From an uncultured Rikenellaceae bacterium (GTDB taxonomy: Bacteria; Bacteroidota; Bacteroidia; Bacteroidales; VadinHA17), in contig CAZXFB010000007.1 in NCBI GenBank assembly GCA_964639725.1, positions 58,177 to 122,176 of the forward strand: a stretch of DNA of 64,000 nt, given 5' to 3'. Below the pieces are notes generated by a model. It had not been told where the DNA came from and did no database searches. It saw nothing but the letters and a program-made list of their open reading frames with translations. Positions 1-64,000 of this stretch are shown here, in pieces. Within the stretch, counting starts at the first letter, position 1. The number at the start of each line of letters is the position of its first letter. The position numbers were made by a program, and so were the translations under genes.

Positions 1-1119
1 GATTATGGATGGAATGAGATTATTTCAATGTTTTCGGATGATAACGGAAATACATGGCAAACATCAGATAATGGTATAAAAATTCAGGTTGACAGCTCCC
101 AGGTGACTCGTTACGGGGGTGTAGAACCTTCTGTTATTGAATTGAATGATAATAAAGTATGGATGTTGATCAGGACAAATAAAGGACACTTGTATGAATC
201 GTTTTCCGCAAATTCAGGAAAGACATGGACCTCCCCTTCTGCTACAAAATATATTTCATCCGATTCACCGGCAACACTTTTGAGACTTAAAGATAACCGG
301 CTAATAATTTTATGGTCCGGGAACCAGCGCTGGGATGACCAGCGAAGTTATGCAAATGGTGGCAGGGAGGTTTTACATGCAGCTATATCGGGCAATGATG
401 GTAAATCATGGAGAGGGTTCAGAGAAATCTTAGTAAGTCCTGCCGGTCATTTTATTATTAAAAGGGACATCGGAACAGCTTATCCGTCAGCAGTTGAAAC
501 GGATGATGGAAAAATACTTTTTGTCTCTGGCCAGGCCGAAGAGAGGGCAATTGTCATGTTTGATCCCGACTGGCTGGAGGCGAAAAGCGCTAAGGATAAC
601 TTCCTTAAAGGATTGTCTCAATGGACATTATTCGGAGCTGATAGCAATACCTGCCTGAGATCGTTACCTTCGGAGAGAGCTAGGGAGGCGTTACTTATCC
701 GGAAATCATTGAATAGCAGGAACCATGATACTGAAGCAGTATGGAATTTCCCATTGACAACCAAAGGAAAAATTGTGATTGAAATAGTAAAAAATCCTGG
801 ATACAAAGGCATCAATCTTGCTCTTACAGATCATTTTTCAGTTTCATACGATACGCTTGCTTCAGAAAATAGTATTGTAAATATTTCATTAAAAAATGAG
901 ATGCAATTAAATACACCAACGGAATCTAAAATCATAATCCTTTGGGATAGTAATAAGAAAGAGGCATCTTGTTACAATAATAACACACTCCTAAAAATTG
1001 TGCCTTTTCAACGCAGTTCACTGACAGGAATAAATTATCTGCGAGCAGGTATTCCGGGTTCAGATGCTGATCTTGCCGGTTATTATATTCAATCGGTCAA
1101 ACTGGTAATGGGAGAATGA
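1..1119 (+). CDS. Asp-box (BNR) sialidase-fold protein, 5'-truncated by the window edge, with an extra C-terminal domain
   Basis: Frame 1 is open from base 1 (DYGWNEIIS precedes the first Met at 28). Asp-boxes SDDNGNTW, SANSGKTW and SGNDGKSW are present. The MLIRTNKG and TAYPSAV blocks match other sialidase-fold copies. About 170 aa follow the propeller. Confidence 0.7.
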   Translation, partial: DYGWNEIISMFSDDNGNTWQTSDNGIKIQVDSSQVTRYGGVEPSVIELNDNKVWMLIRTNKGHLYESFSANSGKTWTSPSATKYISSDSPATLLRLKDNRLIILWSGNQRWDDQRSYANGGREVLHAAISGNDGKSWRGFREILVSPAGHFIIKRDIGTAYPSAVETDDGKILFVSGQAEERAIVMFDPDWLEAKSAKDNFLKGLSQWTLFGADSNTCLRSLPSERAREALLIRKSLNSRNHDTEAVWNFPLTTKGKIVIEIVKNPGYKGINLALTDHFSVSYDTLASENSIVNISLKNEMQLNTPTESKIIILWDSNKKEASCYNNNTLLKIVPFQRSSLTGINYLRAGIPGSDADLAGYYIQSVKLVMGE

Positions 1120-1155
1120 CTTTAATTATAAAAAGCTTTTTTCCGTTGTATACAA

Positions 1156-2496
1156 TTACCGATCCTTAAGTAATAACCGCATAGTGATCCATTCTGTTGA
1201 TTTATATGCGTTTGTATTGCGTGGATAAGTAAGGATGATGTCCTTTGTCTCCCTGTCTTCAATTAGTGCCATGTGTGAAATATCCAACCGTCCCTTAGTA
1301 AGGTCTTCCTGTTTTTGAGTATCAACTACTAAAAGAGATGACCGGATCAGTTTAAGTGTCTCAGTATTCACCTCTGCCATAACAAGTGGAAACCGTGGCA
1401 AATTGTTCCGGCAATTTACAAATGAGAGGTTTCCAATCCAGAAACATCTTCCACCTGAATGTTTAAATAATGCAGACATTGAGGATGGTGAATAGAATAT
1501 ACTTCCGTCATCGAAAGTCCATTGCTCTGGTTTTGACCATGACTCTCCTCCATCATTTGAAACAGATAACCATTTATAACTTGGCAGCCTGTTTTCCGGA
1601 TCAAGTTTACCACCATTGCTTCCTCTCATTATCATCATTATCCTGCCGTCGTTCAACTCGAGTAATGTTGGTTCGATCATTCCACGAGTCGATCTTACCG
1701 GATCACCGGCTATTCTCTGCGACGCTTTCCATGATAATCTCTTATCATTGTTCCATGTACCAATGAGTACCAACACATCCGTATAGGTAAAGCCTCCTCC
1801 CGGATTGGCCAACCCGCTATCAGAATTTAGAATAGTTGTCTGTGCCGGGACAAGAATTTTCTCCTGTTTTGTGACAATTGGGATTGATCCTACATCACCC
1901 TGGTAAATTGAATTCTTACCAATAACAATACCTTCAAAGGGGTGTTTCTGAGTATAGTTCCCGTTACTTATAATAGGTTCATCAAAAAGCCATGTTGCAG
2001 CTGCATCATCAGAAACAATATATCGCAGATAGTAGGTCTCCTGGGCAACAGGTGGTTCATTTATAGAGGGATCCAGACCAGGAGTATCAAGAGAGTTGAT
2101 AATAACAACTATCCTTCCTGTAAATCTATCAAGCACTGATGTAACCTGATCGCGCCGATAGCCGTATGGAAGATTTGAGAAAAAATCAGGTTTATATATA
2201 TATTTGGTCCAAGTGCGACCATTATTATCTGAAAAATTATTACCGGAAAGAAGACCGAAACCATCAGTTTTTGAATAGATTGCATTATGAATTGAAGGCT
2301 GACCCGGAGAAACAATTCTGCTTTTAATCAGAAGAGCTGTTGAGCTGTTCTCCTTGTTATCCTGCTGTTCCTTTGGTGGTGAGCATGCCATTAGGATCAG
2401 TATACATATTGCAAAAAAAATCCGGGACCAAACATCAGGGATCCAATTTATGGATAGTGAACCAGGATTGTGCACATAAGAAAATCTTTTATTCAT
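1156..2496 (-). CDS. Lipoprotein, divergent Asp-box sialidase-fold protein
   Basis: Lipobox-like leader ILILMAC. Asp-boxes SDNNGRTW, SDDAAATW and SNDGGESW. Blocks EPTLLELNDGRIMMIMRG and PRFPL match the sialidase-fold pattern. Confidence 0.65.
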   Translation of the reverse strand: MNKRFSYVHNPGSLSINWIPDVWSRIFFAICILILMACSPPKEQQDNKENSSTALLIKSRIVSPGQPSIHNAIYSKTDGFGLLSGNNFSDNNGRTWTKYIYKPDFFSNLPYGYRRDQVTSVLDRFTGRIVVIINSLDTPGLDPSINEPPVAQETYYLRYIVSDDAAATWLFDEPIISNGNYTQKHPFEGIVIGKNSIYQGDVGSIPIVTKQEKILVPAQTTILNSDSGLANPGGGFTYTDVLVLIGTWNNDKRLSWKASQRIAGDPVRSTRGMIEPTLLELNDGRIMMIMRGSNGGKLDPENRLPSYKWLSVSNDGGESWSKPEQWTFDDGSIFYSPSSMSALFKHSGGRCFWIGNLSFVNCRNNLPRFPLVMAEVNTETLKLIRSSLLVVDTQKQEDLTKGRLDISHMALIEDRETKDIILTYPRNTNAYKSTEWITMRLLLKDR

Positions 2497-2550
2497 AACT
2501 CTTCTCCTTTTGATAAGTTGTAATTATAGTCATTTACAAACTATTTCTGA

Positions 2551-3798
2551 TCATAAATAATCTTTTTCACTAAGTGATATCTTGAGGTTACCCTGCCCTG
2601 TAGTAATCCATAGGTTACCCGGTTTATTCTCGAAGATGTATGGATAAGCGATAACATTATTCTTTTTGATGACCGCCGAAACAGCAGTGCATCTTGCTAC
2701 AATATGAGGCGTGCTCCAGTTTTTACCATCATCTGCAGAAAACATGATTGCAAGTTCCTCCCTGTGGTTACTGACAGGTACCTCCGACCAGTTGCTATCT
2801 CCACCAGTCAGTGTATATGATGTTTTTCCTTCAGGATAATAACGGTTCCAGATTAGAACAAGTCTACCGCTCTTTAATCTAAACAGATTACCAGGTGCGG
2901 AGCTTGCATCAATTCCTGTTGCTTTGAAATTTTTCCATGTAAGGCCCTCATTGTCGGAAAAAGCTTCCCAGAAGTAGCCCCAGTTTGTCCGCATCAACAT
3001 CCATATCTGGCCATCCCTGAGCTGTTCGATTGTGGCTTCTGTTACGCCCCCATGATGACCAACACCCCCAAGATCAATTATGTTACTGCGAATCCAGCTT
3101 TTTCCATCATCTTTTGAAGTATAAGTTAATACTGAATGACGACCAGGATTATGCTGCATCATCATTGAAGTAAACACAATACTGCCATCGTTTGTTTCAA
3201 TGATATCGCGGATTGATCCGGTCCATTCATCATGAAGTTTCTGAAGGTCCTGCCATGTTTTTCCTCCATCGAGACTTCTGACTGCGTAAGTAGGAAGGAT
3301 TGCTCCCGGGGAATCATGAATAGTCGTCTGCCAATTCCAATTTGACAATTCAGATGTATTATAGAATGCAAGAATAATTATTCCCTGTTTTGTTTGAATC
3401 AAAGCTCTTTCACTGATTGTGTATTTACCTGTTTCAGGAAAGACATTATACGAAGTCCATGAATAGCCTTCATCGTTACTAATAAGACATTTAGTTCCCT
3501 CGGCAGTAAGAATTGATCCATCAGTTAACCTGATAAATGGTCCTGTTTTGAGGCCAATAATTTCGAAAACATTCTCAGGTATCCATAAACCAGTTTTTGA
3601 AATTTTCCAACCCTCAGGAACATACGGATCATACTTACTGACTATCTCTTCCGGCTTCCTGCAACTAAAAAGAAATAAGAGTGACAAAAAGATCCATAAA
3701 ATCCTCACAGGGAAGAATTTAAAACTGATATATTCCTGGTTATGAACAGATTTCAAGTCAACCAGAAGCCATATTTGATGAGTTACAGGTAAAACCAT
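2551..3798 (-). CDS. Lipoprotein, Asp-box sialidase-fold protein
   Basis: Five Asp-boxes: SNDEGYSW, SLDGGKTW, SKDDGKSW, SDNEGLTW and SADDGKNW. Lipobox LFLFSC. The ATG at 3798 overlaps the upstream gene by 16 nt. A GTG at 3708 would give MRILWIFLSLLFLFSC and is a plausible alternative start. Confidence 0.7.
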   Translation of the reverse strand: MVLPVTHQIWLLVDLKSVHNQEYISFKFFPVRILWIFLSLLFLFSCRKPEEIVSKYDPYVPEGWKISKTGLWIPENVFEIIGLKTGPFIRLTDGSILTAEGTKCLISNDEGYSWTSYNVFPETGKYTISERALIQTKQGIIILAFYNTSELSNWNWQTTIHDSPGAILPTYAVRSLDGGKTWQDLQKLHDEWTGSIRDIIETNDGSIVFTSMMMQHNPGRHSVLTYTSKDDGKSWIRSNIIDLGGVGHHGGVTEATIEQLRDGQIWMLMRTNWGYFWEAFSDNEGLTWKNFKATGIDASSAPGNLFRLKSGRLVLIWNRYYPEGKTSYTLTGGDSNWSEVPVSNHREELAIMFSADDGKNWSTPHIVARCTAVSAVIKKNNVIAYPYIFENKPGNLWITTGQGNLKISLSEKDYL

Positions 3799-4856
3799 TC
3801 AGAAGGCAGACTTTTGAGTTTTAGCGAGAGACCGCCTTTATAGTTAAAATATGTAATAAGTGCCCTGTTTCCTATCCAGGTAACAGCAGGATAAGCCCAT
3901 GAATCGTCTGCTATCTCTTCGATGTTCCTGAAATTCACCCATGTTTCACCTTCATCCTTTGAAATTGCTGAGGTTAATGGATTACGACTTTTTGCACCCG
4001 GATTATTGTTCCAGATAGCAAGAATATCGCCTGAATCAGGAATCCTGCTTATTGAAACAGGGGCAGCCGTCCCGAGTAGTGTGGTTGGTACAGGTTCGCT
4101 CCATGTTTCTCCACCATCAGAAGAAACACTTTTATACTGACAACCTAGACCAGTACGCATTAGCATCATTACTTTTCTGTCTTTCAGTTCAATACAGGCA
4201 TTCTCAAAACAGGTTCCGGCTGTGGGTTTTATAAATTGACTATCTCTCCAGGTCTCGCCTTCATCATCAGATATTACACAATAACAGAAACCACCTTGCC
4301 AGGCTTCAAGAAGTATCCTGCCATTACTGAGTCGCAATGATCTTCCGTTTGTAAGACCTGTATATTTCCCATCGGGACTCATCTGCTTTTGATTGATCCA
4401 TGTTTTACCTTCATCAGATGAAGTGCGCATCATAATGCGGCAATCAGTAGCTTCAGTGTTCTTTTGCAGATAAAACAGAGCCAGATTCCCGTTCTTCAAT
4501 CTTAGAAAATTAACTTCCATAACGTTACATCCACCATCATTTTCAATCAGTGTGTATTTATCTCCCCATGAACGGCCACTATCAATGGAAATTTTCCCTG
4601 AAATCCTTGCAGGACCATGATCAGCGCCATTCCCGGCATAAAATTCAGTCCACCCAAGTAATAAGGAGCCATCTTTTAAAGGAATTATTGCAGCTTCACT
4701 GTTCCGTGTATTCTGAGGGCCCACAGGTGCCACAAAATATTCATAAATATCACTTTCAGAACCTTTGACAGAACCTTTATCTCTTTCTTGTCGATTCTTA
4801 CAGCCAGAATTTAACAGGATGGAGACTATAAAACAGATGGAGAATATCTTGTTCAT
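3783..4856 (-). CDS. Lipoprotein, sialidase-like glycosidase (GH33-like, TRNSE variant of FRIP)
   Basis: Lipobox LLNSGC. TRNSEAAIIPL sits at the FRIP position. Asp-boxes SIDSGRSW, SSDEGKTW, SDDEGETW, SSDGGETW and SKDEGETW. Also MLMRTG, SRNPL, SRIPDSGD and WAYPAV. Confidence 0.75.
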   Translation of the reverse strand: MNKIFSICFIVSILLNSGCKNRQERDKGSVKGSESDIYEYFVAPVGPQNTRNSEAAIIPLKDGSLLLGWTEFYAGNGADHGPARISGKISIDSGRSWGDKYTLIENDGGCNVMEVNFLRLKNGNLALFYLQKNTEATDCRIMMRTSSDEGKTWINQKQMSPDGKYTGLTNGRSLRLSNGRILLEAWQGGFCYCVISDDEGETWRDSQFIKPTAGTCFENACIELKDRKVMMLMRTGLGCQYKSVSSDGGETWSEPVPTTLLGTAAPVSISRIPDSGDILAIWNNNPGAKSRNPLTSAISKDEGETWVNFRNIEEIADDSWAYPAVTWIGNRALITYFNYKGGLSLKLKSLPSEWFYL

Positions 4857-4884
4857 ATTATTTTAATGTTAAACATTTGAATTA

Positions 4885-4930
4885 AAATTAACAGTAAAAG
4901 ATTGCCCAAAGTTATCAGACTTCGGGCAAT
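4885..4930 (-). terminator. Putative intrinsic terminator after the 4940-5866 gene
   Basis: The minus strand reads ATTGCCCGAAG-tctgataa-CTTTGGGCAAT, an 11-bp stem with one G-U pair. It starts 10 nt after the stop codon and is followed by CTTTTACTGTTAATTTT. Confidence 0.5.
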
Positions 4931-4939
4931 CAGAGTGCT

Positions 4940-5866
4940 TTAGACTAACTTTCCCAACGCAAAAATTCTGTTTTTTGAAGTCATGGTTACCATTTTTGAA
5001 TAATGATAAACAGTAGCCACCTCTTTATCTCCATCCATTATTGGAGTAGGTGCTTCAATAACGAAGTCGGCAAAATGTGGTTGATTAAATGCAATAAATG
5101 CAAGGCTCAGGCAATCAATCTGAATATCGTAGATTTTCGAAAGGTCAGGGAAAGCAACAGGACCAGTGTCAACCTGATAGATCTTTTTAGGATTACTGAT
5201 ATTCATTGTTTTGCAAGGACATTCAATAATGGCTTTCATTCCTGTATCAGCATTTTGAAATTCAGTCTGTGTCACAATCGGGATCCCGGCAGCAGTCGCA
5301 TCACGTATCTTTTCCCAGGTATCGAGTTCAGTAACCATTTTTGCATAAGGAGTGCGAATTACCGGGTTACCTCCCCACATTTCTTCCATCTTTTTTATTG
5401 AACGATAACGATCATCGCGTTTGGACGAATGACGACGGAAGACAAGTACTTTTCCATCTCCGAAAATCGGCAGAAAATCATAATTATCAATATAGAACAA
5501 ATCCTTCTCCCCAAATGTATTTTCGCTTTTGCAGGATGCCCCCTGATAATAAATAGTATTTGTTCCGGATTTTGTATCAATAATGATCGTCCTGCTTTCG
5601 ATCCACATTCTGACAGAATTAAACTCTGCAGTATTACAGAAGAACGACTGACCATAATCAATGCAGGCGAGTGGATCAGAAGTAGCTGTTCCTGAGACGG
5701 TTTCATTTGCACAGCCAGTTGAAATCTGTGAAACTATTACACCGGATGCTGCAAAAAGACCTCTCTTTAAAAAGTTTCTTCTAGAAGCACCCGCTTTTTG
5801 GCCGGAACTGACTGATTCGATTCCGGAGATCAAGCTCTGATCATCTTTCAAAGTTTTCTTCTTCAT
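4940..5866 (-). CDS. Tat-exported protein of unknown function
   Basis: Near-consensus twin-arginine leader SRRNFLKRGLFAASGVIV followed by STGCA. I recognise no family motif. Several cysteines are present (CIDYGQSFFC, IIECPCK). Confidence 0.55.
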   Translation of the reverse strand: MKKKTLKDDQSLISGIESVSSGQKAGASRRNFLKRGLFAASGVIVSQISTGCANETVSGTATSDPLACIDYGQSFFCNTAEFNSVRMWIESRTIIIDTKSGTNTIYYQGASCKSENTFGEKDLFYIDNYDFLPIFGDGKVLVFRRHSSKRDDRYRSIKKMEEMWGGNPVIRTPYAKMVTELDTWEKIRDATAAGIPIVTQTEFQNADTGMKAIIECPCKTMNISNPKKIYQVDTGPVAFPDLSKIYDIQIDCLSLAFIAFNQPHFADFVIEAPTPIMDGDKEVATVYHYSKMVTMTSKNRIFALGKLV

Positions 5867-5938
5867 ATTTTAAGAGATTAATAATAAATTAATATGAGTA
5901 TCGGTTATCAATAATAAATTTAAAACAATTGGTTATGA

Positions 5939-6075
5939 GATTCCTCGCTAACGCTCGGAATGACAGTATTTTATGTGACATAGGGGAAAGCAGAGGCGAT
6001 TCGCTGAGCGAATCGCCTCTGCTTTCCCCACAAACAACCAACATCGCATGTCATTCCGAGCGCCAGCGAGGAATC
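5939..6075. repeat. Nested-palindrome intergenic element, copy 1
   Basis: Outer arms GATTCCTCGCTAACGCTCGGAATGACA (5939-5965) and TGTCATTCCGAGCGCCAGCGAGGAATC (6049-6075) are complementary at 25 of 27 positions. The inner hairpin (5983-6029) is perfect: GGGGAAAGCAGAGGCGATTCGC-tga-GCGAATCGCCTCTGCTTTCCCC, a 22-bp stem. Confidence 0.75.
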
Positions 6076-6207
6076 CCCCTCACCTATTTTAATAGTATGA
6101 ATTAATCCCATTTCAGTTATTATTCATTCCAGATACTCATTTAAATTAATTATGTAATATTCAGAAAAACTGTTCTAAAAAAATCTTACAATACTATCAT
6201 TCATGTG

Positions 6208-7464
6208 TTATAAAGAAAGCTTGAACCACCTTATATTTGAGACCATTTTCTCATAGCACCAGAAAGCTATATAAACTGAGTTATCAGGAAGAATTGTAAT
6301 ACATGGTGCTCCGAATTTAAGTTCATTAAAATCTTTCACCATGTTATCTGTTTTATCAGTCAGGCTCTTTTCCTGAGTACCCCAGAGCGGTATATCTGTT
6401 TCATTCACCCATTTATTATCTTCAATCCGCACAATAGTGATCCAAAGTCCAGACCTGTCCATTCTCCTGTAAACTGCAAGAATTTTATTGCCAGATAATC
6501 CTGCAATTGCCATTGTTTCTCCTTTAATTTCTGTTGAAGCAGGGGGCATCCAGCTCTTACCCCCATCATTGCTAATAGTATATTGGTTTGGCAGATCTTT
6601 AGCCTCACTTTCATTATAAGCCCATGCAATACCTAATAAAACTCCTTTTGAAAGTTCAATAATCTTACTTTCCCATAAAATGATTTTTTCATTACTTCTG
6701 TTCATGACATCCATGAATTCCGGCCATGATTTACCTTTATCGTTGGAAACCAGAGCTATCATCTTCATACCATTGGGACAATAACCGTCCCATCCACGCC
6801 ATGTTGAAGTTGGCCAGAGCCACCTGCCATCACTTAATGGAACAAGAGGACTACACATTTCAAATGATGGTCCAACAAGCGGAGGAGTGATTTTTTCAGG
6901 TTCGGTCCACGTGTATCCATTATCAAAAGAACCGGCAATAAGCAAGTCTGTCGGAACAAAGCCTAGGTTTTCCGCATTTGCCAATCCATCATCAGGATGC
7001 GATTCACGGTGGCATCTTGTTATATTGGCAATAACAGAACCATCAGGCATAGCTGAAATACGGGCATAATCAGAGACCAGGATCTCTGATTTCTTTTTTA
7101 TCAAACTGATGGGTTCACTCCAGGTCTCCCCCATATCCTTTGAACGAACTACATAGGTATCAGAATTAACTGATTCGAATGCTTCCCCGATAGCAAAAGT
7201 TGCCAGCATTTCACCATTGGCTAACACAGCCACTGAGGGGAAATATGCCTGCCTGCTAACTACATGCGTTTTAGGATTACGATAGATTATTCCGCTTCTG
7301 ATATTTAACTTATGAATATCATTACTTTTTATCTGCCTTTCATTTTGGTTGTTACCGGACTCATTGAAACTTCTACACCCAGGGAATAATATCATCTGAA
7401 AAAGTAATGCCAGGCAGAAAATAATTCTGGCAGATTCTGATAGAGATTCAAATTTTGATTTCAT
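6208..7464 (-). CDS. Lipoprotein, Asp-box beta-propeller protein (family D, secreted copy)
   Basis: Leader with lipobox ILFPGC. Asp-boxes SKDMGETW, SFDNGYTW, SNDKGKSW and SNDGGKSW. Long identical blocks are shared with 12136-13245, for example GRWLWPTSTWRGWDGYCPNGMKM and FNELKFGAPCI. Confidence 0.7.
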   Translation of the reverse strand: MKSKFESLSESARIIFCLALLFQMILFPGCRSFNESGNNQNERQIKSNDIHKLNIRSGIIYRNPKTHVVSRQAYFPSVAVLANGEMLATFAIGEAFESVNSDTYVVRSKDMGETWSEPISLIKKKSEILVSDYARISAMPDGSVIANITRCHRESHPDDGLANAENLGFVPTDLLIAGSFDNGYTWTEPEKITPPLVGPSFEMCSPLVPLSDGRWLWPTSTWRGWDGYCPNGMKMIALVSNDKGKSWPEFMDVMNRSNEKIILWESKIIELSKGVLLGIAWAYNESEAKDLPNQYTISNDGGKSWMPPASTEIKGETMAIAGLSGNKILAVYRRMDRSGLWITIVRIEDNKWVNETDIPLWGTQEKSLTDKTDNMVKDFNELKFGAPCITILPDNSVYIAFWCYEKMVSNIRWFKLSL

Positions 7465-7500
7465 CTGTTTAATTTCAGTAGTGTCCGACCAAAAGCAAGA

Positions 7501-7642
7501 GATTCTTCTCTACGCTCAGAATGACAAGTGTTTATAGAGTTAGTGAGTAGAGGGAGGTGGTTGGAGGTACAGCCTCCAACCACCTCCCTCTTAACAACAC
7601 AAGTATCTGTCATTCTGAGCGAAACAAAGTGAAGCGAAGAAC
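7501..7642. repeat. Nested-palindrome intergenic element, copy 2
   Basis: Left arm GATTCTTCTCTACGCTCAGAATGACA (7501-7526). The right arm TGTCATTCTGAGCG... (7608-7642) is partly degenerate. The inner hairpin (7550-7590) is perfect: GAGGGAGGTGGTTGGAGG-tacag-CCTCCAACCACCTCCCTC, an 18-bp stem. Confidence 0.7.
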
Positions 7643-8072
7643 CGAGCTTTGCGAGCTCACCAAAGGTAATCTCATGCTAATTTCAAATATTATCCGTTTA
7701 ATAATGATTTAATTTACAAAAATATGCAATATTGAATCATCTGCTAACTGATTTTTAAAAACCTGATATTATGACTTTTATTTGATGAATACCACTGATT
7801 TCTTATTCCTTATTCAGATCAGAAAATATTCAGCATAAAACTATGTCCTGATTATCCTGCTTTTTTAAAATCTTACTCCCTTATTATACAAATTTAAGAT
7901 ACAATGGTTATTAAATAATAATACAATTCATCTCATTTATAATATTTTCATACAGAAATAAAGCTATAAGCAATCAACTAAAAGAATCTATGACTTAAAT
8001 AGCAAAATTGAATCATTTTCTATATCAGCTGGCAAACCATTATGGTATTCTATCAGCATATAAATAACTTAG

Positions 8073-9251
8073 CTATTTATATACTAATCCTATAGTAAGC
8101 CTGTTAATATCAATTGAAGAGTTGTTTTTATCAGCACGGTTCCAATAACCAAGGAAAATATTTTGTCCTGAAAAATGTATGGCAGTATAACAGAATGACC
8201 CATTTGGGTCATCCTCAATAACTTTTGTATTGGTCCAGGTATTTCCATCATCCTTTGAGATGGAAATGCATAGGGGTGTCCGTTTCTGGTTAGTGCCATT
8301 TCTATTCCAGGCTAAAATTAAATCACCTGTTGAAGGAATTCTGGATATGGATGCTGGTGAGAGCGGAGATACAATATTGCTCCTCTCAGCAGGAGTCCAT
8401 GTCAAACCTTTGTCTTTAGATATTGATTTATACTGTGCTCCTTTGTTTGTGCGGATAAACATGAAAATATCTTCGTTTTTTAGCTCGACTACTCCAGGTT
8501 CCTGGGTAAGTACGTTTTCATAGTTAGGGACTTCACTACCAGATGTCCAGGTTAATCCCGCATCATCTGAATAATATGTACACAGGGTGAAATATTCAGC
8601 CCATCCATTATACCCTGGTTTATGAACAGCAACGGGAATCAGAATCCGACCATTTTTAAGCTGTATTACCCGGTCATTATTGACGACAAAATAACCAGAT
8701 TTATCTGTGATACATGGAAACGGGTCACTCCATGTAGAAGCTTCATCCTTTGAGATCCTCATCATGGGAATACAATCAGTGGTTGAATTTTTCCTCAGGT
8801 AAAATAAGGCTATCTCACCATTCTTTAACCTCAGTAAGGAGACTGACATTACATTCATTGTACCTTCCTGCTTAACTATTGTAATATCTTCAGGGCTCCA
8901 TGTTCTGCCTCCATCATCCGAATATCTTCCTGCGAGGTATGCACTAGCATTATCGCCACCTGAAGTACCCGTATAATGGCTATATATAAATAGTATTCTG
9001 CCATTATTCAAAGTAATAAAATCACCTTCGCTGTTTCTTGGATTATCAACACCTGGTAAGATTCTGAATAAGGTTCTTTCAGTTACTAAAGTATCTCCGG
9101 CATCATCTTTTCTATATTCGAAATGCGAAACTATTTTCTGATCTGATCTATCTTTTCCCCGGGAGTATCCCAGGAGGCCAGAGAGAAGGAAAATAATAAT
9201 AAATGAATAGAGGAATAACCATTTGCGGGAATATGTTTCAGTTTCTGCCAT
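8073..9251 (-). CDS. Sialidase-like glycosidase, family A (PRNSEGD variant)
   Basis: NPRNSEGDFITLNNGRILFIYSHYTG, SDDGGRTW, GTMNVMSVSLLRLKNGEIALFYL, DCIP, CITDK, SRIPSTGDL, QKRTPL, SKDDGNTW and FCYTAIHF. N-terminal membrane or signal anchor. Confidence 0.8.
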   Translation of the reverse strand: MAETETYSRKWLFLYSFIIIFLLSGLLGYSRGKDRSDQKIVSHFEYRKDDAGDTLVTERTLFRILPGVDNPRNSEGDFITLNNGRILFIYSHYTGTSGGDNASAYLAGRYSDDGGRTWSPEDITIVKQEGTMNVMSVSLLRLKNGEIALFYLRKNSTTDCIPMMRISKDEASTWSDPFPCITDKSGYFVVNNDRVIQLKNGRILIPVAVHKPGYNGWAEYFTLCTYYSDDAGLTWTSGSEVPNYENVLTQEPGVVELKNEDIFMFIRTNKGAQYKSISKDKGLTWTPAERSNIVSPLSPASISRIPSTGDLILAWNRNGTNQKRTPLCISISKDDGNTWTNTKVIEDDPNGSFCYTAIHFSGQNIFLGYWNRADKNNSSIDINRLTIGLVYK

Positions 9252-9381
9252 ATTAATGATCAGTTTGTTAGTAAAAATTATTTATTTGATCATCAATGAA
9301 GATAAGTTGTATTTTACACTCTTGCAAATCTCATAAAGAGAATTCTTTAATCAGGAGAATAAACCGGAAATAGTAGTTCAA

Positions 9382-10995
9382 TTATTTAAAACGCAGAGAG
9401 AAAATATCGGCATCCTTTATCAGAAACCTTATTTTTACTGGTTTCCCCTTCAATGCCGAAAGATCGCTTCCATTCTTCCATGTAACTATTCTCCCGATTG
9501 AATCACCAAATATTGGGGGAGAGTCACATGCGGCATATCCCGGGATTGGTATACCATATTCGTCCATTAATTCTACCTGAATACTTCCGGCTGCAGAAGA
9601 AGAGAAATTAATGACAAGTTTACTACCTGTGAAAGTGAGTGTTCTTGTAATCAATTCACCTCCAGACATTGGTGCATAAACTGAAACAAAGCCATCCACT
9701 CTCATAGTATACCTTCGGAGAGCACTGCTATTACCTGTCCAGTAATTCTCCACTGCATAAATAGAGAGTTCATCAGGAGCCCCCTCAATAGCTGATCTTG
9801 TTTCAACTATTGACCATGCAATATATTGCTGGCCATAGTTCCATGTACCCTCCCGTTCGATTCCAGGGCGGAGAAAAGCCTCGTTCCATCTTTTAAAAGT
9901 CACACCATCACGGCTTGTCATAATCAATCCTTCAGTTAAGGCGGTTCCATAGCGAAGGCTGACACTGGAACGCATTTCACGGTGTTCCGGTTCAGGAAGC
10001 TGGTGCATTGATTCAGACCAGCCTCGATCAATATAACGTGTCGGGAAACCAATTAAGATATGAGGTGCTCTGTAATAGGGTTTTATCTGGTTTGTATAAA
10101 GATGTTCGTCGGGGGAGTCAACATACCTCAGATCAGATTGATTCTCCCAATTAATAAAATCTTTTGAGGTTGCAGTACGTATCGCTCTTATACCTTTATA
10201 AAGGTCTGTTGAACGGCCGGTTTCTTTACCTTCAGTGAAATATCTCCAATATGCCCGGTATACACCATGCTCACTATCCCAGAATGCAAGGTTTTGAGAA
10301 TCGAAAGCACCATCAGAAATTATCGGGTTGTTGCCCATTAGGGACCAATGTATCCCATCGGATGACTTGAATGGCAGCAATCCCCTGGGACCGCCAGAGC
10401 GAATAATGGCTTTATAACGCTCATCTTCGGCTGCATCTGGATTCTCATCCCTGAATACTGCCGGATGTCCAGGATCAGCATTAACATTGCCAATCTTTCC
10501 TGGAGCAATAACAATGTTGTTAGCTTTTGATCCATTGAATTCATGAAGTCCAAGTTCAGGCTTCCTCCAGTGAATCCCATCATTACTCTCGGCGTAACAA
10601 CAGAAGAGAGGATGTGATGTATTATCAAGTTTTCCGGGCATAACAGTTAGTTGCCATGCTTTATAGTACATTCTGTAAAGTTCACCATCTTTAAAAACAC
10701 TATGATAACCACTCCCGCTTCCTTCCCAGGGGGCATCATGAACAATGACTATCTCTTTTGGTTCAGGATGGTGAAGCCGAAGATCAGTTTTGCCGACCAT
10801 GCTTTCAATGAGGAAGTTATCAGTAAAAAGTTCAAGACGTGTACCAAGATTTATTATCGAACTGGCTTTTTCAATCGCTACTAAACTTTCAGGATGAGAG
10901 TCAGAAGGGCTGGCATTCTGTGCAAATACACCGAAGGTACAATATCCTGTCAGGATCGTTGAAATTAGTGTTAAAAAAATAACATTCTTTCTCAT
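9382..10995 (-). CDS. Secreted beta-propeller-like putative glycoside hydrolase, family not identified (family B)
   Basis: Signal peptide ending FAQNA. Paralog of 38342-39769, sharing LFTDxxxIxxxxG...LHHP, PWEG, YRMYY, YAESxDGIxW, FDSQNxxFW, HLYTxQxxPYFRAP, RxDGFxS and a GKPVxxRxxxKDADxxSxRFK tail. The layout suggests a propeller plus a C-terminal beta-sandwich. Confidence 0.55.
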   Translation of the reverse strand: MRKNVIFLTLISTILTGYCTFGVFAQNASPSDSHPESLVAIEKASSIINLGTRLELFTDNFLIESMVGKTDLRLHHPEPKEIVIVHDAPWEGSGSGYHSVFKDGELYRMYYKAWQLTVMPGKLDNTSHPLFCCYAESNDGIHWRKPELGLHEFNGSKANNIVIAPGKIGNVNADPGHPAVFRDENPDAAEDERYKAIIRSGGPRGLLPFKSSDGIHWSLMGNNPIISDGAFDSQNLAFWDSEHGVYRAYWRYFTEGKETGRSTDLYKGIRAIRTATSKDFINWENQSDLRYVDSPDEHLYTNQIKPYYRAPHILIGFPTRYIDRGWSESMHQLPEPEHREMRSSVSLRYGTALTEGLIMTSRDGVTFKRWNEAFLRPGIEREGTWNYGQQYIAWSIVETRSAIEGAPDELSIYAVENYWTGNSSALRRYTMRVDGFVSVYAPMSGGELITRTLTFTGSKLVINFSSSAAGSIQVELMDEYGIPIPGYAACDSPPIFGDSIGRIVTWKNGSDLSALKGKPVKIRFLIKDADIFSLRFK

Positions 10996-11075
10996 TGTTC
11001 AAGTTAAAAAATTATCATTAATAAAATTCAAATAATATGTTCCATAACAAATAATGAAAGTTTTTGTATCAACAA

Positions 11076-12095
11076 TTAAACTTTCAATTCCAGGCATACA
11101 GCTAATAATTCTCTGCCGTTAAGGTTGAAAGTAACATTTTTCCATTTTTTTATAAAGCCACAATTTTCGAACATAGATATTTTTTCTTCATCCATAACCG
11201 CGACTTTCGACCATAATAAATGAGCATTTTTTTTTACGGCCCAGGAGTTAGCGGCATTAATCAAAGACTCCCAGCTTCCTGAGAATTTTGAATCAGTGAA
11301 TCCGTCTATCTGGAATCTATCTGCACCAGTTCGACGAACAGTCGACAATCCTACTATCTGGTTCAAATTGTTCCAGGCTGAAAACCAGGTACCCAATCCA
11401 TTATCAGCCAATGAACTATAACGAGGGAAAAGTCCCATACAAGAGTTTTGTTGTTCAAACTTTGATGAGAAAATATTGGTATTATTATCCATAACCTGCC
11501 AATTGTGAGGAGCAACTATCAATGGTATAATGGGAATACGGTCAGCTGGGGTCCCGTCTTTAATTCGTACAGGAGTAGCTTCTGTTAAGTAGCCGGAAAG
11601 AAATTCTTCAGGTGATTCATCATTAGTGACGTATAACATTACGTTAGTTCCTGGCACCTTTTTCCAACCAAGCCTTTTATAAATTAATGCAGCCACCGGA
11701 TTAGAAGTTCCAAGAAATAGTGCCCTTCCTCCTTCATAACAGAAATCTTTAAGAGCCCGGGAACATAGAGTACTTGCTATACTTTTACCGCGAAATTGAG
11801 GTAGCGTACAAACCTCACCCAGTCCGCCCAGTAGAGAGTTTGCAAGTGATATTGTAAGGTGACAGGTACCCACTATCTGACCATCAATCAAGGCAAAGTA
11901 TATGATATCCCTGTTGTATTCGCATTCTACTCCTGCCAGGATAGAACTAAAATATTGATAATCAGCATCAAACATAAGTGACCATAAATCAATCAGTTGG
12001 ACAATTGTTCTCTCATTCAATGGTACCGCTTCAATTGACAGATTGAATAATTCTTGTCTTCCTGAAGAGTTATTATACATTTCGCTAATAACCAA
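11076..12095 (-). CDS. GNAT-family N-acetyltransferase, no signal peptide
   Basis: Acetyl-CoA motif-A-like block LPQFRGKSIASTLCSRAL followed by YKRLGWKK. No leader is present. A second domain of about 150 aa follows at the C-terminus. Confidence 0.55.
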   Translation of the reverse strand: MVISEMYNNSSGRQELFNLSIEAVPLNERTIVQLIDLWSLMFDADYQYFSSILAGVECEYNRDIIYFALIDGQIVGTCHLTISLANSLLGGLGEVCTLPQFRGKSIASTLCSRALKDFCYEGGRALFLGTSNPVAALIYKRLGWKKVPGTNVMLYVTNDESPEEFLSGYLTEATPVRIKDGTPADRIPIIPLIVAPHNWQVMDNNTNIFSSKFEQQNSCMGLFPRYSSLADNGLGTWFSAWNNLNQIVGLSTVRRTGADRFQIDGFTDSKFSGSWESLINAANSWAVKKNAHLLWSKVAVMDEEKISMFENCGFIKKWKNVTFNLNGRELLAVCLELKV

Positions 12096-12135
12096 TTTTA
12101 TAAAAGCAAATTATTAAAATGAGTAAAAAGAATAG

Positions 12136-13245
12136 TCATATAACCAGTTTAAACCACCTAATATTGGATACCATTTTTTCGTAGCACCAGAATGCAATAA
12201 AGATGGAATTATCAGGGAGAATTGAAATACAGGGAGCACCAAATTTCAGCTCATTAAAATCCTGCACCATATTATCAGATTTATATAATAAACTTTTCTC
12301 CTGGGCACCCCACAAAGGGAAATCTTTTTCGTTGATCCAGATATCCTCATCCAATCGAGCGATAGTTGCCCACAGACCTGGTTTATCCATTCTTCGGTAA
12401 ACACATAGCAGACTTCCATCGGACAATTCAGTTATGGCCATTGTCTCACCATGAATTTCAGCCGAAGTCGGAACCAGCCATGTTTTACCCCCATCACGAC
12501 TTACCGAGTAATGGTTGGTTAAATCTTCACCATTCTTTTCATCATAAGTCCAGGCTACTGCTAACAGAAGTCCATTTTTTAACTCAATAATTTTACTTTC
12601 CCAGTAAATTATCTTATCGTCGCTTCTATTCATCACATTCATGTATTCCGGCCATGTTTTGCCCTGGTCACTGGAAACAAGTGCTACCATTTTCATCCCA
12701 TTAGGGCAATATCCATCCCAACCGCGCCAGGTTGATGTTGGCCATAACCATCGACCATCGCGCAAAGGCAATATTGGGCAACACTGTTCAAATGAAGGTC
12801 CAATGAGAGGAGCAGTAATTAATTCAGGGATATCCCATGTTTTTCCATAATCGTTGGATCGGACCAGAAACAAATCAGTGGGAACCATTCCAATGTTTTC
12901 CGGATTTGCGAGCCCCTCTTCGGGATGCAAATCACGATAACTTAGCACTACATTGGCCACCAGCCTACCATTTGGTAATGCGGTTATACGGGCAAAATCG
13001 GATGACAAATTATTTGTATCCACAGTAAACAGAGGAACAGGATCACTCCAAGTTTCACCCATATCATCTGACCGGGAGATAAAAGTATGCAAATTTACAG
13101 CTTCAAAGGCCTCCCCAATCGCCATTGAGGCAACCATTTCACCATTATCCATAATTGCAACAGACGGAAAATAGGCTTGTCTGCTTAGAACATGAGGTTT
13201 GGGATTTCGGTAAATAAGACCTGTTCCAATGATGAAATTATCCAT
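12136..13245 (-). CDS. Asp-box beta-propeller protein (family D, leaderless and presumably cytoplasmic copy)
   Basis: Starts MDNFIIGTGLIYRNPKPHVLSRQAYFPSV, exactly where the mature part of 6208-7464 begins (GIIYRNPKTHVVSRQAYFPSV). Asp-boxes SDDMGETW, SNDYGKTW, SSDQGKTW and SRDGGKTW. Confidence 0.7.
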   Translation of the reverse strand: MDNFIIGTGLIYRNPKPHVLSRQAYFPSVAIMDNGEMVASMAIGEAFEAVNLHTFISRSDDMGETWSDPVPLFTVDTNNLSSDFARITALPNGRLVANVVLSYRDLHPEEGLANPENIGMVPTDLFLVRSNDYGKTWDIPELITAPLIGPSFEQCCPILPLRDGRWLWPTSTWRGWDGYCPNGMKMVALVSSDQGKTWPEYMNVMNRSDDKIIYWESKIIELKNGLLLAVAWTYDEKNGEDLTNHYSVSRDGGKTWLVPTSAEIHGETMAITELSDGSLLCVYRRMDKPGLWATIARLDEDIWINEKDFPLWGAQEKSLLYKSDNMVQDFNELKFGAPCISILPDNSIFIAFWCYEKMVSNIRWFKLVI

Positions 13246-13288
13246 AATAATATATTAAAAGGTTTCTAAGATAATTTTGATATAAAGT

Positions 13289-14578
13289 CTAAGTTTGTTT
13301 TGATGCTTTCACGAGTAATAGAAGGATTGCGTTGGCCCCAAATATTAATGCCAACATTCGAAATATCATGTTAAAATCTATGTTCGCATCCAATAATATG
13401 CCACTTAGATAAATCCCTATACCACCCATTATACAACCTGCCAGATTAAGAATTCCATAACCTGTAGCTCTGTATCGAGGATCTGAAACCATGCATAATA
13501 CCGGCATCATATTTGGTTCATTAAATGCCAGTGTCAGAAAAATGAAAATAAATCCAAAAATAGCTAAAGGCAATATACTTGTTGTCCCTGACACAAATAT
13601 GGCAGGAGCAGCAGCACATAGTCCAATTACAGGAACGTAGATCCTTGCCCGTAAATTCTTACGACTCCACCGGTCAGCCCAGGCGCCACCAAGTAAAACA
13701 CCTATAAAACCTGCAATACTTGGGTATGCAGTAGCATAAATACTGGCCATTCCCTGGGATAAATTGAATTCTCCTTTAAAATATGTGGGCAACCAACCGA
13801 TAAGAACCCAACCTATTCCCATTACTCCAAAATAAACTAATAACAGAATAAAGGAACTATTGCTGAAGAGGCTCTTCAGGGCATCATGAAAGCGTACCTT
13901 TTCTACTTTTCTTTCTTTTAGTTCATCAGCAGGTTCATATGTACCATGAGGAAGATCCCGTAACAGAGGAACCAGGACTGCTAATGCGTATACAACACCT
14001 ATGATCCCATAAAGCTTGAAGGGAAATGTCCAATCGTTTCTTTCAGACAACCAGCCTCCAGTAAAGCTTAGTGTTTGACCTGCCAATATACCGGCAATAT
14101 GGAGTCCTGTTGCAAATGACCGAGTCGGTCCACGATGATAATCTGCAATAAGTGCAAGAGCAGCAGGGATATAACATGCCTCGCTTAATCCCATTAATAC
14201 CCGTGTAAAAAGTAACTGGTCAAATGTCTTTGCCAAACAGGTACTCCATGTGACTATTGACCATACAAACAGGCTCAGGATGATCACATTGCTTCGTTTA
14301 AACCTGTCTGCGAGGAAACCTGCAAATGGGCTTACAATACCATATACCCACAGGAATACGGAAGTAAGTAGTCCGAACTGTGCATCTGTGAGAGGCATTG
14401 CATCATTTAATGAACCTCTCATATTGGTGATCATTACCCGAACAATATAATTCAGGCAACCAACTACCATAAGTAATATCACAATCAGCCAGGCCCGGGA
14501 AGGAAGTTTTGCATCAGAAGGTGAGGTTATCGAAGGAATAAAAGCCAGATTCCTATTATCGCCCTGGTTTAAACTCAT
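13289..14578 (-). CDS. MFS transporter
   Basis: Hydrophobic throughout, with multiple predicted TM segments. The loop motif GFLADRFKRSNV resembles the MFS signature G-x-L-x-D-R-x-G-R-R. Confidence 0.8.
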   Translation of the reverse strand: MSLNQGDNRNLAFIPSITSPSDAKLPSRAWLIVILLMVVGCLNYIVRVMITNMRGSLNDAMPLTDAQFGLLTSVFLWVYGIVSPFAGFLADRFKRSNVIILSLFVWSIVTWSTCLAKTFDQLLFTRVLMGLSEACYIPAALALIADYHRGPTRSFATGLHIAGILAGQTLSFTGGWLSERNDWTFPFKLYGIIGVVYALAVLVPLLRDLPHGTYEPADELKERKVEKVRFHDALKSLFSNSSFILLLVYFGVMGIGWVLIGWLPTYFKGEFNLSQGMASIYATAYPSIAGFIGVLLGGAWADRWSRKNLRARIYVPVIGLCAAAPAIFVSGTTSILPLAIFGFIFIFLTLAFNEPNMMPVLCMVSDPRYRATGYGILNLAGCIMGGIGIYLSGILLDANIDFNMIFRMLALIFGANAILLLLVKASKQT

Positions 14579-14673
14579 CAGTAAAAAAATAAAATGATTC
14601 TTAATATTTTAACTTCACTCTTCACATCTAAATGAGCTGAGATATAGATTTCTTATTCAGATTTTTAGCCGAA

Positions 14674-15822
14674 TTATTGATAGATCCAATCAATGTCTAT
14701 TCGTCTGATAACTGATCCCATGTTTGCCCAATTTGAATAACCCAATAATAAATATTTATCAGTAAAATGTATTGCTGAATAACAGAAGGTTCCTCCAGGG
14801 TCAACTTCAAGGTTTTTAATTTTCTCCCAGTTAATACCTTCATCTTTTGAAATAGCTATAGTCAGTGGAGTGCGTTTTTGATCAACACCATTATTATTCC
14901 ATACCATCAGAAGATCACCCGTTGAAGGAATTCTTGCAATGGAAGCAGGTGAACAGGGAGATTTTATCTCACTCCTCCCAACAGCACTCCATGAATCCCC
15001 TCCATCCATGGAATAAGAAACATACTGAACCCCTGAAGTAGTCCTCATAAACATAAAAATTCTGCCATCTTTCAATTCAATTAATCCTGGTTCCTGGGTT
15101 ATCACACTGTCAGGATTTGCTGCTTCCTTACCTGCCTTCCATGTTCTGCCGTTGTCATCTGAATAATAGCTCCAGATGCTTCCAATTCTCTCTTTAAAAG
15201 AGTTATGCAGTGCAACAGCCAGGAGAATACGTCCATTTTGCAATTGAATAACCCTGTTATTATTTAACACAAAATAACCAACTTTATCAGTTATACAGGG
15301 TTGCGGATCGCTCCAGGTTTCAGCTTCATCATCCGATATCCGGATTATTGGAATACAGTCGTTTTCTGCATTTATCCTCAAATAGAACAATGCAATCTCA
15401 CCATTCTTCAATCTGAGCAGTGAAACCGACATAACATTCATTTTTCCTTCCTGCTCAATGATCTTAACACTCTCTTTTGTCCAGGATTTACCATTATCAG
15501 TTGAGTATCTTCCTGCAAGATATGCGTTGCCGTTATCATCACCTGAAGACCCGGTATAATGAGTATAAATAAAAAGTATCCTGCCATCTTTAAGAGTAAC
15601 AAAATCTCCTTCACTATTTCGTGGATTATCAGTTCCGGGATCAAGCCGGAGCATAACATTTTTATTATTTGTTCCTGCTTTACTTGTTTCTGGTTGGCTA
15701 TTGCAGCCTGAAATAATAAGAATGAGCATGCTATAGGCAATAGATTTTACAATAGCTGAAAATCCAATCTTATTATAAATTCGTAAAGCCCTTAAGGTCC
15801 AATAGTTTTTAAAATCTTCCAT
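14674..15822 (-). CDS. Sialidase-like glycosidase, family A (lipoprotein)
   Basis: DNPRNSEGDFVTLKDGRILFIYTHYTG, STDNGKSW, MNVMSVSLLRLKNGEIALFYL, CITDK, ARIPSTGDL, QKRTPL, SKDEGINW and FCYSAIHF. Lipobox IISGC. Confidence 0.8.
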   Translation of the reverse strand: MEDFKNYWTLRALRIYNKIGFSAIVKSIAYSMLILIISGCNSQPETSKAGTNNKNVMLRLDPGTDNPRNSEGDFVTLKDGRILFIYTHYTGSSGDDNGNAYLAGRYSTDNGKSWTKESVKIIEQEGKMNVMSVSLLRLKNGEIALFYLRINAENDCIPIIRISDDEAETWSDPQPCITDKVGYFVLNNNRVIQLQNGRILLAVALHNSFKERIGSIWSYYSDDNGRTWKAGKEAANPDSVITQEPGLIELKDGRIFMFMRTTSGVQYVSYSMDGGDSWSAVGRSEIKSPCSPASIARIPSTGDLLMVWNNNGVDQKRTPLTIAISKDEGINWEKIKNLEVDPGGTFCYSAIHFTDKYLLLGYSNWANMGSVIRRIDIDWIYQ

Positions 15823-15843
15823 GTTACGGACAAGGTAAGGAGT

Positions 15844-17103
15844 TTAATACTTAATAAGTTTGTTGGTTTTTGACCAAATGACCCTGGCACTCCATACAGT
15901 TCCATCAGCTCCACGAGGATTTGGTTTATCTCCAACAACGAATTCGGCATCTGTAACCCATGACTCATCCTTTGTGATTGCTGAAGCTCCAAAATTTCCT
16001 AGCATAACACCACGCTCTGGCATAAGTATCTGCTCAGTTGCCCTTATAACTTTTAAGTTTATGGGATCAACCTGCGCAAGAAAAATCGGTGCACGGTTAC
16101 GAGCAATATGATCATTATTGGCACCTCTTCTTGTATATGAGAGAAACAAACCATCGCTATGTACTAACCAATGAGCCTGAGTGTTGTAGCTTCCCAGTTC
16201 CTGTCCGTCATCAAACAGCCATGGTTTGAATGCAGTGTAATTTAATCCGTCTTTGCTTGTTGTCACATAGCCTTTGAAGTCATTCCTCATTGTAAGAAAA
16301 TATGTGCCTTTATAAAGTGCCAGTGAAGGTTCGCCCAAACCACGTCCTCCTTTTACTGTCATCTCATTACCATGCTTTACATATGATAATGTTGTACCAT
16401 CAAAGGAACATTCAAAGACTGCCACTGAAGACTCATCTGACCCCTGTCCGCTAAAATAGAGTGGAAGTAAAATTGTTCCGTCAGGTTTTACAAGCCATTG
16501 CACACAACCCGGATTAACCAGGTAAAATTTAGAATTTAAATCAGGAACCCTGGCAAGCATTTTCCATGTTGACCATGAATTTTTAACAGGATCAAAAACA
16601 GCATACGCAGCGTCATGAGAACGTGGTTTATCTACCAGCTGTTTTCCTTCTTTACTGTACCTCACTTTAATTCCGATAGCTATAAGTTTACCAGTTTTCG
16701 CATGCCATCCCGGAGTAACGTCAGCAACGCTTACTGTTGTGCCATCAGGTTCAAATTGCCATGCCAGTTCTGGTATCTCAACTGGGTCAGACCAAGTCTT
16801 TCCAAGGTCATCAGTCCTCATAAAATACAATCCGGAATAGTAATCACTTACAACAAGATGCTTCTGGATTGTCATAATTACTGCCGGATTTCCACCCTTC
16901 CCAAATCCAGGAATTGCAGCAGCTCTGGGATGAAACCAGCAGAATTTTGGACTAAGTTCCTGATGAGCAACATCAGTCTGGACACGAAATCCAATTTGTT
17001 TTGTTTTTTCTTCAGGTTTTCCGGAAAAACCGCAAAGGATTATAATAGGAACAACCAAAAGCGAGATACCTACTAATAAATTTGTGTGGATGTTGATTTT
17101 CAT
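15844..17103 (-). CDS. Asp-box beta-propeller protein (family C, Sec/lipoprotein-type leader)
   Basis: Leader ending ILCG and the motif TDDLGKTWSDP. The C-terminal half is closely parallel to 37000-38373, for example SYNTQAHW, YTRRGANNDH(I/V)ARNRAP and DE(S/T)WVT. Confidence 0.65.
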   Translation of the reverse strand: MKINIHTNLLVGISLLVVPIIILCGFSGKPEEKTKQIGFRVQTDVAHQELSPKFCWFHPRAAAIPGFGKGGNPAVIMTIQKHLVVSDYYSGLYFMRTDDLGKTWSDPVEIPELAWQFEPDGTTVSVADVTPGWHAKTGKLIAIGIKVRYSKEGKQLVDKPRSHDAAYAVFDPVKNSWSTWKMLARVPDLNSKFYLVNPGCVQWLVKPDGTILLPLYFSGQGSDESSVAVFECSFDGTTLSYVKHGNEMTVKGGRGLGEPSLALYKGTYFLTMRNDFKGYVTTSKDGLNYTAFKPWLFDDGQELGSYNTQAHWLVHSDGLFLSYTRRGANNDHIARNRAPIFLAQVDPINLKVIRATEQILMPERGVMLGNFGASAITKDESWVTDAEFVVGDKPNPRGADGTVWSARVIWSKTNKLIKY

Positions 17104-17177
17104 TTTAATAAGATATGTGAGTGTTTAAAACTTTCGAATAATGAATATCTATAATCATAAGATCATCCTGGTACTTT

Positions 17178-18260
17178 TTACTTCCTGCCAGGAGGAACCC
17201 ACATAACCATCGGATCAGGCCCCAGACCTGTTTTAATAATGGCCTCAACAGTAAGAGTTTTCATGTCAATTACATGAACTCCGTCAGATTTTTGACCTGA
17301 AAAAGTTAATATTTCTTTGCCATTGGGATCAATCTCAGTTTTATCTGAATCCTCACAACCAACAAAAGCCCGTGTGCCATCAGGTGTTAATTCAATACCG
17401 ATAGCATAGTCTCCGACCCTTATTCTTTTTATTTCTTTATGAGTAGCCACATCAATTACAGTAAGTACACCCTCTTTTATCCATCCTGGTATCAGTGCAA
17501 GTTTGCCGTCATTTGTAAACTTAATACGTACAGGCATTCCAGGGCAGTCGAATGTTTCGAGAGCAATATTTGATGCCACGTCAATAATTGTTATCGTACC
17601 ACCTGTCTGATTAGCAGCCCAGAGATATTTTCCATCAGGTGTAAATGCCATACCTTCAACTCCACTACCACACTTTATCTGTGTTATAAGATTACCAGAC
17701 ACCCTGTCGATTACCGAAATATTCTCCGATACGATATTTGCTGTATAAAGTTTTTGCCCATCGGGTGAGATATAAACCATATGGGAGATTTTACCATTTG
17801 TCGGAATACCTCTCACCACTTCATTAGTCTTTGTATCAATCTCAACAACATATCCCGTTTGTCCTGCGGTAAAGTATGCATTTCTGCCATCGGGTGCCAT
17901 GGCTGAACCATGTATACGAGTAAATTCTCCGGTATTTATCTGTTTTATGTGCTTTCTGCCCACCAGGTCAATAAGTGAAATAGTATTACCGGGTGGTGCA
18001 TAATTTGTCAGATAGGCAAATCGTTGGTCTGGTGAAACAATTATCTCGTGCGGATTTGGACCAGTTCTTATTGTCTCAATTACTTTAAGGGTTCTAGGAT
18101 TGATAAAACATAACGAATTGGAATGTTTGTTGGCTACTAGCAAGAGAGGCTCAGGATTACTCTTTTCACTGGCTGACATAACATTAGCAACAAACAAAAT
18201 ATAAACTGTAATAACAGCACTCTTCATTATCTGAGAAATCAGAACTGAACCTCTCTTCAT
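17178..18260 (-). CDS. Secreted YVTN/YncE-type seven-bladed beta-propeller protein (possible lactonase-like)
   Basis: Signal peptide present. Repeated blades of the type G-x-x-P-x-x-I-x-x-S-P-D-G-x-x-x-Y-x-x-N: GPNPHEIIVSPDQRFAYLTN, HMVYISPDGQKLYTAN, GMAFTPDGKYLWAAN and IELTPDGTRAFV. Confidence 0.55.
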   Translation of the reverse strand: MKRGSVLISQIMKSAVITVYILFVANVMSASEKSNPEPLLLVANKHSNSLCFINPRTLKVIETIRTGPNPHEIIVSPDQRFAYLTNYAPPGNTISLIDLVGRKHIKQINTGEFTRIHGSAMAPDGRNAYFTAGQTGYVVEIDTKTNEVVRGIPTNGKISHMVYISPDGQKLYTANIVSENISVIDRVSGNLITQIKCGSGVEGMAFTPDGKYLWAANQTGGTITIIDVASNIALETFDCPGMPVRIKFTNDGKLALIPGWIKEGVLTVIDVATHKEIKRIRVGDYAIGIELTPDGTRAFVGCEDSDKTEIDPNGKEILTFSGQKSDGVHVIDMKTLTVEAIIKTGLGPDPMVMWVPPGRK

Positions 18261-18354
18261 AATTGTTCAATAGTAACAGATAAAAACACTAGCCAACAGA
18301 TATGTAAGTACTTCAGGAAAATCAACTTTTTGAAATGTCGATTCAAATTAATGT

Positions 18355-19266
18355 TCACAATCGGGTAAGATCAATTTTTCTGAAAAACAATTCCGCACCT
18401 TCTGATTGTATCTGGATATGTCCGCTGCGAGGTTGGACATCAATGGCCTGGTTCATTAATGTACCATTCAGATATATTGTTATCTCTTGTCCTTTAACTA
18501 TACACTCAATTCTGTTCCATTTACCAACTGGCTTCTCAATGTTATTCTTTCCACGAAATCCTTTAACATCCTTCCATTCCGGATCACGTCCATACCAATT
18601 TATTCGTCCTCCATTAATTGTTACCGGATTTCCACCTGGTTTGAAGACATACGAGCCTCCTTGTTTTTCAGGTTCTACAGGACAGGTAAGTAAAAATGAA
18701 GGAGATCCGTCACCTACTACCAGCAAGTCGCCAGTTCCACCTTCAATAATCTGACATTCAATTGAATGCATCCATATACCTGAATATCCACCATCTTCTC
18801 CTTTTGAATGCAACAATACACCACTATCTCTTGCCTTATCAATACGTGGGGGAAACGTAATTTCACCATATTTAAACTCAACAACAAGTTTGTAATTCTC
18901 GAACTCATCATTTGTTGTTATGCAACCAAATTCCTCACCGGAGATTCGTATCAGATTTTCCCTGACTGTAAATACTTTATTCGGATCATTATCACGACCT
19001 TTTCCTTTAATAAAAGTGTACCAGCCGTCAAGGTTATTACCATTAAATAATTTGATTGTCGACTCTCCGGATGATTTTTTTGGTTTATTCTTACCACTCC
19101 GTGATTGAGCTGAACCTTGATCAACAATAATCAAAATTGTAAACAGCAAAATAATAGTTGAAACAGTCAGTCTCTTTATTTCAGATGTCATAATTATTTT
19201 TTTTATTAATTTCAGATTGGAGTCATTTCCGGAATGATTGCAGCTTTTTGAATTCAGTATGGTCAT
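18355..19266 (-). CDS. DUF1080 (3-keto-disaccharide hydrolase-like) secreted protein
   Basis: IKLFNGNNLDGWYTF, FENYKLVVEFKY, DSGVLLHS, ECQIIEGGTGDL, GKWNRIECIVKGQEITIYLNG and GHIQIQSEGAELFFRKIDL. The ATG at 19266 overlaps the upstream stop as ATGA. Met at 19191 (MTSEIKRL...) is an alternative start. Confidence 0.65.
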   Translation of the reverse strand: MTILNSKSCNHSGNDSNLKLIKKIIMTSEIKRLTVSTIILLFTILIIVDQGSAQSRSGKNKPKKSSGESTIKLFNGNNLDGWYTFIKGKGRDNDPNKVFTVRENLIRISGEEFGCITTNDEFENYKLVVEFKYGEITFPPRIDKARDSGVLLHSKGEDGGYSGIWMHSIECQIIEGGTGDLLVVGDGSPSFLLTCPVEPEKQGGSYVFKPGGNPVTINGGRINWYGRDPEWKDVKGFRGKNNIEKPVGKWNRIECIVKGQEITIYLNGTLMNQAIDVQPRSGHIQIQSEGAELFFRKIDLTRL

Positions 19267-20282
19267 TTCTTTGCATTCTGTTCTGCCGATTTGTCGGCAG
19301 CAAATACAACTTTGTGTGTTAACATTGCATCAGACAGGCTGGTTAATGGCATTTCCTTTCCCTCGTCAACTGCCTTAAAGAAAGCTTCGAACTGGACCTG
19401 ATAGGGATGATCTGACACATCACCGGAATCAAGCATTTTCATAGAGAGTTCACTCCATTTGCCTTTATTAAGTCCGCCCAGTTTTGTGGAATAGAACTTG
19501 TTATCAAGGAGAGATCCCTCACTGCCAACAAGGTGAAAATGGAAATAGTATGGTTGTAAACAATCAATTATGGAGGCAACTTTACCGACAGCACCATTCT
19601 TGAATTTTATTATTGATACAGAACTGGTAGGATATTCGTATTTCGAAAAGTCTTTATTGGAAGAAGATGCTGAATAACTGCTCACTGTATCAAATTCGCT
19701 GCCCATACATAATAGCAGGGCATCCATAGCATGACATCCAGCTGATAAAAGGCTGCTAACTGCAGCTTCTTTTTTTGTGTTCCAGCGAAACTGGCCATAC
19801 CAAGGTCCAATACCATGATAATAATCTACTTCGCCATAATGAATTTTTCCAAGCAAACCACTGTCAATAACAGCTTTAATAGAAAGGAGCTGACTTGAAA
19901 ACCTGCATTCAAAACAGACACAAGTCTTAACTCCGGCTTGTTTTACGGCTGCTTCAATAGCCATACAATCCTCCCATGTGAGGGCAAGGGGTTTCTCAAT
20001 GATAAGATGTTTTCCTGCTTTGGCAGCAGCAATAGCCTGTTTAGCATGTTCAGCAGGATAACTGCAGATAGAAACAGCATGAATTTCAGGATCAGCAAGC
20101 ATTTTTGAAAGGTCTGTATAGCAAGCTATTGTCCCGCCGTGTTTGGCACTTATTTCTGCAGAATCAAGTTTTCTGGAAGAACAGAGTGCAGTGACCTGCG
20201 CATATGAAGTATTATTTATTGCTGCAATGTGTGCTCCTGCGGCCCAGCTGTAACCAATTATACCAACATTATATTTCTTCAT
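19263..20282 (-). CDS. Gfo/Idh/MocA-family NAD(P)-dependent oxidoreductase (no leader)
   Basis: N-terminal Rossmann motif MKKYNVGIIGYSWAAGAH and the EKP motif in HLIIEKPLALT. Confidence 0.8.
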   Translation of the reverse strand: MKKYNVGIIGYSWAAGAHIAAINNTSYAQVTALCSSRKLDSAEISAKHGGTIACYTDLSKMLADPEIHAVSICSYPAEHAKQAIAAAKAGKHLIIEKPLALTWEDCMAIEAAVKQAGVKTCVCFECRFSSQLLSIKAVIDSGLLGKIHYGEVDYYHGIGPWYGQFRWNTKKEAAVSSLLSAGCHAMDALLLCMGSEFDTVSSYSASSSNKDFSKYEYPTSSVSIIKFKNGAVGKVASIIDCLQPYYFHFHLVGSEGSLLDNKFYSTKLGGLNKGKWSELSMKMLDSGDVSDHPYQVQFEAFFKAVDEGKEMPLTSLSDAMLTHKVVFAADKSAEQNAKK

Positions 20283-20541
20283 AGTTTATGATATTAATTA
20301 AAATTAGTTTTATAAGATTCAAGATGCATGATTGTAATTATACTAATATTCAAATATAATTTTTTTAATAAAGAGATACAATAACATAATTATAAATTAC
20401 AACCTTTACGTAAATAAAAAAAATATTGAACTTATGAAAGTTTGATTTGAATGAAGTTTGACAGAACTTCAATTTGAAAAAAATAGAATATTGACTATAT
20501 TTCCATTGAGTTTGAATAGCAGAAGTAAAATAATTAAAAGA

Positions 20542-21894
20542 ATGAAAAAGCAATCTAGAAGGAAGTTTATTGTTACTTCAGGTTCTGGTGCATTGTTCTC
20601 GATGGCTGCCAGCAGTATACCATCAGTGTTTAGTAATAATGAAGCAGGCAAACTTGCTTTATCAGGAGGAGATCCGGTGAGAAAGACGAAATTTCCATCC
20701 TGGCCTGTTTGGGATGAAAATGATGAAAAAGCAATCATCCCTGTGTTACGAAGCGGAGTATGGTCAAGACGTAATGTTGTTACTCAGGCTGAACAGAAAT
20801 TCGCCAAACTTATGGGTTCCAATTACTGTCTTCTGACTACAAACGGAACAAATGCTCTAGTTGCTGCTTTAAGAGCATTAGGTGTTGAAGGAGGTGATGA
20901 AGTAATTACGACCCCATGGAGTTGGATATCATCAATGGCTTCAATTTTCCTTAATAATGCGCTTCCCGTATTTGTTGACATTGATCCTGAAACATGGATG
21001 TTAAATGCAGACCAGATTGAGGCACAAATTAACGCTGACACAAAGGCAATTCTAGCTGTCCAGATCACCGGTGGAATATGTCATATGGATAAAGTAAATA
21101 ATATTGCCAAAAAGCATAATCTAAAGGTGGTTGAAGATGCCTGTGAGGCCCACATGGCAGAATGGAAGGGAAAGAAAGCAGGAACTCTCGGTGATCTTGG
21201 GTGCTTTAGTCTGCAAAATGGAAAACAGTTAACCTGTGGAGAGGGTGGTGCCATACTTGGAAACGACGAACGGATCATGGACCTATGTTATTCAGTACAT
21301 AATGTCGGAGCAGTATATGGCAAGTATATGCCTAGAGATAAAGGTACATTTCCTGTTTTAGGGACAAAAGCCAGAATGGCAGAATACCAGGCATCAATGG
21401 TAATAACACAGATGGATACACTTGAGCTGGAAACACAAAAAAGATGTGAAAATGCTGATTATCTATCATTAAAAATCGGGGAAATTCCCGGAATTGTTCC
21501 AAGGAAAGATTATCCTGAGACAAACCGTACTTCATACTATTATTATGGATTCAGGTTTAAAGAAAAAGAATTTGGTATAACTCGCGATGCTTTTGTGAAA
21601 GCTATCCAGGCAGAAGGCCTTCCTCCAAGTACCAATCTTGGTGTTACTTCCTATCCTCTTTATCAAAATGGTGTCGTAGATTCTGTAATCAGTTCAAGAA
21701 CATACCAGAAATTGTATTCTAAAAAGAGACTTGATGATTACCGTGCTTCATTAAATCTGCCGGAAGTGGAAAAATTATGTAAAGAAACTGTAGGTTTTCA
21801 TAGCAACACTTTGCTGGGTCCGAAATCAGATATGGATGATATTTACCGGGCTATACTTAAAGTATATGAGAACAGGAACCAGCTTAAAGGATAA
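20542..21894 (+). CDS. Tat-leader DegT/DnrJ/EryC1/StrS-family PLP aminotransferase
   Basis: I chose Met at 20542, giving MKKQSRRKFIVTSGSGALFSMAASS (a twin-arginine leader). Other motifs are TNGTNALVAALRAL, GDEVITTP, VVEDACEAH and the PLP-lysine block CFSLQNGKQLTCGEGGAI. The longer ORF from 20458 adds 28 aa that do not resemble a leader. Confidence 0.85.
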   Translation: MKKQSRRKFIVTSGSGALFSMAASSIPSVFSNNEAGKLALSGGDPVRKTKFPSWPVWDENDEKAIIPVLRSGVWSRRNVVTQAEQKFAKLMGSNYCLLTTNGTNALVAALRALGVEGGDEVITTPWSWISSMASIFLNNALPVFVDIDPETWMLNADQIEAQINADTKAILAVQITGGICHMDKVNNIAKKHNLKVVEDACEAHMAEWKGKKAGTLGDLGCFSLQNGKQLTCGEGGAILGNDERIMDLCYSVHNVGAVYGKYMPRDKGTFPVLGTKARMAEYQASMVITQMDTLELETQKRCENADYLSLKIGEIPGIVPRKDYPETNRTSYYYYGFRFKEKEFGITRDAFVKAIQAEGLPPSTNLGVTSYPLYQNGVVDSVISSRTYQKLYSKKRLDDYRASLNLPEVEKLCKETVGFHSNTLLGPKSDMDDIYRAILKVYENRNQLKG

Positions 21895-21952
21895 ACTATT
21901 AACCTTCATTACAAATGAAATGATAATCAAAAATAGATTTACAGGAGGAACC

Positions 21953-22936
21953 ATGAAAACAGAAAACTTTCTATTAAAACGTCCAGTGTTAATAACTATT
22001 ATTGCTCTTTTAGTTTTAGTTACAATTATAACATCTTTCAAATTATCTGATCCACGTTTGGTTCGATATGATGGACAAGAAAACATATCGGTTGAAGCTG
22101 CTAAAAAAAATCCCTCAATAGCTCCGGTTGCATCTCTAAGGATAGCTCTTGCCCAGGTAAGAAGGTGTGTATATATAAATGAGGGCATTAGGAAAATCGA
22201 CTCTATTTTGTCGGTATGCAGTCTTCAAAATGTAGATATAGTTTGCTTTCCTGAAACGTATATACCCGGTTTGCGTGGTGGAGGTGATGATTCCATGCTG
22301 CCTCCTCCTGATCAGCCGGCAATGGAAAAGGCACTTAAAGAAATAGAGAGATCATGCGGTAAATACAAAGTTGCGGCAATAGTAGGGATGGAATGGTTAA
22401 GCATTTCCGGACTTGAAAACCGTGCTTTTGTAATTTCAGATGAAGGTAAATTACTGGGACATCAGACTAAAAACCAGATTACCCCTGGGGGAGAAGAAAA
22501 ACATTATGTTCCTGAAGATACCCGAAGTCTATTTGTCCTAAAAGGTGTCACATTCGGAATTGTCATATGCCATGAAGGATGGCGTTTTCCTGAAACGGTA
22601 AGGTGGGCAGCGGTAAGAGGAGCTAAAATTGTTTTTCAACCTCAGGTGACCGGAGGTAATGAACCTGGAATATTTAAACCAAAGCCATGGGGAGACTCTT
22701 ACTATGAAATGGCAATGGTACTGCGGTCAAAAGAGAACTCTATCTATTTCGCAAGTGTAAATGAATGCATGAATAAGCAAAATTCCTCAACATCACTTAT
22801 TGACCCGGAAGGTAATATGATTGATCATTTACCCTGCGGTATTGAAGCAATAATGATAAAAGATATTGACCCTGCAAAAGCTACAGGATTTTATGCATCA
22901 CGGTACAGACCGGAACGATACAAGGAAGCCAAATAA
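21953..22936 (+). CDS. Membrane-anchored carbon-nitrogen hydrolase (nitrilase superfamily)
   Basis: Met at 21953 is preceded by AGGAGGA. The N-terminal TM segment is PVLITIIALLVLVTIITS. The Glu motif is CFPETYIPG and the catalytic Cys block is FGIVICHEGWRFPE. Confidence 0.7.
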   Translation: MKTENFLLKRPVLITIIALLVLVTIITSFKLSDPRLVRYDGQENISVEAAKKNPSIAPVASLRIALAQVRRCVYINEGIRKIDSILSVCSLQNVDIVCFPETYIPGLRGGGDDSMLPPPDQPAMEKALKEIERSCGKYKVAAIVGMEWLSISGLENRAFVISDEGKLLGHQTKNQITPGGEEKHYVPEDTRSLFVLKGVTFGIVICHEGWRFPETVRWAAVRGAKIVFQPQVTGGNEPGIFKPKPWGDSYYEMAMVLRSKENSIYFASVNECMNKQNSSTSLIDPEGNMIDHLPCGIEAIMIKDIDPAKATGFYASRYRPERYKEAK

Positions 22937-22969
22937 TCTTAATATACTTTCTGATATATCTATATAACC

Positions 22970-23896
22970 TCAGCTATTTTGAATTATTTTCTGGAGATAA
23001 TCTTTGGTTTTCAGCAAATATTCACTGTTTCTGCTGGCAAGTTCATATTCAATTGTAATACTGCCACTAAAATCCAGTTGCCTTAGAAAGGAGATTACCT
23101 CAGGAAAATTAACCTCTCCTGTTGGTATAGGAACCTCTTTCCCCAACTCATAGGGATTTGTCGGATAATTACCATCTTTTGCATGAAGAGCTCTGACATA
23201 TTTCCCCAGTACCTTTAATCCGTCAACAGGATTTGATTTCCCGTACATAACAAGGTTAGCCGTGTCATAATTCACGAACAGGTTACCTGTTCCAATATCT
23301 AAAATTGCACGTAAAAGGGCAACAGGAGTCTCCTGTCCTGTTTCAAAATAGATGTCAATACCTTTATTGAGTGCATATTCTCCCAGAGGTTTCATAGTGT
23401 CAACAAACTCAATATACAGGATATCCTTCGGGTCTTCAGGGATAAAACCAAAATGGGCATGAACTGCAGGGATACCTGCAGCTTTACAAAAATCAATACC
23501 CTGTTTAAATCGTTCCACCCGGGCAGTCCGGTTTTCGCGAGGAACAAGACCAATTGTTGAGGGGCCATCAGGGAAATTGTATTTGTAAACTCCGGGGCCC
23601 ATACAGATCAATGAAGTTGGCAATATCCTGTATTTTTCTAGTGTGGTAACCAACCTTGCTGCCAGTTCCGGTGAATAGCTCTTAAGGTTAAGCTGGCATG
23701 TAGGAAAACCCAGGTCTCTGACAATTTTTAAATCTTCTTCGGGATTATTGGCGGCAGAGATCACACCAAGTAAAATATCCTTAGAAGCTACTTTTATATC
23801 TGAGACCGGTGCTCTCCCGAAAGAGGAAATAGCAGCAGGCATGGCAGCAATTACAGCTGCGGAACTGATAAACTTCCTTCGATTTATTTTCGCCAT
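22970..23896 (-). CDS. Tat-leader xylose-isomerase-like TIM-barrel protein (sugar phosphate isomerase/epimerase family)
   Basis: Leader MAKINRRKFISSAAVIAAMPAAISSFG. Metal-ligand-like positions are spread as in the AP-endonuclease-2/xylose isomerase fold: AVHAHFG, YFETGQE, ALHAKDG and TIEYE. Confidence 0.7.
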   Translation of the reverse strand: MAKINRRKFISSAAVIAAMPAAISSFGRAPVSDIKVASKDILLGVISAANNPEEDLKIVRDLGFPTCQLNLKSYSPELAARLVTTLEKYRILPTSLICMGPGVYKYNFPDGPSTIGLVPRENRTARVERFKQGIDFCKAAGIPAVHAHFGFIPEDPKDILYIEFVDTMKPLGEYALNKGIDIYFETGQETPVALLRAILDIGTGNLFVNYDTANLVMYGKSNPVDGLKVLGKYVRALHAKDGNYPTNPYELGKEVPIPTGEVNFPEVISFLRQLDFSGSITIEYELASRNSEYLLKTKDYLQKIIQNS

Positions 23897-23908
23897 ATGA
23901 TTAATGTT

Positions 23909-25180
23909 TTATTTATCAAATTGTGAAAGATTTAACATTGGATCAAGTTTTGCATTTGAAAATATCATTTCGTCCCATAAAATTTCTTCACCAGCCATTG
24001 CAGCTGTTCTGCCCAATATTCCTGAGAGTGTCGATTCGGATCCTGAACGGGCTTCGTTGATATAGTTTCCTGTTTCTATACTCCTGACAAAGTCTTTATC
24101 CTTATTTGCATCAGCATCTGATAATGAAGAGAGAAAAATACCGGCAGCTCTCTGTTCCGGTGTCAGGACTGTATCCTTATTCTTCACAACACCTGAATCC
24201 CAGGGTTTTTCACCTGTAATAAATACTCCTCCACTGTAATGTGCCTCAGCTATACCTTTAGTTCCGATAAATCTGGCACATACATCACCTGATTGTTTTC
24301 CCTGCTGAACATTATAGTAGACAACTTTCACATTTTCAGGATAATCATAAAGAATCTGATAATTAGACCATGTGTCACCAAAACCGGTTCCTCCTTTTTT
24401 ACTTCCGGTACCAACTGCTTTTAACGGGTGTGCCTGTAAAGCCCAGTTACAAACATCAACCATATGTATTCCCTGGTCAACCAGACTACCCCCCGACAAT
24501 GCCTGAAAGTGATAATGATTCCTTATCCTTGCTTCATCATACGACATATTTTCATATGGTTTAACCGCCAGACCTGCTGCAATATAATATAATTGAGCAT
24601 TTACTATTTCACCCAGATCACCCTGCTGAATTCTTCTAATCATTTCAACATAAGCAGATGCAAACCTGATCTGAAAACCAATTGCAAGGCTGAGTTTACC
24701 TTTCGCCAATTCACCAAGCCTGATAACCTGCTGACATCCTGCAACATCTACAGCCACCGGTTTTTCAGAATAAACATGCTTACCAGCTGTAATTGCCGCC
24801 TCAATATACCCGGGATGCGAATAGCATGGAGAGGAGATGAGAACAGCATCAACATCTTTATTATTCAGAAGGGAAAGATATGCTTTTGAACCCTGATAAA
24901 TATTTGCTTTTGGTATCTCGGGCAATCCTTTTTCAGTATTTAGCTTATTTAAAACATTATTTGCATTCTGAATCCTGTCACTTAGCAGATCAGCCATTGC
25001 TATAATCGCAACGCCGGCGTTTTTGGACATTGAGGTGATAACGGCTGTTCCTCTGCCTCCGCAACCAATAATACCCATGCGTATTGCAGAATTGGCCTGT
25101 GACCCGAATGCTGTTCCAGGCTTTAGCAGCGTTATTGCTGATACAGCTGATGCGCTCTTTAGAAATGATCTTCTTTTCAT
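23909..25180 (-). CDS. Tat-leader Gfo/Idh/MocA-family oxidoreductase (candidate glycoside dehydrogenase)
   Basis: Leader MKRRSFLKSASAVSAITLL, Rossmann motif IRMGIIGCGGRG and EKP motif VYSEKPVA. The gap to the downstream TIM-barrel gene is 12 nt. Confidence 0.85.
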   Translation of the reverse strand: MKRRSFLKSASAVSAITLLKPGTAFGSQANSAIRMGIIGCGGRGTAVITSMSKNAGVAIIAMADLLSDRIQNANNVLNKLNTEKGLPEIPKANIYQGSKAYLSLLNNKDVDAVLISSPCYSHPGYIEAAITAGKHVYSEKPVAVDVAGCQQVIRLGELAKGKLSLAIGFQIRFASAYVEMIRRIQQGDLGEIVNAQLYYIAAGLAVKPYENMSYDEARIRNHYHFQALSGGSLVDQGIHMVDVCNWALQAHPLKAVGTGSKKGGTGFGDTWSNYQILYDYPENVKVVYYNVQQGKQSGDVCARFIGTKGIAEAHYSGGVFITGEKPWDSGVVKNKDTVLTPEQRAAGIFLSSLSDADANKDKDFVRSIETGNYINEARSGSESTLSGILGRTAAMAGEEILWDEMIFSNAKLDPMLNLSQFDK

Positions 25181-25227
25181 TTTATACTTTTTTTAAATTA
25201 ATGATAATCATGTTATAAGATATTTGG

Positions 25228-28182
25228 CTATTGTTTTGGCAAAGGGATTCCTTCACTTATTACTGTTACCTGAACCCGGGGATTAATTCCTCCTTCAGAC
25301 TTGCAGTTGAAAGAGATTTTGTTTTCTCCATCCCTGATTGTGGGAATAGTTCCTTCAAATGAAACATCTTTAATGAACTCGCCTTTTTTTCCGAATAACT
25401 TGCAATCGGAAGCTGATTTGAATTCAAGATACATTCCAGGTTCCATTTTAACCTGAAAGAGTATCTTTTCACTACCAATGGTTACAGAAGGGTTTTCAAC
25501 CAAAACCGGAACCATTTGCAATGCCTTAACCGGGCTTATGAGACATCCCACATCCCTCCCCATTGGAATATTATTGTACCATAACTGAAGTTTATCTACG
25601 CTTTTAAATTGTACTGTGTGACGATATGAATCGTAAACATAAAAACCGGAATCGGGCCAGATGTAATTACTGAATTCAGCTGATTCAATCTCAACAAGTT
25701 CAAAATATTTCCAGCCTTTGAAATCTATTTTCACAAAATGGTCACCACGTGCACCATGAGAAATTTGTTTTGGGCTTTCAATCCTCAGATTCAGTAGTTG
25801 TCCGTTGCCATCTCCCTTTATCCATACTCCAAGAGCCTGATTTTTATCAAGATCAAGCCATGGATCAAATTTCTTCTCCATTTTGATCCACATACCTTCC
25901 TGCTGAGTTGAGTTTTTGTTCACAGCAGAAAACAGTGCAGTTCTCTCCCCTTTTACTTTTTCTACTGACACCTTTAACTCACCATAGACTCCTCCAGCTT
26001 TTCCTTCAACAACAAACTCGTCATTTTTTGAAAAATCAGCGATAACAACTGATGTAGGATCATTATATGATTTGACAGACATTAAAGGTTCTATCCTCAG
26101 CTTAACAGGTTGCCGGGCAAACTCATTATTCACAATCCATTCTGATGAAGGATGATCAGGTCCTGCAACCTTGTGTTTTCTGTACATAACAGGTTTAAAG
26201 TTCCAATCACCGTTCTCTTCCTTAAACAATGTGAACTCTCTGCCAGGCTGACGAAGAATAGCACGTACATTATCACTGAAATAATTCTGATGTCTTAATG
26301 TTTCGTATTGTTTTATAATTTCTGTGATTCGCCTGAAAAGAGGGGTCTCATCAAGTGTTTTTTTGTCAACACCTCCCAGCATCGACAAACCGGCATTATT
26401 ACCTATCATTTTACAGCACAGATATTCAATATCATCAGGAAAAGTGGGTTCTACCTGTGGAGGATTCCAAGTTTGATTGCCCCACCATCCGAGATGAAGA
26501 GGGAGAAGAAGTCCACCATTTTCAACCACCGAATATTTTTCAATCAATGGTGAATGGCCACGCCATAAACCATGTTCATTTTCATTTGACTTTATGATGG
26601 GTGGGAGGAACAACCGGGTTGATTTGATAGCTGCGGAATGAATGTCCTCAAATCGTTTATATCCACGAACAGGCCTGTCCCATGCCTGCCAGCGAGAACG
26701 GTAATGCCACCAGTGATGAGACATTGAACTCATCTCCATTCCAACAGGATGCTCCAACTGCCTTGCAACGGCAAATATAAACTTTGTTCCATAATACCAG
26801 AAGTTTTCTTCCCCGCCAAGTATATCACTGCCATCGATGGCATCGAAATATATTCCGTCAAATCCACAGTTGCTTACAATTTCTGCTGTTCTGCGAGCTA
26901 TTTCATCAAATAGGGCAGTTTCGGGGCCTGGTACAAACCTGCCAAACATCTCACGAAGGTGAAAGAGTTTCTCATCAACCGGGTGAGATGAAGCTTTTGT
27001 TCCGTTGACACCTCGTTTGCAGCCAGTAAATTTATATGGAGGTGTATCGGTAACACCACTGAATTCAATCAACTCACCACCAATTCGCAGAGATAGACTG
27101 TTTCTTACAAAAAAGCCGGTTGTAGTTGATATATCTGAAGTGGACTCCCTGACAATAATCGCACTATCATCGGCACCCATTGGTTCTGCCAGAGTAAATG
27201 AATTGAAGTATCCAAGATCTTCACTCGGAACAGGTGTTACATATTTTGAATTTTTATCAATAAAAAAAGCATAAGTATGAAAAATGGATGAAATTCCAGC
27301 TTCATGCAGTTTGTCATTTATGCGTTTATATGAATCCCAACCGTCAGGCCATTTTTCTTTATTAAGTTCAAAATCTCCAAATTTAAAAAATGCACCCCCA
27401 CCATGATTATCTATCTGATTAAAACCTAAACTTCGACACATCTCAATCCACTCTTCTACAGTACTTTCTGTAAGGGTTCCAAAGTTCATTAGGTATGAAC
27501 CATAACCCTCTTTCTGCATCAGAGCCCAGGCACCTCCCTTATCAGAATGAGGAACATCTTTTGCTTTCTCCATAATACTCCGGATAGCAGGTAATACTTT
27601 TGGATAAGGAAGACCAAGCAGATTAATTTCTGCTCCAACCAGTCCAAACCTGCTGTAACATGTTGCCCACAGATCAGTCTGGAGAGCAGGAATCTGACGG
27701 ACATGAGTAAATAGATTCATTGAAAGAACACATGCCCCAAACGGTTCGTATGGCATACCCTCTAGCTTTAAAGGAACATTAAGAAATGTCAGAGATTCAA
27801 TATCTCCGGTAACAGATTTAACTTTTAAAGTAATGTGGTCCTTTGCTTTCCTGAGAAGAATATCGGCCTTAACACCAGAATCACCAAAATCCATTAAAAG
27901 GTGATTACCTGAAATTCTTAACGAGCTAATATCATATTTCTTACTTTTACATGTAACAAAGGCACATTTTGAAACCGTGTCAGTATCGAGGTAATCCGTA
28001 CCTGTCACTTTATCAGTAAAATGAAGGTTTTTCCCGTCGCAACCAATCTTATAGAAAAAATTGCCATTTTCAATTACAACTGATTCTTCTGTTGCAGAAG
28101 AGCATTGATATAAGATTATACCAGCTAGAATAAAGCAGAATAACTGTAATATACGGTTCATTCTAAAAAAGATTATTTTCAT
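25228..28182 (-). CDS. Large secreted protein (984 aa) of unknown family, possible glycoside hydrolase
   Basis: A long uninterrupted ORF with a signal/lipobox-like leader (ILYQCSS). The central region alternates hydrophobic strands with helices and has Asp/Glu/Trp-rich loops (GFNQIDNHGGG, IYFDAIDGS, HLGWWGN). I recognise no named motif. Confidence 0.45.
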   Translation of the reverse strand: MKIIFFRMNRILQLFCFILAGIILYQCSSATEESVVIENGNFFYKIGCDGKNLHFTDKVTGTDYLDTDTVSKCAFVTCKSKKYDISSLRISGNHLLMDFGDSGVKADILLRKAKDHITLKVKSVTGDIESLTFLNVPLKLEGMPYEPFGACVLSMNLFTHVRQIPALQTDLWATCYSRFGLVGAEINLLGLPYPKVLPAIRSIMEKAKDVPHSDKGGAWALMQKEGYGSYLMNFGTLTESTVEEWIEMCRSLGFNQIDNHGGGAFFKFGDFELNKEKWPDGWDSYKRINDKLHEAGISSIFHTYAFFIDKNSKYVTPVPSEDLGYFNSFTLAEPMGADDSAIIVRESTSDISTTTGFFVRNSLSLRIGGELIEFSGVTDTPPYKFTGCKRGVNGTKASSHPVDEKLFHLREMFGRFVPGPETALFDEIARRTAEIVSNCGFDGIYFDAIDGSDILGGEENFWYYGTKFIFAVARQLEHPVGMEMSSMSHHWWHYRSRWQAWDRPVRGYKRFEDIHSAAIKSTRLFLPPIIKSNENEHGLWRGHSPLIEKYSVVENGGLLLPLHLGWWGNQTWNPPQVEPTFPDDIEYLCCKMIGNNAGLSMLGGVDKKTLDETPLFRRITEIIKQYETLRHQNYFSDNVRAILRQPGREFTLFKEENGDWNFKPVMYRKHKVAGPDHPSSEWIVNNEFARQPVKLRIEPLMSVKSYNDPTSVVIADFSKNDEFVVEGKAGGVYGELKVSVEKVKGERTALFSAVNKNSTQQEGMWIKMEKKFDPWLDLDKNQALGVWIKGDGNGQLLNLRIESPKQISHGARGDHFVKIDFKGWKYFELVEIESAEFSNYIWPDSGFYVYDSYRHTVQFKSVDKLQLWYNNIPMGRDVGCLISPVKALQMVPVLVENPSVTIGSEKILFQVKMEPGMYLEFKSASDCKLFGKKGEFIKDVSFEGTIPTIRDGENKISFNCKSEGGINPRVQVTVISEGIPLPKQ

Positions 28183-28228
28183 GGATTCTTAAATAGTTAT
28201 TAGATCCCCATAAAGATATGAAAATTAA

Positions 28229-29029
28229 TTACCAGCTTGTCCAACCGCCATCCACTAAAAGGTTATGACCTGTAATATATGCTGATGCCTCTGAAGCCAG
28301 AAAAACTACAGGACCTTTGATATCATTGTCTTCGGTAAATCTTCTTAAGGGAGTCAGCCGGAGGTAATTCTGAATAAATTCTTCCGGTAATTTATTCTTT
28401 CTTATTCCTGGGCCGTATCCTCCGGGGCTGATACAATTTGCCCGGATGTTGAATTTTCCGTAATAATTGGCAATCCATTTTGTAAATCCTACCATTCCCC
28501 ATTTCTCATAAGTATATGTTACAGCGCTGCTCATCCCCGTATCGCCATATACCCTGAAATTTGGACCAACAGCACCCTGAATAGAGCTGATATTGATGAT
28601 ATTCCCATCTTGCTGCTCTACCATTACCTTAAGTACTGCCTGTGTAAGCAGCATCAGTCCGGTGTAGTTGATCTGCTGGGATTTCTCCAGATCTTCTTTG
28701 GTAAGGATATCCAGATCTTTGCATCCTTCGCGGGACACAGCATTATTAACCAGAACATCAATATGCTTAAATCTTTTTACTATTGAATTCGTAAAATCAG
28801 TAATTGATTTTTCACTACCCTGGTCAAGTGCCATTCCCTCCACGTTAAAATTTTTCTTACTCAGTTCTGCTGCATACTCTTTGCATTTTTCCTCGTCCCG
28901 GGAGGCAATAATAACATGAGCTCCTGCCTCAGCGAGAGCCAGAGATATAGGTTTTCCATAGAGACCAGCTCCACCTGTAACGATAACCACTTTCCCGTCT
29001 AACCTGAACATTTCCATAAATTCTTTCAT
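28229..29029 (-). CDS. Short-chain dehydrogenase/reductase (SDR)
   Basis: VVIVTGGAGLYGKPISLALAEAGAHVIIASR (the TGxxxGxG motif), NNAV, and a catalytic S...YxxxK region (SSIQG ... YTYEKWG). Confidence 0.85.
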   Translation of the reverse strand: MKEFMEMFRLDGKVVIVTGGAGLYGKPISLALAEAGAHVIIASRDEEKCKEYAAELSKKNFNVEGMALDQGSEKSITDFTNSIVKRFKHIDVLVNNAVSREGCKDLDILTKEDLEKSQQINYTGLMLLTQAVLKVMVEQQDGNIINISSIQGAVGPNFRVYGDTGMSSAVTYTYEKWGMVGFTKWIANYYGKFNIRANCISPGGYGPGIRKNKLPEEFIQNYLRLTPLRRFTEDNDIKGPVVFLASEASAYITGHNLLVDGGWTSW

Positions 29030-29126
29030 TTATTGATAAATATTAAAAACTATTTTCATACAGTCTTATGTGCTCCCTAAACTATAAATAATCAATGATA
29101 AAAGAAAGCATATATTGATAGATTTG

Positions 29127-31550
29127 TTAAACCCCAGCCAATACCGATATCAGGTAACTACCGGAATTTAGTTTATATCCATTTCTGAAATCTCCATTTT
29201 TTAAATGAACAAATGATTCCTTACCATTCAATTGTCTGATAATGACTTTCTGTTGTCTGCCAATCTGCAATCTGACTGAGGCAATACTTCCTTCAGGAAT
29301 TTTTATTTCGTACTCCTGGTGATTTTTTTCCACAATTCTCCAATTTGAAATTATTTCCCCAAAAGGTGAATTATAAATACATTTTGCATAATCGAGACCA
29401 GGTGGAAGAATAGGTGCGATAATAAATCTCTTAAAGCCAGGATAATCCGGATCAGGACTTATACCTCCAAGACGACTGAAGAACCATTCAGTAACAGAAC
29501 CAAACATAGGATGGCAATTGGAATAGACATTATCACTCTCCTTCCATGTTTCCCACAGAGTTGTTGCTCCTCTGTCAATCATAAAACCCCAACCAGGATA
29601 AGAGGTGTTATTAACAACATTATACACTTCCATTGCATAATTGCTATCTGGAAGTGAATTCAGAATGTTCCTTGTTCCGAAAATGCCAGTAGTGAAGTGT
29701 CCGTGTGGGGTCGCTTTCAAAGCTTTTAAAAGAGAATCTGTGGCTCTACTAATTTCATGATCAGGAATTAAATTATAATATAACAACGTAGAAAAAAGAG
29801 TTTGCCTGTTAACAGGTTCCTGAACCGGTTTTCTCCAGTACATATCAAGTAACAATTCACTTAACTTATCAGTTAATACTGAAAATTTTTCAATATTTGA
29901 TCTGTCATTCATCAATTTGGCAAATCTTATCATTATTCTTGCGCACTCAAGGTAATGGGCTGTTCCAATCAGTTGGACAGGCACTTTTTCAAGCGACTCA
30001 TGATCGCTTAAACCTTTATCCACTATACCTGAAGGGTGTAGCCTTGCGACTTTCTCCATCCATTTAAGATCAAGGTTATACAAGTCTTTTACCAGTTGAG
30101 TGTCATTGTAATAAAGGAGTAGTTTGTATTGTGTAATAAGGAAAGCTGATTCCCAGCTTAAGCCACAATTTTTTATACCGACATATGGAGCTGTATCAAT
30201 AAAAATTGAATCCTGCATTGCATCTACCCAGTCATATACTGTTTTGCGGTAGAATGTTTGCATGTTAAAATTATAAATGAACGATTCACACACTGCATTA
30301 AGGTCGCCTCCATAACCGAATTTTTCCCGACCGGGACAATCAGACTGAACACTTACAAGGTTATTTAAGAATGTTCTTTTTGTCGCCTTCTGAATTGAGT
30401 TAAGGAGTTCAGATGAGCAGGTGAAAGTGTTGATATTTTCAACATTTGAGTTAAGTGCTAATCCCTCTATATCATTTTTATCAGGTTTTTTGGTCAATCC
30501 TGAAATTTCCATATACCTGAATATATGAAAAGTAAACTCCGGACTATACCAAATCTCTCTATTGTTTCCAAATATATAACTATCTGTCTGGCATGCTAAT
30601 GATGGTGATCCTGGCCCTCCCATTCTCTCTCTTTTCAGCTGTCCGGCTACTGTTGTCATTGGATTAAGCATACCATTTTCATAGAGTCTCTCTCCAAAAC
30701 GAAATTTAATAGTATCCCCTGCATTTCCTCTAAGTCTGATTTTATAAAGTCCGGTGAAGTTCACACCCATGTCAACAATATAAACATCTTTACGGGGTGA
30801 TAAAATATTTACAGGTGCTATAATTTCAGTGACCTGAACTGCAGGAAAAAAGGACTTTTGCAATCCGCCGCCGGGTCCATCCATAATTTTTACCTCTTTC
30901 CATTTAGAGTCATCAAAACCTGCTTTGTTCCAACCGGGAATCTCTTTTGCCGCATCAAAAACTTCACCCGTATATATATTGTTTTTAAGAATAGGTCCAT
31001 AAGCAAATTTCCAGGAATTATCTGAGTATATTTCTTCTTCCTTTCCATCAAGATAAACCAGTTTCAGATTAGCTATAAATCTGCTCCTTCCTACCGGAAG
31101 AGCATCACGAAGATTGTATCTTCCCCACATTTTCATCGGCAGAGGATTATAGAATCCGTTACCAGTTGTTACTCCGATACAATTGATACCTGCATGGACA
31201 CTTGATGTAATATCATATTCAGAGTAATAGATCCTTTTACTATAATCAGTCCAGGCAGGATCGAGATAATTTTTACCAGTTTTTTCTCCGTTGACTGATG
31301 CAATGTAATAGCCGGCAGCAGTAATATAAAGAAGAGCCGATTTAATATCCTCTTTTACTGTAAACTCTCTTCTGAACAAAGGTGCAGGGTCGTCTTCGTA
31401 GAACAGTGAGTCGTTAACAGGTGGCACTCTGGTATCGCTAATCCAGGAAGCTTTGCCCAGATCATCTGAGACTGGGACATATACTTTATTATCAGATCTG
31501 CTACAACTGTAACATAAACAAACTAAGAATATGAAAATTAGACGGTTCAT
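29127..31550 (-). CDS. GH78 alpha-L-rhamnosidase
   Basis: PLFRREFTV...ALLYITAAGYYIASVNGEKTGKNYLDPAWTDYSKRIYYSEYDIT matches the GH78 N-terminal domain signature. DCPGREKFGYGGD and TTLWETW are also present. An N-terminal signal peptide is present. Confidence 0.85.
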   Translation of the reverse strand: MNRLIFIFLVCLCYSCSRSDNKVYVPVSDDLGKASWISDTRVPPVNDSLFYEDDPAPLFRREFTVKEDIKSALLYITAAGYYIASVNGEKTGKNYLDPAWTDYSKRIYYSEYDITSSVHAGINCIGVTTGNGFYNPLPMKMWGRYNLRDALPVGRSRFIANLKLVYLDGKEEEIYSDNSWKFAYGPILKNNIYTGEVFDAAKEIPGWNKAGFDDSKWKEVKIMDGPGGGLQKSFFPAVQVTEIIAPVNILSPRKDVYIVDMGVNFTGLYKIRLRGNAGDTIKFRFGERLYENGMLNPMTTVAGQLKRERMGGPGSPSLACQTDSYIFGNNREIWYSPEFTFHIFRYMEISGLTKKPDKNDIEGLALNSNVENINTFTCSSELLNSIQKATKRTFLNNLVSVQSDCPGREKFGYGGDLNAVCESFIYNFNMQTFYRKTVYDWVDAMQDSIFIDTAPYVGIKNCGLSWESAFLITQYKLLLYYNDTQLVKDLYNLDLKWMEKVARLHPSGIVDKGLSDHESLEKVPVQLIGTAHYLECARIMIRFAKLMNDRSNIEKFSVLTDKLSELLLDMYWRKPVQEPVNRQTLFSTLLYYNLIPDHEISRATDSLLKALKATPHGHFTTGIFGTRNILNSLPDSNYAMEVYNVVNNTSYPGWGFMIDRGATTLWETWKESDNVYSNCHPMFGSVTEWFFSRLGGISPDPDYPGFKRFIIAPILPPGLDYAKCIYNSPFGEIISNWRIVEKNHQEYEIKIPEGSIASVRLQIGRQQKVIIRQLNGKESFVHLKNGDFRNGYKLNSGSYLISVLAGV

Positions 31551-31668
31551 TGTCTCTATCAGGTATTATACTAAAGAATAATCATCATTCAAAAAATCCA
31601 TCCCGAAACCAGTTTTCTGTTAAATCCTTATTAAATGAGTTGTTGTTACTCAGTTTAATAGTCTGGTA

Positions 31669-32601
31669 TCAACTAATATTATTCCCGGCTTTACGTAAAA
31701 TATTGTTAAAATTCTCAAAGAATATTTTTTTCTTCTGACGTTCATTTAATTTTGAAGCCATAATAGTTCCAACACCTTGATAATATGAACCATCTGTGCC
31801 AAAGAATAGTCTGTCCTCACCCAGATATTTAAGAGCAAAATCAATCATATTTCCTTCATTATTACTGCCAGCAGTATCAACATAAATATTCGGGTAATCT
31901 TTTATTGCCTTGCATGCGTATTCCCAGTCACCGCCTCCGCCAGTATGAGCGTACTGAAACATCGCTTCAGGATATCTTTTTGCTGCATCAACAAAGTTTT
32001 CCGGTATTGAACCATTAGGTTGTTTATTTCCATATTTTGTTCGCTGACCGCCAAAACCGAGGGAAGATGCAGCATGCACAAGAATAATCATCCTGAGGTC
32101 GATGAATTTTTCAATTATCGGATAGAATAATGGATCGTTTATTTTGACCTGATTATAAACCTTTAATCCTATCATTCCATGATCAATACATCTTTTTATC
32201 TCTTCAAGGGATTCTTTACTATAAACTGGATTAACAAAACAGCTCCCCAAATACCTTTCAGGATATTGTTTCATTGCCTTGAGTACGCTATCGTTGCACT
32301 TTCTGAATTCTTCAGGGGTTGCGATTGTTCCTGATGCTTCTGATATTGGCCTTGAGATTTCCAGTTTTTCAATTCCCAGTCTGTCAGCATAATCTATCTG
32401 AGATTCAATTGTACCACCAAGACCAACATGCTCATGGGCATCGATCTTCCTGTACTTCATCACCTCTGTCATAATAGTGAAATTTGGAGGTTCTGTCTTA
32501 CCTGTTGTACAAAACTCTGCATGATTATTACCAAGCATAATTCCTGCTGCTGAAAAAGCGCTAACCCTTATAAAGTTTCTCCTATTGGTTATTTTTGTCA
32601 T
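31669..32601 (-). CDS. Tat-leader amidohydrolase-superfamily metal hydrolase (amidohydrolase_2-like)
   Basis: Leader MTKITNRRNFIRVSAFSAAGIML. Motifs IDAHEHVG, ILVHAASS, YAHTGGG and FGTDGSY fit the TIM-barrel metallo-hydrolase pattern. Confidence 0.6.
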   Translation of the reverse strand: MTKITNRRNFIRVSAFSAAGIMLGNNHAEFCTTGKTEPPNFTIMTEVMKYRKIDAHEHVGLGGTIESQIDYADRLGIEKLEISRPISEASGTIATPEEFRKCNDSVLKAMKQYPERYLGSCFVNPVYSKESLEEIKRCIDHGMIGLKVYNQVKINDPLFYPIIEKFIDLRMIILVHAASSLGFGGQRTKYGNKQPNGSIPENFVDAAKRYPEAMFQYAHTGGGGDWEYACKAIKDYPNIYVDTAGSNNEGNMIDFALKYLGEDRLFFGTDGSYYQGVGTIMASKLNERQKKKIFFENFNNILRKAGNNIS

Positions 32602-32792
32602 CCCGGTGATAGATTTAAGTATTTTTAAAATTTATTCCATCGTGATCCTTAATTACTTATGTGCAACACATTGAAAAAATTGAAGAGAGTTTTTAAATAA
32701 ACATTTTTAATATAACACAGGATAAATATCCGTTAATTACAAACCCCGATTACCGGTTAATCTCACTTCATGTATTGTGTTTTAAAATTTTG

Positions 32793-33923
32793 TCAGAACA
32801 ATTCCTGGCAGGGTATTTCAACAAAAACTATCCTTTTATATTCATCCGCCTCATAAAGAAGACCAATATTACCATTTGGTAATTGTGTTAAACATGAATA
32901 GGCCGCACTACCATCATATACTGGAACTTCCTTTTGCCAATTGATTCCTTCATTATTGCTGACACGAACAACAAGATTTTTCCGTAATTTTCTATCAGCG
33001 GGATTTGAGAAAATAAGAAGAGATTTACTGTTAAATTCATAATTAATAAAACTACCCTGACAACCTGATTCAATTAATGCCAAATCATCAGACACTTCAG
33101 ACCATGATTCGCCAAAATCTTCAGTTACAGAAACTTGTCTGTATTCCTCACCTCTAGGCCTTCTCATATTTGCCATAATCCTGCCTCCACTCAAAACCGT
33201 GATCTGAGGTTCAGGATTATAGTCACCAACACCTTTGCTCATTTTCCATGTTTTTCCATGATCATTACTGTAAATTAGAAGTGTCTGTTGAGGCCCTTTA
33301 CCTCCCCTTGTCACAGTATACATTGGAAATACAATAACTCCATTTACATACAATCCGACACCAGGCCCATTCTGAAGCCAGAAATTCTTCCCTTTTGCTA
33401 AATAACTAAGATCAACAGGAGACGACCAAGTGTTTCCATCATCATTACTTTTTATAAGATGAATCCGCAAAATTCTCCCTATGTCACCTTGCGGATCTTC
33501 AACAGCATAGTCATAAGCGAGCCAGATGGTACCTGTTTGTTTATCAACAACCATACTTGGATCACACGCAGCATCATTATCAGGAAAATCAACAATAACC
33601 TTTGCTGCTGACCAGGTTTTCCCTCCATCCGAGCTTCTTTTCATAACAAGATCAATATTATTAGGGGCATCGCCCGGTTTATCCACACGGGCATCGCAAA
33701 CAGCAATTAATCTGCCACTTTTTGTTGTGACAAGCGATGGTATTCTGTACTCATTTACATTATTCTCCCCGCTTACAAATAAATTTTTGCTGAAAAATTT
33801 TTCCTGTGATGCGGCAGGCTCCTGAGAAGTTTCATAACTACTACCATGAATGATGAGAGATAAAGCCGGTATACCTGAGGCAATAATCAGTAAACTGAAA
33901 ATTTGATTTTTCATGATTTCCAA
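32793..33923 (-). CDS. Canonical GH33 exo-alpha-sialidase
   Basis: EYRIPSLVTTKSGRLIAVCDAR is the FRIP motif. Asp-boxes SSDGGKTW, SNDDGNTW, SNDHGKTW, TEDFGESW and SNNEGINW. AAYSCLTQL carries the Tyr nucleophile context. Signal peptide present. Confidence 0.9.
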   Translation of the reverse strand: MEIMKNQIFSLLIIASGIPALSLIIHGSSYETSQEPAASQEKFFSKNLFVSGENNVNEYRIPSLVTTKSGRLIAVCDARVDKPGDAPNNIDLVMKRSSDGGKTWSAAKVIVDFPDNDAACDPSMVVDKQTGTIWLAYDYAVEDPQGDIGRILRIHLIKSNDDGNTWSSPVDLSYLAKGKNFWLQNGPGVGLYVNGVIVFPMYTVTRGGKGPQQTLLIYSNDHGKTWKMSKGVGDYNPEPQITVLSGGRIMANMRRPRGEEYRQVSVTEDFGESWSEVSDDLALIESGCQGSFINYEFNSKSLLIFSNPADRKLRKNLVVRVSNNEGINWQKEVPVYDGSAAYSCLTQLPNGNIGLLYEADEYKRIVFVEIPCQELF

Positions 33924-33965
33924 TATATTTTGTTAAGTTGATAAATTGCATTTAATCAGTGTATT

Positions 33966-33984
33966 ATTCTGATAATATCAGAAT
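33966..33984. promoter_or_regulatory. 8-3-8 palindrome upstream of the GH33 sialidase gene (candidate operator)
   Basis: ATTCTGAT-aat-ATCAGAAT has perfect 8-bp arms. It lies about 43-61 nt upstream of the start codon at 33923, in the 87-nt gap after the Gfo/Idh/MocA gene. Confidence 0.3.
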
Positions 33985-34010
33985 CGAATCTTAAACAGGA
34001 GATTTGATAA

Positions 34011-34934
34011 TTACCTGTTTATAAAAATTGTTCTTCCACCCTGTTCTAGACTCTCTTTCCCTGCTATGAGTGTACGTATTATGTTACTAGTTTTAGCAAA
34101 TTCAAGCCGTGATTTTCCTTCCTCAACAGATCTTATAAATTCAATTATATTGTCACGGAACATTGAATATGAATTTCTGATTTCAACTATTTTCCATCCC
34201 TTCTGGCCAAATAATGAAATCTGAAATGTAGGAGTAATGTCCATGAAAATATTGATTATAACCTGAATCCCGTTATCATATTCGATATAAACAATATCTT
34301 TTTGTTCCCTGCCAATATTTTTAACAGAAACAGGATTAGGATCATCGAGAATTGCAACAACAGCTTCAAGTAAATGTACACCATATTTAATCCAGTCTTT
34401 TTTTCCAGTAGCAGTTACAAGTTCAAGTTTTCCCAGAGTTGCCGCTTCAGTTTTTGCCGTGCGGCACTCATTTGAATAACGCATTGATGAACCTGACATT
34501 ATCAATCTGCCTTTGGCATTTTCTCCTGCAAAATAATCAAGATCCTTCAGTGTAATTGCAAGTGGTTTATCAATAAAAACTGGAATACCTTTATCAATGA
34601 AATGCTTTGCCATCACTACATGGTTTTCAGGATCGTCACGTGTAAGTAAAACAGCATCTACTTTGCCGATCATATCTTCAATATTTCTTGAAATATTTTG
34701 TATACCTGTTGTTCCGGCAATACTCTGAGATATTTTCATATCCTGGGTCCAGACATGAGTAACAATTGCTGAATTTAATCCTATGGTATCCCTGTTAGCA
34801 TCTAGATAGGCAGATACTCCGGGGTACCCAACCTTTGTAATTTCCTCTGCATCATACTGACCGTTTATTATTGCAGCCCATGAATATGGATGAGCATTAC
34901 CCGGACTCATACCAATTATACCAAGCTTTAACAT
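34011..34934 (-). CDS. Gfo/Idh/MocA-like oxidoreductase (cytoplasmic)
   Basis: MLKLGIIGMSPGNAH N-terminus and an FIDKPLA (EKP-like) motif. No leader. The gap to the aldolase gene is 4 nt. Confidence 0.65.
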   Translation of the reverse strand: MLKLGIIGMSPGNAHPYSWAAIINGQYDAEEITKVGYPGVSAYLDANRDTIGLNSAIVTHVWTQDMKISQSIAGTTGIQNISRNIEDMIGKVDAVLLTRDDPENHVVMAKHFIDKGIPVFIDKPLAITLKDLDYFAGENAKGRLIMSGSSMRYSNECRTAKTEAATLGKLELVTATGKKDWIKYGVHLLEAVVAILDDPNPVSVKNIGREQKDIVYIEYDNGIQVIINIFMDITPTFQISLFGQKGWKIVEIRNSYSMFRDNIIEFIRSVEEGKSRLEFAKTSNIIRTLIAGKESLEQGGRTIFINR

Positions 34935-34938
34935 TATC

Positions 34939-35730
34939 TTAATATTTATTTTTTACACAATTTTTAAAAGAGCTCATTAATGTATCACAATATTGGTGTA
35001 ATCCGACAACATCAGCTCCTATATTAATAAATTGATAGCCCATATCAATAAACTCATTAAGTTTTGATATACTCCCTGTTGTTGCAGCAAATTTACCATG
35101 TTTATTGGCTAATTTTGCTACCAGTTTTCGTGTTTCAACCAGGAAGGGATTATTCCAGTCACCCGGAGCACCAATTCCCTGGCTGAAATCACCAGGTCCG
35201 AAAAAGAGCATATCATAACCTTCAAGTGCAGCAATAGCTTCCAGATCCTCAAGTGGTTCAGGGTCCTCAATCTGTAATACAACAAACCGCTGTTCATTAG
35301 CCTGTTTAAGATATTCATTAAAATCGAGACCCGTGTAGAATCCGTCTGCATTACCTCCATCTACAGGACGACGGCCTACTGGATGAAACCTGGTCATATT
35401 AACAACCCTTTTTGCATCTTCAAGATTCATAATATGAGGTACTAAAATACCTGTTGCATCCATTTCAAGCGGCTTGATATAATCGCTGTAACCTCCGCGA
35501 GGAATACGAACCATAACATCAACATTGTGAGCTTTTGCTGCCCAGTTCTGAGCATTAAGTATATCCCAGTCACCAGACTGATGCTCCCTGTCGATCCAGA
35601 TACAGTCAAATCCTTTTCGTCCAACTAGATCGACAGCCTGTCCGTCGCAAAAGTTTACTTTAAAACAATTCACAATTTCTCCTGCTCTCAGTTTTTTTAA
35701 AACCCTGCTTTCTCTCATTCTTATTACCAT
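34939..35730 (-). CDS. HpcH/HpaI-family class II (metal-dependent) 2-keto-3-deoxy-acid aldolase
   Basis: GFDCIWIDREH, VMVRIPRG, GILVPHIMNLEDAKRVV, FHPVGRR and LQIEDPEPLEDLEAIAALEGYDMLFFGPGDF. Confidence 0.8.
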   Translation of the reverse strand: MVIRMRESRVLKKLRAGEIVNCFKVNFCDGQAVDLVGRKGFDCIWIDREHQSGDWDILNAQNWAAKAHNVDVMVRIPRGGYSDYIKPLEMDATGILVPHIMNLEDAKRVVNMTRFHPVGRRPVDGGNADGFYTGLDFNEYLKQANEQRFVVLQIEDPEPLEDLEAIAALEGYDMLFFGPGDFSQGIGAPGDWNNPFLVETRKLVAKLANKHGKFAATTGSISKLNEFIDMGYQFINIGADVVGLHQYCDTLMSSFKNCVKNKY

Positions 35731-35773
35731 AATTGTATACTTATTAAGTTAACCCTCTTTAATGTGACATGTT

Positions 35774-36877
35774 TCAATATTGGCCATATTCCTCAACAAT
35801 ATCATAAACCAGTTTTATTCTTTTTAATTCTGTTCCCGGAGGTACCTGATCGCCTGCTGATTGCACCAGACGGCTGTTTATTTTTTTCAGATCAAGCCAC
35901 TCTATGACATGTGATATAAATTTCCTTTCATTTGTTGAAGGCAGCCACATAACCGGTGAAATACCTCCCATCAAGATCATGTTGTTACCTGCCTGTTGTC
36001 TTATCTCCAGAGGAGTTAAGTCGCCGGTAGGTTTAGGGGTACAAGCATCAGCAACATCAATCCCTGCCTCAGCAGTAATTCCAATTATTCCGCTTAGCAT
36101 TCCATCGATATGAGTTGATACAGTCTTTCCAGCTTTATGAAAATGTTCAGCAATATCTTTATAATGGTCAAAGCTGTATTTCCTGAATATATCTGGTGAT
36201 TGAACATCGCCCGATAAATTATCAGTGAAAATGATGTGCGGAGCTGGTGATTTGCAATAAAGGGCTACAAGTTCAAGATGCATTTTATTATAGGTACTAA
36301 TATACCTTTCCATTAGTTCAGGATATTCATACAGAGCATAAATTGTATTCTGAACACCCATATAATACGACATTAGTGAACCCAGTCCGGTATATCCAAG
36401 ACTTGGAAATCCTAGACCGACATCGCCTCCAATCAGTTCAATCATCTGCCAGTTATCATACCGGGGTATAAATCTTCTCCGCTCAATTGCATATAACAGG
36501 ATTTGGAGGTCCTTCATGTTTTCTACCATCAGTTTTGCAATGTCCCACGAAAAGCTTACCGGGCTCCATTTTCTTTCCATATAAATCTCACCAATGGGTG
36601 TAATAAATCTTTCAATGGCGCGATCACCTGTCAATTCCCTTTCCCTTACTACATTATCTTCATAAAATTCATCATGCAAACTTCCCACTTCTACATACCA
36701 CCCTGACCTGACCTCCCTGTGAAGGTCAGCTATCTCCTTGGTGCAATTACTAATATTAAATAAGTTCCACTGTTGTCCGCTCTCGGCTCTGAACCAGTGT
36801 CCCAGGTCAGCAAACCATGGAACCCTGTCGGGAGTTTCTCCTTTAAGAACTTTTATCAACCTTTCTCTTTCAGTCAT
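35774..36877 (-). CDS. Uroporphyrinogen-decarboxylase (URO-D)-like family protein
   Basis: N-terminus ERLIKVLKGETPDRVPWF is typical of the URO-D/MtaA-like family. The length is about 367 aa with no leader. The assignment rests on motif resemblance only. Confidence 0.5.
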   Translation of the reverse strand: MTERERLIKVLKGETPDRVPWFADLGHWFRAESGQQWNLFNISNCTKEIADLHREVRSGWYVEVGSLHDEFYEDNVVRERELTGDRAIERFITPIGEIYMERKWSPVSFSWDIAKLMVENMKDLQILLYAIERRRFIPRYDNWQMIELIGGDVGLGFPSLGYTGLGSLMSYYMGVQNTIYALYEYPELMERYISTYNKMHLELVALYCKSPAPHIIFTDNLSGDVQSPDIFRKYSFDHYKDIAEHFHKAGKTVSTHIDGMLSGIIGITAEAGIDVADACTPKPTGDLTPLEIRQQAGNNMILMGGISPVMWLPSTNERKFISHVIEWLDLKKINSRLVQSAGDQVPPGTELKRIKLVYDIVEEYGQY

Positions 36878-36999
36878 GAAGCCAACATTTCAGTTACTCA
36901 AATAATATTAAAATAATTATGTTAGGGAATTATACATCAGATTTTTCCTTTGTGCTTAATTTAATGCTCACAATCTTTCATTTAATAAATATTATAAAT

Positions 37000-38325
37000 C
37001 TATCCGAATAACCTGTTAGATTTGCTCCAATGGATCCTTGCAATAAATATGCTTCCATCACTACCATATTTTTCTACCCCTTTAGGTTGCATCCATTCAG
37101 AAGTAGTAACCCAGGTTTCGTCCCTGCTAACATCTGTTACTCCGAAGTTACCCTGTTGTGCTCCCCTGTTAGGTGTTAATGCAATTTCAGTACTGCGGAT
37201 TATACATAACCTGTCAGTATCAACCTGAGCCATAAAAAGAGGAGCCCTGTTTCTGGCAACATGATCATTATTTGCACCTCGCCGTGTATAAACAAGGAAA
37301 AGAGCATCACTGTGAGTGACCCAATGTGCCTGAGTATTATAACTTCCAAGATCAGAATTATCATCAAACTTCCATGATTGTATCGGATCAAAGTTTAATC
37401 CATCCTTACTCCTTGTAACAAACGCTTTTTTATCATTTCGAATTGTCAGAAAAAACTCGTTATTGAATTTTGAAAGTGAAGGTTCATGAAGACCCCTGGT
37501 TTCATCATCAATCTTCAATTCATTGCTATGAGAGAGGTAATGCAGAATTTTTCCATCAAATTTACACCGGAGAACTGTAACTCTTGAGTTTTTACCTAAC
37601 GGTACATAGTATACAGGCAGAAGTATTGTACCATCTTTTTCATCGAATCGTTGTACACATCCGGCACCAGAATCGTGAAATATACCTGTATCCGGCATTT
37701 TAAGTTTCTGCCATTCAGCCCATTCATCTGTATCAGAGTTATAAATAGAAAATGTCGTATCCCGCGGGCGTTTGGCTCCGGGAGTCATAACTTTCCAATC
37801 TTGTGTGTAAGCTACCGTGTGCCCTGTGCCCAGAAGTGTCTTTGTTGCAGCATGCCATTTTGGCCAAAAATCACTTGCTGCAACCGGACGTTGAACACCA
37901 TCAATCACCTCCCAGCGATAGGTCATATTCTTAAGTTCCCCAGGTGTGGTCCATGACTTTCCAAGGTCATCGGTCTTCATTGAAAACATACCCTTGAAAA
38001 CATCACTCCCGGTTAGCTCAGCGGTATTCATCGTCATAATAATTTGAGGTAACCCATTTTTTCCTGCTCCCGGAATAATTCCTGCACGAGGATGTGCCCA
38101 ACATCTTTGACCATCAAACAGTTTAGCGGGTATGTCAAGAGACAGGTTAAAACCCGGTTTACGCTGTTTTACAGATTCATCGGACTGGAACATTCTTCCT
38201 GCTGTCAGTGGCAGAGATAATAATGAAATGCCACTGACAAGAGATTTCTTTATAAAACTACGTCTCTCTATATTAGTATGACCTGAATTTATTTTATTAT
38301 TCCTTTTCATATCAATATTGTTCAT
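37000..38325 (-). CDS. Asp-box beta-propeller protein (family C, Tat-leader copy)
   Basis: Leader ...NIERRSFIKKSLVSGISLLSLPLTAG and motif TDDLGKSWTTP. The C-terminal half parallels 15844-17103. The longest ORF starts at 38373 but overlaps the upstream gene by 32 nt, so Met at 38325 or 38310 is more likely. Confidence 0.65.
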   Translation of the reverse strand: MNNIDMKRNNKINSGHTNIERRSFIKKSLVSGISLLSLPLTAGRMFQSDESVKQRKPGFNLSLDIPAKLFDGQRCWAHPRAGIIPGAGKNGLPQIIMTMNTAELTGSDVFKGMFSMKTDDLGKSWTTPGELKNMTYRWEVIDGVQRPVAASDFWPKWHAATKTLLGTGHTVAYTQDWKVMTPGAKRPRDTTFSIYNSDTDEWAEWQKLKMPDTGIFHDSGAGCVQRFDEKDGTILLPVYYVPLGKNSRVTVLRCKFDGKILHYLSHSNELKIDDETRGLHEPSLSKFNNEFFLTIRNDKKAFVTRSKDGLNFDPIQSWKFDDNSDLGSYNTQAHWVTHSDALFLVYTRRGANNDHVARNRAPLFMAQVDTDRLCIIRSTEIALTPNRGAQQGNFGVTDVSRDETWVTTSEWMQPKGVEKYGSDGSIFIARIHWSKSNRLFG

Positions 38326-38341
38326 AATAAGATCCAAAACA

Positions 38342-39769
38342 TTATTTAAACCTGATAGAGTATAAATCTGCATCCTTCATATAAATACGCAACCGTACAG
38401 GCTTATTTGCCAGTTTTTTTAAACTTTTATTATCTTTCCAGGAGGCAATACCGGCTATCTCATTGCCAACAAGTGATTTTGATTCACTAAAAGAAAAACC
38501 CGTAAATGGCTGACCATTAATATCCTGAATCTCAATCTTAATCTCTCCGGCTACAGAAGTAGAATAGTTTAATTCAAGTTCATCACCTGAAAAAGTAAAT
38601 TGTTTTGTAATCAATTCACCTCCAGTATAAGATGCATTCAAAGAAGTAAAACCGTCGAGCCGCATAGAATAGCGATGAAGATGGGCTGTTGGCTGTGCAT
38701 AATCCTGGTTAACATAGAGAGACATCTCTTCCGGTCCTGTCTGAACAATATTAAGACAAGGATAATTTGTACGTGCTGACCAGTTATTCAAACCTATTCC
38801 TGGGCGAATGAACGACTCCATAAATGTCCGCTCATATCTATTCCCTCCCCGAGTAGTCATAATATACGCATCTGACAATCCTTTGAATTGTGTAGGATCA
38901 ACTTTTAATTTTTTAAGTTGCTCCTCTGTCATTATCTGCCTGTCAGGAATAAATCTAGCACCAATGGAAAGATAAATCTGAGGAGCCCTGAAATAAGGGC
39001 TTGTCTGTTGGGTATAAAGATGCTCAGTTGGAGTATCACCATATGTCATCACAACTGGCTCAGACCAATTGAGAAAGTCTTTGGATGTACTCCTGCTGAT
39101 TCCACGAAATCGTTTATCAGAAAAAATGCGGAAATAACAAACATAGAGTTTTTCACTTTCTGACCAGAAAGAAACGTTTTGAGAATCAAAAGCACCTTTT
39201 CTTATAACTCCTTCATCTTTAATCTTTCTCCAGTGAATACCATCGGGCGAAACAAATGGAATCAAACCCGTTTTTGAATTTCCCCCAAAAGCTTTATATT
39301 TCTGATCAGATGTTATGTCAGGATTGGAATCCAAAAAAGGAGAGAAATTATGGGTTACCGGTTCCGTTAAGAGCACTACATTATTCTGCATTGACCCCTT
39401 AACTTCATTCAGATCCAATATTGGTTTCACCCATTTGATACCATCATCCGACTCGGCATAACATGTTAGCTGTGGACCTGAAATCTCATCCATCCCACGA
39501 TAATAGAGTCGAAATATATCTTTATCCTTTATTATGGTACTGTAAGTACAAAATTTACCCTCCCACGGTTTATCAAAATAAACAACAGCTCCTTCGTCAT
39601 GTGGATGGTGCATAACAATCTTTATGCCTTCAAGTTTATCAATAATATAATAGTCGGTAAAGATCTCCCTGTTATAACCTAACCGGATGATCTCATTTCT
39701 GCCAGTTTGGGCAGACTCTTTAAAACCGGATAATGCAATAAGAATTATTAAAAAGAAGAACTTACTCAT
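38342..39769 (-). CDS. Secreted beta-propeller-like putative glycoside hydrolase, family not identified (family B)
   Basis: Signal peptide present. Paralog of 9382-10995, sharing YRGMD/YRMYY, YAESDDGIKW, SPDGIHW, FDSQNVSFW, HLYTQQTSPYFRAP, RLDGFTS and NKPVRLRIYMKDADLYSIRFK. Confidence 0.55.
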   Translation of the reverse strand: MSKFFFLIILIALSGFKESAQTGRNEIIRLGYNREIFTDYYIIDKLEGIKIVMHHPHDEGAVVYFDKPWEGKFCTYSTIIKDKDIFRLYYRGMDEISGPQLTCYAESDDGIKWVKPILDLNEVKGSMQNNVVLLTEPVTHNFSPFLDSNPDITSDQKYKAFGGNSKTGLIPFVSPDGIHWRKIKDEGVIRKGAFDSQNVSFWSESEKLYVCYFRIFSDKRFRGISRSTSKDFLNWSEPVVMTYGDTPTEHLYTQQTSPYFRAPQIYLSIGARFIPDRQIMTEEQLKKLKVDPTQFKGLSDAYIMTTRGGNRYERTFMESFIRPGIGLNNWSARTNYPCLNIVQTGPEEMSLYVNQDYAQPTAHLHRYSMRLDGFTSLNASYTGGELITKQFTFSGDELELNYSTSVAGEIKIEIQDINGQPFTGFSFSESKSLVGNEIAGIASWKDNKSLKKLANKPVRLRIYMKDADLYSIRFK

Positions 39770-39870
39770 TTTATTTTTTTATCATGATTGTTAATAATAC
39801 CGGGGTGATTAATGTAACTGACGAAAAGAGGTTATAATAAACTTAAGTATACTCTTTAATTTCAAAATAA

Positions 39871-40713
39871 TCAATGATCTCCCTCATAATATTCACCTCC
39901 GCAAACTGAAGAATTAACATCATAAATTGAGAGTTCCTTAAACATCAGACGTGCAATCTGGGAATGCCCATTCCCATTTGGATGAAGTGGATCATTTAAC
40001 CAATCCTTATAAACATTAATTGTTGCACTATTTTGAAATGTATCCTGCCAATGGTAATAATTATCAATAAGAATTAGTTTCTCTTTTTCAGCAACCTTCC
40101 TGATTACAGATACATAGTCAGGTAATTTTGTTCTTTCAGGAGATTTTCTGAATATTATCAGGTTTGGAGTATGAAGTATAGGTACCGCTTTCATATCCCT
40201 TATAGCATTAACCAGCAGAATAAGGTTCTTTTCAAATAGTTCAATCTGAATCCTTTCTTTTGAACAATCATTGGTCCCTATCATCAGAGACACAACGTTT
40301 GGCTTGAACTGTTTAATCCTCCACTCCAAATCATCAAGAATAGTTTGAGTTGTATTACCACTAATACCTGTATTGATAATGATATCCCGCATCCTGGACA
40401 ATTCCCACCTGATACGTTCTGCAAAGATCTCAGGATAAGAACGATATCCTTGTGTATGTTTTGCCCCATGGGTTATACTGTCACCTGTAAATAACCAAAT
40501 GATCGGATCTTTTAGTTTTAAGTGACCCGAGATCCATTCATGATCCGGAAGTTCCTTTCCGGATGCAACATTTCTATCATATACTCTTATTTTACTATTG
40601 CCTGCTGCAATCCGTTGAGATTTTGCTGAAAGAGCAAAAGTGAAGGTTGAAAAGTATAAAGATTTCTCAAAGAATCTTCTTCTGGAAATTCTGATCTCTT
40701 TCATACCACTCAT
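39871..40713 (-). CDS. SGNH/GDSL-family esterase with an RR leader (candidate sugar O-acetylesterase)
   Basis: Leader ISRRRFFEKSLYFSTFTFALSA. Block I is LFTGDSITHG, block III is GTND and block V is DPLHPNGNGH. Confidence 0.75.
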   Translation of the reverse strand: MSGMKEIRISRRRFFEKSLYFSTFTFALSAKSQRIAAGNSKIRVYDRNVASGKELPDHEWISGHLKLKDPIIWLFTGDSITHGAKHTQGYRSYPEIFAERIRWELSRMRDIIINTGISGNTTQTILDDLEWRIKQFKPNVVSLMIGTNDCSKERIQIELFEKNLILLVNAIRDMKAVPILHTPNLIIFRKSPERTKLPDYVSVIRKVAEKEKLILIDNYYHWQDTFQNSATINVYKDWLNDPLHPNGNGHSQIARLMFKELSIYDVNSSVCGGEYYEGDH

Positions 40714-40757
40714 GATCTGAAGTTTTTGTATTTTTCAGGATTATACTATTTATTATC

Positions 40758-41849
40758 TCAACGAACAAACCAACGGATTCTGTATTTTCCCTCTTTGCGT
40801 TGAAACTTTAGTGAATAAGGATCAACAATCCATAAGCTGACATTACCATCCGATTTTGGCATCAACCAACCAAAATCCCATTCCTTACTTTTGTATTTTA
40901 AAGGAATGGCAGGTTTAACCCTGACCACTGGCTGTGATGCTGCCATAAATTCTTTTCTACCGGTATAATAATAACATGATCCGCAATGAATAAATACCTC
41001 ATGGTTTATTGTTTCTGTCTTGGCAGGAGACAAATCACTACACAATCCACTAATTCCTACTTTAACCTCTTTCCCATGCTCAAATGCTTCAGCCAGAGCC
41101 TCAATTGAACCTGATAAAACCTTATTGTCGGCACTATTTGAATAAACCTCTTCCCAGCTATCGCATACCCAGAATTTATATATATCAAAGTCATATACAA
41201 AATTGCTGCTTGGTGCGTTTGTACCAGCATCCCAGCTATCGAACTGGTGATACTTAGGCATGTCACTATGATCATCAATTGGGGATTGTCCAAAGTCTTC
41301 TGAGGCAGGTATTCCATCCAGATATGGACGGGCAATAGCCTGGTCAGCATTCTGATTGTAGAGAAAGAATGACATTGATGGTCTCGGACCAAAACCTTTT
41401 GGAAGATCAATAGGTTGACGAAGATTTATTATACCGGCAACCCAGCGGTTATCCAATAAGTAAGTGATCCTGAAATCAGCTACTTCCCTGATTAGTTCAG
41501 GATCTGAAGATTTAGTGTCAATATGCTCATTATGATGAAATTCGGTATAGATCCTCAGATCTGCACCACGTCGGATAGCTGCAACCAGCATTTCCTCACT
41601 GCCTGATATTACCTTCCTGTCGCGGTCAAGTACCAGCATACATTTCCAGTTACTGTTTTCATTCATTTTGTTGTTCCCATTTAAGAGTTCCCCAGGTGAC
41701 ATATTTCCTCTGAATGTTGATGCCATATTTCCATAATTATTTACGGAATCTGACTCTCTATTAAGAAATGCAATTCTTTGGTTTCCCGTTCTGTTCCGGC
41801 AACCTAAAAGTAAAAGAATTAGCAAACAAAAAGCCAGTGTTCTATTCAT
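40758..41849 (-). CDS. Lipoprotein of unknown function
   Basis: Lipobox LLLLGC and an uninterrupted 363-aa ORF inside the co-directional array. I recognise no motif. Confidence 0.5.
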   Translation of the reverse strand: MNRTLAFCLLILLLLGCRNRTGNQRIAFLNRESDSVNNYGNMASTFRGNMSPGELLNGNNKMNENSNWKCMLVLDRDRKVISGSEEMLVAAIRRGADLRIYTEFHHNEHIDTKSSDPELIREVADFRITYLLDNRWVAGIINLRQPIDLPKGFGPRPSMSFFLYNQNADQAIARPYLDGIPASEDFGQSPIDDHSDMPKYHQFDSWDAGTNAPSSNFVYDFDIYKFWVCDSWEEVYSNSADNKVLSGSIEALAEAFEHGKEVKVGISGLCSDLSPAKTETINHEVFIHCGSCYYYTGRKEFMAASQPVVRVKPAIPLKYKSKEWDFGWLMPKSDGNVSLWIVDPYSLKFQRKEGKYRIRWFVR

Positions 41850-41920
41850 TTCAGATATTTATTATAGCTGAAGTATGTAAAGAATAAAGGATAAATATAA
41901 ACTCCCTTGCAGGATTTGTC

Positions 41921-43012
41921 CTATTTATATATCCAGTCTAGGTCCATTCTTACCAGAGTCGATCCCCAGTGAAACCAGTCTGAGTAGCATAATAATACAT
42001 AATTATCAATAAAATGGAGAGCAGGATAGCAATAGACACCATCTGGTTTGTCGGCAAGGACCTTATTTTTCATCCATGTTTTCCCATCATCTTTTGAAAC
42101 AGCAATATTTAATGGGGTTCGTTTCTGGTTGAGTCCATTATCATTCCATACCATAAGCAGATCGCCCGTTGAAGGGATTCTTGTTATAATCGCAGGGGAA
42201 CAGGGAGATTTAATGTTGCTGGGTTCAACAGCACTCCATGTTTCGCCTTTATCCTTAGAATAAGAGAAATATTGAACTCCGGCAGTTGTACGTATATACA
42301 TAAGTATTTCACCATTATTTAACTCTACCATACCAGGCTCCTGTGTAACAATGGCAGCTGGATTTTCTACTTCCTTACTTGCTTTCCAGTTTCGACCATT
42401 ATCATCAGAATAATAACTCCACAAACGTCCCACTGCAGCAGCTTTTGTTTCACCCGGGCTCTGATGCATTGCAACAGCTAATAAAAGCCGGCCACTTTTA
42501 AGTTGAATTACGCGATTATTATTTAGCACAAAATAAGCTGCTTTATCTGTTATACAGGGTAAAGGATCACTCCATGTTTTAGCTTCATCATTCGATAAAC
42601 GTATTAATGGAATACAATCTGTTTCAGAATTCTTTTTAAGATAGAACAAGGCTATTTCACCATTCTGTAACCTCAGTAGTGAGACTGACATGACATTCAT
42701 AGTTCCTTCCTGCCCGACAATTTTCACATCCTCTTCTGACCATGTTTTACCTTTATCGTCTGAGTATCTTCCTGCCAGAAAGGCACTTGCATTATCATCC
42801 ATTGAAGTACCGGTATAATGGCTATAAATAAAAAGAATTCTGCCATCCTTCAAAGTGATAAAGTCACCTTCACTATTTCGCGGATTATCAGCAACAGGGA
42901 GAAGCTTAAGTACATCTTCCATTCCCTGAGCTACTTCATTACTCTTACTGGCAGACCTGTTCCCGCAACCATAACCTATTAGTATTAACAAACAGAGAGC
43001 TGATATTTTCAT
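41921..43012 (-). CDS. Sialidase-like glycosidase, family A (lipoprotein), tandem copy 4
   Basis: DNPRNSEGDFITLKDGRILFIYSHYTG, SDDKGKTW, GTMNVMSVSLLRLQNGEIALFYL, CITDK, TRIPSTGDL, QKRTPL, SKDDGKTW and YCYPALHF. I chose Met at 43012 (MKISALCLLILIGYGC). The longest ORF reaches 43084. Confidence 0.8.
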   Translation of the reverse strand: MKISALCLLILIGYGCGNRSASKSNEVAQGMEDVLKLLPVADNPRNSEGDFITLKDGRILFIYSHYTGTSMDDNASAFLAGRYSDDKGKTWSEEDVKIVGQEGTMNVMSVSLLRLQNGEIALFYLKKNSETDCIPLIRLSNDEAKTWSDPLPCITDKAAYFVLNNNRVIQLKSGRLLLAVAMHQSPGETKAAAVGRLWSYYSDDNGRNWKASKEVENPAAIVTQEPGMVELNNGEILMYIRTTAGVQYFSYSKDKGETWSAVEPSNIKSPCSPAIITRIPSTGDLLMVWNDNGLNQKRTPLNIAVSKDDGKTWMKNKVLADKPDGVYCYPALHFIDNYVLLCYSDWFHWGSTLVRMDLDWIYK

Positions 43013-43099
43013 AATATCAGAGAAATGAATACAGGCATCAATATGTGCTGTTCCTGGTTCGCAAATGGCAGAGATCTTTTTCATTTTCTTCTATTTATT

Positions 43100-44200
43100 T
43101 TAATTATAAATCCAATCAAGACTTATTCTAGCTACGTCCAAAACTGCCCAATTTTTCCCTTTAGATGTGCTGCCGGCAGTATAGCCCAATAAAACATTAT
43201 CCCCGGTAAAATGAATTGCAGTATAGCAATAACGCCCTTCAGGATTCTCTTCAATACTTTTAATATTATTCCATGTGATTCCTTCATCTCTTGAAATGGC
43301 AATTTTTAATGGAGAACGTATCTGGTTTAAACCATTGTCATCCCAAACCAGAAGTAAATCACCGGTAGAGGGTATTCTTGCTATTGATGCAGGAGCAACC
43401 GGAGAATTTATTTTACTTCTTTCTGAAGGACTCCAGGATTCTCCTTTATCTTTTGAATAGGATATATACTGTACTCCCGCATTAGTGCGTATTAACATAA
43501 ATATATCACCATTTTTCAGCTCAACCAGAGCCGGTTCCTGAGTCAGTACATTATCCGGATTAGGGACTTCAGCACTGGACCTCCAGCTTCGACCATTATC
43601 ATCAGAATAGTAACCCCACAGACGATCTGTATAGAGTTTTGATTCTTCTGAAACAGCAAAAAGAATCCGTCCGTTACTTAATTGGATAACATGATTATTG
43701 TGAAGGCAAAAGTAACCTTTCTTATCAGTGATGCATGGTCTGGGATCGCCCCAGCTAACAGCTTCATCATCTGATATTCTAATAATGGGAATACAGTCTG
43801 TTTCAGAATTTTTCCTTAAATAAAACAACGCTATTTCGCCATTTTGTAACCTGAGAAGTGATACAGACATTACATTCATTGTACCTTCCTGGTCAACAAT
43901 TTTCTTATCATCGGTGGTCCAGCTTTTACCCTGGTCACTTGAGTATCTCCCAGCCAGGTATGCATTCGCATTGTCATTATCTGAAGAACCAGTATATCTG
44001 GTAAAAACAAATAATAACCTTCCATCCTTAAGAGTAATAAAGTCACCCTCACTATTTCGTGGATTATCAAGACCTGACTCGAGTCTGAGAACAATCTCCT
44101 TTCCACTTGCTGAACTTTTATTTTCTCCCTGTCTTGTCTTACACCCTGAATTGATAAGTATTAATATTAAAATAACAAATATCTTAATCACTCCTGCCAT
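43100..44200 (-). CDS. Sialidase-like glycosidase, family A (lipoprotein), tandem copy 3
   Basis: DNPRNSEGDFITLKDGRLLFVFTRYTG, SSDQGKSW, GTMNVMSVSLLRLQNGEIALFYL, CITDK, ARIPSTGDL, SRDEGITW and YCYTAIHF. I chose Met at 44200 (MAGVIKIFVILILILINSGC). The longest ORF reaches 44251. Confidence 0.8.
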   Translation of the reverse strand: MAGVIKIFVILILILINSGCKTRQGENKSSASGKEIVLRLESGLDNPRNSEGDFITLKDGRLLFVFTRYTGSSDNDNANAYLAGRYSSDQGKSWTTDDKKIVDQEGTMNVMSVSLLRLQNGEIALFYLRKNSETDCIPIIRISDDEAVSWGDPRPCITDKKGYFCLHNNHVIQLSNGRILFAVSEESKLYTDRLWGYYSDDNGRSWRSSAEVPNPDNVLTQEPALVELKNGDIFMLIRTNAGVQYISYSKDKGESWSPSERSKINSPVAPASIARIPSTGDLLLVWDDNGLNQIRSPLKIAISRDEGITWNNIKSIEENPEGRYCYTAIHFTGDNVLLGYTAGSTSKGKNWAVLDVARISLDWIYN

Positions 44201-44267
44201 TTTAAATATTACAAATGTGTTTGATTTGCGGTTTATTAATAAGTTTGGCATTTTACAAATAAATCAA

Positions 44268-45356
44268 TTATTTATATATCCAGTCTATGCTTATTTTTTT
44301 TACGGTAACTCCTGTTGCTGTCCAGTCGAAATAGCCTAAAAGGAGATCATTACCGGTAAAATGAATTGCGCTGTAGCAATATGACCCTTGGGGATCATTT
44401 TCAAGAATCTTATTATTAATCCAGGTTTTTCCATCATCTTTAGAAATCGCCAGATTAAGAGGAGTTCTGTTCTGATCCACACCATTATCATTCCAAACAA
44501 CAAGAATATCTCCAGTTGACGGAATTCTTGCCATTGATGCAGGAGAGCAGGGTGATTTAAGTGAACTGGGTTCAACCTGGCTCCATGTTTCTCCTTTATC
44601 TTTTGAATATGAGAAATACTGAACCCCTGCAGTAGTCCGGAGAAACATCAGGATATCACCATTTTTTAATTCAATTAAGCCAGGTTCCTGAGTGATAATC
44701 TGGCCTGGATTTGGGACTTCAGAACTAGACTTCCATGTCCTTCCATTATCATCTGAATAATAATTCCAGATCCGGCCTATTCTATAAAAGGTTTTATCAC
44801 CGGGGATTCCATGCATTGCAACAGCAAGCATAAGTCTGCCGTTCTTTAATTGGATCACCCTGTTATTATTAAGTACAAAATAACCCTCTTTATCAGTTAT
44901 ACATCTTGAAGGTTCACTCCAGGTTTTTGCTTCATCGGTTGAAATCCTTATCATCGGGATACAATCAGTAGTAGAATTCTTCTTCAGGTAGAAGAATGCT
45001 ATCTCACCATTTTGTAACCTGAGGAGAGAGACTGACATAACATTCATTGTTCCTTCCTTGTCAAGAATTTTCGTATCAGCCGTTGTCCAGGTCTTTCCAT
45101 TATCGGATGAATATCTTCCTGCAAGAAAGGCACTGGCATGATCATCATTTGAAGTTCCTGTGTAATGGGAGTATACATATAGAATTCTACCATCCTTCAG
45201 GGTAATAAAGTCACCCTCGCTATTACGGGGATTGTCAGGGCCTGTTGTGAGTTTAAGCACATCCTCAACTCCAGAGCTCTCGCTTTTGATTCCGGCAGGT
45301 TTATTACGGCAACTTCCGCTGATTACAATAAGGAAACAGAGTGCCAATATTTTCAT
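44268..45356 (-). CDS. Sialidase-like glycosidase, family A (lipoprotein), tandem copy 2
   Basis: DNPRNSEGDFITLKDGRILYVYSHYTG, SSDNGKTW, GTMNVMSVSLLRLQNGEIAFFYL, CITDK, ARIPSTGDI, SKDDGKTW and YCYSAIHF. I chose Met at 45356 (MKILALCFLIVISGSC). The longest ORF reaches 45446. Confidence 0.8.
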   Translation of the reverse strand: MKILALCFLIVISGSCRNKPAGIKSESSGVEDVLKLTTGPDNPRNSEGDFITLKDGRILYVYSHYTGTSNDDHASAFLAGRYSSDNGKTWTTADTKILDKEGTMNVMSVSLLRLQNGEIAFFYLKKNSTTDCIPMIRISTDEAKTWSEPSRCITDKEGYFVLNNNRVIQLKNGRLMLAVAMHGIPGDKTFYRIGRIWNYYSDDNGRTWKSSSEVPNPGQIITQEPGLIELKNGDILMFLRTTAGVQYFSYSKDKGETWSQVEPSSLKSPCSPASMARIPSTGDILVVWNDNGVDQNRTPLNLAISKDDGKTWINNKILENDPQGSYCYSAIHFTGNDLLLGYFDWTATGVTVKKISIDWIYK

Positions 45357-45525
45357 AAAAACAGATGGATGAATAAGAGTGGCAATCTTGAACATGTTAT
45401 TAAGGTTTTTTAAATTCATTTTATTCGATTTAAAGTTAATAATCAAAGAATCCTAGTTCGTACCCGGAATATTGCTTAATGACAGTAAGTGATTACCCTG
45501 CTCACTGCTCCCAACTTACTATTCA

Positions 45526-46683
45526 CTATTTATAAATCCAATCCAAACTTAGTTTTGTTATCTGGGTAACCTGCAGACCGGTACGCTTAGGGCGGTTCCC
45601 CGCACAATGTCCTAACAAAACATCTTTCTCTGTAAAATGTATGGCAATATAACAATACCATCCATCGGGGTCAGTTTCGATGTTTTTGATCTTTTCCCAG
45701 GTTGTGCCTTCGTCCTTAGATATTGCCACTGTGAGTGGTGTACGTTTGCCTTTAATTGCCGGATCATCTCCTCCATTATTGTTCCAAACCAGCAAAAGAT
45801 CGCCTGTAGAAGGGATTCTTTCTATTGATGCCGGAGATACCGGGGATTTAATATTGCTTCGTTCAACAGGGCTCCAGGTCTCCCCCTTATCTTTTGAATA
45901 TGACTTACACTGTACTCCTGCATCTGATCTTATTAGCATCAATATATCTCCGTTCTTTAGTTCAACCAGACCTGGTTCCTGAGTCAGTACTTTTTCAGGA
46001 TTTGAGACTTCAATCCCGGATTTCCAGCTGCGCCCATTATCATCTGAATAATAGCTCCATAAACTTCCCTTATTTAATTGTGATCCTTCCTGAGTATTAT
46101 AAAGATTTACTGCCATCAGAATACGTCCATTCTGTAACTGGATTACACGATTGTTATTAAGTACAAAATAACCTGCTTTATCTGTTATACATGGTATAGG
46201 ATCGCTCCAGGATTTCGCATCATCATTTGAAAACCGAACCATCGGTATACAATCTGAATCTGAGTTTTTCTTCAAATAGAACAAAGCTATCTCATCATTT
46301 TGCATTCTTAAAAGTGATACTGACATAACATTCATTGTACCTTCCCTTTCAACAATTTTCACATCTTCGTTGGTCCATGTTTTTCCACCATCAGATGAAA
46401 ATCTTCCGGCAAGAAATGCGGGATCATTATCTCCACCGGAAGCACCAGTATAGTGGGTATAAATGAAGAGAATACGATTATCCTTTAAAGCTATAAAGTC
46501 TCCTTCACTGTTACGTGGATTATCAAGACCTGGCTCAAGCCTAAGAGCAATCTCCCTGCCCTTATCCGGACTACCACATCCTGTATTCACCAGGATCAAC
46601 AAAACAGCTACTAATAAGATTATTAAAGGTATTGAAAGAGAGTTGCCGGAATCTGAATCGTGAAGTTTTATTTTTTTGTCCAT
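45526..46683 (-). CDS. Sialidase-like glycosidase, family A (lipoprotein), tandem copy 1
   Basis: DNPRNSEGDFIALKDNRILFIYTHYTG, SSDGGKTW, GTMNVMSVSLLRMQNDEIALFYL, CITDK, ERIPSTGDL, GKRTPL, SKDEGTTW and YCYIAIHF. Lipobox LVNTGC. Confidence 0.8.
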   Translation of the reverse strand: MDKKIKLHDSDSGNSLSIPLIILLVAVLLILVNTGCGSPDKGREIALRLEPGLDNPRNSEGDFIALKDNRILFIYTHYTGASGGDNDPAFLAGRFSSDGGKTWTNEDVKIVEREGTMNVMSVSLLRMQNDEIALFYLKKNSDSDCIPMVRFSNDDAKSWSDPIPCITDKAGYFVLNNNRVIQLQNGRILMAVNLYNTQEGSQLNKGSLWSYYSDDNGRSWKSGIEVSNPEKVLTQEPGLVELKNGDILMLIRSDAGVQCKSYSKDKGETWSPVERSNIKSPVSPASIERIPSTGDLLLVWNNNGGDDPAIKGKRTPLTVAISKDEGTTWEKIKNIETDPDGWYCYIAIHFTEKDVLLGHCAGNRPKRTGLQVTQITKLSLDWIYK

Positions 46684-46720
46684 ATTAAATTAAATTTAAT
46701 TGTTTTTAACTATTAATCAA

Positions 46721-46790
46721 CTGAAACTCCTCACTGCAATTCACCGCCTAAGCTTTAAAGTGTCAGCGGGAAGCGGTGAGGAGTTTTCAG
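46721..46790 (-). promoter_or_regulatory. Long imperfect hairpin between SusD and the first family A gene
   Basis: CTGAAACTCCTCACTGC (46721-46737) pairs with GCGGTGAGGAGTTTTCAG (46773-46790). The enclosed roughly 35-nt segment contains sub-pairings (TTCACCGC/GCGGGAA and the palindrome CTTTAAAG). No clear U-tract follows on the minus strand. Confidence 0.35.
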
Positions 46791-46881
46791 ATAATTTAAT
46801 TTCCTGAATTTTTTATCTTCCTTAGGTTAATGCGAAAATCAATTACCCATCAACATTTAGAAGATCATAACTTATAATATA

Positions 46882-48360
46882 TCAGTATCCGGGATTTTGT
46901 ATCACTTTTGGTTCAATAGCCAGTGTTGAGAGCGCTATTGGAAATAGCTCCAGGTAAGTTTTCCCTACTTTGGTTGTAAGTGATGGCACCAATTCGAAAG
47001 CTTTTCCAAATCTAAGCAGATCCCACCAGTATTTTCCTTCAAAAGCTGTTTCAAAAAGCCTTTCCTTCAGGATAGCAGCATCGTTTGCTGCCTGTGTACC
47101 ATTAACAAAAACGTGACTTGAATAACTTGTACCATAAGCACGTTTACGTATTAATTCCATTTCGGCTGAAGGGTCCTGTCCAAGGGCATTTTTAGCTTCA
47201 GCGATCATTAATAAGATATCACCATACCTGTAAATTACCCTGTCATCATACCAGTATCTTAAGCCTCCTATTAATGTACCATGATATTTGTAAACAATGG
47301 AAGAGTAGTAAGTTTTAACACCGCCCGGGTACGCATATATTACTCTGTAAGAAGCATCCCTGCGCTGATCATCAGCAGTAAATTGTGCCTGTATATGAGG
47401 TTCCACTTCAAGTACGGAATATCCGTTTGCTCCTTTGAGTATCTCTTTGGTAGCATCATCAATAGTAGCAGGAATATATGCAGGGTAGAGCCACATATGG
47501 TTATAAGGCTGTATATCACCAGTCTCAAGATCAGCATGTTTTACTGCAAAAATAACCTCTTTGTTGCCTTTATTTCCATAATCAAATATGCTGGCATAAT
47601 TAGCCAGAAGCGTGACATCTGTTGTTTTTATATCATTGAGAGCAGTAAGTGCAGCATTAAAGTCAGCTGCTCCTCCACTCTCTCTTTTCCCGGTCCAGAG
47701 ATATACTTCTGCTTTGAGAGCGTTAGCTGCAGGTTTTGAAAAGATATTCCTTCCGTCGGGGTATGTGTTATTTGGATAAAGTGCAAGGGCGTCATCAATA
47801 TCCTTTTTGATGAATTTGAATATATCAGCTTTAGGGCTTCTCTCCCTTTGAACTTTAATGGGATCAAATCCAAGAGTAGGTTCATCAACAAGAACAAGGT
47901 CGCCCCATGTTTTTGTCATAACAAAATAACAAAATGCCCTCATTGTATGAGCCTGTGCAAGAATATTGTTTTTGTTATCTTCCGAAAGAAATTTAATACC
48001 CGGCACAAATTTCAAGAGTAAATTTGCGTCATGAATTACAGTGTACATACCCTGCCATGTTGAGAGCGCAGAACTTGATGTTAATGTATTATAGAACATT
48101 TCAAGTTCATTCTGATTGTTACCTGCAACTCCATTTCCGAGTGTCTGACTTCTCATTTCACCCCAGTAATAGAGATCCTGTCCCAGATTGCGGAACCTTC
48201 CATACATTCCATAAAGAGCACCTTTAGCATCATTCTCTGTCTGCCAGAAAGAGGAATTGGATATCTGGCTTATTGGTGCCAGATCCAGATCTTTCGTGCA
48301 GGAGACTATCATAAAGACAGCTATTGAAAAGCTTGTCAATATTTTATTTATTCTTTTCAT
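46882..48360 (-). CDS. susD: SusD/RagB-family outer-membrane glycan-binding lipoprotein
   Basis: Lipobox MIVSCTKD and N-terminal SFWQTENDAKGALYGMY. C-terminal blocks LKERLFETAFEGKYWWDLLRFGKA and FPIALSTL are present. It lies immediately downstream of SusC. Confidence 0.9.
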   Translation of the reverse strand: MKRINKILTSFSIAVFMIVSCTKDLDLAPISQISNSSFWQTENDAKGALYGMYGRFRNLGQDLYYWGEMRSQTLGNGVAGNNQNELEMFYNTLTSSSALSTWQGMYTVIHDANLLLKFVPGIKFLSEDNKNNILAQAHTMRAFCYFVMTKTWGDLVLVDEPTLGFDPIKVQRERSPKADIFKFIKKDIDDALALYPNNTYPDGRNIFSKPAANALKAEVYLWTGKRESGGAADFNAALTALNDIKTTDVTLLANYASIFDYGNKGNKEVIFAVKHADLETGDIQPYNHMWLYPAYIPATIDDATKEILKGANGYSVLEVEPHIQAQFTADDQRRDASYRVIYAYPGGVKTYYSSIVYKYHGTLIGGLRYWYDDRVIYRYGDILLMIAEAKNALGQDPSAEMELIRKRAYGTSYSSHVFVNGTQAANDAAILKERLFETAFEGKYWWDLLRFGKAFELVPSLTTKVGKTYLELFPIALSTLAIEPKVIQNPGY

Positions 48361-48413
48361 AATTTTTATATTAATGATTTATTTATTGCGATATATCAGT
48401 GTGTTTCCAACAA

Positions 48414-51400
48414 TTATAGGGTCACATTAACACCAAAAATAATGTTCCTGGGAATAGGAAATCTGCCATATGTCCGGCCACCTTCTTCAGGGTTAACTCC
48501 CCTGTATTTAGTGAAATAGTGCAGGTTGTTGCCGGTCACATTTACTCTAAGGGCCGATATTTTAGCCTTCTGCAGAAGATTCTTTGGAAGATCGTATGAA
48601 AGTGTTAACTCCCTTAAAGAGAGAAAATCACCTTTTTCATACAGGAAAGATGTATAATTTCCGCCCCTGTAAAGGTTATTACTTGCCTGCTGATCGGCCC
48701 AGTAATACCTTGGAATATCAGTTACATCTCCTTGTTTCTGCCATGATCTCAGGAGGTCCTTTGACAATCCGTTATCGCCCTGGAACTGGCCAATAAGTGT
48801 ACCATAGGTGTAATTATAGATTGTCTGCCCAAGGGTATAGTCCATACGAACATTAAGTGATAAGTTTTTATAAGAGAATATGCTACCAAAACCACCAGTA
48901 GCTGTTGGATACTGATTACCCACATAAACCATGTCTTTGGAATCAATAGTATTATTGCCATCGGCATCAAGGAAGTCAACATCACCCCCACGTTTCTTTT
49001 GAAAATCACCAGTTTGCGGTACCTGGGTATCCAGAGGAGCATTAGCTGCTTCAGCATCTGTTGCAAAAACTTTAAGGTGTTTGTAAGCATAATAATCTCC
49101 CATTGTGCCTCCTTCCTGCAAACCACCTTTCCATGCGTAGTCACCTATTGAAGCATCCCATACGTAGAATCCTCCAACCCTGTTCTTCTCAACCCCATTA
49201 TTGGGGAGTTTAAGAATTTTATTCTTGACTGTTGATGCGTTAAAGGATATATCCCACTGAAATTCAGATGTTCTGGGCAAAATACTAGCTCTCAATTCAA
49301 CTTCCACACCTTTGTTTTCAAGGCTGCCTGAGTTAGTAAGTATACTGCCAAATCCAGTAGATTGAGGTAGTGCAAGACTTGCCAGGAGGTTATCAGTGAC
49401 ACGACGGTAGATATCAAAAAGAATCGAAATTCTTTCATCCAATACGCCGAGATCTATACCAAAATCGAGAGTTTTTGATTGTTCCCATTGTAGCTCGGAG
49501 TTTGCAAGGGAAGTGTTCTGAACCATTGCTATACCATTGTACTTTGATCCGACACTATAACTTCCCTGAGCTGTATAGTATCCCAATCCACTTATATTAC
49601 CATTTACACCATAACTGGCTCTTAACTTTAACCTCAGTAATTTTTCAGGAAGCATTTTCCAGAACTCTTCATTATAGACATTCCAACCAGCTGAAATACC
49701 CGGGAAAAATCCCCATTTATTTCCGGAACCCAGATTAGATGCTCCATCATATCTTGCATTAAGGCTTAAAAGATATTTTTCATTAAAATCGTAGTTGATC
49801 CTTCCAAAATAACCATAAATTAACTGTTCTGCTTCAGTTCCGCCAACACTAACCGGAGTAGCAGATGCATTAAGGGTTGAAATAAGATCAGTAGCAGCCC
49901 CTTTTCCTGCAGCACTTAAGCTGGAATTCATTGTGCCAAAATATGAGAAACCAGCTTTGGCATCAACATGATGTACATTAATATCTTTTGTATAAGAGAA
50001 AATAGCATCAGCTTGTTTCTGAAGAACTTTTGAAAAAGAACCATTGGCATTACGATCAGTATTATATGCTTTAGGACCGTTAAAATATGCTCTTTCAAAG
50101 TATCTTGACGAATACATTGTCTGATACAATGAAACAAGTGGATCAAAGGATAAACCAGGAAGAATCTCCCAATGCGATCCAAGTGATACAGATAATTTAT
50201 CGGAACTGTTTTTTGTATCAACATAACCTACAACGTATTCGGGATTACCCAGAGAGGTATTTACACCTGAGGCGAGTGTCCCGTCCTCATATGTATATTT
50301 AGCTGTTGGAGGGATCCCCTGGGTTCTTCCGAATAAGTTAGTACCTGTGGGAGGTTCATTGTTGGATGAATTTGTATAGATAATTCGTCCCGATACTCTT
50401 AATTTGTCCCTAACCTTCAGATCGCCATTTAAATGGGCACTAAGCCTTTTATACTTTGAAGTGATTACAATTCCATCCTGGTCAAGGTATCCTATCCCGG
50501 CACTAAATGTTGCAGCATCTGTTCCTCCTGATGCAGACAATGAGTGGTTATGTGCAATACCAGTCTGGAATAGTTTAGACTGGAAATCGGTATCAGAGAA
50601 GATAATGGTTTTATTTGGGTCAGCAGGATCAGCCATACTTTGCCACCCTTCATTTAATTTATATTTATTCAGATCAGTCAGGTACTGAGTAGAAAATGCT
50701 GTAAGATTTGTGAGGTCATTCCCGGTACCTGCTGAGTTGGCCTGTGCAAGCATTGAAAGCTGTGCCGGTTTTCGTTCAGCAGATGCCATAATTCCCATTC
50801 TCTGAAAATAGATATAATCTCTGGCATTGAGAAGGTTCAGGTCATCAACATTCTGTGAAGTGGTCAGATCATATTTATAGTTAATCTGAGTTTTTCCAGA
50901 CTTACCAGACTTTGTAACGATAATAACAACGCCATTAGAACCACGCGCACCGTAAATTGATGTAGCAGCGGCATCCTTCAACACCTGTAAAGATTCTATA
51001 TCTGACTGATCCAGGTCATTCATATTTTCCCTGATAACACCATCAACTATGTATAAAGGTGAAGCGCCATTAGGATTATTAATCGAAGTTCCTCCTCTTA
51101 TTATTATACGAGGTGAGGCACCAGGCATACCAGTTGTGGTCTGAACCTGCAAACCAGCAATGGCACCCTGCAATGATGAAGCAACGTTTGAATATGAAAC
51201 GTTGGCAAGTACTTTTGTATCGAGTTTGGAAATTGATGTTGTAAGTCGTGAACGAGTCTGCTGTCCGTAACCAACAACCACAACTTCATTCAATCCTACT
51301 AGGCTTTCAGTAAGTGTGACATCATAGACATTTCCGGAACCCAAAGCTATCTCTTTTGATTCCATACCAACAAATGTAAAAACAAGGGTCTTCGAATCAG

Positions 51401-51641
51401 GTGTAACTGATAGTGAAAATTTACCATCAATACCGGTGATTGTACCTACAGTGGTGCCTTTCACAACAATAGAAACTCCTGGTAGCGGATTATTATCAGA
51501 TCCGGTTACAGTACCTGTAATTGTTTTTTGTGCAAAAACCATAGAGGTACTTAGCATGAAAAACATCAGAGCCAGAAGAATCTTTCCTGCGTCTGATGTA
51601 GCCGACAAAAAATGGCATTTGAACGTTTGTAGTTTTTTCAT
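48414..51641 (-). CDS. susC: SusC-family TonB-dependent outer-membrane transporter
   Basis: The carboxypeptidase-regulatory-like N-domain reads ITGTVTGSDNNPLPGVSIVVKGTTVGTITGIDGKFSL. The plug region has VVVGYGQQ, IESLQVLKDAAATSIYGARGSNGVVIIVTK. It is a 1075-aa barrel with a typical C-terminal ...IFGVNVTL. Confidence 0.95.
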   Translation of the reverse strand: MKKLQTFKCHFLSATSDAGKILLALMFFMLSTSMVFAQKTITGTVTGSDNNPLPGVSIVVKGTTVGTITGIDGKFSLSVTPDSKTLVFTFVGMESKEIALGSGNVYDVTLTESLVGLNEVVVVGYGQQTRSRLTTSISKLDTKVLANVSYSNVASSLQGAIAGLQVQTTTGMPGASPRIIIRGGTSINNPNGASPLYIVDGVIRENMNDLDQSDIESLQVLKDAAATSIYGARGSNGVVIIVTKSGKSGKTQINYKYDLTTSQNVDDLNLLNARDYIYFQRMGIMASAERKPAQLSMLAQANSAGTGNDLTNLTAFSTQYLTDLNKYKLNEGWQSMADPADPNKTIIFSDTDFQSKLFQTGIAHNHSLSASGGTDAATFSAGIGYLDQDGIVITSKYKRLSAHLNGDLKVRDKLRVSGRIIYTNSSNNEPPTGTNLFGRTQGIPPTAKYTYEDGTLASGVNTSLGNPEYVVGYVDTKNSSDKLSVSLGSHWEILPGLSFDPLVSLYQTMYSSRYFERAYFNGPKAYNTDRNANGSFSKVLQKQADAIFSYTKDINVHHVDAKAGFSYFGTMNSSLSAAGKGAATDLISTLNASATPVSVGGTEAEQLIYGYFGRINYDFNEKYLLSLNARYDGASNLGSGNKWGFFPGISAGWNVYNEEFWKMLPEKLLRLKLRASYGVNGNISGLGYYTAQGSYSVGSKYNGIAMVQNTSLANSELQWEQSKTLDFGIDLGVLDERISILFDIYRRVTDNLLASLALPQSTGFGSILTNSGSLENKGVEVELRASILPRTSEFQWDISFNASTVKNKILKLPNNGVEKNRVGGFYVWDASIGDYAWKGGLQEGGTMGDYYAYKHLKVFATDAEAANAPLDTQVPQTGDFQKKRGGDVDFLDADGNNTIDSKDMVYVGNQYPTATGGFGSIFSYKNLSLNVRMDYTLGQTIYNYTYGTLIGQFQGDNGLSKDLLRSWQKQGDVTDIPRYYWADQQASNNLYRGGNYTSFLYEKGDFLSLRELTLSYDLPKNLLQKAKISALRVNVTGNNLHYFTKYRGVNPEEGGRTYGRFPIPRNIIFGVNVTL

Positions 51642-51908
51642 AGATTAAATAATTAGGGTTATTCCTGCTTAATTTGACTAAGCTGGCATTTTCGGAAATG
51701 AGTACTTAAAATTTAGAAGAGTTATATAGAAGAAAAAAGAATTCATCATAAAAAAATAAATTCCTGAATATTCCATTAAAAATAAAGGAATTCAGCACTC
51801 TTAAATGATACTTTCCACTTAATAAATGGTATTTTCATACAATTTTTTGGAGATTATTTAAATCATATTTAATATTTTTGAATGTAAATACCATATAATT
51901 GCAATAAC

Positions 51909-52778
51909 ATGAAAATAGCAAATATCAGGCTTCTCCAGGAACCAAATAAATCTTTTATAGTATATAAGGAGAACCACCCTTTTTCTCAATGGCATCATCA
52001 TCCTGAGTATGAACTTGTTTTAATTACCCGTGGAAGAGGAAAAAGAATGGTTGGGGATCAAATCAGCCGGTTTGAAGATAATGACCTGGTCTTTGTAGGC
52101 TCATATACACCCCATGAATGGCTATGTGATAGTGAATATTTCGAAGGTAAGGACGGATTTCTGGGTGAAGGGATTGTTATTCAGTTCCTTTATGACTTTC
52201 TTGGTGAAAAGTTTTTTGAAATACCGGAAAACGTATTATTGAAGAAATTCCTGTTGGAATCATCAAGAGGTTATGAGTTTTCCGGAGAGACCAAGAAAAA
52301 AATCGTAACCTTAATGCTGAGCATAGTTGACATGAATGATTTTGACAAACTCCTGGCACTCTTTTCAATTTTTAAAGTATTTACCCAAACAAAGGAACTC
52401 AATATCCTTTCAAGTCCGATCTTCACAGAAGCTTTCTACCTGAATGAGCATGAACCGATGCAGAAAGCCCTGAAATTTATTCTGCAGAACTTTCATAAAC
52501 CGATACTCATCAAAGATCTTCTTGAAGTGACAAATATGTCAAATTCTTCATTTTGCACTGCTTTTAAGAATGCTTACAGAATGACGTTTAAAGATTACCT
52601 CCTGAATGTACGGGTAGGTTATGCGTGTAAACTGCTCACCGATTCGACACAGAATATTTCAAGAGTGGCGTATAATTCAGGATTTGAGAATTTATCAAAT
52701 TTCAATCGTCAGTTTAAAAAAATCAAAGGTATCACTCCTTCCCAGTTTCTAAGAGAAGTGGATATTATACAGAATTAA
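51909..52778 (+). CDS. AraC-family transcriptional regulator (cupin sensor plus HTH)
   Basis: Cupin-like N-terminus HHHPEYELVLITRGRGKRMVGD. The C-terminal AraC HTH reads ISRVAYNSGFENLSNFNRQFKKIKGITPSQF. It is divergent from SusC across a 267-nt AT-rich region. Confidence 0.9.
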   Translation: MKIANIRLLQEPNKSFIVYKENHPFSQWHHHPEYELVLITRGRGKRMVGDQISRFEDNDLVFVGSYTPHEWLCDSEYFEGKDGFLGEGIVIQFLYDFLGEKFFEIPENVLLKKFLLESSRGYEFSGETKKKIVTLMLSIVDMNDFDKLLALFSIFKVFTQTKELNILSSPIFTEAFYLNEHEPMQKALKFILQNFHKPILIKDLLEVTNMSNSSFCTAFKNAYRMTFKDYLLNVRVGYACKLLTDSTQNISRVAYNSGFENLSNFNRQFKKIKGITPSQFLREVDIIQN

Positions 52779-52791
52779 AAAAATGCAAATT

Positions 52792-52845
52792 CCGGGAACT
52801 GGTCACTTGACACAGTTTTAAATAACTGTCGCTACCAGAACCCGG
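52792..52845. terminator. Possible bidirectional terminator structure between convergent genes
   Basis: CCGGGAACTGGT ... ACCAGAACCCGG forms outer pairing with two central mismatches. It encloses ACAGTT-ttaaat-AACTGT. The structure lies between the AraC stop (52778) and the DUF1080 stop (52878). Confidence 0.3.
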
Positions 52846-52877
52846 CTGTTGACTACAATTTATTTAAAATCCAGGTT

Positions 52878-53681
52878 TTATTTGTTAAGATCACGTATCT
52901 TAATATTTCTGAACCATGATTCATCGTTATGGTTTTGCAGAACAATATGGGCTTTGCGTTTATCATGGAAGCCGGCAATTTTATTGAATTTACTTACTTT
53001 ATAGGCTTCGTCCAGCACAGTTGATCCAAACTCATACTCAAGCACTTTAATTCCGTTAAGCCAATGTTCCACATGTTTTCCATCAACAAGTATCCTGCTG
53101 CTGTTAAACTCACCAATCGGCTTAAGCACAACATTTTTTGAAGGCAGCAGATCATAAAGAGAACCCGAGAACTGTGAAAGCTTTAATTTTCCTTTGTAAA
53201 TATCAGCTCCATCATCAAGTAATTGATACTCAAAACCCAATGCTGAATACTTTGAGCCGTTCTTTTCTGACATCTCTTCAGAAACATTATACTTAAGTCC
53301 GCTGTTGCCTGCTTTATTAATTTTCCACTCAAAAGACAATTCAAAATTATCAAATGTTTCTATGGTCATAAGGTCACCACCCTCAACAGGTCGTCCATCT
53401 GGTAGTTTTTGTCCTGCACTGGTATTAACTTTATTTATAACCCCATCCTTTACAATCCAAAGACCGGTCGGAACATGATCCCTTCCAATTCCTCTCCAGC
53501 CATTAAGTGTCTTTCCATCAAAAAGGAGCCTCCATCCGGCATTTTTTTCAGCTTTGGTAAGAGTATTGATTTTTGATGCCTTTTCTCCCTGGGGACCAGG
53601 TATAACAGTCCAATTAATTAAAAAAACAGATAAGGTCAGAGCAAGAATAATTGAGCTAACTTTTAAATTTCTGGTTTTCAT
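52878..53681 (-). CDS. DUF1080 (3-keto-disaccharide hydrolase-like) secreted protein
   Basis: GWRLLFDGKTLNGWRGIG, LWIVKDGVI, FDNFELSFEWKINKAGNSGLKY, FEYQLLDD and HIVLQNHNDESWFRNIKI. I chose Met at 53681 (MKTRNLKVSSIILALTL). The longest ORF reaches 53732. Confidence 0.75.
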   Translation of the reverse strand: MKTRNLKVSSIILALTLSVFLINWTVIPGPQGEKASKINTLTKAEKNAGWRLLFDGKTLNGWRGIGRDHVPTGLWIVKDGVINKVNTSAGQKLPDGRPVEGGDLMTIETFDNFELSFEWKINKAGNSGLKYNVSEEMSEKNGSKYSALGFEYQLLDDGADIYKGKLKLSQFSGSLYDLLPSKNVVLKPIGEFNSSRILVDGKHVEHWLNGIKVLEYEFGSTVLDEAYKVSKFNKIAGFHDKRKAHIVLQNHNDESWFRNIKIRDLNK

Positions 53682-53798
53682 TTTAAGATATTTTAATTTA
53701 TAAATATTACATGATATTTGTTTAACTGACATTTCAAATTATTTTTTAAATGTAGTATATCTGTATAAATCAAAAATATTTATTTTAATTAAATATTG

Positions 53799-56030
53799 TT
53801 AATTTTTACCATACAGTTTCCTGAATTCATTGAATGCTCCGATAGCCTGGGTAGCTTCAAAACCATCAGGGGCGTTACCGTCAGCGGAAGATACATGAGC
53901 TACAACAACCATATTCCTTAGCTCGTCTGCATATTTTTCTACAATTGCAAACTCCCTGGATGCCAATATTATATTGCCTTTTTTATGAAATAGAGAGGTT
54001 CGAATCATATGATAGATGAACCTGTACATCGAATAACCATAATCAAATCTCTCCTTGTCTTCTTCCAGACGCTTTTGTTCTAAAGGATTAAGGCAATTTA
54101 GCAGAGACTCTTCGAGATACCTCTTTGCCAATTCCATGGCATCCATCATTTCAGTCAGATCAGGTCCGTCGTTAAGTAACGGATGAAATTCATCATATTG
54201 TAAATGATCGAGAGGAAAAATCTCTCCCTTTAGCAGTCGGCTTCTCAGAGTATAGCTTTTCCCGTTTCCGGTTTCTACGTAATGTTTAAATACTTTAATA
54301 TTTGAAGTAGCAAATTCAAGCTGTTCATAGAATTTTTCTGAAGTTGCAGTTGTGGTAGGATAATATTTTTTGAAATAATCACCTTTAATTAAACCGGAAT
54401 TAGAGTTAATATCCCAAAGAAGTTTCCCCATAAGGTATTGATTCAGAGTCCATGTACCCCATAATGTATCAGGAGTATGCATATAATGGAATTGTCGTGC
54501 CCCATTGTGATAATACCATGGTATATCAACAGCCATTATCCTGGAAAAAACCACTGGCATATTTTTGAAAGAACTGACGTTGAAATATTCACCAACAAAC
54601 ATTGATCCTTTGTAGTACCTTTGATCACCCATTGTCCAGCCCTGAAAGGCCTTTAACTGCCATTGATTTATTTCAGTACAGACAGGATCTGCAAATGGGT
54701 GAACATAACATCTTCCGATAGGAAAAAAAGTTATTGAACTGTTTTTATAATCATAATCTTCAGGTAAAGGTTTTGTTGGAGGTTCAAGAGTTGCATGATA
54801 AGCAATACTGCTCACTTCGACACGGCGATTAAGTTTGCCAGACTGATTTAGCTTTTTCAGCTCTTTCAGAATATCATATGTCACTATAAGCAGTCTGTCT
54901 GAGTATGAACCAGCTGATTGCTTACATAAATCGCAACTACACCACAGGTTTGGACCTCCGTCAAATAGCCAGAATTCAAACAAATCGACATATTTCCATT
55001 GCCCGTCAATTAACTGTTGGGCAATTTTTTTTGCAAATTCTTTCCGGGCATCAACATTTGAAGTGCAGAAATTAGTCCCTGTCTGGGAGGCGTTATCAGA
55101 ATAAGTAATTTTCATCCGCTTACCATCCTTCATTCCATACCATTCAGGATGAGCTTCAAAATATGACAGTTTTCCGTCATTATTTACATCACCTGCATAC
55201 TCATTGCTTACTTTATTCGGATCATCCGGTTTCAACTCATCACCTTTAAAAACCGGATGATTATATGAATATTCATCATCAGAATTGAAAACGATGCCCT
55301 GAGTACGATGACCACCAGCGCTGAGTTTTATTCCAAGCTTTTTTAAAAAACTGACAGGTTGATTCTCAGTGGTCCAGTAGTTAAGTTTATTTCGTGCCAT
55401 CCACAGGAAGAACTCAGAATCAGTTTTCCTGTCGTTCCATGTATAGAATCCTCTTGTTAGATAAGATGGATTCTCTATGATATTAATACCTGTGGGAATT
55501 GTAACACTGGAATCAGGAAATATAGTGCCTTTTTCACCGAGACCAATGAATTTTATTCCAAGTTCTTCAAGGTAACGGTAAACACCATACAAAGTACCAA
55601 TTCTGTCTGCACCTTCAATAATTGTCAGCAATCTTCCATTATCTGAAAAGCTCCTGATACTATAAGATTGCTCGTTTTCAAGGAGCTTCCCTTCAGGCAG
55701 ATCATATTTACCAATAAGTGGATTTGATTTACGGCTGCCTATCAGGAAAACATTACCACTCTTTGGCAAGAAATCTTGCTGGACAATTCTAATTTCAGCT
55801 TGATTTATATTAGTTGCTTCCGGGAGAAATCTTGCAAGTTCCATTGCTGCAAAGCTTTCAGTACAGGCGCGGTCGTCAGACAGATCGCTGTCAAAAAAAT
55901 CAACTTTATCCTCCCCTGTTGCTGCATCCTGAACTGTGGCAAATTTTCCCTTTGTAACAATCATACTTACCTGTGCATGACTTACTAATACATTTAGGGA
56001 TAATAAAATTATTGATATTACTGATTTCAT
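53799..56030 (-). CDS. Secreted DUF4838-like putative glycoside hydrolase
   Basis: Signal peptide from Met 56030 (MKSVISIILLSLNVLVSHAQ). ADRIGTLYGVYRYLEELGIKF resembles the N-domain of the GH20/GH67-like DUF4838 family. The cysteine cluster WCSCDLCK is present. Assigned from memory of the family pattern only. Confidence 0.45.
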   Translation of the reverse strand: MKSVISIILLSLNVLVSHAQVSMIVTKGKFATVQDAATGEDKVDFFDSDLSDDRACTESFAAMELARFLPEATNINQAEIRIVQQDFLPKSGNVFLIGSRKSNPLIGKYDLPEGKLLENEQSYSIRSFSDNGRLLTIIEGADRIGTLYGVYRYLEELGIKFIGLGEKGTIFPDSSVTIPTGINIIENPSYLTRGFYTWNDRKTDSEFFLWMARNKLNYWTTENQPVSFLKKLGIKLSAGGHRTQGIVFNSDDEYSYNHPVFKGDELKPDDPNKVSNEYAGDVNNDGKLSYFEAHPEWYGMKDGKRMKITYSDNASQTGTNFCTSNVDARKEFAKKIAQQLIDGQWKYVDLFEFWLFDGGPNLWCSCDLCKQSAGSYSDRLLIVTYDILKELKKLNQSGKLNRRVEVSSIAYHATLEPPTKPLPEDYDYKNSSITFFPIGRCYVHPFADPVCTEINQWQLKAFQGWTMGDQRYYKGSMFVGEYFNVSSFKNMPVVFSRIMAVDIPWYYHNGARQFHYMHTPDTLWGTWTLNQYLMGKLLWDINSNSGLIKGDYFKKYYPTTTATSEKFYEQLEFATSNIKVFKHYVETGNGKSYTLRSRLLKGEIFPLDHLQYDEFHPLLNDGPDLTEMMDAMELAKRYLEESLLNCLNPLEQKRLEEDKERFDYGYSMYRFIYHMIRTSLFHKKGNIILASREFAIVEKYADELRNMVVVAHVSSADGNAPDGFEATQAIGAFNEFRKLYGKN

Positions 56031-56164
56031 TGTCTGATGATTAAGTATTTTTATTAATAATTCTTCAACATTTGACAATATGTACAGGAATACAAATTAA
56101 AAGAAATGCCAGAATGGTTTTATTCTGGCATTCCGTGCGTATTTCAGATCAAATACGATGAATT

Positions 56165-57547
56165 TTATTTTTTAAACGGACCGGGGAAACTTATTAGATC
56201 GGTTCGTGTCTTTCCGTTCTCTGTGATCCTGCCCAGAGTATATACAGTACCGTCATCACCTATTGCAATCGAGTTCACATAAAGAGGCCGTGAGCCATCA
56301 GGATAAAATACAGCACCATGATCCAGATATTTACCTGTAGGTATATCATATGTGATCAGATGAAGATCTTCAAGTCCTTTTGCCTCACCTTTTGCAGTTG
56401 AAGAGGCACCCATTACACGTTTGCCATCGACATAAATCGGACCACCGGTCAGATAATAAATTGTCCGGCCATCAGGTCCAAGTTTGAAACCCAGATATCC
56501 GTAACTGAACTGGTCGCCCATACCTGTAAGTTTTGAAGGAACAGATGTAAGTCTTTCAAGAACTTCCATACGTGGGATTGCAGGATCGAAACGAAACAGA
56601 TATCCTGAATTACCATGAACACCATAAACTTTTTTATCAGGAGCATACCAGAATACCTGGCGCCAGTTGTAGGCCATACTTCCTGAAGTAAAAATATCAT
56701 ATGTTCCAAAGTAATCCTTCTTCATATCTTCCCCTTCAATTGTTTCAACAACATCCGATCCGAGTTTGAGGCGCTTTATCTGTCCCTCTGCATTAGTCAG
56801 ATACACAGTGCCATTATCAGGATCAATGGCAATTGACCGGCAAACTACGCGAAAATCTTTATCCCAACCATCTTCACCTTTACCTGTAAACGGACCAAGA
56901 TCTTTCATTTCCTTTTTTGCAACATCATAACGGAAGAGGATACCTGTAGGCCATGACAAACCATAGATCAGACCACGCTGGGGATCCATGTTCATTGTAA
57001 TAATACCTTCCTTATTCGGACCAATTCCAAGATCTTCAAATTTCTTCGTTTTCATGTCATAGGCAAGCAGATGTCCACCACGATATGCTTTGTAGTCCCC
57101 GGTAGGAAGACCTGTTTTTTCCATACCTTTGATTATACTATAGTAACCAAGGTGAGTGGCAAAATAGAGTTTACCGTTTGATTCTACAAAGTTCACATGG
57201 CTTTTACCCTGGGCAACTACTTTCATATCTTTCTCACCGCAAATCTCAGTAAGGTCACCAAGAAATTCAGTCGCATTGGACTTGGGATCAAATACGAACA
57301 TCTGACCGGCAACATCCATTAACTGTGAGCAAAGTACATAATAAATCTTCCCATCGCTGGCAGAAGAAATGCCATTATATGTGTCATGGGCATGTACAAA
57401 GCCTGAGTTATAAACCGTAGCTGGAATCTTCTTATCAGGAGTTGATTCAACTGCAGGAGCTTCAACTACAGGTTTTGGGGCCTGCTGGCATCCAGCAATT
57501 ATAAACCCAAGTAGTATGATTGTTAATAAAAGTTGGTGTTTTTTCAT
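56165..57547 (-). CDS. Lipoprotein, predicted beta-propeller, function unknown
   Basis: Lipobox IIAGCQQ. Repeated strand-turn units contain DGKIYY, NGKLYFAT, RGLIYGL, GTVYLT, DGRTIYYLT and DGTVYTL. Confidence 0.5.
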   Translation of the reverse strand: MKKHQLLLTIILLGFIIAGCQQAPKPVVEAPAVESTPDKKIPATVYNSGFVHAHDTYNGISSASDGKIYYVLCSQLMDVAGQMFVFDPKSNATEFLGDLTEICGEKDMKVVAQGKSHVNFVESNGKLYFATHLGYYSIIKGMEKTGLPTGDYKAYRGGHLLAYDMKTKKFEDLGIGPNKEGIITMNMDPQRGLIYGLSWPTGILFRYDVAKKEMKDLGPFTGKGEDGWDKDFRVVCRSIAIDPDNGTVYLTNAEGQIKRLKLGSDVVETIEGEDMKKDYFGTYDIFTSGSMAYNWRQVFWYAPDKKVYGVHGNSGYLFRFDPAIPRMEVLERLTSVPSKLTGMGDQFSYGYLGFKLGPDGRTIYYLTGGPIYVDGKRVMGASSTAKGEAKGLEDLHLITYDIPTGKYLDHGAVFYPDGSRPLYVNSIAIGDDGTVYTLGRITENGKTRTDLISFPGPFKK

Positions 57548-57673
57548 AAGTCTTTCGTTTTTATCTTTCTGATTTATTAATAGTTTTTCCTAAAAGTTCT
57601 CTGTTTTAATGTGATTCAGTCTGCTTTCAGAGTGAATCAGAATAATTAAATGCAGAAGAGTAACAGATCAGGA

Positions 57674-59053
57674 TCATTTTTTATTTTTGATCTTGTCGGC
57701 ATTTTTATATATTCTTCCTATTGCTGTAGCAATATCATCCATATCAGACTTCTCAGCAAGTAACATGTTCTGCCCAAACCAGACTGCCTCTTCACATAAA
57801 ATATCATTTACAGGGCATTCATTACGCTCCATATATTTTTTATAATCAAGCAATTCGGCAGGATGCATAAGCTGAAAATTCTTTGATTTAAAGGCATTTT
57901 CTAAATATGGCATCTTATTAAGCGGAGTGTATCCGGATGAAGCAGGAATTCCTTCTGCACCCAGAGCTTTCAGGAATTCTCCTCTTGAAAGGTCTTTAAA
58001 CTCTTCTTTCTTGTACCGGAAGGGGAACAGATGGAAAGCAGCCCGTGTAACCTTGTCGTTAAATTTATAGGGTAAAATACCAGGGGTCTTCTTTATCTGT
58101 GCTCTAAGGTAAGCTGCATTCTCATTTCGTTTTGTTGTTTGCTCTTCCAGGCGCTTTAGCTGGGCAAGACCAATAGCAGCCTGATATTCAGCCATCCTGA
58201 GTTTTGTTCCGGCAATTACAGTTCCTGCACCTACTTCACCAACCATGGTTCCGTAAGCATTTCCATAATTATGAAATGAGTAACACCTGTCCATTAATGC
58301 ATCGTCATCACTCACAATAGCACCCCCTTCACCAATTGGAATGTTCTTGGAATTCTGAAAACTGAAACAGCCTGCATTACCAAAAGTTCCAACTTTTTTG
58401 TGGTCTATTTCTGCAAGCCAACCCTGGCATGCATCTTCAACAACAAGAAGGTTATGTTTTTTAGCAATAGCCATTATTTTAATCATATCTGCAGGTAACC
58501 CTAAAATATGAACTGGAACAATTGCTTTTGTTCTGGGAGTTATTTTAGCTTCAATTTTAGCAGGATCAATCTGGAATGTTTCCGGATCTGTGTCAGCAAA
58601 AATTGGCATCGCTCCAGTCTGAAGTACTGCTGCGATAGTTGCTATAAAAGTATAGGGAGGAACAATTACTTCGTCCCCACCCCCTATTCCGAGCTGTATC
58701 ATAGCAGCAATAAGAGCATTGGTCCCATTTACAACAGCAAGACACCTTTTTGCACCGATAGCTTCAGCCCATTTCTTCTCGAATTCAGTAACAACGCCTG
58801 CACGCGACCAGGTGCCACTACGGATAACTTTCATAAGTTGCTCCTCATCAGTGGCAGGATTCCACATTGGCCACTCAGGCCAGCCTTTGGTTCTTATTTT
58901 CTGACCACCAAGAATAGCAGGAACAGCAGTATCAGTAGCGCAATTTGCCAATAGAGTAGGTGTTACACCCAAAGCGACAGCGGCACCAATACCTGCCAGT
59001 GAATTTTGTTTTACAAATTCACGTCTTGAAAAATTTTTCTTTGACATAATCAA
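57674..59053 (-). CDS. Tat-leader DegT/DnrJ/EryC1/StrS-family PLP aminotransferase (tandem copy 3)
   Basis: Leader SKKNFSRREFVKQNSLAGIGAAVALG. Other motifs are VNGTNALIAAMIQL, GDEVIVPP, VVEDACQGW and the PLP-lysine block CFSFQNSKNIPIGEGGAI. It is most similar to the 20542-21894 copy. Confidence 0.85.
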   Translation of the reverse strand: MIMSKKNFSRREFVKQNSLAGIGAAVALGVTPTLLANCATDTAVPAILGGQKIRTKGWPEWPMWNPATDEEQLMKVIRSGTWSRAGVVTEFEKKWAEAIGAKRCLAVVNGTNALIAAMIQLGIGGGDEVIVPPYTFIATIAAVLQTGAMPIFADTDPETFQIDPAKIEAKITPRTKAIVPVHILGLPADMIKIMAIAKKHNLLVVEDACQGWLAEIDHKKVGTFGNAGCFSFQNSKNIPIGEGGAIVSDDDALMDRCYSFHNYGNAYGTMVGEVGAGTVIAGTKLRMAEYQAAIGLAQLKRLEEQTTKRNENAAYLRAQIKKTPGILPYKFNDKVTRAAFHLFPFRYKKEEFKDLSRGEFLKALGAEGIPASSGYTPLNKMPYLENAFKSKNFQLMHPAELLDYKKYMERNECPVNDILCEEAVWFGQNMLLAEKSDMDDIATAIGRIYKNADKIKNKK

Positions 59054-59077
59054 TTTCTTTTATGATTTTCAATAATA

Positions 59078-60448
59078 TCAGATAGAATTTAATTTATCTC
59101 TGTTATCATACACTTTCATGATTGCATTGATAACATCATCCATATCGGCAAGTGTTCCAAGTAAAGGACCTGATGCCCAAAGCATTACCATATCTTCACA
59201 TACCTTATCACACATAGGAAGTGCCAGTTCAGTCTGGAATTTCTTGAGTCTTGCTGAACCATAAAATTTCTTGTATTCAGGTAATGTCTGAATATGCTGG
59301 GTCCAGGGTTCTTTATGCAAGCCATTTGCAATGTAAGGACTAAGTACAATACCTTCAGCGGAAACAGCTTTCAGAAATTTATCGCGTGGTGCGTTATTGA
59401 AATGTTCTTTTTTATAAGACCATGTATAGAGGTAAAATGAGCCAGCAGTAGTTCCTTCGTATAACTTCTGAGGAACAAGACCCGGGCAACCTTTGAGTTT
59501 TTCAGTAAGGTATTTTGCATTTCTGTTACGCAAGTTATGACGCTCCTTAACACCAGGTAACTGTCCAAGAAGAACAGCACCTTCAAATTCATTCATACGA
59601 TACTTCGAACCAATAGTCTCTGTTTTACCACGTTTTGAAGTACCATGATTCTGAACAGTATAGCACTTATCCATCAATTCATCATTATTACTGATGATTC
59701 CTCCTCCTTCACCGCATGATATGACTTTGCTTGTCTGGAAGCTGAAGCAGCCGACATCACCAATAGTTCCCAGCACTTTACCTTGGTATTCAGCAAGATG
59801 TGCCTGACAGGCATCTTCAATCACCAGTAAGTTGTTTTTCTTGGCAATTGCCATAATACGTTCCATATTAGCAGGTTGTCCCATAATATGAACAGGCATA
59901 AGCGCCTTTGTTCTTTTTGTTATCTTCCTTTCTACATCATCCGGATCAAGCTGGAATGAATCAGGATCCAGATCTGCCATAACTGGAAGAACACGGCTGA
60001 CCAAAATTCCCTGGATTGTACCCGGATCTGTATAAGGTGAAGTAATGATCTCATCGCCAGGTCCGATTCCCAAAGCTTCAACAGCTGTATTCAGTGACTG
60101 GGTACCTGAACCGGTACATACACTGGATTTTGTTCCCATTAACTTTGCAAACTCTTTTTCAAAAGTCGGAACAGTTCCATTTGCGGACTGTATTCTGCAC
60201 CAGATACCACTGCGGGTAGTCTTCACAATCTCTTCAACAACTCTCTCATCAACATATGGCCAATCGGGCCAAACTTTTGCCGGAGCAACAGGTGTACCAC
60301 CCAAAATAGCGAGTTTGCCGGAATTATTGTTAATTGAAGTAATTCCGCCAAATGATGGGATAGCACTTGAAACAACCGCTGCTGCTGACCCTGCTGATAC
60401 TGTTGAAATAAAATTCCTTCTTGTAAATTCTTTCTTTTTCATTTGCAT
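59078..60448 (-). CDS. Tat-leader DegT/DnrJ/EryC1/StrS-family PLP aminotransferase (tandem copy 2)
   Basis: Leader KKEFTRRNFISTVSAGSAAAVVSS. Other motifs are GSGTQSLNTAVEAL, GDEIITSP, VIEDACQAH and CFSFQTSKVISCGEGGGI. Confidence 0.85.
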   Translation of the reverse strand: MQMKKKEFTRRNFISTVSAGSAAAVVSSAIPSFGGITSINNNSGKLAILGGTPVAPAKVWPDWPYVDERVVEEIVKTTRSGIWCRIQSANGTVPTFEKEFAKLMGTKSSVCTGSGTQSLNTAVEALGIGPGDEIITSPYTDPGTIQGILVSRVLPVMADLDPDSFQLDPDDVERKITKRTKALMPVHIMGQPANMERIMAIAKKNNLLVIEDACQAHLAEYQGKVLGTIGDVGCFSFQTSKVISCGEGGGIISNNDELMDKCYTVQNHGTSKRGKTETIGSKYRMNEFEGAVLLGQLPGVKERHNLRNRNAKYLTEKLKGCPGLVPQKLYEGTTAGSFYLYTWSYKKEHFNNAPRDKFLKAVSAEGIVLSPYIANGLHKEPWTQHIQTLPEYKKFYGSARLKKFQTELALPMCDKVCEDMVMLWASGPLLGTLADMDDVINAIMKVYDNRDKLNSI

Positions 60449-60478
60449 TGATATAAAAATTTATAATATTCTGTTAGG

Positions 60479-61843
60479 TTAAATTGTAGTCAATAGATCT
60501 CTGTTATCGTATACTTTCATAATTGCATTGATTATATCATCCATATCCTCTTTAGTTCCGAGAAGAGGGCCCGGTCCTGCAAGAACGATAACATCACGGC
60601 AAACATTATCACAGTTTGGAAAATTAAGTCCATCATGATACTCCTTTAGTCTTTGTGGGGAATACATCTTCTGATATACTTTCATATTCATAATATAATC
60701 GGTCCATGGCTCTTTATGTAAACCATGTGCGATATAACCACTTAGCCCGATACCTTCAGCAGCAATTGCTTTCAAAAATTTACTGCGTTCAACACCATTA
60801 AATTGTTCTTTGTGATATGTCATTGCAAATTTGTAATAAGCACTGCTGGTTGTTCCTTCGTACTGTTTCTGTGGAGTGAGTCCCTTGAAATCTTTAAGTT
60901 TTGCTCTGAGGTAATTGGCATTACTATTTCGGATTTCATGACGCTCTTTAAAACCTGGCAACTGACCCATCAGGATCGCACCTTCAAATTCAGTCATCCT
61001 GTATTTTGGACCTATTCTCTCTGTAACACCTTTACGTGTAGTTCCATGGTTCTGAACAGTAAATATCCTTTCCATCATCATCTCATCATTACCTACAACA
61101 CCACCACCTTCACCGCATGAAATGACTTTACTTTCCTGAAAGCTGAAAGAACCCAGATCACCAATAGTTCCAATTTTTTTACCTTGATATTCAGCAAGAT
61201 GGGCCTGACAAGAATCTTCAATCACTTTAAGATTATGTTTTTTGGCTATTGCCATGATTTTTTCCAGATTACATGGTACACCCATTATGTGTACAGGCAT
61301 AATTGCTTTTGTATTGGGAGTTATTTTTCTTTCAACATCAGCAGGATCTATCTGATACGATTCCGGATCAAGGTCAGCCATTACTGGTAATGCCCTGCAA
61401 ACAAGTATTGCAGCAATTGTTCCCATATCGCTGTAAGGAGAAGTTATAACTTCATCTCCTGCTCCTATTTCCAGTGCTTCAACGCATGTATTAAGTGCCT
61501 GTGTTCCAGATCCTGTCCCAACGAAAAATTTTGCACCAAGCATGCCGGCAAACTGCTGTTCAAAGGCCGTAACTGTACTATTCTTTACTCCCATTCTGCA
61601 CCATTTTCCACTGTTAGTAGTGGCAACGATTGAATCAACTACATTTTTATCAATAAATGGCCAGCTGTGCCATGGTTTATTTTTCCGTACAGGATCTCCA
61701 CCAAGAATTGCCAGTTTACTGGCTGCATTGGTAGTACCCGAAATATTCATAATTGAAGGAATAGTACCTGAAGCAACTGCAGCAACAGAACCTGCTGAAA
61801 CAACGGAGACAAAGCGCCTCCTGGTAAAATCTTTTGTTCTCAT
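60479..61843 (-). CDS. Tat-leader DegT/DnrJ/EryC1/StrS-family PLP aminotransferase (tandem copy 1)
   Basis: Leader MRTKDFTRRRFVSVVSAGSVAAVASG. Other motifs are GSGTQALNTCVEAL, GDEVITSP, VIEDSCQAH and SFSFQESKVISCGEGGGV. It is a close paralog of 59078-60448. Confidence 0.85.
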   Translation of the reverse strand: MRTKDFTRRRFVSVVSAGSVAAVASGTIPSIMNISGTTNAASKLAILGGDPVRKNKPWHSWPFIDKNVVDSIVATTNSGKWCRMGVKNSTVTAFEQQFAGMLGAKFFVGTGSGTQALNTCVEALEIGAGDEVITSPYSDMGTIAAILVCRALPVMADLDPESYQIDPADVERKITPNTKAIMPVHIMGVPCNLEKIMAIAKKHNLKVIEDSCQAHLAEYQGKKIGTIGDLGSFSFQESKVISCGEGGGVVGNDEMMMERIFTVQNHGTTRKGVTERIGPKYRMTEFEGAILMGQLPGFKERHEIRNSNANYLRAKLKDFKGLTPQKQYEGTTSSAYYKFAMTYHKEQFNGVERSKFLKAIAAEGIGLSGYIAHGLHKEPWTDYIMNMKVYQKMYSPQRLKEYHDGLNFPNCDNVCRDVIVLAGPGPLLGTKEDMDDIINAIMKVYDNRDLLTTI

Positions 61844-62092
61844 AATATATGTATTGTTTATAACAGATAAATACAGAATTAAAATTTATTTAAAGACGTC
61901 CTGCAATGAAAAAACCACATTATTAAAATATTTTTCAGCAAATTAACAGGGCCATTCTTTAATATGTTTGACATATAACAAAAATCTACTATTATATTAA
62001 ATTAAAACAGGCAATTTAAAATAAAATTTTCACATTTTTATAATGATCTGCCTAATAATCTAATTCTTTGCTATCCAGAGATAATTATACTT

Positions 62093-62130
62093 AAAATAAA
62101 GGTGGGTAAATCATTGAGATTAACCCACCC
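62093..62130 (-). terminator. Putative intrinsic terminator after the DUF1735-like gene
   Basis: The minus strand reads GGGTGGGTTAA-tctcaatga-TTTACCCACC followed by TTTATTTT. It begins about 20 nt after the stop at 62153. Confidence 0.5.
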
Positions 62131-62152
62131 TATCATAAAAAACTTCAATTAA

Positions 62153-63130
62153 TCAATAATTAGCCTGATTTTCATCCTGCCATTCGTTAACGCCATCGCG
62201 GAGTCTGTTTCTGAAGGTAAGGGTATCCTTGGCAAAACAGGTGTTACCAGCAGCGTTTACATATTTGTAACTCAGATATAGCTTTCTGTCCTGAAGGAGT
62301 TTTGGCCTGTTAAAGGTACTTGCTCCATCGGGTAAAAATGTAAAAGTCGATCCTGCTGCACTTCCGATCGTTACATTATTTCCATCAAGGGTGAGAAGTA
62401 ACTCCTTTTTTGTTGAAGCTACACCGCTGTATCCATTAACAGCCAGTTGATTTGGTGCAACTGTTACAAGCGACCATGTCTTTGCCTGTGGCTGTGGAAT
62501 GGTTGTGTAATATGGCTGAGGCTGGGTGGCGATCAAATTGCCTGATGCATCTTTCTCAACAGTCAAACCTCCATGCCAGTAGCTCCCAAACAGCATATTC
62601 TCATACTTAACACCTATAACAGCAAACCGTTTAGGCTCAAGTATTGAATCAGCATCTGCACTTTTAATGTAGAAGGGGATTACATAGCCAGCATTAATAG
62701 TTGCTGCATCGGCAAGAAATTTAGCTGAGTCGGCTTTCACCAGGATAGTTCCGTTATGCTGACCTGCCTTTATCACTATCCTGCTGGTATTACTAAGAGT
62801 ATAGTAATTAGCAGGAAGAGCAGTCAGGGCTGTAACAGCTGCCGGGACAGAATTCTTAATGTAAGCGGCTGCGGCTTTCATTGCTGTAAGTCTGGCAGGA
62901 GTGATGAATGTGTTATCAAGAACGAAATCAACATTCCGGTCCCTGGTGTTCTCCATTACCCCGCCAAGTGCAGCGCCTACCTCTATACTCATCCCTTCAC
63001 CGACAACAAATGTGCGAACATCTATCTGGTAAGGGAAGTAGACAGCATCAAAGTCATAGTCCTTTATATAATCATCGTAGCACGATACCATGGCTACAGA
63101 CAGAATAAGAAATGCTAGTATTTTTTTCAT
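62153..63130 (-). CDS. DUF1735-like PUL accessory surface lipoprotein
   Basis: I chose Met at 63130, giving MKKILAFLILSVAMVSCYDDYIKDYDFDAVYFPYQ (a lipobox followed by a start typical of SusD-adjacent DUF1735-type proteins). It lies directly downstream of a SusD-like gene. The longest ORF reaches 63184 but overlaps the SusD stop. Confidence 0.5.
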   Translation of the reverse strand: MKKILAFLILSVAMVSCYDDYIKDYDFDAVYFPYQIDVRTFVVGEGMSIEVGAALGGVMENTRDRNVDFVLDNTFITPARLTAMKAAAAYIKNSVPAAVTALTALPANYYTLSNTSRIVIKAGQHNGTILVKADSAKFLADAATINAGYVIPFYIKSADADSILEPKRFAVIGVKYENMLFGSYWHGGLTVEKDASGNLIATQPQPYYTTIPQPQAKTWSLVTVAPNQLAVNGYSGVASTKKELLLTLDGNNVTIGSAAGSTFTFLPDGASTFNRPKLLQDRKLYLSYKYVNAAGNTCFAKDTLTFRNRLRDGVNEWQDENQANY

Positions 63131-63149
63131 ATTTTCTTTTTTAAAATTA

Positions 63150-64000
63150 TTAATTCCATCCATCCCATCCTTCGTTCTGAACAAGATTGCTCATCCTTAG
63201 TATCTCGCTGTATGGTATTGGAAGGTATGCTGATGAAAAGGAACGTGCTCCAACCTCATAATTAAGATTGTATGTAAAGGTAACACCGTCAGGGTTTTTG
63301 GTAACACCTGCACCATGCACTGATTTATTCAGTTCAGTCAGGTCAGTTGTCCAGCGGCGAAGGTCATAAAACCTCATTCCTTCGAAACATGTTTCGATTC
63401 TTCGCTCGTTTTTAACCAGAGCTGCAAATGCAGTTTTTCCTGCAGCAGAAACTTCAGCCAGATAAGCATCGGGGGCACCTGGAGGAACGACGGTTGAAAT
63501 TCCATTATCACCGTCTGTTGTTTTCCTGGTACGCAGATATTGAATTGCAGTTGTAGCAGACATTCCATATTTTGCAGCATCAGTAGGTCCTACAACCTGG
63601 TTTGCTGCTTCGGCAAATGTAAGACACATATGTGACCAGGTGATAAAGAATTTGGCATGAGGCTGTCTGTTAATCACATTATCGCTCCAGTTAAGTCCCA
63701 TAAATACCATCTTCTTGATATGGTAGTTTGTAAGACTGTTATTTGAATTAATCCCGGCAGCATCCTTGCCTCCGTTAACCCAGTTTTCGAAAGTGTACAT
63801 TAAAACGCCCGTATTACCCTTCTTAGCCTGAACACCGTTATAAAAAATGGAGCTGTAAAACCTTGGATCGCGGTCTTTATAAGGATCTGTTGCACTATAT
63901 CCTCCTCTGTTAGCGGGGTCGTTAATCGGATAACCGTTTTTCATAGGGAAGGCATTTGCAAGTTCCTGTGTTGCTCCAATGGAACCGGTACCCTGAAATC
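63150..64000 (-). CDS. susD: SusD/RagB-family protein, C-terminal part (5' end lies beyond the window)
   Basis: The frame stays open to base 64000 (FQGTGSIGATQELANAFP precedes the first Met). Motifs include ERRIETCFEGMRFYDLRRW and LPIPYSEI. Confidence 0.8.
   Translation of the reverse strand, partial: FQGTGSIGATQELANAFPMKNGYPINDPANRGGYSATDPYKDRDPRFYSSIFYNGVQAKKGNTGVLMYTFENWVNGGKDAAGINSNNSLTNYHIKKMVFMGLNWSDNVINRQPHAKFFITWSHMCLTFAEAANQVVGPTDAAKYGMSATTAIQYLRTRKTTDGDNGISTVVPPGAPDAYLAEVSAAGKTAFAALVKNERRIETCFEGMRFYDLRRWTTDLTELNKSVHGAGVTKNPDGVTFTYNLNYEVGARSFSSAYLPIPYSEILRMSNLVQNEGWDGWN

What the first reader, a model, noticed from the sequence alone, without database searches (positions are those of the whole stretch)
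20542..22936. Exported DegT aminotransferase paired with a membrane-anchored nitrilase-superfamily amidase
These are the only two plus-strand genes in the interior of the locus. Their stop and start are 58 nt apart, and the second is preceded by AGGAGGA. The second protein has the Glu and Cys motifs of the carbon-nitrogen hydrolase catalytic set (CFPETY, ICHEGW) behind a single N-terminal TM helix, so its catalytic domain should face the periplasm. Carbon-nitrogen hydrolases cleave non-peptide amides. Next to an amino-sugar transaminase, the simplest reading is N-deacylation of an N-acyl amino sugar followed by transamination of the freed amine. That is a deacetylate-then-deaminate route performed outside the cytoplasm. 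This is inference only.
Basis: inference. Interest (0 to 1): 0.55.

Follow-up and report, generated by a model that had tools for sequence, protein, structure and literature searches.

The report
Exported aminotransferase–amidase pair in keto-glycoside cluster
Two co-oriented genes, a Tat-exported sugar aminotransferase and an exported nitrilase-superfamily amidase, sit in the middle of a periplasmic "oxidise-then-eliminate" sugar-cleaving gene cluster in a Bacteroidota glycan-utilisation locus. They may let that pathway handle amino sugars, but their substrates are unknown.

Summary
ORF 20542-21894 (+) is a DegT-family aminotransferase with a Tat motif that all 19 fetched homologues share. 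ORF 21953-22936 (+) is a CN_hydrolase with an intact Glu-Lys-Glu-Cys set behind one hydrophobic N-terminal helix.

Extracytoplasmic location is well supported. Close relatives of the amidase carry Sec, lipoprotein-like or Tat signals instead of the helix. Whether the helix is an uncleaved anchor is unresolved. The AGGAGGA is not conserved.

The pair lies between DUF1080 + cytosolic Gfo/Idh/MocA and Tat-TIM-barrel + Tat-Gfo/Idh/MocA. These are the four families, with the same kinds of predicted localisation, of the published 3-keto-glycoside pathway (AL1-4 / BT2156-2159).

The pair recurs in at least five independent contigs of one Bacteroidota clade, but it is separable. One syntenic contig has only the amidase, another only the aminotransferase, and 0 of 80 distant amidase loci hold a DegT.

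My best reading (confidence about 0.35) is an amino-sugar branch of that pathway. The amidase unmasks or removes an amide nitrogen. The aminotransferase turns the sugar amine into the ketone that the lyases need.

Rivals are a glutamine-transaminase/omega-amidase ratchet, two independent de-decoration enzymes, aminocyclitol metabolism, and a passenger amidase. I file it as a new variant of a known kind, of moderate interest.

The parts
20542..21894 (+). Tat-exported DegT/DnrJ/EryC1/StrS-family PLP aminotransferase (450 aa). The Tat signal covers roughly residues 1-31 (nt 20542-20634).
   Evidence: Pfam E 1.5e-83. Best solved relatives are BtrR-type L-glutamine:2-deoxy-scyllo-inosose aminotransferases, E 4e-59, aligned over query residues 49-438. 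The RR motif is conserved in 19/19 homologues.
21953..22936 (+). Exported carbon-nitrogen hydrolase (327 aa). N-terminal hydrophobic helix at residues 11-29 (nt 21983-22039), low-confidence linker to about residue 54, then the catalytic domain with E101/E147/K173/C206.
   Evidence: Pfam E 3.4e-20. Invariant tetrad. AF2 model pLDDT 80. Relatives carry Sec, lipoprotein-like or Tat signals.
20283..20541 (.). Divergent intergenic region. It holds a conserved block at about 20340-20375 (ATACTAATATTCAAATATAATTTTTTTAATAAAGAG) that L081 and L098 share.
   Evidence: Alignment A2. In L081 the same block sits directly upstream of the amidase gene, with no DegT in between.
19263..20282 (-). Gfo/Idh/MocA oxidoreductase without a signal peptide (AL4-like cytosolic reductase candidate).
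   Evidence: Pfam. Syntenic in P0002, P0004, L081, L091 and L098.
18355..19266 (-). DUF1080 / 3-keto-disaccharide hydrolase family protein with an N-terminal signal (AL2-like lyase/hydratase candidate).
   Evidence: Pfam E 3.9e-30. The role of the family is taken from 10.1101/2024.03.25.586180.
22970..23896 (-). Tat-signal xylose-isomerase-like TIM barrel (AL1-like 3-keto-glycoside lyase candidate), convergent with the amidase gene with 33 nt between the stops.
   Evidence: Pfam AP_endonuc_2 E 5.7e-28. N-terminus MAKINRRKFISSAAV.
23909..25180 (-). Tat-signal Gfo/Idh/MocA oxidoreductase (AL3-like glycoside 3-dehydrogenase candidate).
   Evidence: Pfam. N-terminus MKRRSFLKSASAV. It gives weak, sub-threshold NCBIfam hits to BT_2158_fam and BT_2159_fam.
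25228..28182 (-). 984-aa lipoprotein of unknown family that co-occurs with the amidase in all four syntenic contigs. Possibly a clan GH-D (GH101/GH129/GH36-like) alpha-galacto-type glycosidase.
   Evidence: Synteny. The Foldseek hits of a low-confidence model are mostly clan GH-D enzymes, including all of the strongest. Treat this as a lead only.

Best explanation
The two genes form a short plus-strand transcription unit. It is inserted in the divergent/convergent centre of a periplasmic 3-keto-glycoside (oxidation, then beta-elimination) cluster in a Bacteroidota polysaccharide-utilisation locus. They most likely add an amino-sugar branch to that pathway.

The Tat-exported, PLP-loaded DegT enzyme belongs to the subfamily that acts on free keto-cyclitols and not on nucleotide sugars. 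It interconverts a ring amine and a ring ketone on a glycoside in the periplasm. For a residue that carries an amino group where the Gfo/Idh/MocA dehydrogenase would need a hydroxyl, transamination gives the same keto-glycoside. The TIM-barrel and DUF1080 lyases can then cleave that keto-glycoside by elimination.

The exported CN hydrolase acts on the same class of substrate. It hydrolyses a small amide-type nitrogen decoration (N-formyl, N-acetyl, N-carbamoyl or a carboxamide). In the coupled version this frees the amine that the aminotransferase uses.

Shown: gene structure, families, catalytic residues, export signals, synteny and its limits.
Inferred: the substrate class, the direction of transamination, the coupling of the two enzymes, the amino acceptor, and co-transcription (inferred only from the 58-nt gap and the lack of a hairpin).
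For: 1. The four flanking genes match the composition and the kinds of predicted localisation of the AL1-AL4/BT2156-2159 pathway. They are a Tat Gfo/Idh/MocA, a cytosolic Gfo/Idh/MocA, an exported TIM barrel and an exported DUF1080.
2. The DegT's best solved relatives are BtrR-type aminotransferases that act on non-nucleotide inososes, E 4e-59, aligned over query residues 49-438. This fits a compartment without NDP-sugars.
3. A sugar 3-dehydrogenase paired with a DegT-type aminotransferase is the established logic of kanosamine synthesis (RifL/RifK, NtdC/NtdA; PMC8788734). The reaction proposed here is that step run in reverse.
4. Tat-DegT homologues recur next to Gfo + TIM genes, in L091 (Bacteroidota) and L097 (Bryobacterales).
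5. The DegT-amidase adjacency recurs in the window, the P0002 and P0004 contigs, L086/L087 and L098. Matching contig lengths suggest three further pairs.
6. In L086 the pair survived a deletion that removed the TIM and Gfo genes.
7. The exported Bacteroidota amidase clade also sits with carbohydrate genes when DegT is absent. L081 has the same slot. In L082 it lies directly upstream of a GH27-like gene. L083 has DUF1080 + TIM + a triple RidA-domain lipoprotein + an amidohydrolase. This points to a sugar-borne substrate.
8. A second, unrelated Tat-signal CN hydrolase lies in another locus with two Tat-DegTs and three ceramidase-like amidases.
9. One family member, P0116, is fused to an alpha/beta-hydrolase esterase domain.
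Against: - No assay exists for any member, and no characterised close relative of the amidase exists. The best PDB profile hit is N-carbamoylputrescine amidohydrolase at E 1.5e-15. Foldseek cannot separate decarbamoylases, short-chain amidases and Nit2.
- N-acetyl-sugar deacetylation has no precedent in this superfamily, to my knowledge.
- The amidase family is very broad (more than 7,400 homologues). It is 45-62% identical across phyla in the 80 fetched loci, many members have no signal peptide, and no neighbour is conserved. DegT is within 6 kb in 0 of those 80 loci. That suggests a common small-molecule substrate and not a special sugar.
- The two genes occur singly in the same syntenic slot (L081, L091), so coupling is not obligate.
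- A periplasmic transaminase needs a keto-acid acceptor, and its source is unknown.
- The flanking Gfo genes score far below the NCBIfam cut-offs for BT_2158 and BT_2159. The match to the AL pathway is therefore at family level only.
Confidence: 0.35

Rival explanations
1. Glutamine-transaminase plus omega-amidase ratchet. Like BtrR and StsC, the DegT uses L-glutamine as its amino donor to aminate a periplasmic keto-sugar or inosose, producing 2-oxoglutaramate. The CN hydrolase hydrolyses that amide to 2-oxoglutarate and ammonia, which makes the amination irreversible.
For: - The best solved relatives of the DegT are L-glutamine:2-deoxy-scyllo-inosose aminotransferases.
- Omega-amidases belong to the nitrilase superfamily, and the 'ketoglutaramate ratchet' is an established coupling (PMC6302742).
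- This is canonical primary-amide chemistry for the fold.
- Mouse Nit2 is among the top structural matches.
- It explains why a transaminase gene is directly followed by a CN-hydrolase gene.
- A second, unrelated Tat CN hydrolase accompanies Tat-DegTs in L094.
Against: - It implies amination of sugars in a catabolic locus, with glutamine spent in the periplasm.
- The exported amidase clade occurs with carbohydrate genes but without any aminotransferase in L081, L082 and L083.
- DegT occurs without it in L091, L093 and L097.
- By sequence profile, Nit2 (E 1.8e-7) ranks below the decarbamoylases.
- The donor specificity of this DegT is not known.
Confidence: 0.2
2. Two independent de-decoration enzymes share a promoter. 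The amidase removes an amide from the target glycan or its fragments, for example a uronamide, N-formyl or carbamoyl group, and releases ammonia or a small acid. The aminotransferase separately deals with a free amino sugar. Neither uses the other's product.
For: - Each gene occurs alone in the same slot (L081, L091).
- The amidase lies next to GH27-like genes or clan GH-D-like genes in 5 of 8 contexts.
- One member is fused to an esterase (P0116).
- Primary-amide hydrolysis is the commonest chemistry of the superfamily.
Against: - Adjacency recurs in at least five independent contigs and persisted through a flanking deletion in L086.
- The gap is 58 nt with no terminator.
Confidence: 0.25
3. 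Aminocyclitol (inosamine-type) metabolism and not glycoside cleavage. The Gfo/Idh/MocA enzymes act as inositol dehydrogenases, the TIM barrel as an inosose isomerase or dehydratase, and the DegT as an inosose/inosamine aminotransferase.
For: - The best NCBIfam hits of both Gfo proteins are to myo-inositol 2-dehydrogenase IolG, sub-threshold.
- The DegT is closest to inosose aminotransferases.
- Gfo + TIM + DegT also occur in rhizopine/inosamine systems (my own knowledge).
Against: - Three of the enzymes carry Tat signals and one a Sec signal, and they sit in a SusC/SusD locus full of glycosidases.
- DUF1080 is a 3-keto-glycoside lyase/hydratase family.
- All IolG scores are far below the cut-off (85.9 and 117.9 bits against 355).
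Confidence: 0.07
4. The amidase is a passenger: a general periplasmic nitrogen-scavenging or metabolite-repair amidase with no role in the glycan pathway.
For: The family is widespread, highly conserved, mostly stand-alone and often cytoplasmic.
Against: In Bacteroidota, every recovered contig that extends beyond the gene places it among carbohydrate genes, and four contigs share the same synteny.
Confidence: 0.1

Closest known systems
AL1-AL5 / BT2156-BT2160 3-keto-glycoside pathway (Nasseri et al., bioRxiv 10.1101/2024.03.25.586180; Liu et al. 2021, PMC8121099)
   Same: The same four protein families lie directly around the pair, with the same kinds of predicted localisation: a Tat Gfo/Idh/MocA dehydrogenase, a cytosolic Gfo/Idh/MocA, an exported sugar-phosphate-isomerase-like TIM barrel and an exported DUF1080. 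The host phylum is also Bacteroidota.
   Different: - No aminotransferase and no CN hydrolase is part of the published clusters.
- The Gfo proteins here are not equivalogs of BT2158/BT2159 (51.9 and 41.7 bits against cut-offs of 750 and 650).
- The TIM barrel here has a Tat signal, whereas AL1 has a Sec signal.
- The cluster here is embedded in a very large locus.
Kanosamine pathways RifL/RifK and NtdC/NtdA (PMC8788734)
   Same: A sugar 3-dehydrogenase is paired with a DegT-family PLP aminotransferase that interconverts 3-keto and 3-amino sugars. RifK (PDB 1b9h) matches the DegT here at E 1.8e-44 and NtdA at E 7e-25.
   Different: Those pathways are cytoplasmic and biosynthetic, and act on UDP-glucose or glucose-6-phosphate. 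Here the enzymes are exported, no nucleotide or phosphate handle is expected, and the proposed direction is catabolic.
BtrR/BtrS and StsC L-glutamine:(2-deoxy-)scyllo-inosose aminotransferases
   Same: They are the best solved relatives (E 4e-59 to 5e-54). The alignment covers query residues 49-438, including the C-terminal region. The substrates are not nucleotide-linked.
   Different: They have no signal peptide and belong to antibiotic biosynthetic clusters. The donor specificity of the protein here is unknown.
Glutamine transaminase + omega-amidase (Nit2) couple (PMC6302742)
   Same: A transaminase gene is followed by a nitrilase-superfamily amidase gene. A primary-amide by-product would be removed.
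   Different: The amidase here is not a Nit2-branch member by sequence (E 1.8e-7, no NCBIfam equivalog). Both proteins are exported. The amidase also occurs without any transaminase.
PtaA and PvdN, Tat-exported periplasmic PLP enzymes of pyoverdine tailoring (PMC6206403)
   Same: A PLP enzyme is exported folded through Tat and works in the periplasm. That review calls such a location unusual.
   Different: They belong to a different aminotransferase family and act on a siderophore glutamate side chain. They have no link to glycan catabolism.
N-carbamoylputrescine amidohydrolase, beta-ureidopropionase and D-carbamoylase branch of the nitrilase superfamily
   Same: These give the best profile matches (E 1.5e-15, 1.5e-11 and 5e-8). 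They share the Glu-Lys-Glu-Cys tetrad and the C-x-x-x-W/F-P-E region. Their products are free amines.
   Different: - Structural alignments show only about 16-20% identity.
- TIGR03381 (AguB) scores 31.8 bits against a cut-off of 410.
- The protein here has an export signal.
- It carries its own invariant motifs (PGLRGG, QTKNQITPGGE, ICHEGWRYPETVRW).
Flavonifractor plautii GalNAc deacetylase + GH36 galactosaminidase (PDB 9awt, 8x1b; the pathway is from my own knowledge)
   Same: The logic is to deacylate first and then cleave the amino sugar. The 984-aa neighbour gives fold matches to that galactosaminidase and to other clan GH-D enzymes.
   Different: The deacetylase there is not a CN hydrolase, and no transaminase is involved. 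The fold match rests on a low-confidence model.

Membership tests
Nitrilase superfamily (CN_hydrolase, PF00795) | Pfam score above the gathering threshold | tested here: met
   72.9 bits against a cut-off of 23.2, E 3.4e-20, covering profile positions 1-251 of 256.
Nitrilase superfamily (CN_hydrolase, PF00795) | Catalytic Glu-Lys-Cys plus second Glu | tested here: met
   E101, E147, K173 and C206 are invariant in 22 sequences. They align to the catalytic positions of N-carbamoylputrescine amidohydrolase.
Nitrilase superfamily (CN_hydrolase, PF00795) | Alpha-beta-beta-alpha sandwich fold | tested here: met
   AF2 model pLDDT 80. Foldseek probability 1.00 to more than 50 superfamily structures, TM (target-normalised) 0.7-0.8.
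Apolipoprotein N-acyltransferase (Lnt) | Multi-span N-terminal membrane domain plus CN-hydrolase domain; TIGR00546 score above its cut-off | tested here: not met
   There is a single hydrophobic helix and 327 aa in total. The score is 21.6 bits against a cut-off of 132.9.
Glutamine-dependent NAD+ synthetase | CN-hydrolase glutaminase domain fused to a C-terminal synthetase domain | tested here: not met
   No second domain is present. NF010588 scores 46.5 bits against a cut-off of 479 and matches only profile positions 4-173 of 546.
Omega-amidase / Nit2 branch | Sequence membership in the Nit branch | tested here: not met
   Profile E 1.8e-7 to mouse Nit2, ranked below the decarbamoylases. The deaminated-glutathione amidase model scores 32.3 bits against a cut-off of 355.
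Omega-amidase / Nit2 branch | Hydrolysis of 2-oxoglutaramate | not testable with these tools
   This needs an enzyme assay.
N-carbamoylputrescine amidase (AguB) | TIGR03381 equivalog score | tested here: not met
   31.8 bits against a cut-off of 410.25.
DegT/DnrJ/EryC1/StrS aminotransferases (PF01041) | Pfam score above threshold and the PLP Schiff-base lysine | tested here: met
   281.4 bits against a cut-off of 19.8. K228 in SLQNGK aligns with the BtrR lysine. D198 in VVEDACEAH is present.
L-glutamine:inosose aminotransferase subfamily (BtrR/StsC type) | Closest similarity over the full length including the C-terminal region; glutamine as donor; non-nucleotide substrate | tested here: inconclusive
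   They are the best PDB hits, E 4e-59, over residues 49-438. Donor and substrate cannot be tested here. No NCBIfam equivalog is reached.
Tat-exported proteins | S/T-R-R-x-F-L-K-type motif followed by a weakly hydrophobic stretch; conserved among homologues | tested here: met
   SRRKFI at residues 5-10. The following stretch has mean Kyte-Doolittle 1.2. 19/19 homologues carry the motif. Actual export was not tested.
AL/BT2156-2160-type 3-keto-glycoside cluster | Co-located Tat Gfo/Idh/MocA, cytosolic Gfo/Idh/MocA, exported TIM-barrel lyase and exported DUF1080 | tested here: met
   All four families lie within 18355-25180 with the expected kinds of signals.
AL/BT2156-2160-type 3-keto-glycoside cluster | Equivalog-level similarity of the dehydrogenases to BT2158/BT2159 | tested here: not met
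   For the Tat Gfo protein, NF058561 scores 51.9 bits against 750 and NF058563 scores 41.7 bits against 650.
AL/BT2156-2160-type 3-keto-glycoside cluster | Formation and elimination of 3-keto-glycosides | not testable with these tools
   This needs biochemistry.

The most novel reading that the evidence does not exclude
Transamination-initiated glycoside cleavage. A Tat-exported PLP aminotransferase converts an amino-sugar residue, unmasked by an exported nitrilase-superfamily amidase, into a keto-glycoside in the periplasm. Non-hydrolytic lyases then cleave it by beta-elimination. This would be a third way to start the keto-glycoside route, besides NAD- and flavin/cytochrome-dependent oxidation. 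It would also give a large, uncharacterised family of periplasmic DegT enzymes in glycan-utilisation loci a catabolic role, and give the nitrilase superfamily a sugar-amide substrate.
Probability: 0.25. Interest if true: 0.75.

Novelty: new variant of a known kind. Interest (0 to 1): 0.5.

Why it matters
The keto-glycoside (oxidise, eliminate, hydrate, reduce) route was recognised only recently as a broad alternative to classical glycosidases. Its known weakness is that it needs a free hydroxyl at the position to be oxidised.

If an exported aminotransferase supplies the ketone from an amine, the route would extend to amino sugars. These are abundant in bacterial cell-surface glycans and are often resistant to glycosidases.

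It would also assign a function to a large family of Tat-signal DegT proteins found in glycan-utilisation loci of Bacteroidota and Acidobacteriota. It would add to the very few known periplasmic PLP enzymes. And it would give an entry point into a widespread CN-hydrolase family (thousands of members) that has no characterised representative.

Even if the coupling is wrong, the pair marks loci whose target glycan probably carries nitrogen decorations.

Tried and rejected
Rejected on domain architecture and NCBIfam scores.
- **Conserved neighbours of the amidase across 80 GTDB loci.** None was found. There is no DegT within 6 kb even at E 1e-2. The commonest neighbours reach only 7-8 of 80 loci.
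- **Metagenome scan with the amidase.** Only 5 loci came back, and 3 were useful.
- **Assigning the amidase to a branch by structure.** Foldseek scores N-carbamoylputrescine amidohydrolase, Nit2, Nesterenkonia amidase and D-carbamoylase alike, at E about 1e-18 and about 16-20% identity. This is not discriminating.
- **The Shine-Dalgarno argument.** AGGAGGA is not conserved in three orthologous loci.
- **Sigma-70 promoter and terminator scan.** The counts are close to the shuffled expectation. It is informative only for the absence of a hairpin between the genes. One Bacteroidota-type TAnnTTTG motif was found on the minus strand only.
- **Literature search for periplasmic DegT enzymes in glycan loci.** Nothing relevant was found. 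PDB 8gyh could not be traced, and 8y96 is unrelated.
- **Organism name through cluster members.** No names came back. Names of homologues of the 984-aa protein point to Bacteroidales/Prolixibacteraceae.
- **Structure of the 984-aa neighbour.** The model is poor (pLDDT 64.5), so its clan GH-D fold matches are only a lead.
- **The CN hydrolase in L094.** It is not a homologue of the window's amidase at BLAST level.


Full report
**Observation**

The first runs from the ATG at 20542 to the stop at 21894 (450 aa). A longer TTG-initiated reading from 20458 only adds 28 poorly coding residues. It is a DegT/DnrJ/EryC1/StrS aminotransferase (Pfam E 1.5e-83). It keeps the Schiff-base lysine (K228 in SLQNGK) and the Asp of VVEDACEAH. 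Its N-terminus MKKQSRRKFIVTSGSGALFSMAASS has a twin-arginine motif at residues 5-10, followed by a weakly hydrophobic stretch (mean Kyte-Doolittle 1.2).

The second ORF starts at the ATG at 21953, 58 nt after the first stop, and ends at 22936 (327 aa). It is a CN_hydrolase (E 3.4e-20). In a 22-sequence alignment E101 (CFPETY), E147, K173 and C206 (ICHEGW) are invariant, so the enzyme should be active. Residues 11-29 are strongly hydrophobic (mean 2.65). The AF2 model (pLDDT 80) shows a helix at 10-30, a low-confidence linker to about residue 54, and then the catalytic sandwich. No terminator-like hairpin lies between the genes.

AGGAGGA is at 21943-21949, but it is missing before the orthologous start codons in L081, L086 and L098. 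I treat it as incidental.

**Where the proteins work**

All 19 fetched homologues of the DegT protein carry [ST]RRx[FLM][LIM] near the N-terminus. They are 52-92% identical and include Bryobacterales/Acidobacteriota records. This is a large family of Tat-signal DegT proteins, not a one-off.

For the amidase, the closest relatives share a helix that ends in L/I-T-S-F. Other relatives at 60-75% identity have ordinary Sec signal peptides, a lipoprotein-like signal, or Tat signals. More distant members (262-265 aa) have no signal at all.

Extracytoplasmic location of the window's enzyme is therefore well supported. Whether its helix stays as an anchor or is cleaved after the conserved Ser cannot be decided here.

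The window is a Bacteroidota-type glycan-utilisation locus. It holds:
- SusC (48414-51641), SusD (46882-48360) and an AraC regulator;
- a GH78 rhamnosidase;
- a rhamnose-type non-phosphorylative catabolic set;
- twelve ORFs with clear BNR_2 sialidase-like hits and one weaker hit.

Four genes lie immediately around the pair:
- DUF1080 (18355-19266), with an export signal;
- a Gfo/Idh/MocA without a signal (19263-20282);
- a Tat-signal xylose-isomerase-like TIM barrel (22970-23896);
- a Tat-signal Gfo/Idh/MocA (23909-25180).

These are the four families of the recently described keto-glycoside pathway, with the same kinds of predicted localisation. In that pathway a Tat dehydrogenase (AL3) makes the 3-keto-glycoside. 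The 'sugar phosphate isomerase' (AL1) and DUF1080 (AL2) proteins act as 1,2-lyases and hydratases. A cytosolic Gfo enzyme (AL4) reduces the product (10.1101/2024.03.25.586180; BT2156-2160 in PMC8121099).

The match is at family level only. The NCBIfam models for BT2158 and BT2159 are hit far below their cut-offs.

**Conservation of the pair**

Among close relatives, the order DUF1080 <- Gfo <- | -> DegT -> amidase | <- TIM <- Tat-Gfo <- 983-aa protein is identical on the contigs of P0004 and P0002. L098 keeps Gfo <- | -> DegT -> amidase, here with a lipoprotein-type amidase and a 280-nt spacer. L086/L087 keep the pair at 81% identity each. There the TIM and Gfo genes are gone, a 36-residue remnant of the Tat-Gfo gene is left, and housekeeping genes follow. 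Equal contig lengths and sources suggest three more pairs: P0003/P0121, P0008/P0136 and P0013/P0138.

The pair is separable, however:
- L081 has the same flanks and the same conserved promoter-region block, but the amidase gene follows it directly with no DegT.
- L091 has Gfo, a GH106, DegT and then directly TIM and Tat-Gfo, with no amidase.
- L082 has the amidase directly upstream of a GH27-like gene.
- L083 has it near DUF1080, a TIM barrel, a triple RidA-domain lipoprotein, a cytochrome-c DUF7133 protein and an amidohydrolase.
- L084 has a Tat-signal member next to hydantoinase A/B genes.
- In 80 loci from other phyla (45-62% identity) no DegT lies within 6 kb and no neighbour is conserved.

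Tat-DegT homologues occur in other glycan loci without this amidase:
- L093 has two tandem DegT genes after SusC/D.
- L097, from Bryobacterales, has a Gfo + TIM pair 3 kb away.
- L094/L095 have three ceramidase-like amidases, sulfatases, two Tat-DegTs and a different Tat-signal CN hydrolase with no BLAST similarity to the window's enzyme.

**What the enzymes resemble**

The DegT's best solved relatives are BtrR-type L-glutamine:2-deoxy-scyllo-inosose aminotransferases (E 4e-59, query residues 49-438). They are followed by a scyllo-inositol transaminase, AHBA synthase RifK, perosamine synthases and the Kdo8N transaminase. So it belongs to the part of the family that handles substrates without a nucleotide handle, which is what a periplasmic enzyme would meet.

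The amidase has no close characterised relative. A family profile gives N-carbamoylputrescine amidohydrolase E 1.5e-15, beta-ureidopropionase 1.5e-11, D-carbamoylase 5e-8 and Nit2 1.8e-7. Foldseek scores these and the Nesterenkonia short-chain amidase alike. No NCBIfam equivalog is approached. It is not Lnt-like and not NAD-synthetase-like.

**Mechanism**

I commit, at about 0.35, to an amino-sugar branch of the keto-glycoside route. The aminotransferase supplies the ring ketone from a ring amine. This is the kanosamine step (3-dehydrogenase plus DegT-type transaminase: RifL/RifK, NtdC/NtdA; PMC8788734) run backwards. The lyases can then act on residues that the dehydrogenase cannot oxidise. 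The amidase removes a small amide-type nitrogen decoration from the same substrates. In the coupled version this frees the amine.

Three things favour a sugar-borne substrate for the amidase:
- its constant carbohydrate context in Bacteroidota, even without DegT;
- the nitrogen-handling company it keeps (DegT, RidA-like proteins, amidohydrolase);
- the esterase fusion in P0116.

Three things speak against:
- the breadth and conservation of the family, including cytoplasmic stand-alone members;
- the lack of precedent for sugar N-deacetylation in this superfamily;
- the unsolved question of the periplasmic amino acceptor. The same question is open for PtaA, one of the few known periplasmic transaminases (PMC6206403).

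**Rivals**

The strongest mechanistic rival is the glutamine-transaminase/omega-amidase ratchet (PMC6302742). It fits the BtrR similarity and canonical amidase chemistry. But it implies amination in a catabolic locus, and it does not explain the amidase in L081, L082 and L083.

Independent de-decoration roles (0.25), aminocyclitol metabolism (0.07) and a passenger amidase (0.1) remain possible.

**Verdict**

The compartment and the general logic are plausible. The specific chemistry is unproven, and the decisive context was missed.
- It is a new variant of a known kind: a keto-glycoside cluster carrying two accessory nitrogen-handling enzymes.
- Interest is moderate (0.5). It gives a concrete, testable hypothesis for two large uncharacterised exported families, but everything beyond family, signal and synteny is inference.

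Noticed in passing
window 1156-17103 and 32793-46683: Twelve ORFs have clear BNR_2 (sialidase-like) Pfam hits and one more has a weak hit. Five of the clear ones lie in a row at 41921-46683 next to SusD/SusC. This is an unusual paralogue expansion, and the target sugar is unknown.
   Followed up: partly
window 25228-28182 (-): A 984-aa lipoprotein with no Pfam family apart from a sub-threshold CBM_11 hit. More than 120 homologues at 65-76% identity are all named 'hypothetical' (Bacteroidales, Prolixibacteraceae, Mangrovibacterium). A low-confidence AF2 model matches mostly clan GH-D enzymes, which include all of the strongest hits (GH101, GH129, GH36 including an alpha-galactosaminidase, GH31). 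It is present in all four syntenic contigs that carry the amidase.
   Followed up: partly
L094/L095 1-21419 (GCA_942492865.1, OW818650.1): Another glycan-utilisation locus combines three Sec-signal ceramidase-like amidases, two sulfatases, two Tat-signal DegT aminotransferases, a cytochrome c554-like protein, SusC/D, an esterase and a Tat-signal CN hydrolase of a different family. This is a second, independent co-occurrence of exported amidases with exported DegT enzymes.
   Followed up: partly
L083 2242-9251: A lipoprotein with three RidA/L-PSP domains lies beside a TIM barrel, DUF1080, a DUF7133-HEAT-cytochrome c protein and an Amidohydro_1 enzyme, close to the amidase homologue P0019. This may be imine/enamine handling in a keto-glycoside cluster.
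   Followed up: partly
L086 3133-3240 (-): A 36-residue remnant (94% identical) of the C-terminus of the Tat Gfo/Idh/MocA gene lies just after the DegT-amidase pair, followed by unrelated housekeeping genes. It looks like a deletion scar that removed the lyase and dehydrogenase genes but kept the pair.
   Followed up: partly
L007, L009, L012, L014, L017 about 6850-8400: In Latescibacterota the amidase homologue is followed directly by a secreted YncE-like beta-propeller. A YncE-like propeller also lies at window 17178-18260 and in the P0004 contig.
   Followed up: no
P0116 (520 aa): An amidase family member is fused to a C-terminal alpha/beta-hydrolase (esterase / DLH / Peptidase_S9-like) domain.
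   Followed up: partly
L084/L085 1361-7496: A Tat-signal amidase homologue (P0040) is flanked by hydantoinase A and B genes and a class-V aminotransferase-like gene. This recalls hydantoinase/carbamoylase pairs or 5-oxoproline-type lactam chemistry.
   Followed up: no
window 28229-36877: An SDR, a GH78 rhamnosidase, an Amidohydro_2, a Gfo-like protein, an HpcH/HpaI aldolase and a URO-D-like protein lie together. This looks like a non-phosphorylative deoxy-sugar (rhamnose-type) catabolic set. The URO-D-family gene is an odd member for a glycan locus.
   Followed up: no
L098 3553-3832: The DegT-amidase spacer is 280 nt here, against 58 nt in the window, and contains an inverted repeat (CAGGAAT...ATTCCTG). 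The two genes may be separately controlled in that relative.
   Followed up: no

Follow-up and report, generated by a model that had tools for sequence, protein, structure and literature searches.

The nan loci of Bacteroidota comprise the sialidase NanH, a class I lyase (NanL/NanA), the epimerase NanE-II, RokA, the MFS transporter NanZ and the SusC/D-like uptake system NanOU (PMC8461474; PMC3969230). A Gfo/Idh/MocA oxidoreductase and an MFS transporter serve 2,7-anhydro-Neu5Ac in the systems of R. gnavus (NanOx) and E. coli (YjhC and YjhB) (PMC8461474). Characterised sialidase-fold enzymes release ulosonic acids, for example Kdo by KdhAB (PMC3573668). KdhAB/KdoH, with its sialidase-like catalytic subunit, is a precedent for Kdo release by this fold, although KdhAB remodels the LPS of the cell itself and is not catabolic, unlike the system proposed here. 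As to the enzymes that split such acids, HpaI, GarL and YfaU/RhmA convert 4-hydroxy-2-keto acids into pyruvate and an aldehyde. The Kdo aldolase (EC 4.1.2.23), which yields pyruvate and D-arabinose, is known biochemically and is, to our knowledge, a gene-orphan activity.

We recognise the 64-kb stretch of DNA analysed here (the window) as a polysaccharide utilisation locus of Bacteroidota, in which SusC/SusD are accompanied by sialidase-fold (BNR_2) genes and by an MFS transporter of the acid-sugar type. The SusC/SusD pair heads the locus (46882-51641; SusC at 48414-51641 and SusD at 46882-48360, both on the minus strand), with an AraC-family regulator encoded divergently from SusC (51909-52778, plus strand). 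A preliminary description of this DNA had overlooked the pair, the regulator and the transporter. The window has in common with the nan loci exported sialidase-fold glycosidases, SusC/SusD-type uptake, an acidic-sugar MFS transporter, an esterase and a predicted cytoplasmic aldolase that would release pyruvate. Unlike them, the system lacks both epimerase and ROK kinase and has two or three NAD(P) oxidoreductases after the aldolase; most of its BNR_2 partners are non-canonical. The aldolase belongs to the class II metal type (HpcH/HpaI), whereas the lyase of the nan loci is a class I Schiff-base enzyme of the DHDPS family.

Four consecutive genes on the minus strand form the core of the segment. 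In transcription order they code for a URO-D-like protein (35774-36877, 367 aa), the first of the catabolic block, an HpcH/HpaI aldolase (34939-35730, 263 aa), a Gfo/Idh/MocA oxidoreductase (34011-34934, 307 aa, hereafter Gfo307) and a GH33 sialidase (32793-33923, 376 aa). ORF coordinates and Pfam matches agree with the preliminary description of three genes upstream of GH33, with gaps of 43 nt between the URO-D-like gene and the aldolase and 4 nt between the aldolase and Gfo307; another 87 nt separate Gfo307 from the sialidase. Calling these genes leaderless is unsupported, they lie within a co-directional array with 122 nt of intergenic DNA before the first gene. Promoter-like matches at the segment were at chance level only.

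The sialidase matched Pfam BNR_2 and BNR_3 (108 and 92 bits), and its canonical character holds, the YRIP motif, further arginines, the tyrosine and five Asp-boxes all being present. The best solved relatives are the sialidases of Bacteroides and Tannerella (E ~1e-48), whose N-terminal carbohydrate-binding domain is missing here. Judged by sequence, 32793-33923 codes for the catalytic domain of a canonical GH33 exo-sialidase, preceded by a predicted signal peptide, and the ATG at 33914 is a more likely start than the TTG at 33923. About 14 BNR_2 genes are found in the window, i.e., some 13 besides the sialidase that had escaped attention before, and among these paralogs YRIP is unique to the sialidase. 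Four tandem BNR_2 lipoproteins of a 'PRNSE' type (41921-46683, minus strand) are non-canonical and GH33-like; orthologs of the one at 45526-46683 (59–65% identical) appear near the aldolase in loci L004, L022 and L069. A GDSL/SGNH protein with a twin-arginine signal (39871-40713, minus strand) is a candidate O-acyl esterase.

The aldolase matched Pfam HpcH_HpaI with 70.3 bits. Against the equivalog models it scored 114 (HpaI), 103 (GarL) and 75 bits (RhmA), far below all of the cut-offs, which range from 369 to 441 (441 for RhmA). It has the fold of HpaI, GarL and YfaU/RhmA and their invariant set of catalytic residues (His, Arg, Glu and Asp). These residues (H50, R75, E155 and D181) do not vary within the family and are identical to the aligned residues of 3qz6 and 4tv5, in agreement with the proposed metal-dependent HpcH/HpaI class. 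We therefore assign the protein, as a prediction, to a distinct and uncharacterised subfamily of cytoplasmic class II pyruvate aldolases. The protein is encoded in a polysaccharide utilisation locus among sialidase-fold genes, and not in an aromatic, glucarate or rhamnonate operon as are HpaI, GarL and YfaU/RhmA. Homologs with 63–85% identity occur in at least 563 species genomes. The absence of NanA, NanK and NanE types from the 64-kb window was confirmed by family and six-frame searches: no DHDPS/NanA, ROK/NanK, NanE or GlcNAc-2-epimerase was found among ORFs of at least 150 aa, and the DHDPS HMM had no match in the six-frame translation. Since the window is the only part of the source genome that we have seen, a nan cluster may sit elsewhere.

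The URO-D-like protein, without signal peptide and predicted to be cytoplasmic, matched Pfam URO-D (67.7 bits) over its C-terminal half only (residues 167-364). The best folds for its AF2 model (pLDDT 94.7) were the methyltransferase MtaA (4ay7/4ay8) and UROD (TM ~0.62–0.67), with an additional beta domain at residues 59-115, and no Cys was found among the columns conserved at 90% or more in an alignment of 36 family members. Genes 74–83% identical lie directly 5' of the aldolase in L004, L009, L011, L012, L019, L079, L082 and L090. Gfo307, also predicted to be cytoplasmic, matched GFO_IDH_MocA (34.7 bits) in the N-terminal domain only, and 3cea was the single solved structure detected by sequence (E = 0.0026); it is best described as a putative short, divergent NAD(P) oxidoreductase of this family. 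Its AF2 model (pLDDT 91) is closest to inositol dehydrogenases, GenD2/KanD2 and TM0414 (TM 0.72–0.80), and the invariant residues are K123 (in DKP), D180, Y184 and H187. The coupling of a Gfo/Idh/MocA enzyme and an MFS transporter to sialidase products recalls NanOx and YjhC-YjhB, but sequence similarity to NanOx/YjhC is undetectable, YjhC ranks only 44th among the structural neighbours, the YjhC chain exceeds Gfo307 by some 50 residues and Gfo307 always adjoins the aldolase.

An SDR oxidoreductase (28229-29029, minus strand) is 64–74% identical to the SDR that follows Gfo in L012 and L019 and 40% to the commoner SDR type; it is probably the SDR of the operon, displaced by an insertion of three genes. 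The MFS transporter (13289-14578, minus strand), with BNR_2 genes on both flanks, is 50–60% identical to the one directly 5' of the aldolase in 30/50 loci (56% to that of L090). Its best NCBIfam match was TIGR00893 (122 bits, cut-off 395), the D-galactonate transporter subfamily for anionic sugars, which includes the glucarate transporters too. Near the sialidase are an Amidohydro_2 protein (31669-32601, minus strand, 60.9 bits), predicted to be periplasmic because of a twin-arginine signal (N-terminus NRRNFIR) and without ortholog in the aldolase-anchored loci, and, as had been reported, a GH78 alpha-L-rhamnosidase, a lipoprotein with all four GH78 domains (29127-31550, minus strand).

We compared 50 long loci anchored on the aldolase, taking neighbours within 10 kb. 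The commonest order is transporter, HpcH, aldo-keto reductase (AKR), Gfo307 and SDR, usually opening with an anion-sugar-type MFS or SSF transporter. Gfo307 follows the aldolase in 36 loci, and AKR, SDR and MFS or SSF genes are present in 44, 42 and 37. BNR_2 genes were found in 33/50, with 59 of 63 such ORFs on the aldolase strand (p = 1.4e-13), SusC/SusD in 16 and the SGNH esterase family in 14. The proposed coupling of aldolase and sialidase thus recurs across Bacteroidota at the level of BNR_2 genes, but the adjacency to a canonical GH33 is lineage-specific. The operon of the closest relative reads URO-D, HpcH, Gfo, SDR, MFS, and GH33, amidohydrolase and GH78 genes are all absent from it. 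In L090, the SusC/SusD genes flanking a block of these five genes are 67% and 59% identical to those of the window, and an AraC gene likewise lies between operon and SusC. The conserved BNR_2 partner is the non-canonical Dfer_1899 family, which lacks YRIP. Dfer_1899 of Dyadobacter fermentans (PDB 5HX0), an uncharacterised structural-genomics protein without known substrate, is the ortholog of a BNR_2 protein of about 400 aa encoded 5' of transporter and aldolase in 23/50 loci (889 bits against the D. jiangsuensis copy); its relatives in the window are only about 25% identical (12136-13245 and 6208-7464). L064 is a self-contained operon (BNR400, MFS, HpcH, AKR, Gfo307, SDR) bounded on both sides by genes of opposite strand. 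It has neither dehydratase nor kinase, so the aldolase substrate must be a keto-deoxy acid from the start or one that redox steps alone can make from the imported compound. In some Larkinella-type loci the aldolase is accompanied by AKR, SDR and an aminotransferase; neither a transporter nor BNR_2 genes were found within 10 kb of it.

The reading that we prefer, with a probability of about 45%, is that a 3-deoxy-2-ulosonic acid of the Kdo, Kdn or nonulosonate type is imported and then cleaved by the aldolase. In its favour we count the family conservation, the operon order, the BNR_2 linkage, L064, the MFS match, the catalytic residues, the synteny with L090, the ulosonic acid release by characterised sialidase-fold enzymes and the lack of a class I lyase in the window. 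Against it, a lyase route leading simply to mannose or ManNAc would not need as many as three oxidoreductases, and the YRIP-less Dfer_1899 partner and the Larkinella-type loci also weigh on this side. So do the DHDPS-type lyases of 13/50 loci, where they may be the enzymes that actually cleave the ulosonate; L003 has a complete nanL/nanE-type set adjoining the aldolase operon, and the idea of an aldolase in place of NanA is not general. The main rival starts from these genes: a class I DHDPS/NanA-type lyase, encoded close by in some genomes and at another place in this one, would cut the ulosonic acid, the resulting (amino)hexose would be oxidised by Gfo or SDR to an aldonic acid, deacylation or deamination would give a 2-keto-3-deoxy-aldonate and HpcH would act only then, giving pyruvate and a C3 aldehyde for AKR to reduce. 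Nitrogen-processing genes do travel with the operon (ceramidase-like in 27/50 loci, M19 peptidase in 18, class III aminotransferase and RidA in 17 each, NagB-like in 10 and NagA in 7), a D-Ser-dehydratase-like gene is directly 5' of the aldolase in L005 and enolase-type dehydratases are found in 5/50. We nevertheless hold such a late step to be less likely than direct cleavage; DHDPS-like genes are missing within 10 kb in 37/50 loci, no dehydratase or deaminase adjoins the aldolase in L064, L067, L090 or the window, and in 30/50 loci a transporter best matching an acid-sugar MFS subfamily directly precedes it.

Two further routes dispense with ulosonic acids. An imported uronate-derived 4-deoxy-5-keto or aldaric acid could be converted by a dehydrogenase to keto-deoxy-glucarate or -galactarate, split by a GarL-like aldolase to pyruvate and tartronate semialdehyde and reduced to glycerate, with the BNR_2 proteins acting on other sugars. 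The GarL and HpaI models, for dicarboxylic keto-deoxy acids, outscore RhmA, the transporter match is to the D-galactonate subfamily and the operon consists of aldolase and oxidoreductases only. This route is improbable, however: every equivalog score is far under its cut-off, the conserved partners are sialidase-fold proteins and no polysaccharide lyase or GH88/GH105 was found in the window or among family-annotated neighbours. Least credible of all is the non-phosphorylative L-rhamnose catabolism linked to GH78 that the preliminary description suggested; here the SDR would be rhamnose dehydrogenase, Amidohydro_2 the lactonase and HpcH the keto-deoxy-rhamnonate aldolase. The three other genes are indeed near the aldolase and YfaU is a structural relative of it, but rhamnosidases (GH78 or GH106) occur in just 2/50 loci (GH78 in one), which disfavours this route, as do the RhmA score, the lack of a rhamnonate dehydratase in the window, the predicted periplasmic location of Amidohydro_2 against the cytoplasmic aldolase and the absence of GH33, Amidohydro_2 and GH78 from the operon of the closest relative.

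Returning to ulosonate cleavage, we infer that a type of polysaccharide utilisation locus found across Bacteroidota and as yet uncharacterised would have its cytoplasmic arm in the URO-D-like protein, HpcH, Gfo307, the MFS transporter and the displaced SDR. Exported BNR_2 exo-glycosidases and SGNH/GDSL esterases would trim a glycan entering via SusC/SusD and release a sialic-acid-like 3-deoxy-2-ulosonic acid (e.g., Kdo, Kdn or an N-acylated nonulosonate), to be imported by the anion-sugar-type MFS or, in some genomes, SSF transporter. The divalent-metal-dependent aldolase would then act on this acid in its open-chain form, a 4-hydroxy-2-keto acid, and break it between C3 and C4 into pyruvate and an aldose, on which Gfo307, SDR and, in most genomes, AKR would carry out NAD(P)-dependent redox steps. 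We have found no literature on this set of genes. Its recurrence beside sialidase-like enzymes in hundreds of Bacteroidota species suggests that it probably degrades a sialic-acid-like sugar acid via an undescribed route.

We have examined a set of four genes on the minus strand, coding for a URO-D-like protein (35774-36877, 367 aa), an HpcH/HpaI aldolase (34939-35730, 263 aa), a Gfo/Idh/MocA oxidoreductase (34011-34934, 307 aa) and a sialidase of the BNR_2/GH33 type (32793-33923, 376 aa). The four ORFs, and the gaps of 43 and 4 nt between the first three, were as the preliminary description had them, and 87 nt separate the oxidoreductase gene from the sialidase gene. The same description called the genes leaderless, which could not be sustained. 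They belong to a co-directional array with 122 nt ahead of the first gene (URO-D-like), promoter-type motifs occur at chance frequency, and scans for promoters, terminators and the Bacteroidota -7 motif gave matches at or below chance. A signal peptide was detected in the sialidase and in none of the URO-D-like, aldolase and Gfo proteins. The TTG start found by the ORF finder (33923) is probably wrong and the GH33 gene probably begins at the ATG at 33914, from which the product starts as MKNQIF and carries a normal signal peptide.

Members of GH33 were recognized by a six-bladed propeller with Asp-boxes, the RIP arginine plus two more arginines and a Tyr/Glu nucleophile pair. Among the BNR_2 genes (the sialidase-fold Pfam family) of the window only 32793-33923 has all of these, in agreement with the canonical character attributed to it before: YRIP at residue 59, further arginines (segments RRPRG and RKLRK), the nucleophile Tyr (AAYSC), EPQ and five Asp-boxes (SxDxGxTW). 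The closest solved structures are Bacteroides and Tannerella sialidases (E about 1e-48, down to 2e-48), although the N-terminal binding domain found in these is missing here. We predict from these motifs a canonical GH33 exo-sialidase. The genes for processing free sialic acid by the classical pathway are indeed not in the window, since the DHDPS, ROK, NanE and GlcNAc-2-epimerase families are missing from every ORF of at least 150 aa. PF00701 (DHDPS) had no match among these ORFs, a search of the six-frame translation with the DHDPS HMM was also empty, and neither the class I lyase nor the NanK/NanE or NanE-II of a canonical nan cluster was found within the 64 kb.

The aldolase matches PF03328 over residues 36-241, i.e., the whole barrel, with 70.3 bits (cut-off 25), which places it in the HpcH/HpaI family. 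Residues H50, R75, E155 and D181 are invariant across 14 homologs, and 3qz6 and 4tv5 have the same residues at the aligned positions. We take these four to be the equivalents of H45, R70, E149 and D175 of HpaI, which are the catalytic His and Arg and the two carboxylates that bind the metal. Judged by its sequence this is a bona fide class II enzyme, as had been proposed. It is not an ortholog of HpaI, GarL or RhmA, as none of the scores against the NCBIfam equivalog models reached its cut-off (HpaI 113.8 against 368.8, GarL 103.4 against 393, RhmA 75.3 against 441, and a fourth score of 101.7 against 406.75). Homologs number thousands; the best 120, from Bacteroidales, Marinilabiliales, Cytophagales and Sphingobacteriales, are 67-100% identical. 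Scanning one genome per species, at least 563 species encode a relative, the best 80 being 62-83% identical.

Synteny was studied by three routes (tblastn, clustering of all ORFs in aldolase-anchored loci and Pfam calls of individual contigs), and all of them gave one recurrent operon formed by an MFS or SSF transporter, HpcH, an aldo-keto reductase (AKR), the 307-aa Gfo and an SDR oxidoreductase. Frequencies were counted in 50 aldolase-anchored loci of at least 15 kb, where we found AKR in 44, SDR in 42, the MFS or SSF transporter in 37, the 307-aa Gfo family in 36, BNR_2 genes of any type in 33, SusC/SusD in 16 and an SGNH esterase in 14. The BNR_2 ORFs share the strand of the aldolase in 59 of 63 cases (p = 1.4e-13). 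Their commonest representative, in 23 of the 50 loci, is an exported 400-aa protein, the ortholog of Dfer_1899 of Dyadobacter fermentans, whose structure is solved (PDB 5HX0). Two sets of additional genes are often present. One contains a NagA-type deacetylase (242 bits against 225.65), a weak NagB-like protein, a ceramidase-like protein and a FGGY kinase; the other contains RidA, two 3HCDH-family dehydrogenases, a class III aminotransferase, an M19 peptidase, a ceramidase-like protein and often a PhyH dioxygenase. A 770-aa fusion of Amidohydro_2 and class III aminotransferase adjoins the operon in 7/50 loci (13623-15935 in locus L001, and relatives); we are not aware of any function described for proteins built in this way. 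The transporter is accompanied by an exported protein of about 320 aa with HEAT repeats (L001, 7561-9990; HEAT-like family in 23/50), which some genomes encode as an N-terminal fusion to the SSF transporter. Fusions of NanM with a transporter are described for sialic acid uptake and are comparable, but the domain differs: the N-terminal domain of the L001 transporter is HEAT-like and not NanM, so that a SiaF-type NanM-SSF fusion was discarded.

The closest relative with context is locus L090 of another genome, whose aldolase is 81% identical to that of the window. The order there is URO-D, HpcH, Gfo, SDR and MFS, then AraC and then a SusC/SusD pair, the latter 67% (SusC) and 59% (SusD) identical to the pair in the window. 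This gene order and these identities indicate that the window holds the same locus, rearranged. In the window Gfo and SDR are separated by GH33, Amidohydro_2 and GH78 genes, and the gene for the MFS is 20 kb away, with BNR_2 genes on either side. Adjacency to a canonical sialidase is therefore lineage-specific. Of the proposed coupling of aldolase and sialidase, what is conserved is the linkage to sialidase-fold genes, while the direct neighbourhood of a canonical GH33 belongs to this lineage.

The Gfo protein matches Pfam GFO_IDH_MocA with 34.7 bits (cut-off 24) and has almost no sequence similarity to solved structures. Its model (pLDDT 91) has the Gfo/Idh/MocA fold, nearest to inositol dehydrogenases and the aminoglycoside sugar dehydrogenases GenD2/KanD2 (TM 0.72-0.80). 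Members of this family have a Rossmann domain at the N-terminus, the lysine of an (E/D)KP motif and, in an alpha/beta domain at the C-terminus, a catalytic Asp plus His or Tyr; here K123 (the DKP lysine) and D180, Y184 and H187 of the C-terminal domain are invariant, so sequence and model together predict a family member. A NanOx-like role was considered, but no specific similarity was seen: there is no sequence match to YjhC or RgNanOx, and YjhC comes at structural rank 44, no closer than generic members of the family. A ManNAc dehydrogenase was discarded for the SDR of the window, which is not especially similar to such enzymes, its best solved matches being generic FabG-type SDRs. The URO-D-like protein (Pfam URO-D, 67.7 bits against 23.9) is modelled with confidence (pLDDT 94.7) as a URO-D/MtaA-type barrel plus an extra beta domain, matching MtaA/UROD with Foldseek E values of 1e-9 to 2e-11 and TM 0.57-0.67, and is predicted to be a member of the URO-D superfamily with its TIM barrel. 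Corrinoid methyltransferases such as MtaA/CmuA have a zinc site with Cys ligands (His-x-Cys...Cys). The 36-sequence alignment of the family contains no Cys in invariant or 90%-conserved columns, so that this is not an MtaA-type zinc methyltransferase, and NCBIfam models of the MtaA/CmuA type gave 24-34 bits (cut-offs 235-400). Only some lineages, mostly anaerobic, have the gene beside the aldolase, and elsewhere it occurs in unrelated contexts; those outside Bacteroidota (Clostridia and Elusimicrobiota loci) were uninformative.

The reading that we favor, with a probability of about 0.45, is that the aldolase splits an imported 3-deoxy-2-ulosonic acid. Exported sialidase-fold enzymes would free the acid, an acid-sugar transporter would take it up, the class II aldolase would cleave it to pyruvate and an aldose, and the oxidoreductases would process the latter. 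The key chemical step is one that we infer. The strongest argument for it comes from self-contained operons such as that of locus L064, with BNR_2, transporter, aldolase and three oxidoreductases, and no dehydratase, deaminase or kinase. With this gene content the substrate of the aldolase must either be a 4-hydroxy-2-keto acid from the outset or be formed by redox reactions only from whatever compound is imported. Besides sialic acids, Kdo is a known product of sialidase-fold enzymes (PMC3573668). Genes for amidases, deacetylases and aminotransferases are frequent, a hint that in many loci the substrates may be N-acylated amino ulosonic acids. It is conceivable, if rather doubtful, that the lyase still missing for non-sialic ulosonic acids is to be found in this HpcH subfamily, which would be either the gene for Kdo aldolase (EC 4.1.2.23), a long-orphan enzyme, or a lyase for Dha or for di-N-acyl nonulosonates of the pseudaminic/legionaminic type, and that with BNR_2 proteins of the Dfer_1899 type and of a non-canonical type abundant in the window (signature PRNSE) it makes up a phylum-wide recycling route in Bacteroidota.

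The ulosonate could instead be cleaved by a class I lyase, the HpcH enzyme acting at a later step. DHDPS-like genes in 13 of the 50 loci, and the full nanL/nanE-type set that adjoins the operon in locus L003, speak for this possibility, which we consider unlikely but worth keeping in mind. A route from uronates or aldarates, with GarL-like cleavage as its last step, seems improbable. Least credible of all is rhamnose catabolism, the alternative suggested before from the nearby GH78 (29127-31550). Rhamnosidases (GH78 or GH106) are near the aldolase in only 2/50 loci, the RhmA score is far under its cut-off, the window contains no dehydratase of the enolase superfamily or IlvD type, and the candidate lactonase (Amidohydro_2, with a twin-arginine signal) is predicted to be periplasmic. 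A rhamnogalacturonan-II locus was also discarded, as no further family that degrades plant pectin was assigned by Pfam in the window; still, GH78 beside a candidate Kdo hydrolase fits side chain C of this polymer, which is one possible source of substrate.

Taken as a whole, the window corresponds to one polysaccharide utilisation locus of Bacteroidota, or to two, with a SusC/SusD pair (46882-51641, by Pfam), another SusD at its right edge, an AraC regulator, some 14 BNR_2 genes and a GDSL esterase. The MFS transporter (13289-14578) scored 29-30 bits with NanT models and 122 bits with the D-galactonate transporter subfamily, and shares 55% identity with the MFS encoded next to the nanL/nanE-type genes of L003. 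Directly downstream of its gene is a BNR_2 protein (12136-13245) without signal peptide, whose nearest solved structure is Dfer_1899 (E = 5e-8); a sialidase-fold protein in the cytoplasm is unusual. Seven BNR_2 paralogs (within 3783-4856, 8073-9251, 14674-15822 and 41921-46683) share the signature PRNSE...QEPG...RT...KRTPL...CY in place of YRIP, and by this signature appear to be an expanded, non-canonical GH33-like subfamily; two paralogs of the window have SRQAYFPS. Orthologs of 45526-46683 adjoin DHDPS-like genes in two other loci (L004 and L069). Twin-arginine signals were found on the Amidohydro_2 protein, the GDSL esterase and the DegT proteins. The last are four DegT/DnrJ/EryC1 sugar aminotransferases (20458-21894 on the plus strand; 57674-59053, 59078-60448 and 60479-61843 on the minus strand), predicted on account of these signals to be periplasmic PLP enzymes inside polysaccharide utilisation loci. 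Past the right edge, upstream of the three DegT genes, there are two SusC/SusD pairs and a BT_3987-like protein (L089). Among 22970-25180, 18355-19266 and 52878-53732 we found a TAT-exported Gfo/Idh/MocA protein, a TAT-exported xylose-isomerase-like TIM-barrel protein and two 3-keto-disaccharide hydrolases, a set that presumably corresponds to oxidative (3-keto) glycoside cleavage. Two ORFs without Pfam match (457 and 475 aa, overlapping by 32 nt) occupy 37000-39769; an internal twin-arginine motif (ERRSFIKKS) in the first suggests that translation probably begins at a later start codon. In 13/50 aldolase loci SusD is followed by homologs (41-67% identical) of the 475-aa protein, and the family may be surface glycan-binding proteins.

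Ulosonic acids (Kdo, Kdn, Dha and the bacterial nonulosonates) occur in all Gram negative envelopes, many capsules and flagella, plant pectin and algal walls. To our knowledge the only understood route for their breakdown is that of Neu5Ac via a class I lyase. In our literature search no paper connected sialidases to HpcH aldolases, none described how pseudaminic or legionaminic acid is catabolized, and none was found on Dfer_1899. A preprint of March 2026 describes that the Kdo freed from rhamnogalacturonan-II by B. thetaiotaomicron is secreted, and states that a Kdo pathway has yet to be confirmed in other gut microbes. The locus described here resembles those for sialic acid utilisation but is built around a class II aldolase, and represents a widespread, well-defined and testable candidate pathway. 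If the aldolase acted late, after a class I lyase, the locus would still indicate an undescribed oxidative amino-sugar route. If it were the lyase for non-sialic ulosonic acids, the sugars recycled would come from LPS, capsules, algal scales or rhamnogalacturonan-II. The pathway would also give a function to 5HX0, solved but unannotated, and the operon, present in at least 563 Bacteroidota species and tied to sialidase-fold enzymes, provides testable candidate genes for the gap in ulosonate catabolism.

Follow-up and report, generated by a model that had tools for sequence, protein, structure and literature searches.

The sialic-acid loci of the Bacteroidota comprise a SusCD-like importer (NanOU), the NanH sialidase, a NanS/EstA esterase and NanM; sialic-acid use is classically accompanied by NanM, DHDPS-family lyases and GDSL esterases, and the motif FRIP is a hallmark of the sialidases themselves. 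In Capnocytophaga canimorsus, SiaC is a periplasm-facing sialidase lipoprotein of a Sus-like system and lacks K-(D/E)2, which, with Q-A-(D/E)2, is the surface-export signal of the Bacteroidota (PMC5080379). The window examined here (the whole stretch of 64,000 nucleotides that was analysed) resembles the NanOU/NanH loci in that sialidase-fold genes and a GDSL esterase come after a SusC/SusD pair and in that NanM and NanA-family lyases occur in loci related to it. It differs in the multiplication of the sialidase-fold genes (at least 15 in 64 kb) and in the presence of TAT-exported DegT aminotransferases, GFO/IDH/MocA and DUF1080 proteins, an HpcH aldolase and a galactonate-type MFS transporter. 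As with SiaC, sialidase-fold lipoproteins without a K-(D/E)2 signal are found beside a SusC/SusD-type importer, but SiaC is a single canonical sialidase directed at host glycans, whereas four to seven diverged paralogs are present here in environmental bacteria. The features considered were as follows.

3783..4856, minus strand: seventh, distant relative, in which TRNSEA replaces PRNSEG (BNR_2 E 5e-31)
8073..9251, minus strand: D1, dispersed copy (BNR_2 E 1e-33)
13289..14578, minus strand: MFS transporter of the sugar-acid (D-galactonate) subfamily (MFS_1 E 7e-53; best NCBIfam TIGR00893)
14674..15822, minus strand: D2, dispersed copy with a lipobox (BNR_2 E 1e-34; 55-63% identical to the other copies)
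32793..33923, minus strand: canonical GH33-type sialidase, YRIPSL ... GDAPNN, internal reference (BNR_2 and BNR_3 matches)
34939..35730, minus strand: HpcH/HpaI-type 2-keto-3-deoxy-acid aldolase (Pfam HpcH_HpaI E 2e-19)
39871..40713, minus strand: GDSL/SGNH esterase with a twin-arginine leader (Pfam Lipase_GDSL_2 E 6e-26)
41921..43084, minus strand: T1, sialidase-fold lipoprotein, sister type to T3 (387 aa; BNR_2 E 3e-35)
43100..44200, minus strand: T2, sialidase-fold lipoprotein, called product P0121 (366 aa; BNR_2 E 5e-31)
44268..45395, minus strand: T3, sialidase-fold lipoprotein, called product P0001 (375 aa; BNR_2 E 2e-36)
45526..46683, minus strand: T4, sialidase-fold lipoprotein (385 aa; BNR_2 E 4e-32)
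46720..46796, minus strand: strong RNA hairpin in the SusD-T4 spacer (MFE -35 kcal/mol, z = -6.7 versus shuffles)
46882..48360, minus strand: SusD-like lipoprotein (Pfam SusD_RagB and SusD-like_3)
48414..51641, minus strand: SusC-like TonB-dependent transporter, first gene of the unit (Pfam CarbopepD_reg_2 and Plug)
51909..52778, plus strand: AraC-family regulator, divergent from SusC (Pfam HTH_18 and AraC_binding)

A first-pass annotation had described T1 to T4, together with D1 and D2, as old duplicates under purifying selection. The open reading frames were found exactly where it had placed them, all on the minus strand, with the tandem genes directly downstream of SusD/SusC, and D1 and D2 were true family members. 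All six copies matched Pfam BNR_2 (E about 1e-31 to 1e-36, far above chance), with pairwise identities of 55-68% for protein and 61-70% for DNA, and the peptide blocks NPRNSEGDF, MNVMSVSLLR, DCIP, CITDK and RIPSTGD were present in every copy. The DNA strings quoted for MNVMSVSLLR in the tandem genes were present letter for letter at minus-strand positions 42671, 43850, 45018 and 46307 and differed only synonymously. The T2 reading frame (43100-44251, 383 aa) runs past its called product, as does that of T3 (44268-45446, 392 aa, from a TTG), which is longer than the public-data call; for T1, an alternative start (MKISALC at 43012) is likely. The gene at 3783-4856 had 36-40% identity to the six copies (blastp E 1e-61 to 2e-78), and at least seven more sialidase-fold genes were detected in the window; these genes, like the sialidase-like nature of the family, had been overlooked in the first-pass annotation.

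Comparison of paralog pairs detected NG86 dN values of 0.20-0.31 and dS values of 1.5 to >4, and because dS was saturated at this level of dN, ω was at most about 0.16. Each copy compared with its own orthologs in other genomes gave a dN of 0.11-0.17, a dS of >2 and an ω of <0.1; as dS was saturated, these ω values are upper-bound estimates only. The longest stretch of identical DNA shared by two copies was 26 nt, indicating that there has been no recent gene conversion. An assembly artefact, which had also been discounted earlier, was contradicted by three independent Logan assemblies that matched positions 43380-51729 at 99.96-99.98% and reproduced SusC-SusD-T4-T3 and the start of T2. These results indicated that T1 to T4, with D1 and D2, are ancient paralogs maintained by purifying selection and not a recent amplification.

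Every tandem copy had closer orthologs (70-83% identity) in Bacteroidota of other orders, and these often followed SusC/SusD with the gene order unchanged; the duplications therefore predate the spread of the locus. Supported ortholog clades were obtained for T1, T2 and T3 (bootstrap 88-100%), with T1 and T3 orthologs being 72-81% and 73-81% identical, respectively; T1 and T3 grouped together with a bootstrap of 86-98%, and D2 joined this group in 66% of bootstraps. Close orthologs of T4 (78-83% identity), from Daejeonella, Chitinophagaceae, Cyclobacteriaceae, Mariniphaga and Prolixibacteraceae, formed a 100% bootstrap clade in the first tree, whereas in a resampled tree a looser set (68% identity or more, including a 68%-identical copy from Pedobacter) was recovered as monophyletic in just 10% of the replicates. 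T4 is the ancestral and most widespread type and has a long blade-6 loop and W338 in common with Acidobacteria relatives (residue numbering throughout is that of the 375-aa T3 product). T2 is the rarest and most divergent tandem type: only six database proteins reached its threshold of 68% identity or more, and its clade-specific changes were N176H, R179H, G207D, S284A and a 6-residue deletion in the blade-3 loop. The order SusC-SusD-T4-T3 recurred in Daejeonella, Chitinophagaceae, Cyclobacteriaceae and Bacteroidales genomes, and T2-T1 and T3-T2-T1 recurred in other contigs, with one to four copies after SusD depending on the genome. Carriers of the family were soil, freshwater and wastewater Bacteroidota and Acidobacteria, not host-associated taxa.

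The family belongs, as an uncharacterised subfamily, to the six-bladed beta-propeller superfamily with the sialidase fold (Pfam BNR_2, GH33-like). A Foldseek search of the PDB with the AlphaFold model of T3 (pLDDT 91.3, pTM 0.85) returned GH33 sialidases as the top 50 matches listed (TM 0.67-0.74), with the exception of 4j9t, which is engineered on an M. viridifaciens sialidase scaffold, and Dfer_1899. The latter, a structural-genomics protein of Dyadobacter fermentans (PDB 5hx0), shares a single-domain sialidase fold, similar size and an origin in environmental Bacteroidota (TM 0.68-0.71) but has only ~19-20% identity; as it has no assigned function, it offers no functional guidance for the family. 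In common with the GH33 exo-alpha-sialidases of B. thetaiotaomicron (BTSA, 4bbw), Parabacteroides (BDI_2946, 4fj6), Micromonospora viridifaciens (1eur) and Cutibacterium acnes (7lbu), the family has a six-bladed propeller with five Asp-boxes (TM-score 0.70-0.74). HMM/profile alignments with BTSA, BDI_2946, NanB and the canonical GH33 protein of the window aligned E237 with the catalytic Glu, R253 and R310 with two of the arginines and Y341 with the nucleophile Tyr, in each case exactly, and placed D85, in the acid/base loop, one residue from the acid/base Asp; all five residues were invariant in 54 family members. R57 lay 2-3 residues from the canonical first arginine, so that two of the three arginines are aligned and the triad is not fully demonstrated. 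Unlike the GH33 enzymes, to which identity was 14-23%, the family has an invariant NPRNSEGD in place of FRIP, no CBM or inserted domain and no NCBIfam equivalog; no NCBIfam model reached its cut-off. The canonical gene at 32793-33923 matched an NCBIfam neuraminidase model (E 2e-16) and aligned to the family by hhalign with a probability of 98.9%. A literature search produced nothing specific to the subfamily and no characterised member.

Lipobox leaders, previously attributed to all copies, were present in five of the six (LVNTG-C in T4), since the D1 leader (MAETETYSRKWLFLYSFIIIFLLSGLLGYSRGK) has no Cys anywhere. None of the six copies has a K-(D/E)2 or Q-A-(D/E)2 export signal, and a periplasmic location is therefore likely; of the two sites proposed earlier, surface or periplasm, the second is the more likely. 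We consider it probable that T1 to T4 are, overall, ancient sialidase-superfamily paralogs that work as periplasmic exo-glycosidases of diverged specificity on oligosaccharides imported by the SusC/SusD pair. In the activity that we infer, these probably lipid-anchored, periplasm-facing enzymes would be retaining exo-glycosidases, most likely removing a terminal 2-keto-3-deoxy acidic sugar; this would be a sialic-acid-like nonulosonic or ulosonic acid, its carboxylate held by the arginines, with Tyr341/Glu237 as the nucleophile pair and Asp85 as the acid/base.

SusC homologs (60-82% identity) head the syntenic loci, and SusD is syntenic in L001-L003, L005 and L009-L012. The GDSL esterase is a conserved companion that follows sialidase-like genes in L002, L003, L005, L011, L012, L076 and a 99-kb JGI contig, in which the divergent arrangement of the AraC regulator and SusC is also repeated. 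Homologs of the MFS transporter (60-79% identity) occur in L005 and L010, and the best NCBIfam matches of the aldolase, all below cut-offs, were HpaI and 2-dehydro-3-deoxyglucarate aldolases. The window also carries a KduD-like SDR, four TAT-exported DegT aminotransferases, deacylase-like genes, GFO/IDH/MocA oxidoreductases, DUF1080 proteins and a GH78 rhamnosidase; a search of the window for DHDPS/NanA, NanE and NanK genes found none. Relatives in Pedobacter heparinus and Larkinella have as neighbours DHDPS/NanA-family lyases, GDSL esterases, the NanM mutarotase and a regulator of the GntR type. An AstE/AspA deacylase, RidA and a PLP enzyme are also encoded in related loci, and relatives in Acidobacteria and Clostridia are likewise flanked by DHDPS genes.

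These enzymes could instead be ordinary exo-alpha-sialidases that release N-acetylneuraminic acid from sialoglycans of the eukaryotic type, the copies differing only in preference for alpha-2,3, 2,6 or 2,8 linkages or in tolerance of O-acetylation. This has some appeal, as all structural neighbours of known function are Neu5Ac sialidases, relatives are publicly annotated as 'sialidase family protein' and the NanM, lyase and esterase companions are found in related loci, but we regard it as unlikely. The absence of FRIP and the low identity to characterised GH33 enzymes count against it, as do the separate canonical GH33 gene already in the window and the environmental carriers. Furthermore, in place of the canonical NanA/NanE/NanK route, the window contains the DegT aminotransferases, deacylase-like genes, HpcH aldolase and galactonate-type MFS transporter, a set which, with the AstE/AspA, PLP and RidA proteins, suggests a different or more decorated amino ulosonic acid.

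Within the favoured reading, the four enzymes probably act on one class of sugar that varies between them in linkage, in the sugar next to it or in decoration, because the loops assigned to the active-site rim have diverged in a clade-specific, conserved manner while the aligned catalytic residues are invariant. Asp-boxes sit on the propeller face opposite the active site (PMC2716378). With the active-site face assigned from DSSP strand order and propeller conventions rather than from model coordinates, the clade consensus differed at 51 of 83 positions on this face versus 26 of 91 on the face that carries the Asp-boxes (odds ratio 4.0, p=1.7e-5), and clade-specific conserved positions numbered 7 and 0, respectively (p=0.005). 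Residue 338, three before the nucleophile Tyr, was V, R, S and W in T1, T2, T3 and T4, and length differences mapped, in blades 3, 5 and 6, to the loop between strands 2 and 3. The differences between copies appear to be concentrated in loops rimming the active site. The subfunctionalisation suggested by the first-pass annotation is consistent with this enrichment and with the invariance of the aligned catalytic residues; divergence of specificity itself is probable rather than proven.

A propeller is in general least constrained in its exposed loops, and this variation could partly reflect relaxed constraint, not adaptive change in specificity. A rival reading, that the copies are redundant, kept for dosage or robustness, with neutral drift in exposed regions, would accommodate the agreement of all copies in their aligned catalytic residues and over most of the core, as well as the varying number of copies after SusD. 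It is improbable, as each type has been kept across orders at 70-83% identity with an ω of <0.1 and its relative array order, several positions such as residue 338 are fixed within clades and different between them, and variation is enriched on the assigned active-site face over the equally exposed Asp-box face; redundancy also predicts gene conversion or loss, yet the copies show saturated dS and no conversion tracts. A sialidase fold with different chemistry, as in GH93 arabinanases, GH143 DHA-hydrolases and PL42 rhamnose-glucuronate lyases, fits the functional diversity of the BNR_2 superfamily, a very weak sequence match to the PL42 lyase 7esn (E 0.04) and the GH78 gene, but is very unlikely in view of the sialidase-specific carboxylate-binding arginines and Tyr/Glu pair, conserved and exactly aligned with GH33, and of best structural matches of known function that are all GH33. 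Genes directly after susD often encode SusE/F-like glycan-binding lipoproteins, and the array has both this position and lipoprotein leaders, but there is hardly any likelihood of non-catalytic surface binding proteins reusing the fold when the catalytic Glu and Tyr, two of the arginines and the Asp of the acid/base region do not vary among 54 members, the surface-export signal is absent and neither D1 nor D2 is near a SusC/SusD pair. The T1-T4 array represents a solid if rather unremarkable case of enzyme diversification, within a subfamily that has yet to be characterised.

T1 to T4 appear, from gene spacing, to be co-transcribed with SusC/SusD: the T3/T2 and T2/T1 spacers are 15-16 nt, and no minus-strand terminator was found inside the array. 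The hairpin at 46720-46796 had no Rfam match and no second copy within the window; its arm sequence (ACTCCTCACCGCTT.CCGCT) also follows SusD in L009 and L076/L077.

The tandem array lies in the order typical of a PUL, with a SusC/SusD pair followed by T4 to T1 and a GDSL esterase on one strand and an AraC regulator nearby, and this synteny was retained in at least 8 other genomes. The best SusC/SusD matches and a GC content of 38.5% suggest a Bacteroidales-like member of the Bacteroidota as the source. The four tandem copies were read from the ORF list, and the coordinates agreed with those of the first-pass annotation.

Genes of the tandem array and its neighbours
41921-43084, minus strand, T1
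43100-44251, minus strand, T2
44268-45446, minus strand, T3
45526-46683, minus strand, T4
46882-48360, minus strand, SusD-like gene directly upstream of T4
48414-51641, minus strand, SusC-like gene beyond the SusD-like gene
51909-52778, divergent from SusC, AraC gene

Together with the dispersed copies D1 (8073-9251) and D2 (14674-15822), these paralogs constitute family A, whose six members were 55 to 68% identical in protein and 61 to 70% identical in DNA. The five peptide blocks that had been named as common to all six copies (NPRNSEGDF, MNVMSVSLLR, DCIP, CITDK and RIPSTGD) were confirmed. The four quoted strings of 29 to 30 nt matched the minus strand exactly at 42671, 43850, 45018 and 46307 and varied only at synonymous sites.

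The spacers between T3 and T2 and between T2 and T1 were only 15 to 16 nt long, and no minus-strand terminator-like site was found in a scan of the T4-T1 array. Combined with the divergent AraC gene, this organization suggests a single transcription unit beginning at SusC. A sigma-70 promoter scan performed no better than on shuffled sequences; such a scan is in any case inapplicable to Bacteroidota promoters. The spacer between SusD and T4 contained a strong hairpin (46720-46796, minus strand; -35 kcal/mol, z -6.7) that occurred once in the window and matched no family in an Rfam search. One arm, ACTCCTCACCGCTT.CCGCT, was also retained 3' of SusD in three Bacteroidales loci (L009, L076 and L077). 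This hairpin may act as an attenuator or stabilize the transcript, setting SusC/SusD apart from the enzyme genes. A minus-strand gene (40758-41849) located between T1 and the GDSL esterase encoded a 363-aa lipoprotein with the leader LLLLG-C, for which there was no Pfam or NCBIfam match and no counterpart in the syntenic loci examined.

The copies had been described as old duplicates under purifying selection. Substitution rates were computed on 325 ungapped core codons by NG86 alone, with ω treated as an upper bound, because maximum-likelihood dS values of 3 to 30 were not meaningful as numbers owing to saturation. Between paralogs, dN was 0.20 to 0.31 and dS ranged from 1.5 to >4 at saturated synonymous sites, giving an ω whose upper bound was ~0.16. 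Comparison of each copy with its own orthologs yielded dN values of 0.11 to 0.17, with saturated dS and an ω of <0.1. The combination of saturated dS, low dN and low ω bore out the earlier description and indicated that each copy has been held under strong constraint since duplication. Exact nucleotide matches between copies reached at most 26 nt, and recent gene conversion was therefore rejected.

The first-pass annotation had also argued against an assembly artefact or a recent amplification. Three Logan assemblies, built independently from separate sequencing runs, were colinear with 43380-51729 of the window, a stretch comprising SusC, SusD, T4, T3 and part of T2, at 99.96 to 99.98% identity. 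An assembly collapse or artefact was thus rejected from SusC to part of T2. The three contigs (L073, L074 and L075) all ended inside T2, at window positions 43380, 43500 and 43565, less than 190 bp apart, which may reflect a coverage drop, strain variation or a k-mer repeat. With the short exact matches, these contigs upheld the argument for most of the array; the T2-T1 junction lies outside them and hence has no independent assembly support.

Family A was examined for fold and catalytic residues. All six copies matched Pfam BNR_2 (E values of 1e-31 to 1e-36), and the closest solved structures by sequence were GH33 sialidases. No NCBIfam model reached cut-off for family A, nor did any for several neighbouring genes. 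An AlphaFold model of T3 (pLDDT 91.3, pTM 0.85) was a six-bladed beta-propeller with 23 strands in six four-stranded blades. Among the Foldseek matches listed for this model, almost all were GH33 sialidases (TM 0.67 to 0.74, 14 to 23% identity), the exceptions being an engineered protein on a M. viridifaciens scaffold and the uncharacterised Dfer_1899. Five Asp-boxes of the form S-x-D-x-G-x-T-W were detected in the strand 3-4 loops of T3 (SSDNGKTW, STDEAKTW, SDDNGRTW, SKDKGETW and SKDDGKTW).

Alignments were made by HMM to Bacteroides, Parabacteroides and pneumococcal sialidases and by profile to the canonical GH33 gene of the window (32793-33923), which carries YRIPSL...GDAPNN. Numbered on the 375-aa T3 product, Y341 and E237 were invariant and fell exactly on the catalytic Tyr and Glu in the alignments to BTSA, BDI_2946, NanB and the canonical GH33 of the window. 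R253 and R310, also invariant, aligned exactly, in both the HMM and profile alignments, with two of the three sialidase arginines. The F/Y-R-I-P motif was absent from the start of blade 1 in 54 of 54 aligned members, which had NPRNSEGD(F) in its place. The arginine of this block, R57, was invariant and, in the profile alignment, lay 2 to 3 positions away from that of FRIP, making it a plausible candidate for the first arginine of the carboxylate-binding triad. D85, likewise invariant, corresponded to the acid/base Asp of the blade-1 strand 2-3 loop; it fell one residue past the GDAP Asp of the canonical gene and within 2 residues of NanI D291. These alignments placed family A in the sialidase superfamily as an uncharacterised subfamily whose catalytic machinery is predicted to be of the sialidase type and intact; it resembles GH33 sialidases in propeller fold and probable mechanism and differs from them in the replacement of FRIP. 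The subfamily is large, with thousands of database members that all have NPRNSEGD where FRIP would stand and are annotated simply as sialidase; the public records for the relatives of family A read only 'sialidase family protein'.

The distribution of differences between copies was then related to the two faces of the propeller. In Asp-box propellers, the Asp-boxes occupy the strand 3-4 loops on the face opposite the active site (PMC2716378), so that the strand 4-to-1 and 2-3 loops form the active-site face. A total of 167 sequences were sorted into four types corresponding to T1 to T4, and their consensus residues were compared. With residues assigned to faces by strand topology, a weaker procedure than mapping on 3-D coordinates, the type consensus differed at 51 of 83 active-site-face positions versus 26 of 91 opposite-face positions (odds ratio 4.0, p=1.7e-5). 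Positions fixed within a type and different between types numbered seven on the active-site face, six in strands and none on the opposite face (p=0.005). One type-specific position was residue 338, three before the nucleophile Tyr, which was V, R, S and W in T1 to T4, respectively; N176H and R179H were changes specific to T2. Positions 207, 284, 303 and 357/358 were also clade-specific. Where copies differed in length, the differences were in the loops joining strands 2 and 3 of blades 3, 5 and 6. This topology-based enrichment agreed, indirectly, with the earlier expectation of variable residues around the pocket, and it supports a predicted divergence in the specificity of the copies around a shared catalytic core.

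Each tandem copy had relatives elsewhere that were closer than its array neighbours. T4-type proteins of 78 to 83% identity were present in Daejeonella, Chitinophagaceae, Cyclobacteriaceae, Mariniphaga and Prolixibacteraceae, and T3-type proteins (73 to 81%) were encoded directly after the T4-type gene in several of the same genomes. A Bacteroidales MAG had adjacent T2-type (76%) and T1-type (72%) genes. A 99-kb JGI contig carried AraC, SusC, SusD, three adjacent sialidase-like genes (378, 370 and 383 aa) and then a GDSL esterase; the middle gene of the three encoded the T2-like public homolog P0123, and the flanking genes had lengths fitting the T3-like P0029 and T1-like P0059, each of which is recorded for a contig of this length. 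The T4 type was the best conserved and commonest and was the usual gene directly after SusD. The T2 type was rare, with only six database proteins at ≥68% identity, the cut-off for assignment to T2. Neighbour-joining trees gave the ortholog groups of T1, T2 and T3 a bootstrap support of 88 to 100%. The close T4 orthologs formed a clade with 100% support in the first tree, and a looser T4 set formed a clade in only 10% of replicates of a resampled tree. Since a separate ortholog group exists for each copy in other orders, the duplications are older than the spread of the locus over several Bacteroidota orders, whether vertical or lateral.

The most similar pairs were T4/T2 and T3/T1. Duplication of a two-gene unit (B-A-B-A) was rejected, with a T2+T4 clade in 0 of 200 bootstraps. 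T2 and T4 both have a long blade-6 loop and 'AG' at 357/358; these characters, together with the W338 of T4, were also found in Acidobacteria relatives and are hence ancestral. T1 and T3 (86 to 98% bootstrap), joined by D2 at 66%, formed a derived clade with a 6-residue deletion. Across five loci (L001 to L003, L009 and L012) in genomes assigned to Sphingobacteriales, Chitinophagales, Cytophagales and Bacteroidales, the T4 orthologs (80 to 83%) and SusC/SusD (61 to 81%) were very similar to 45526-51641 of the window. This cross-order similarity is seemingly above the expectation for vertical descent and suggests that the unit as a whole spread laterally.

It is well known that Bacteroidota widen the substrate range of a PUL through tandem, diverged glycosidase paralogs. 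The array is a clean, well-dated example, in which each copy has its own ortholog group and the differences are concentrated in loops assigned to the active-site rim. The array pattern, GH33 fold and probable mechanism are known; the uncharacterised subfamily and the well-dated, cross-order paralog set are new, at a modest level.

The first-pass annotation had assigned lipobox leaders to all copies. Hydrophobic leaders of this kind, ending in the lipobox Cys, were read from the sequence in five of six: LIGYG-C in T1, LINSG-C in T2, VISGS-C in T3, LVNTG-C in T4 and LIISG-C in D2. The leader of D1 was devoid of any Cys. Surface lipoproteins of Bacteroidota carry an export signal, K-(D/E)2 or Q-A-(D/E)2, just past the lipidated Cys (PMC5080379). 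This acidic motif was absent after the Cys of the five lipobox copies (GNRSA, KTRQG, RNKPA, GSPDK and NSQPE), and the family A lipoproteins therefore probably face the periplasm, as does the SiaC sialidase (PMC5080379).

Beyond the six family A members, the window contained at least 9 further sialidase-fold genes from several distinct families, for a total of about 15.

Further sialidase-fold genes in the window
28-1119, sialidase-fold gene, probably cut by the window start
1156-2496, sialidase-fold gene
2551-3798, sialidase-fold gene
3783-4856, sialidase-fold gene
6208-7464, sialidase-fold gene
12136-13245, sialidase-fold gene
15844-17103, sialidase-fold gene
32793-33923, canonical YRIPSL GH33 gene
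37000-38373, sialidase-fold gene

The region is unusually dense in such genes, with at least 15 in 64 kb. Further paralog pairs were detected at 6208/12136 (66% identity), at 15844/37000 (44%) and, for proteins without a Pfam match, at 9382/38342 (38%).

Four PLP sugar aminotransferases of the DegT/DnrJ/EryC1 family were also found, three of them in tandem, with mutual identities of 39 to 63%.

DegT aminotransferases
20458-21894, plus strand
57674-59053, minus strand
59078-60448, minus strand
60479-61843, minus strand

Members of the DegT family normally act in the cytoplasm, in biosynthesis, and the twin-arginine leaders of these proteins (SRRKFI, SRREFV, TRRNFI and TRRRFV) are therefore unusual. 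Judged by these leaders, all four are apparently exported to the periplasm, and they may carry out periplasmic deamination of amino-sugar glycosides. Twin-arginine leaders were common elsewhere in the cluster.

Other genes with twin-arginine leaders
39871-40713, GDSL esterase
31669-32601, Amidohydro_2 protein
4940-5866, unknown 308-aa protein
37000-38373, 457-aa sialidase-fold protein
22970-23896, TIM-barrel protein
23909-25180, GFO423

The abundance of these leaders points to an extensive periplasmic processing pathway whose proteins are exported folded or cofactor-loaded. Oxidoreductases of the GFO/IDH/MocA group, one of them with a TAT leader, were encoded in the stretches 18355-20282, 22970-25180, 34011-34934 and 52878-53732, as were two DUF1080 proteins labelled '3-keto-disaccharide hydrolase' and a xylose-isomerase-like TIM-barrel protein exported by TAT. 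This set of genes is associated with the cleavage of glycosides by an oxidative (3-keto) route. In an Acidobacteria locus (L027), the family A relative had a DUF1080 gene as its neighbour.

The identity of the substrate was approached through gene context. In Pedobacter heparinus and Larkinella harenae, a T4-type gene was accompanied by a GntR regulator, two DHDPS/NanA-family lyases and GDSL esterases. Also present in these loci were a mutarotase of the NanM type, a deacylase of the AstE/AspA type, RidA, a PLP enzyme, an MFS transporter and an SDR. On another Bacteroidota contig, three copies in tandem preceded a GDSL esterase, NanM and a further four sialidase-fold genes, and DHDPS genes adjoined the relatives in Acidobacteria (51% identity) and Clostridia (36%). 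A canonical nan cluster was not found in the window, with no match to NanA (DHDPS), NanE or ROK among the 47 ORFs of ≥150 aa scanned. The window did encode a sugar-acid MFS transporter of the galactonate type, an SDR resembling KduD and a keto-deoxy-acid aldolase of the HpcH type, in addition to amidohydrolase-like genes and the four DegT aminotransferases. This context is consistent with family A targeting a sialic-acid-like 2-keto-3-deoxy acidic sugar, probably acyl- or amino-decorated, that is released and then broken down.

We tentatively propose, as a possible but doubtful reading, that the family A proteins are hydrolases acting on nonulosonic acids of the bacterial type and belong to a locus, not described before, that degrades such glycans. 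Candidate substrates would be pseudaminic, legionaminic and related di-N-acyl sugars, or Kdn, and not Neu5Ac. The four paralogs would differ in the stereoisomers, N-acyl groups or linkages to which they are adapted, and esterases, deacylases, TAT-exported aminotransferases and oxidoreductases would form a periplasmic pathway. The locus, widely shared among environmental Bacteroidota, would serve to dismantle microbial nonulosonic-acid-rich glycans. One report describes bacterial sialic-acid-like sugars as widespread in microbial extracellular matrices (PMC8053191). Searches of the literature on GH33, Kdo, KDNase, nonulosonic PULs and pseudaminidase yielded no characterisation of this subfamily or locus type and no account of a degradation route for bacterial sialic-acid-like sugars. 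Plain Neu5Ac is a rather unlikely target, as the window already has a canonical GH33 gene, the carriers belong to environmental taxa and the genes downstream are of an unusual kind. The identity of the acidic sugar released is directly testable, since there are cultured carriers: P. heparinus, Daejeonella sp. JGW-45, Maribellus sp. YY47, Terrimonas sp. NS-102 and L. harenae.

Two side observations concerned other parts of the window. A URO-D/MtaA-CmuA-like (methyltransferase-type) gene (35774-36877, minus strand) was located beside the HpcH aldolase, inside the sugar-utilisation cluster, and could relate to methylated sugars. At the right end, 62153-63944 (minus strand) carried a second SusD-family gene, which was partial or had its start called downstream of the true one, and a lipoprotein with a BT_3987-like N-terminal domain; these genes point to another SusC/SusD unit, lying upstream of the tandem DegT genes.
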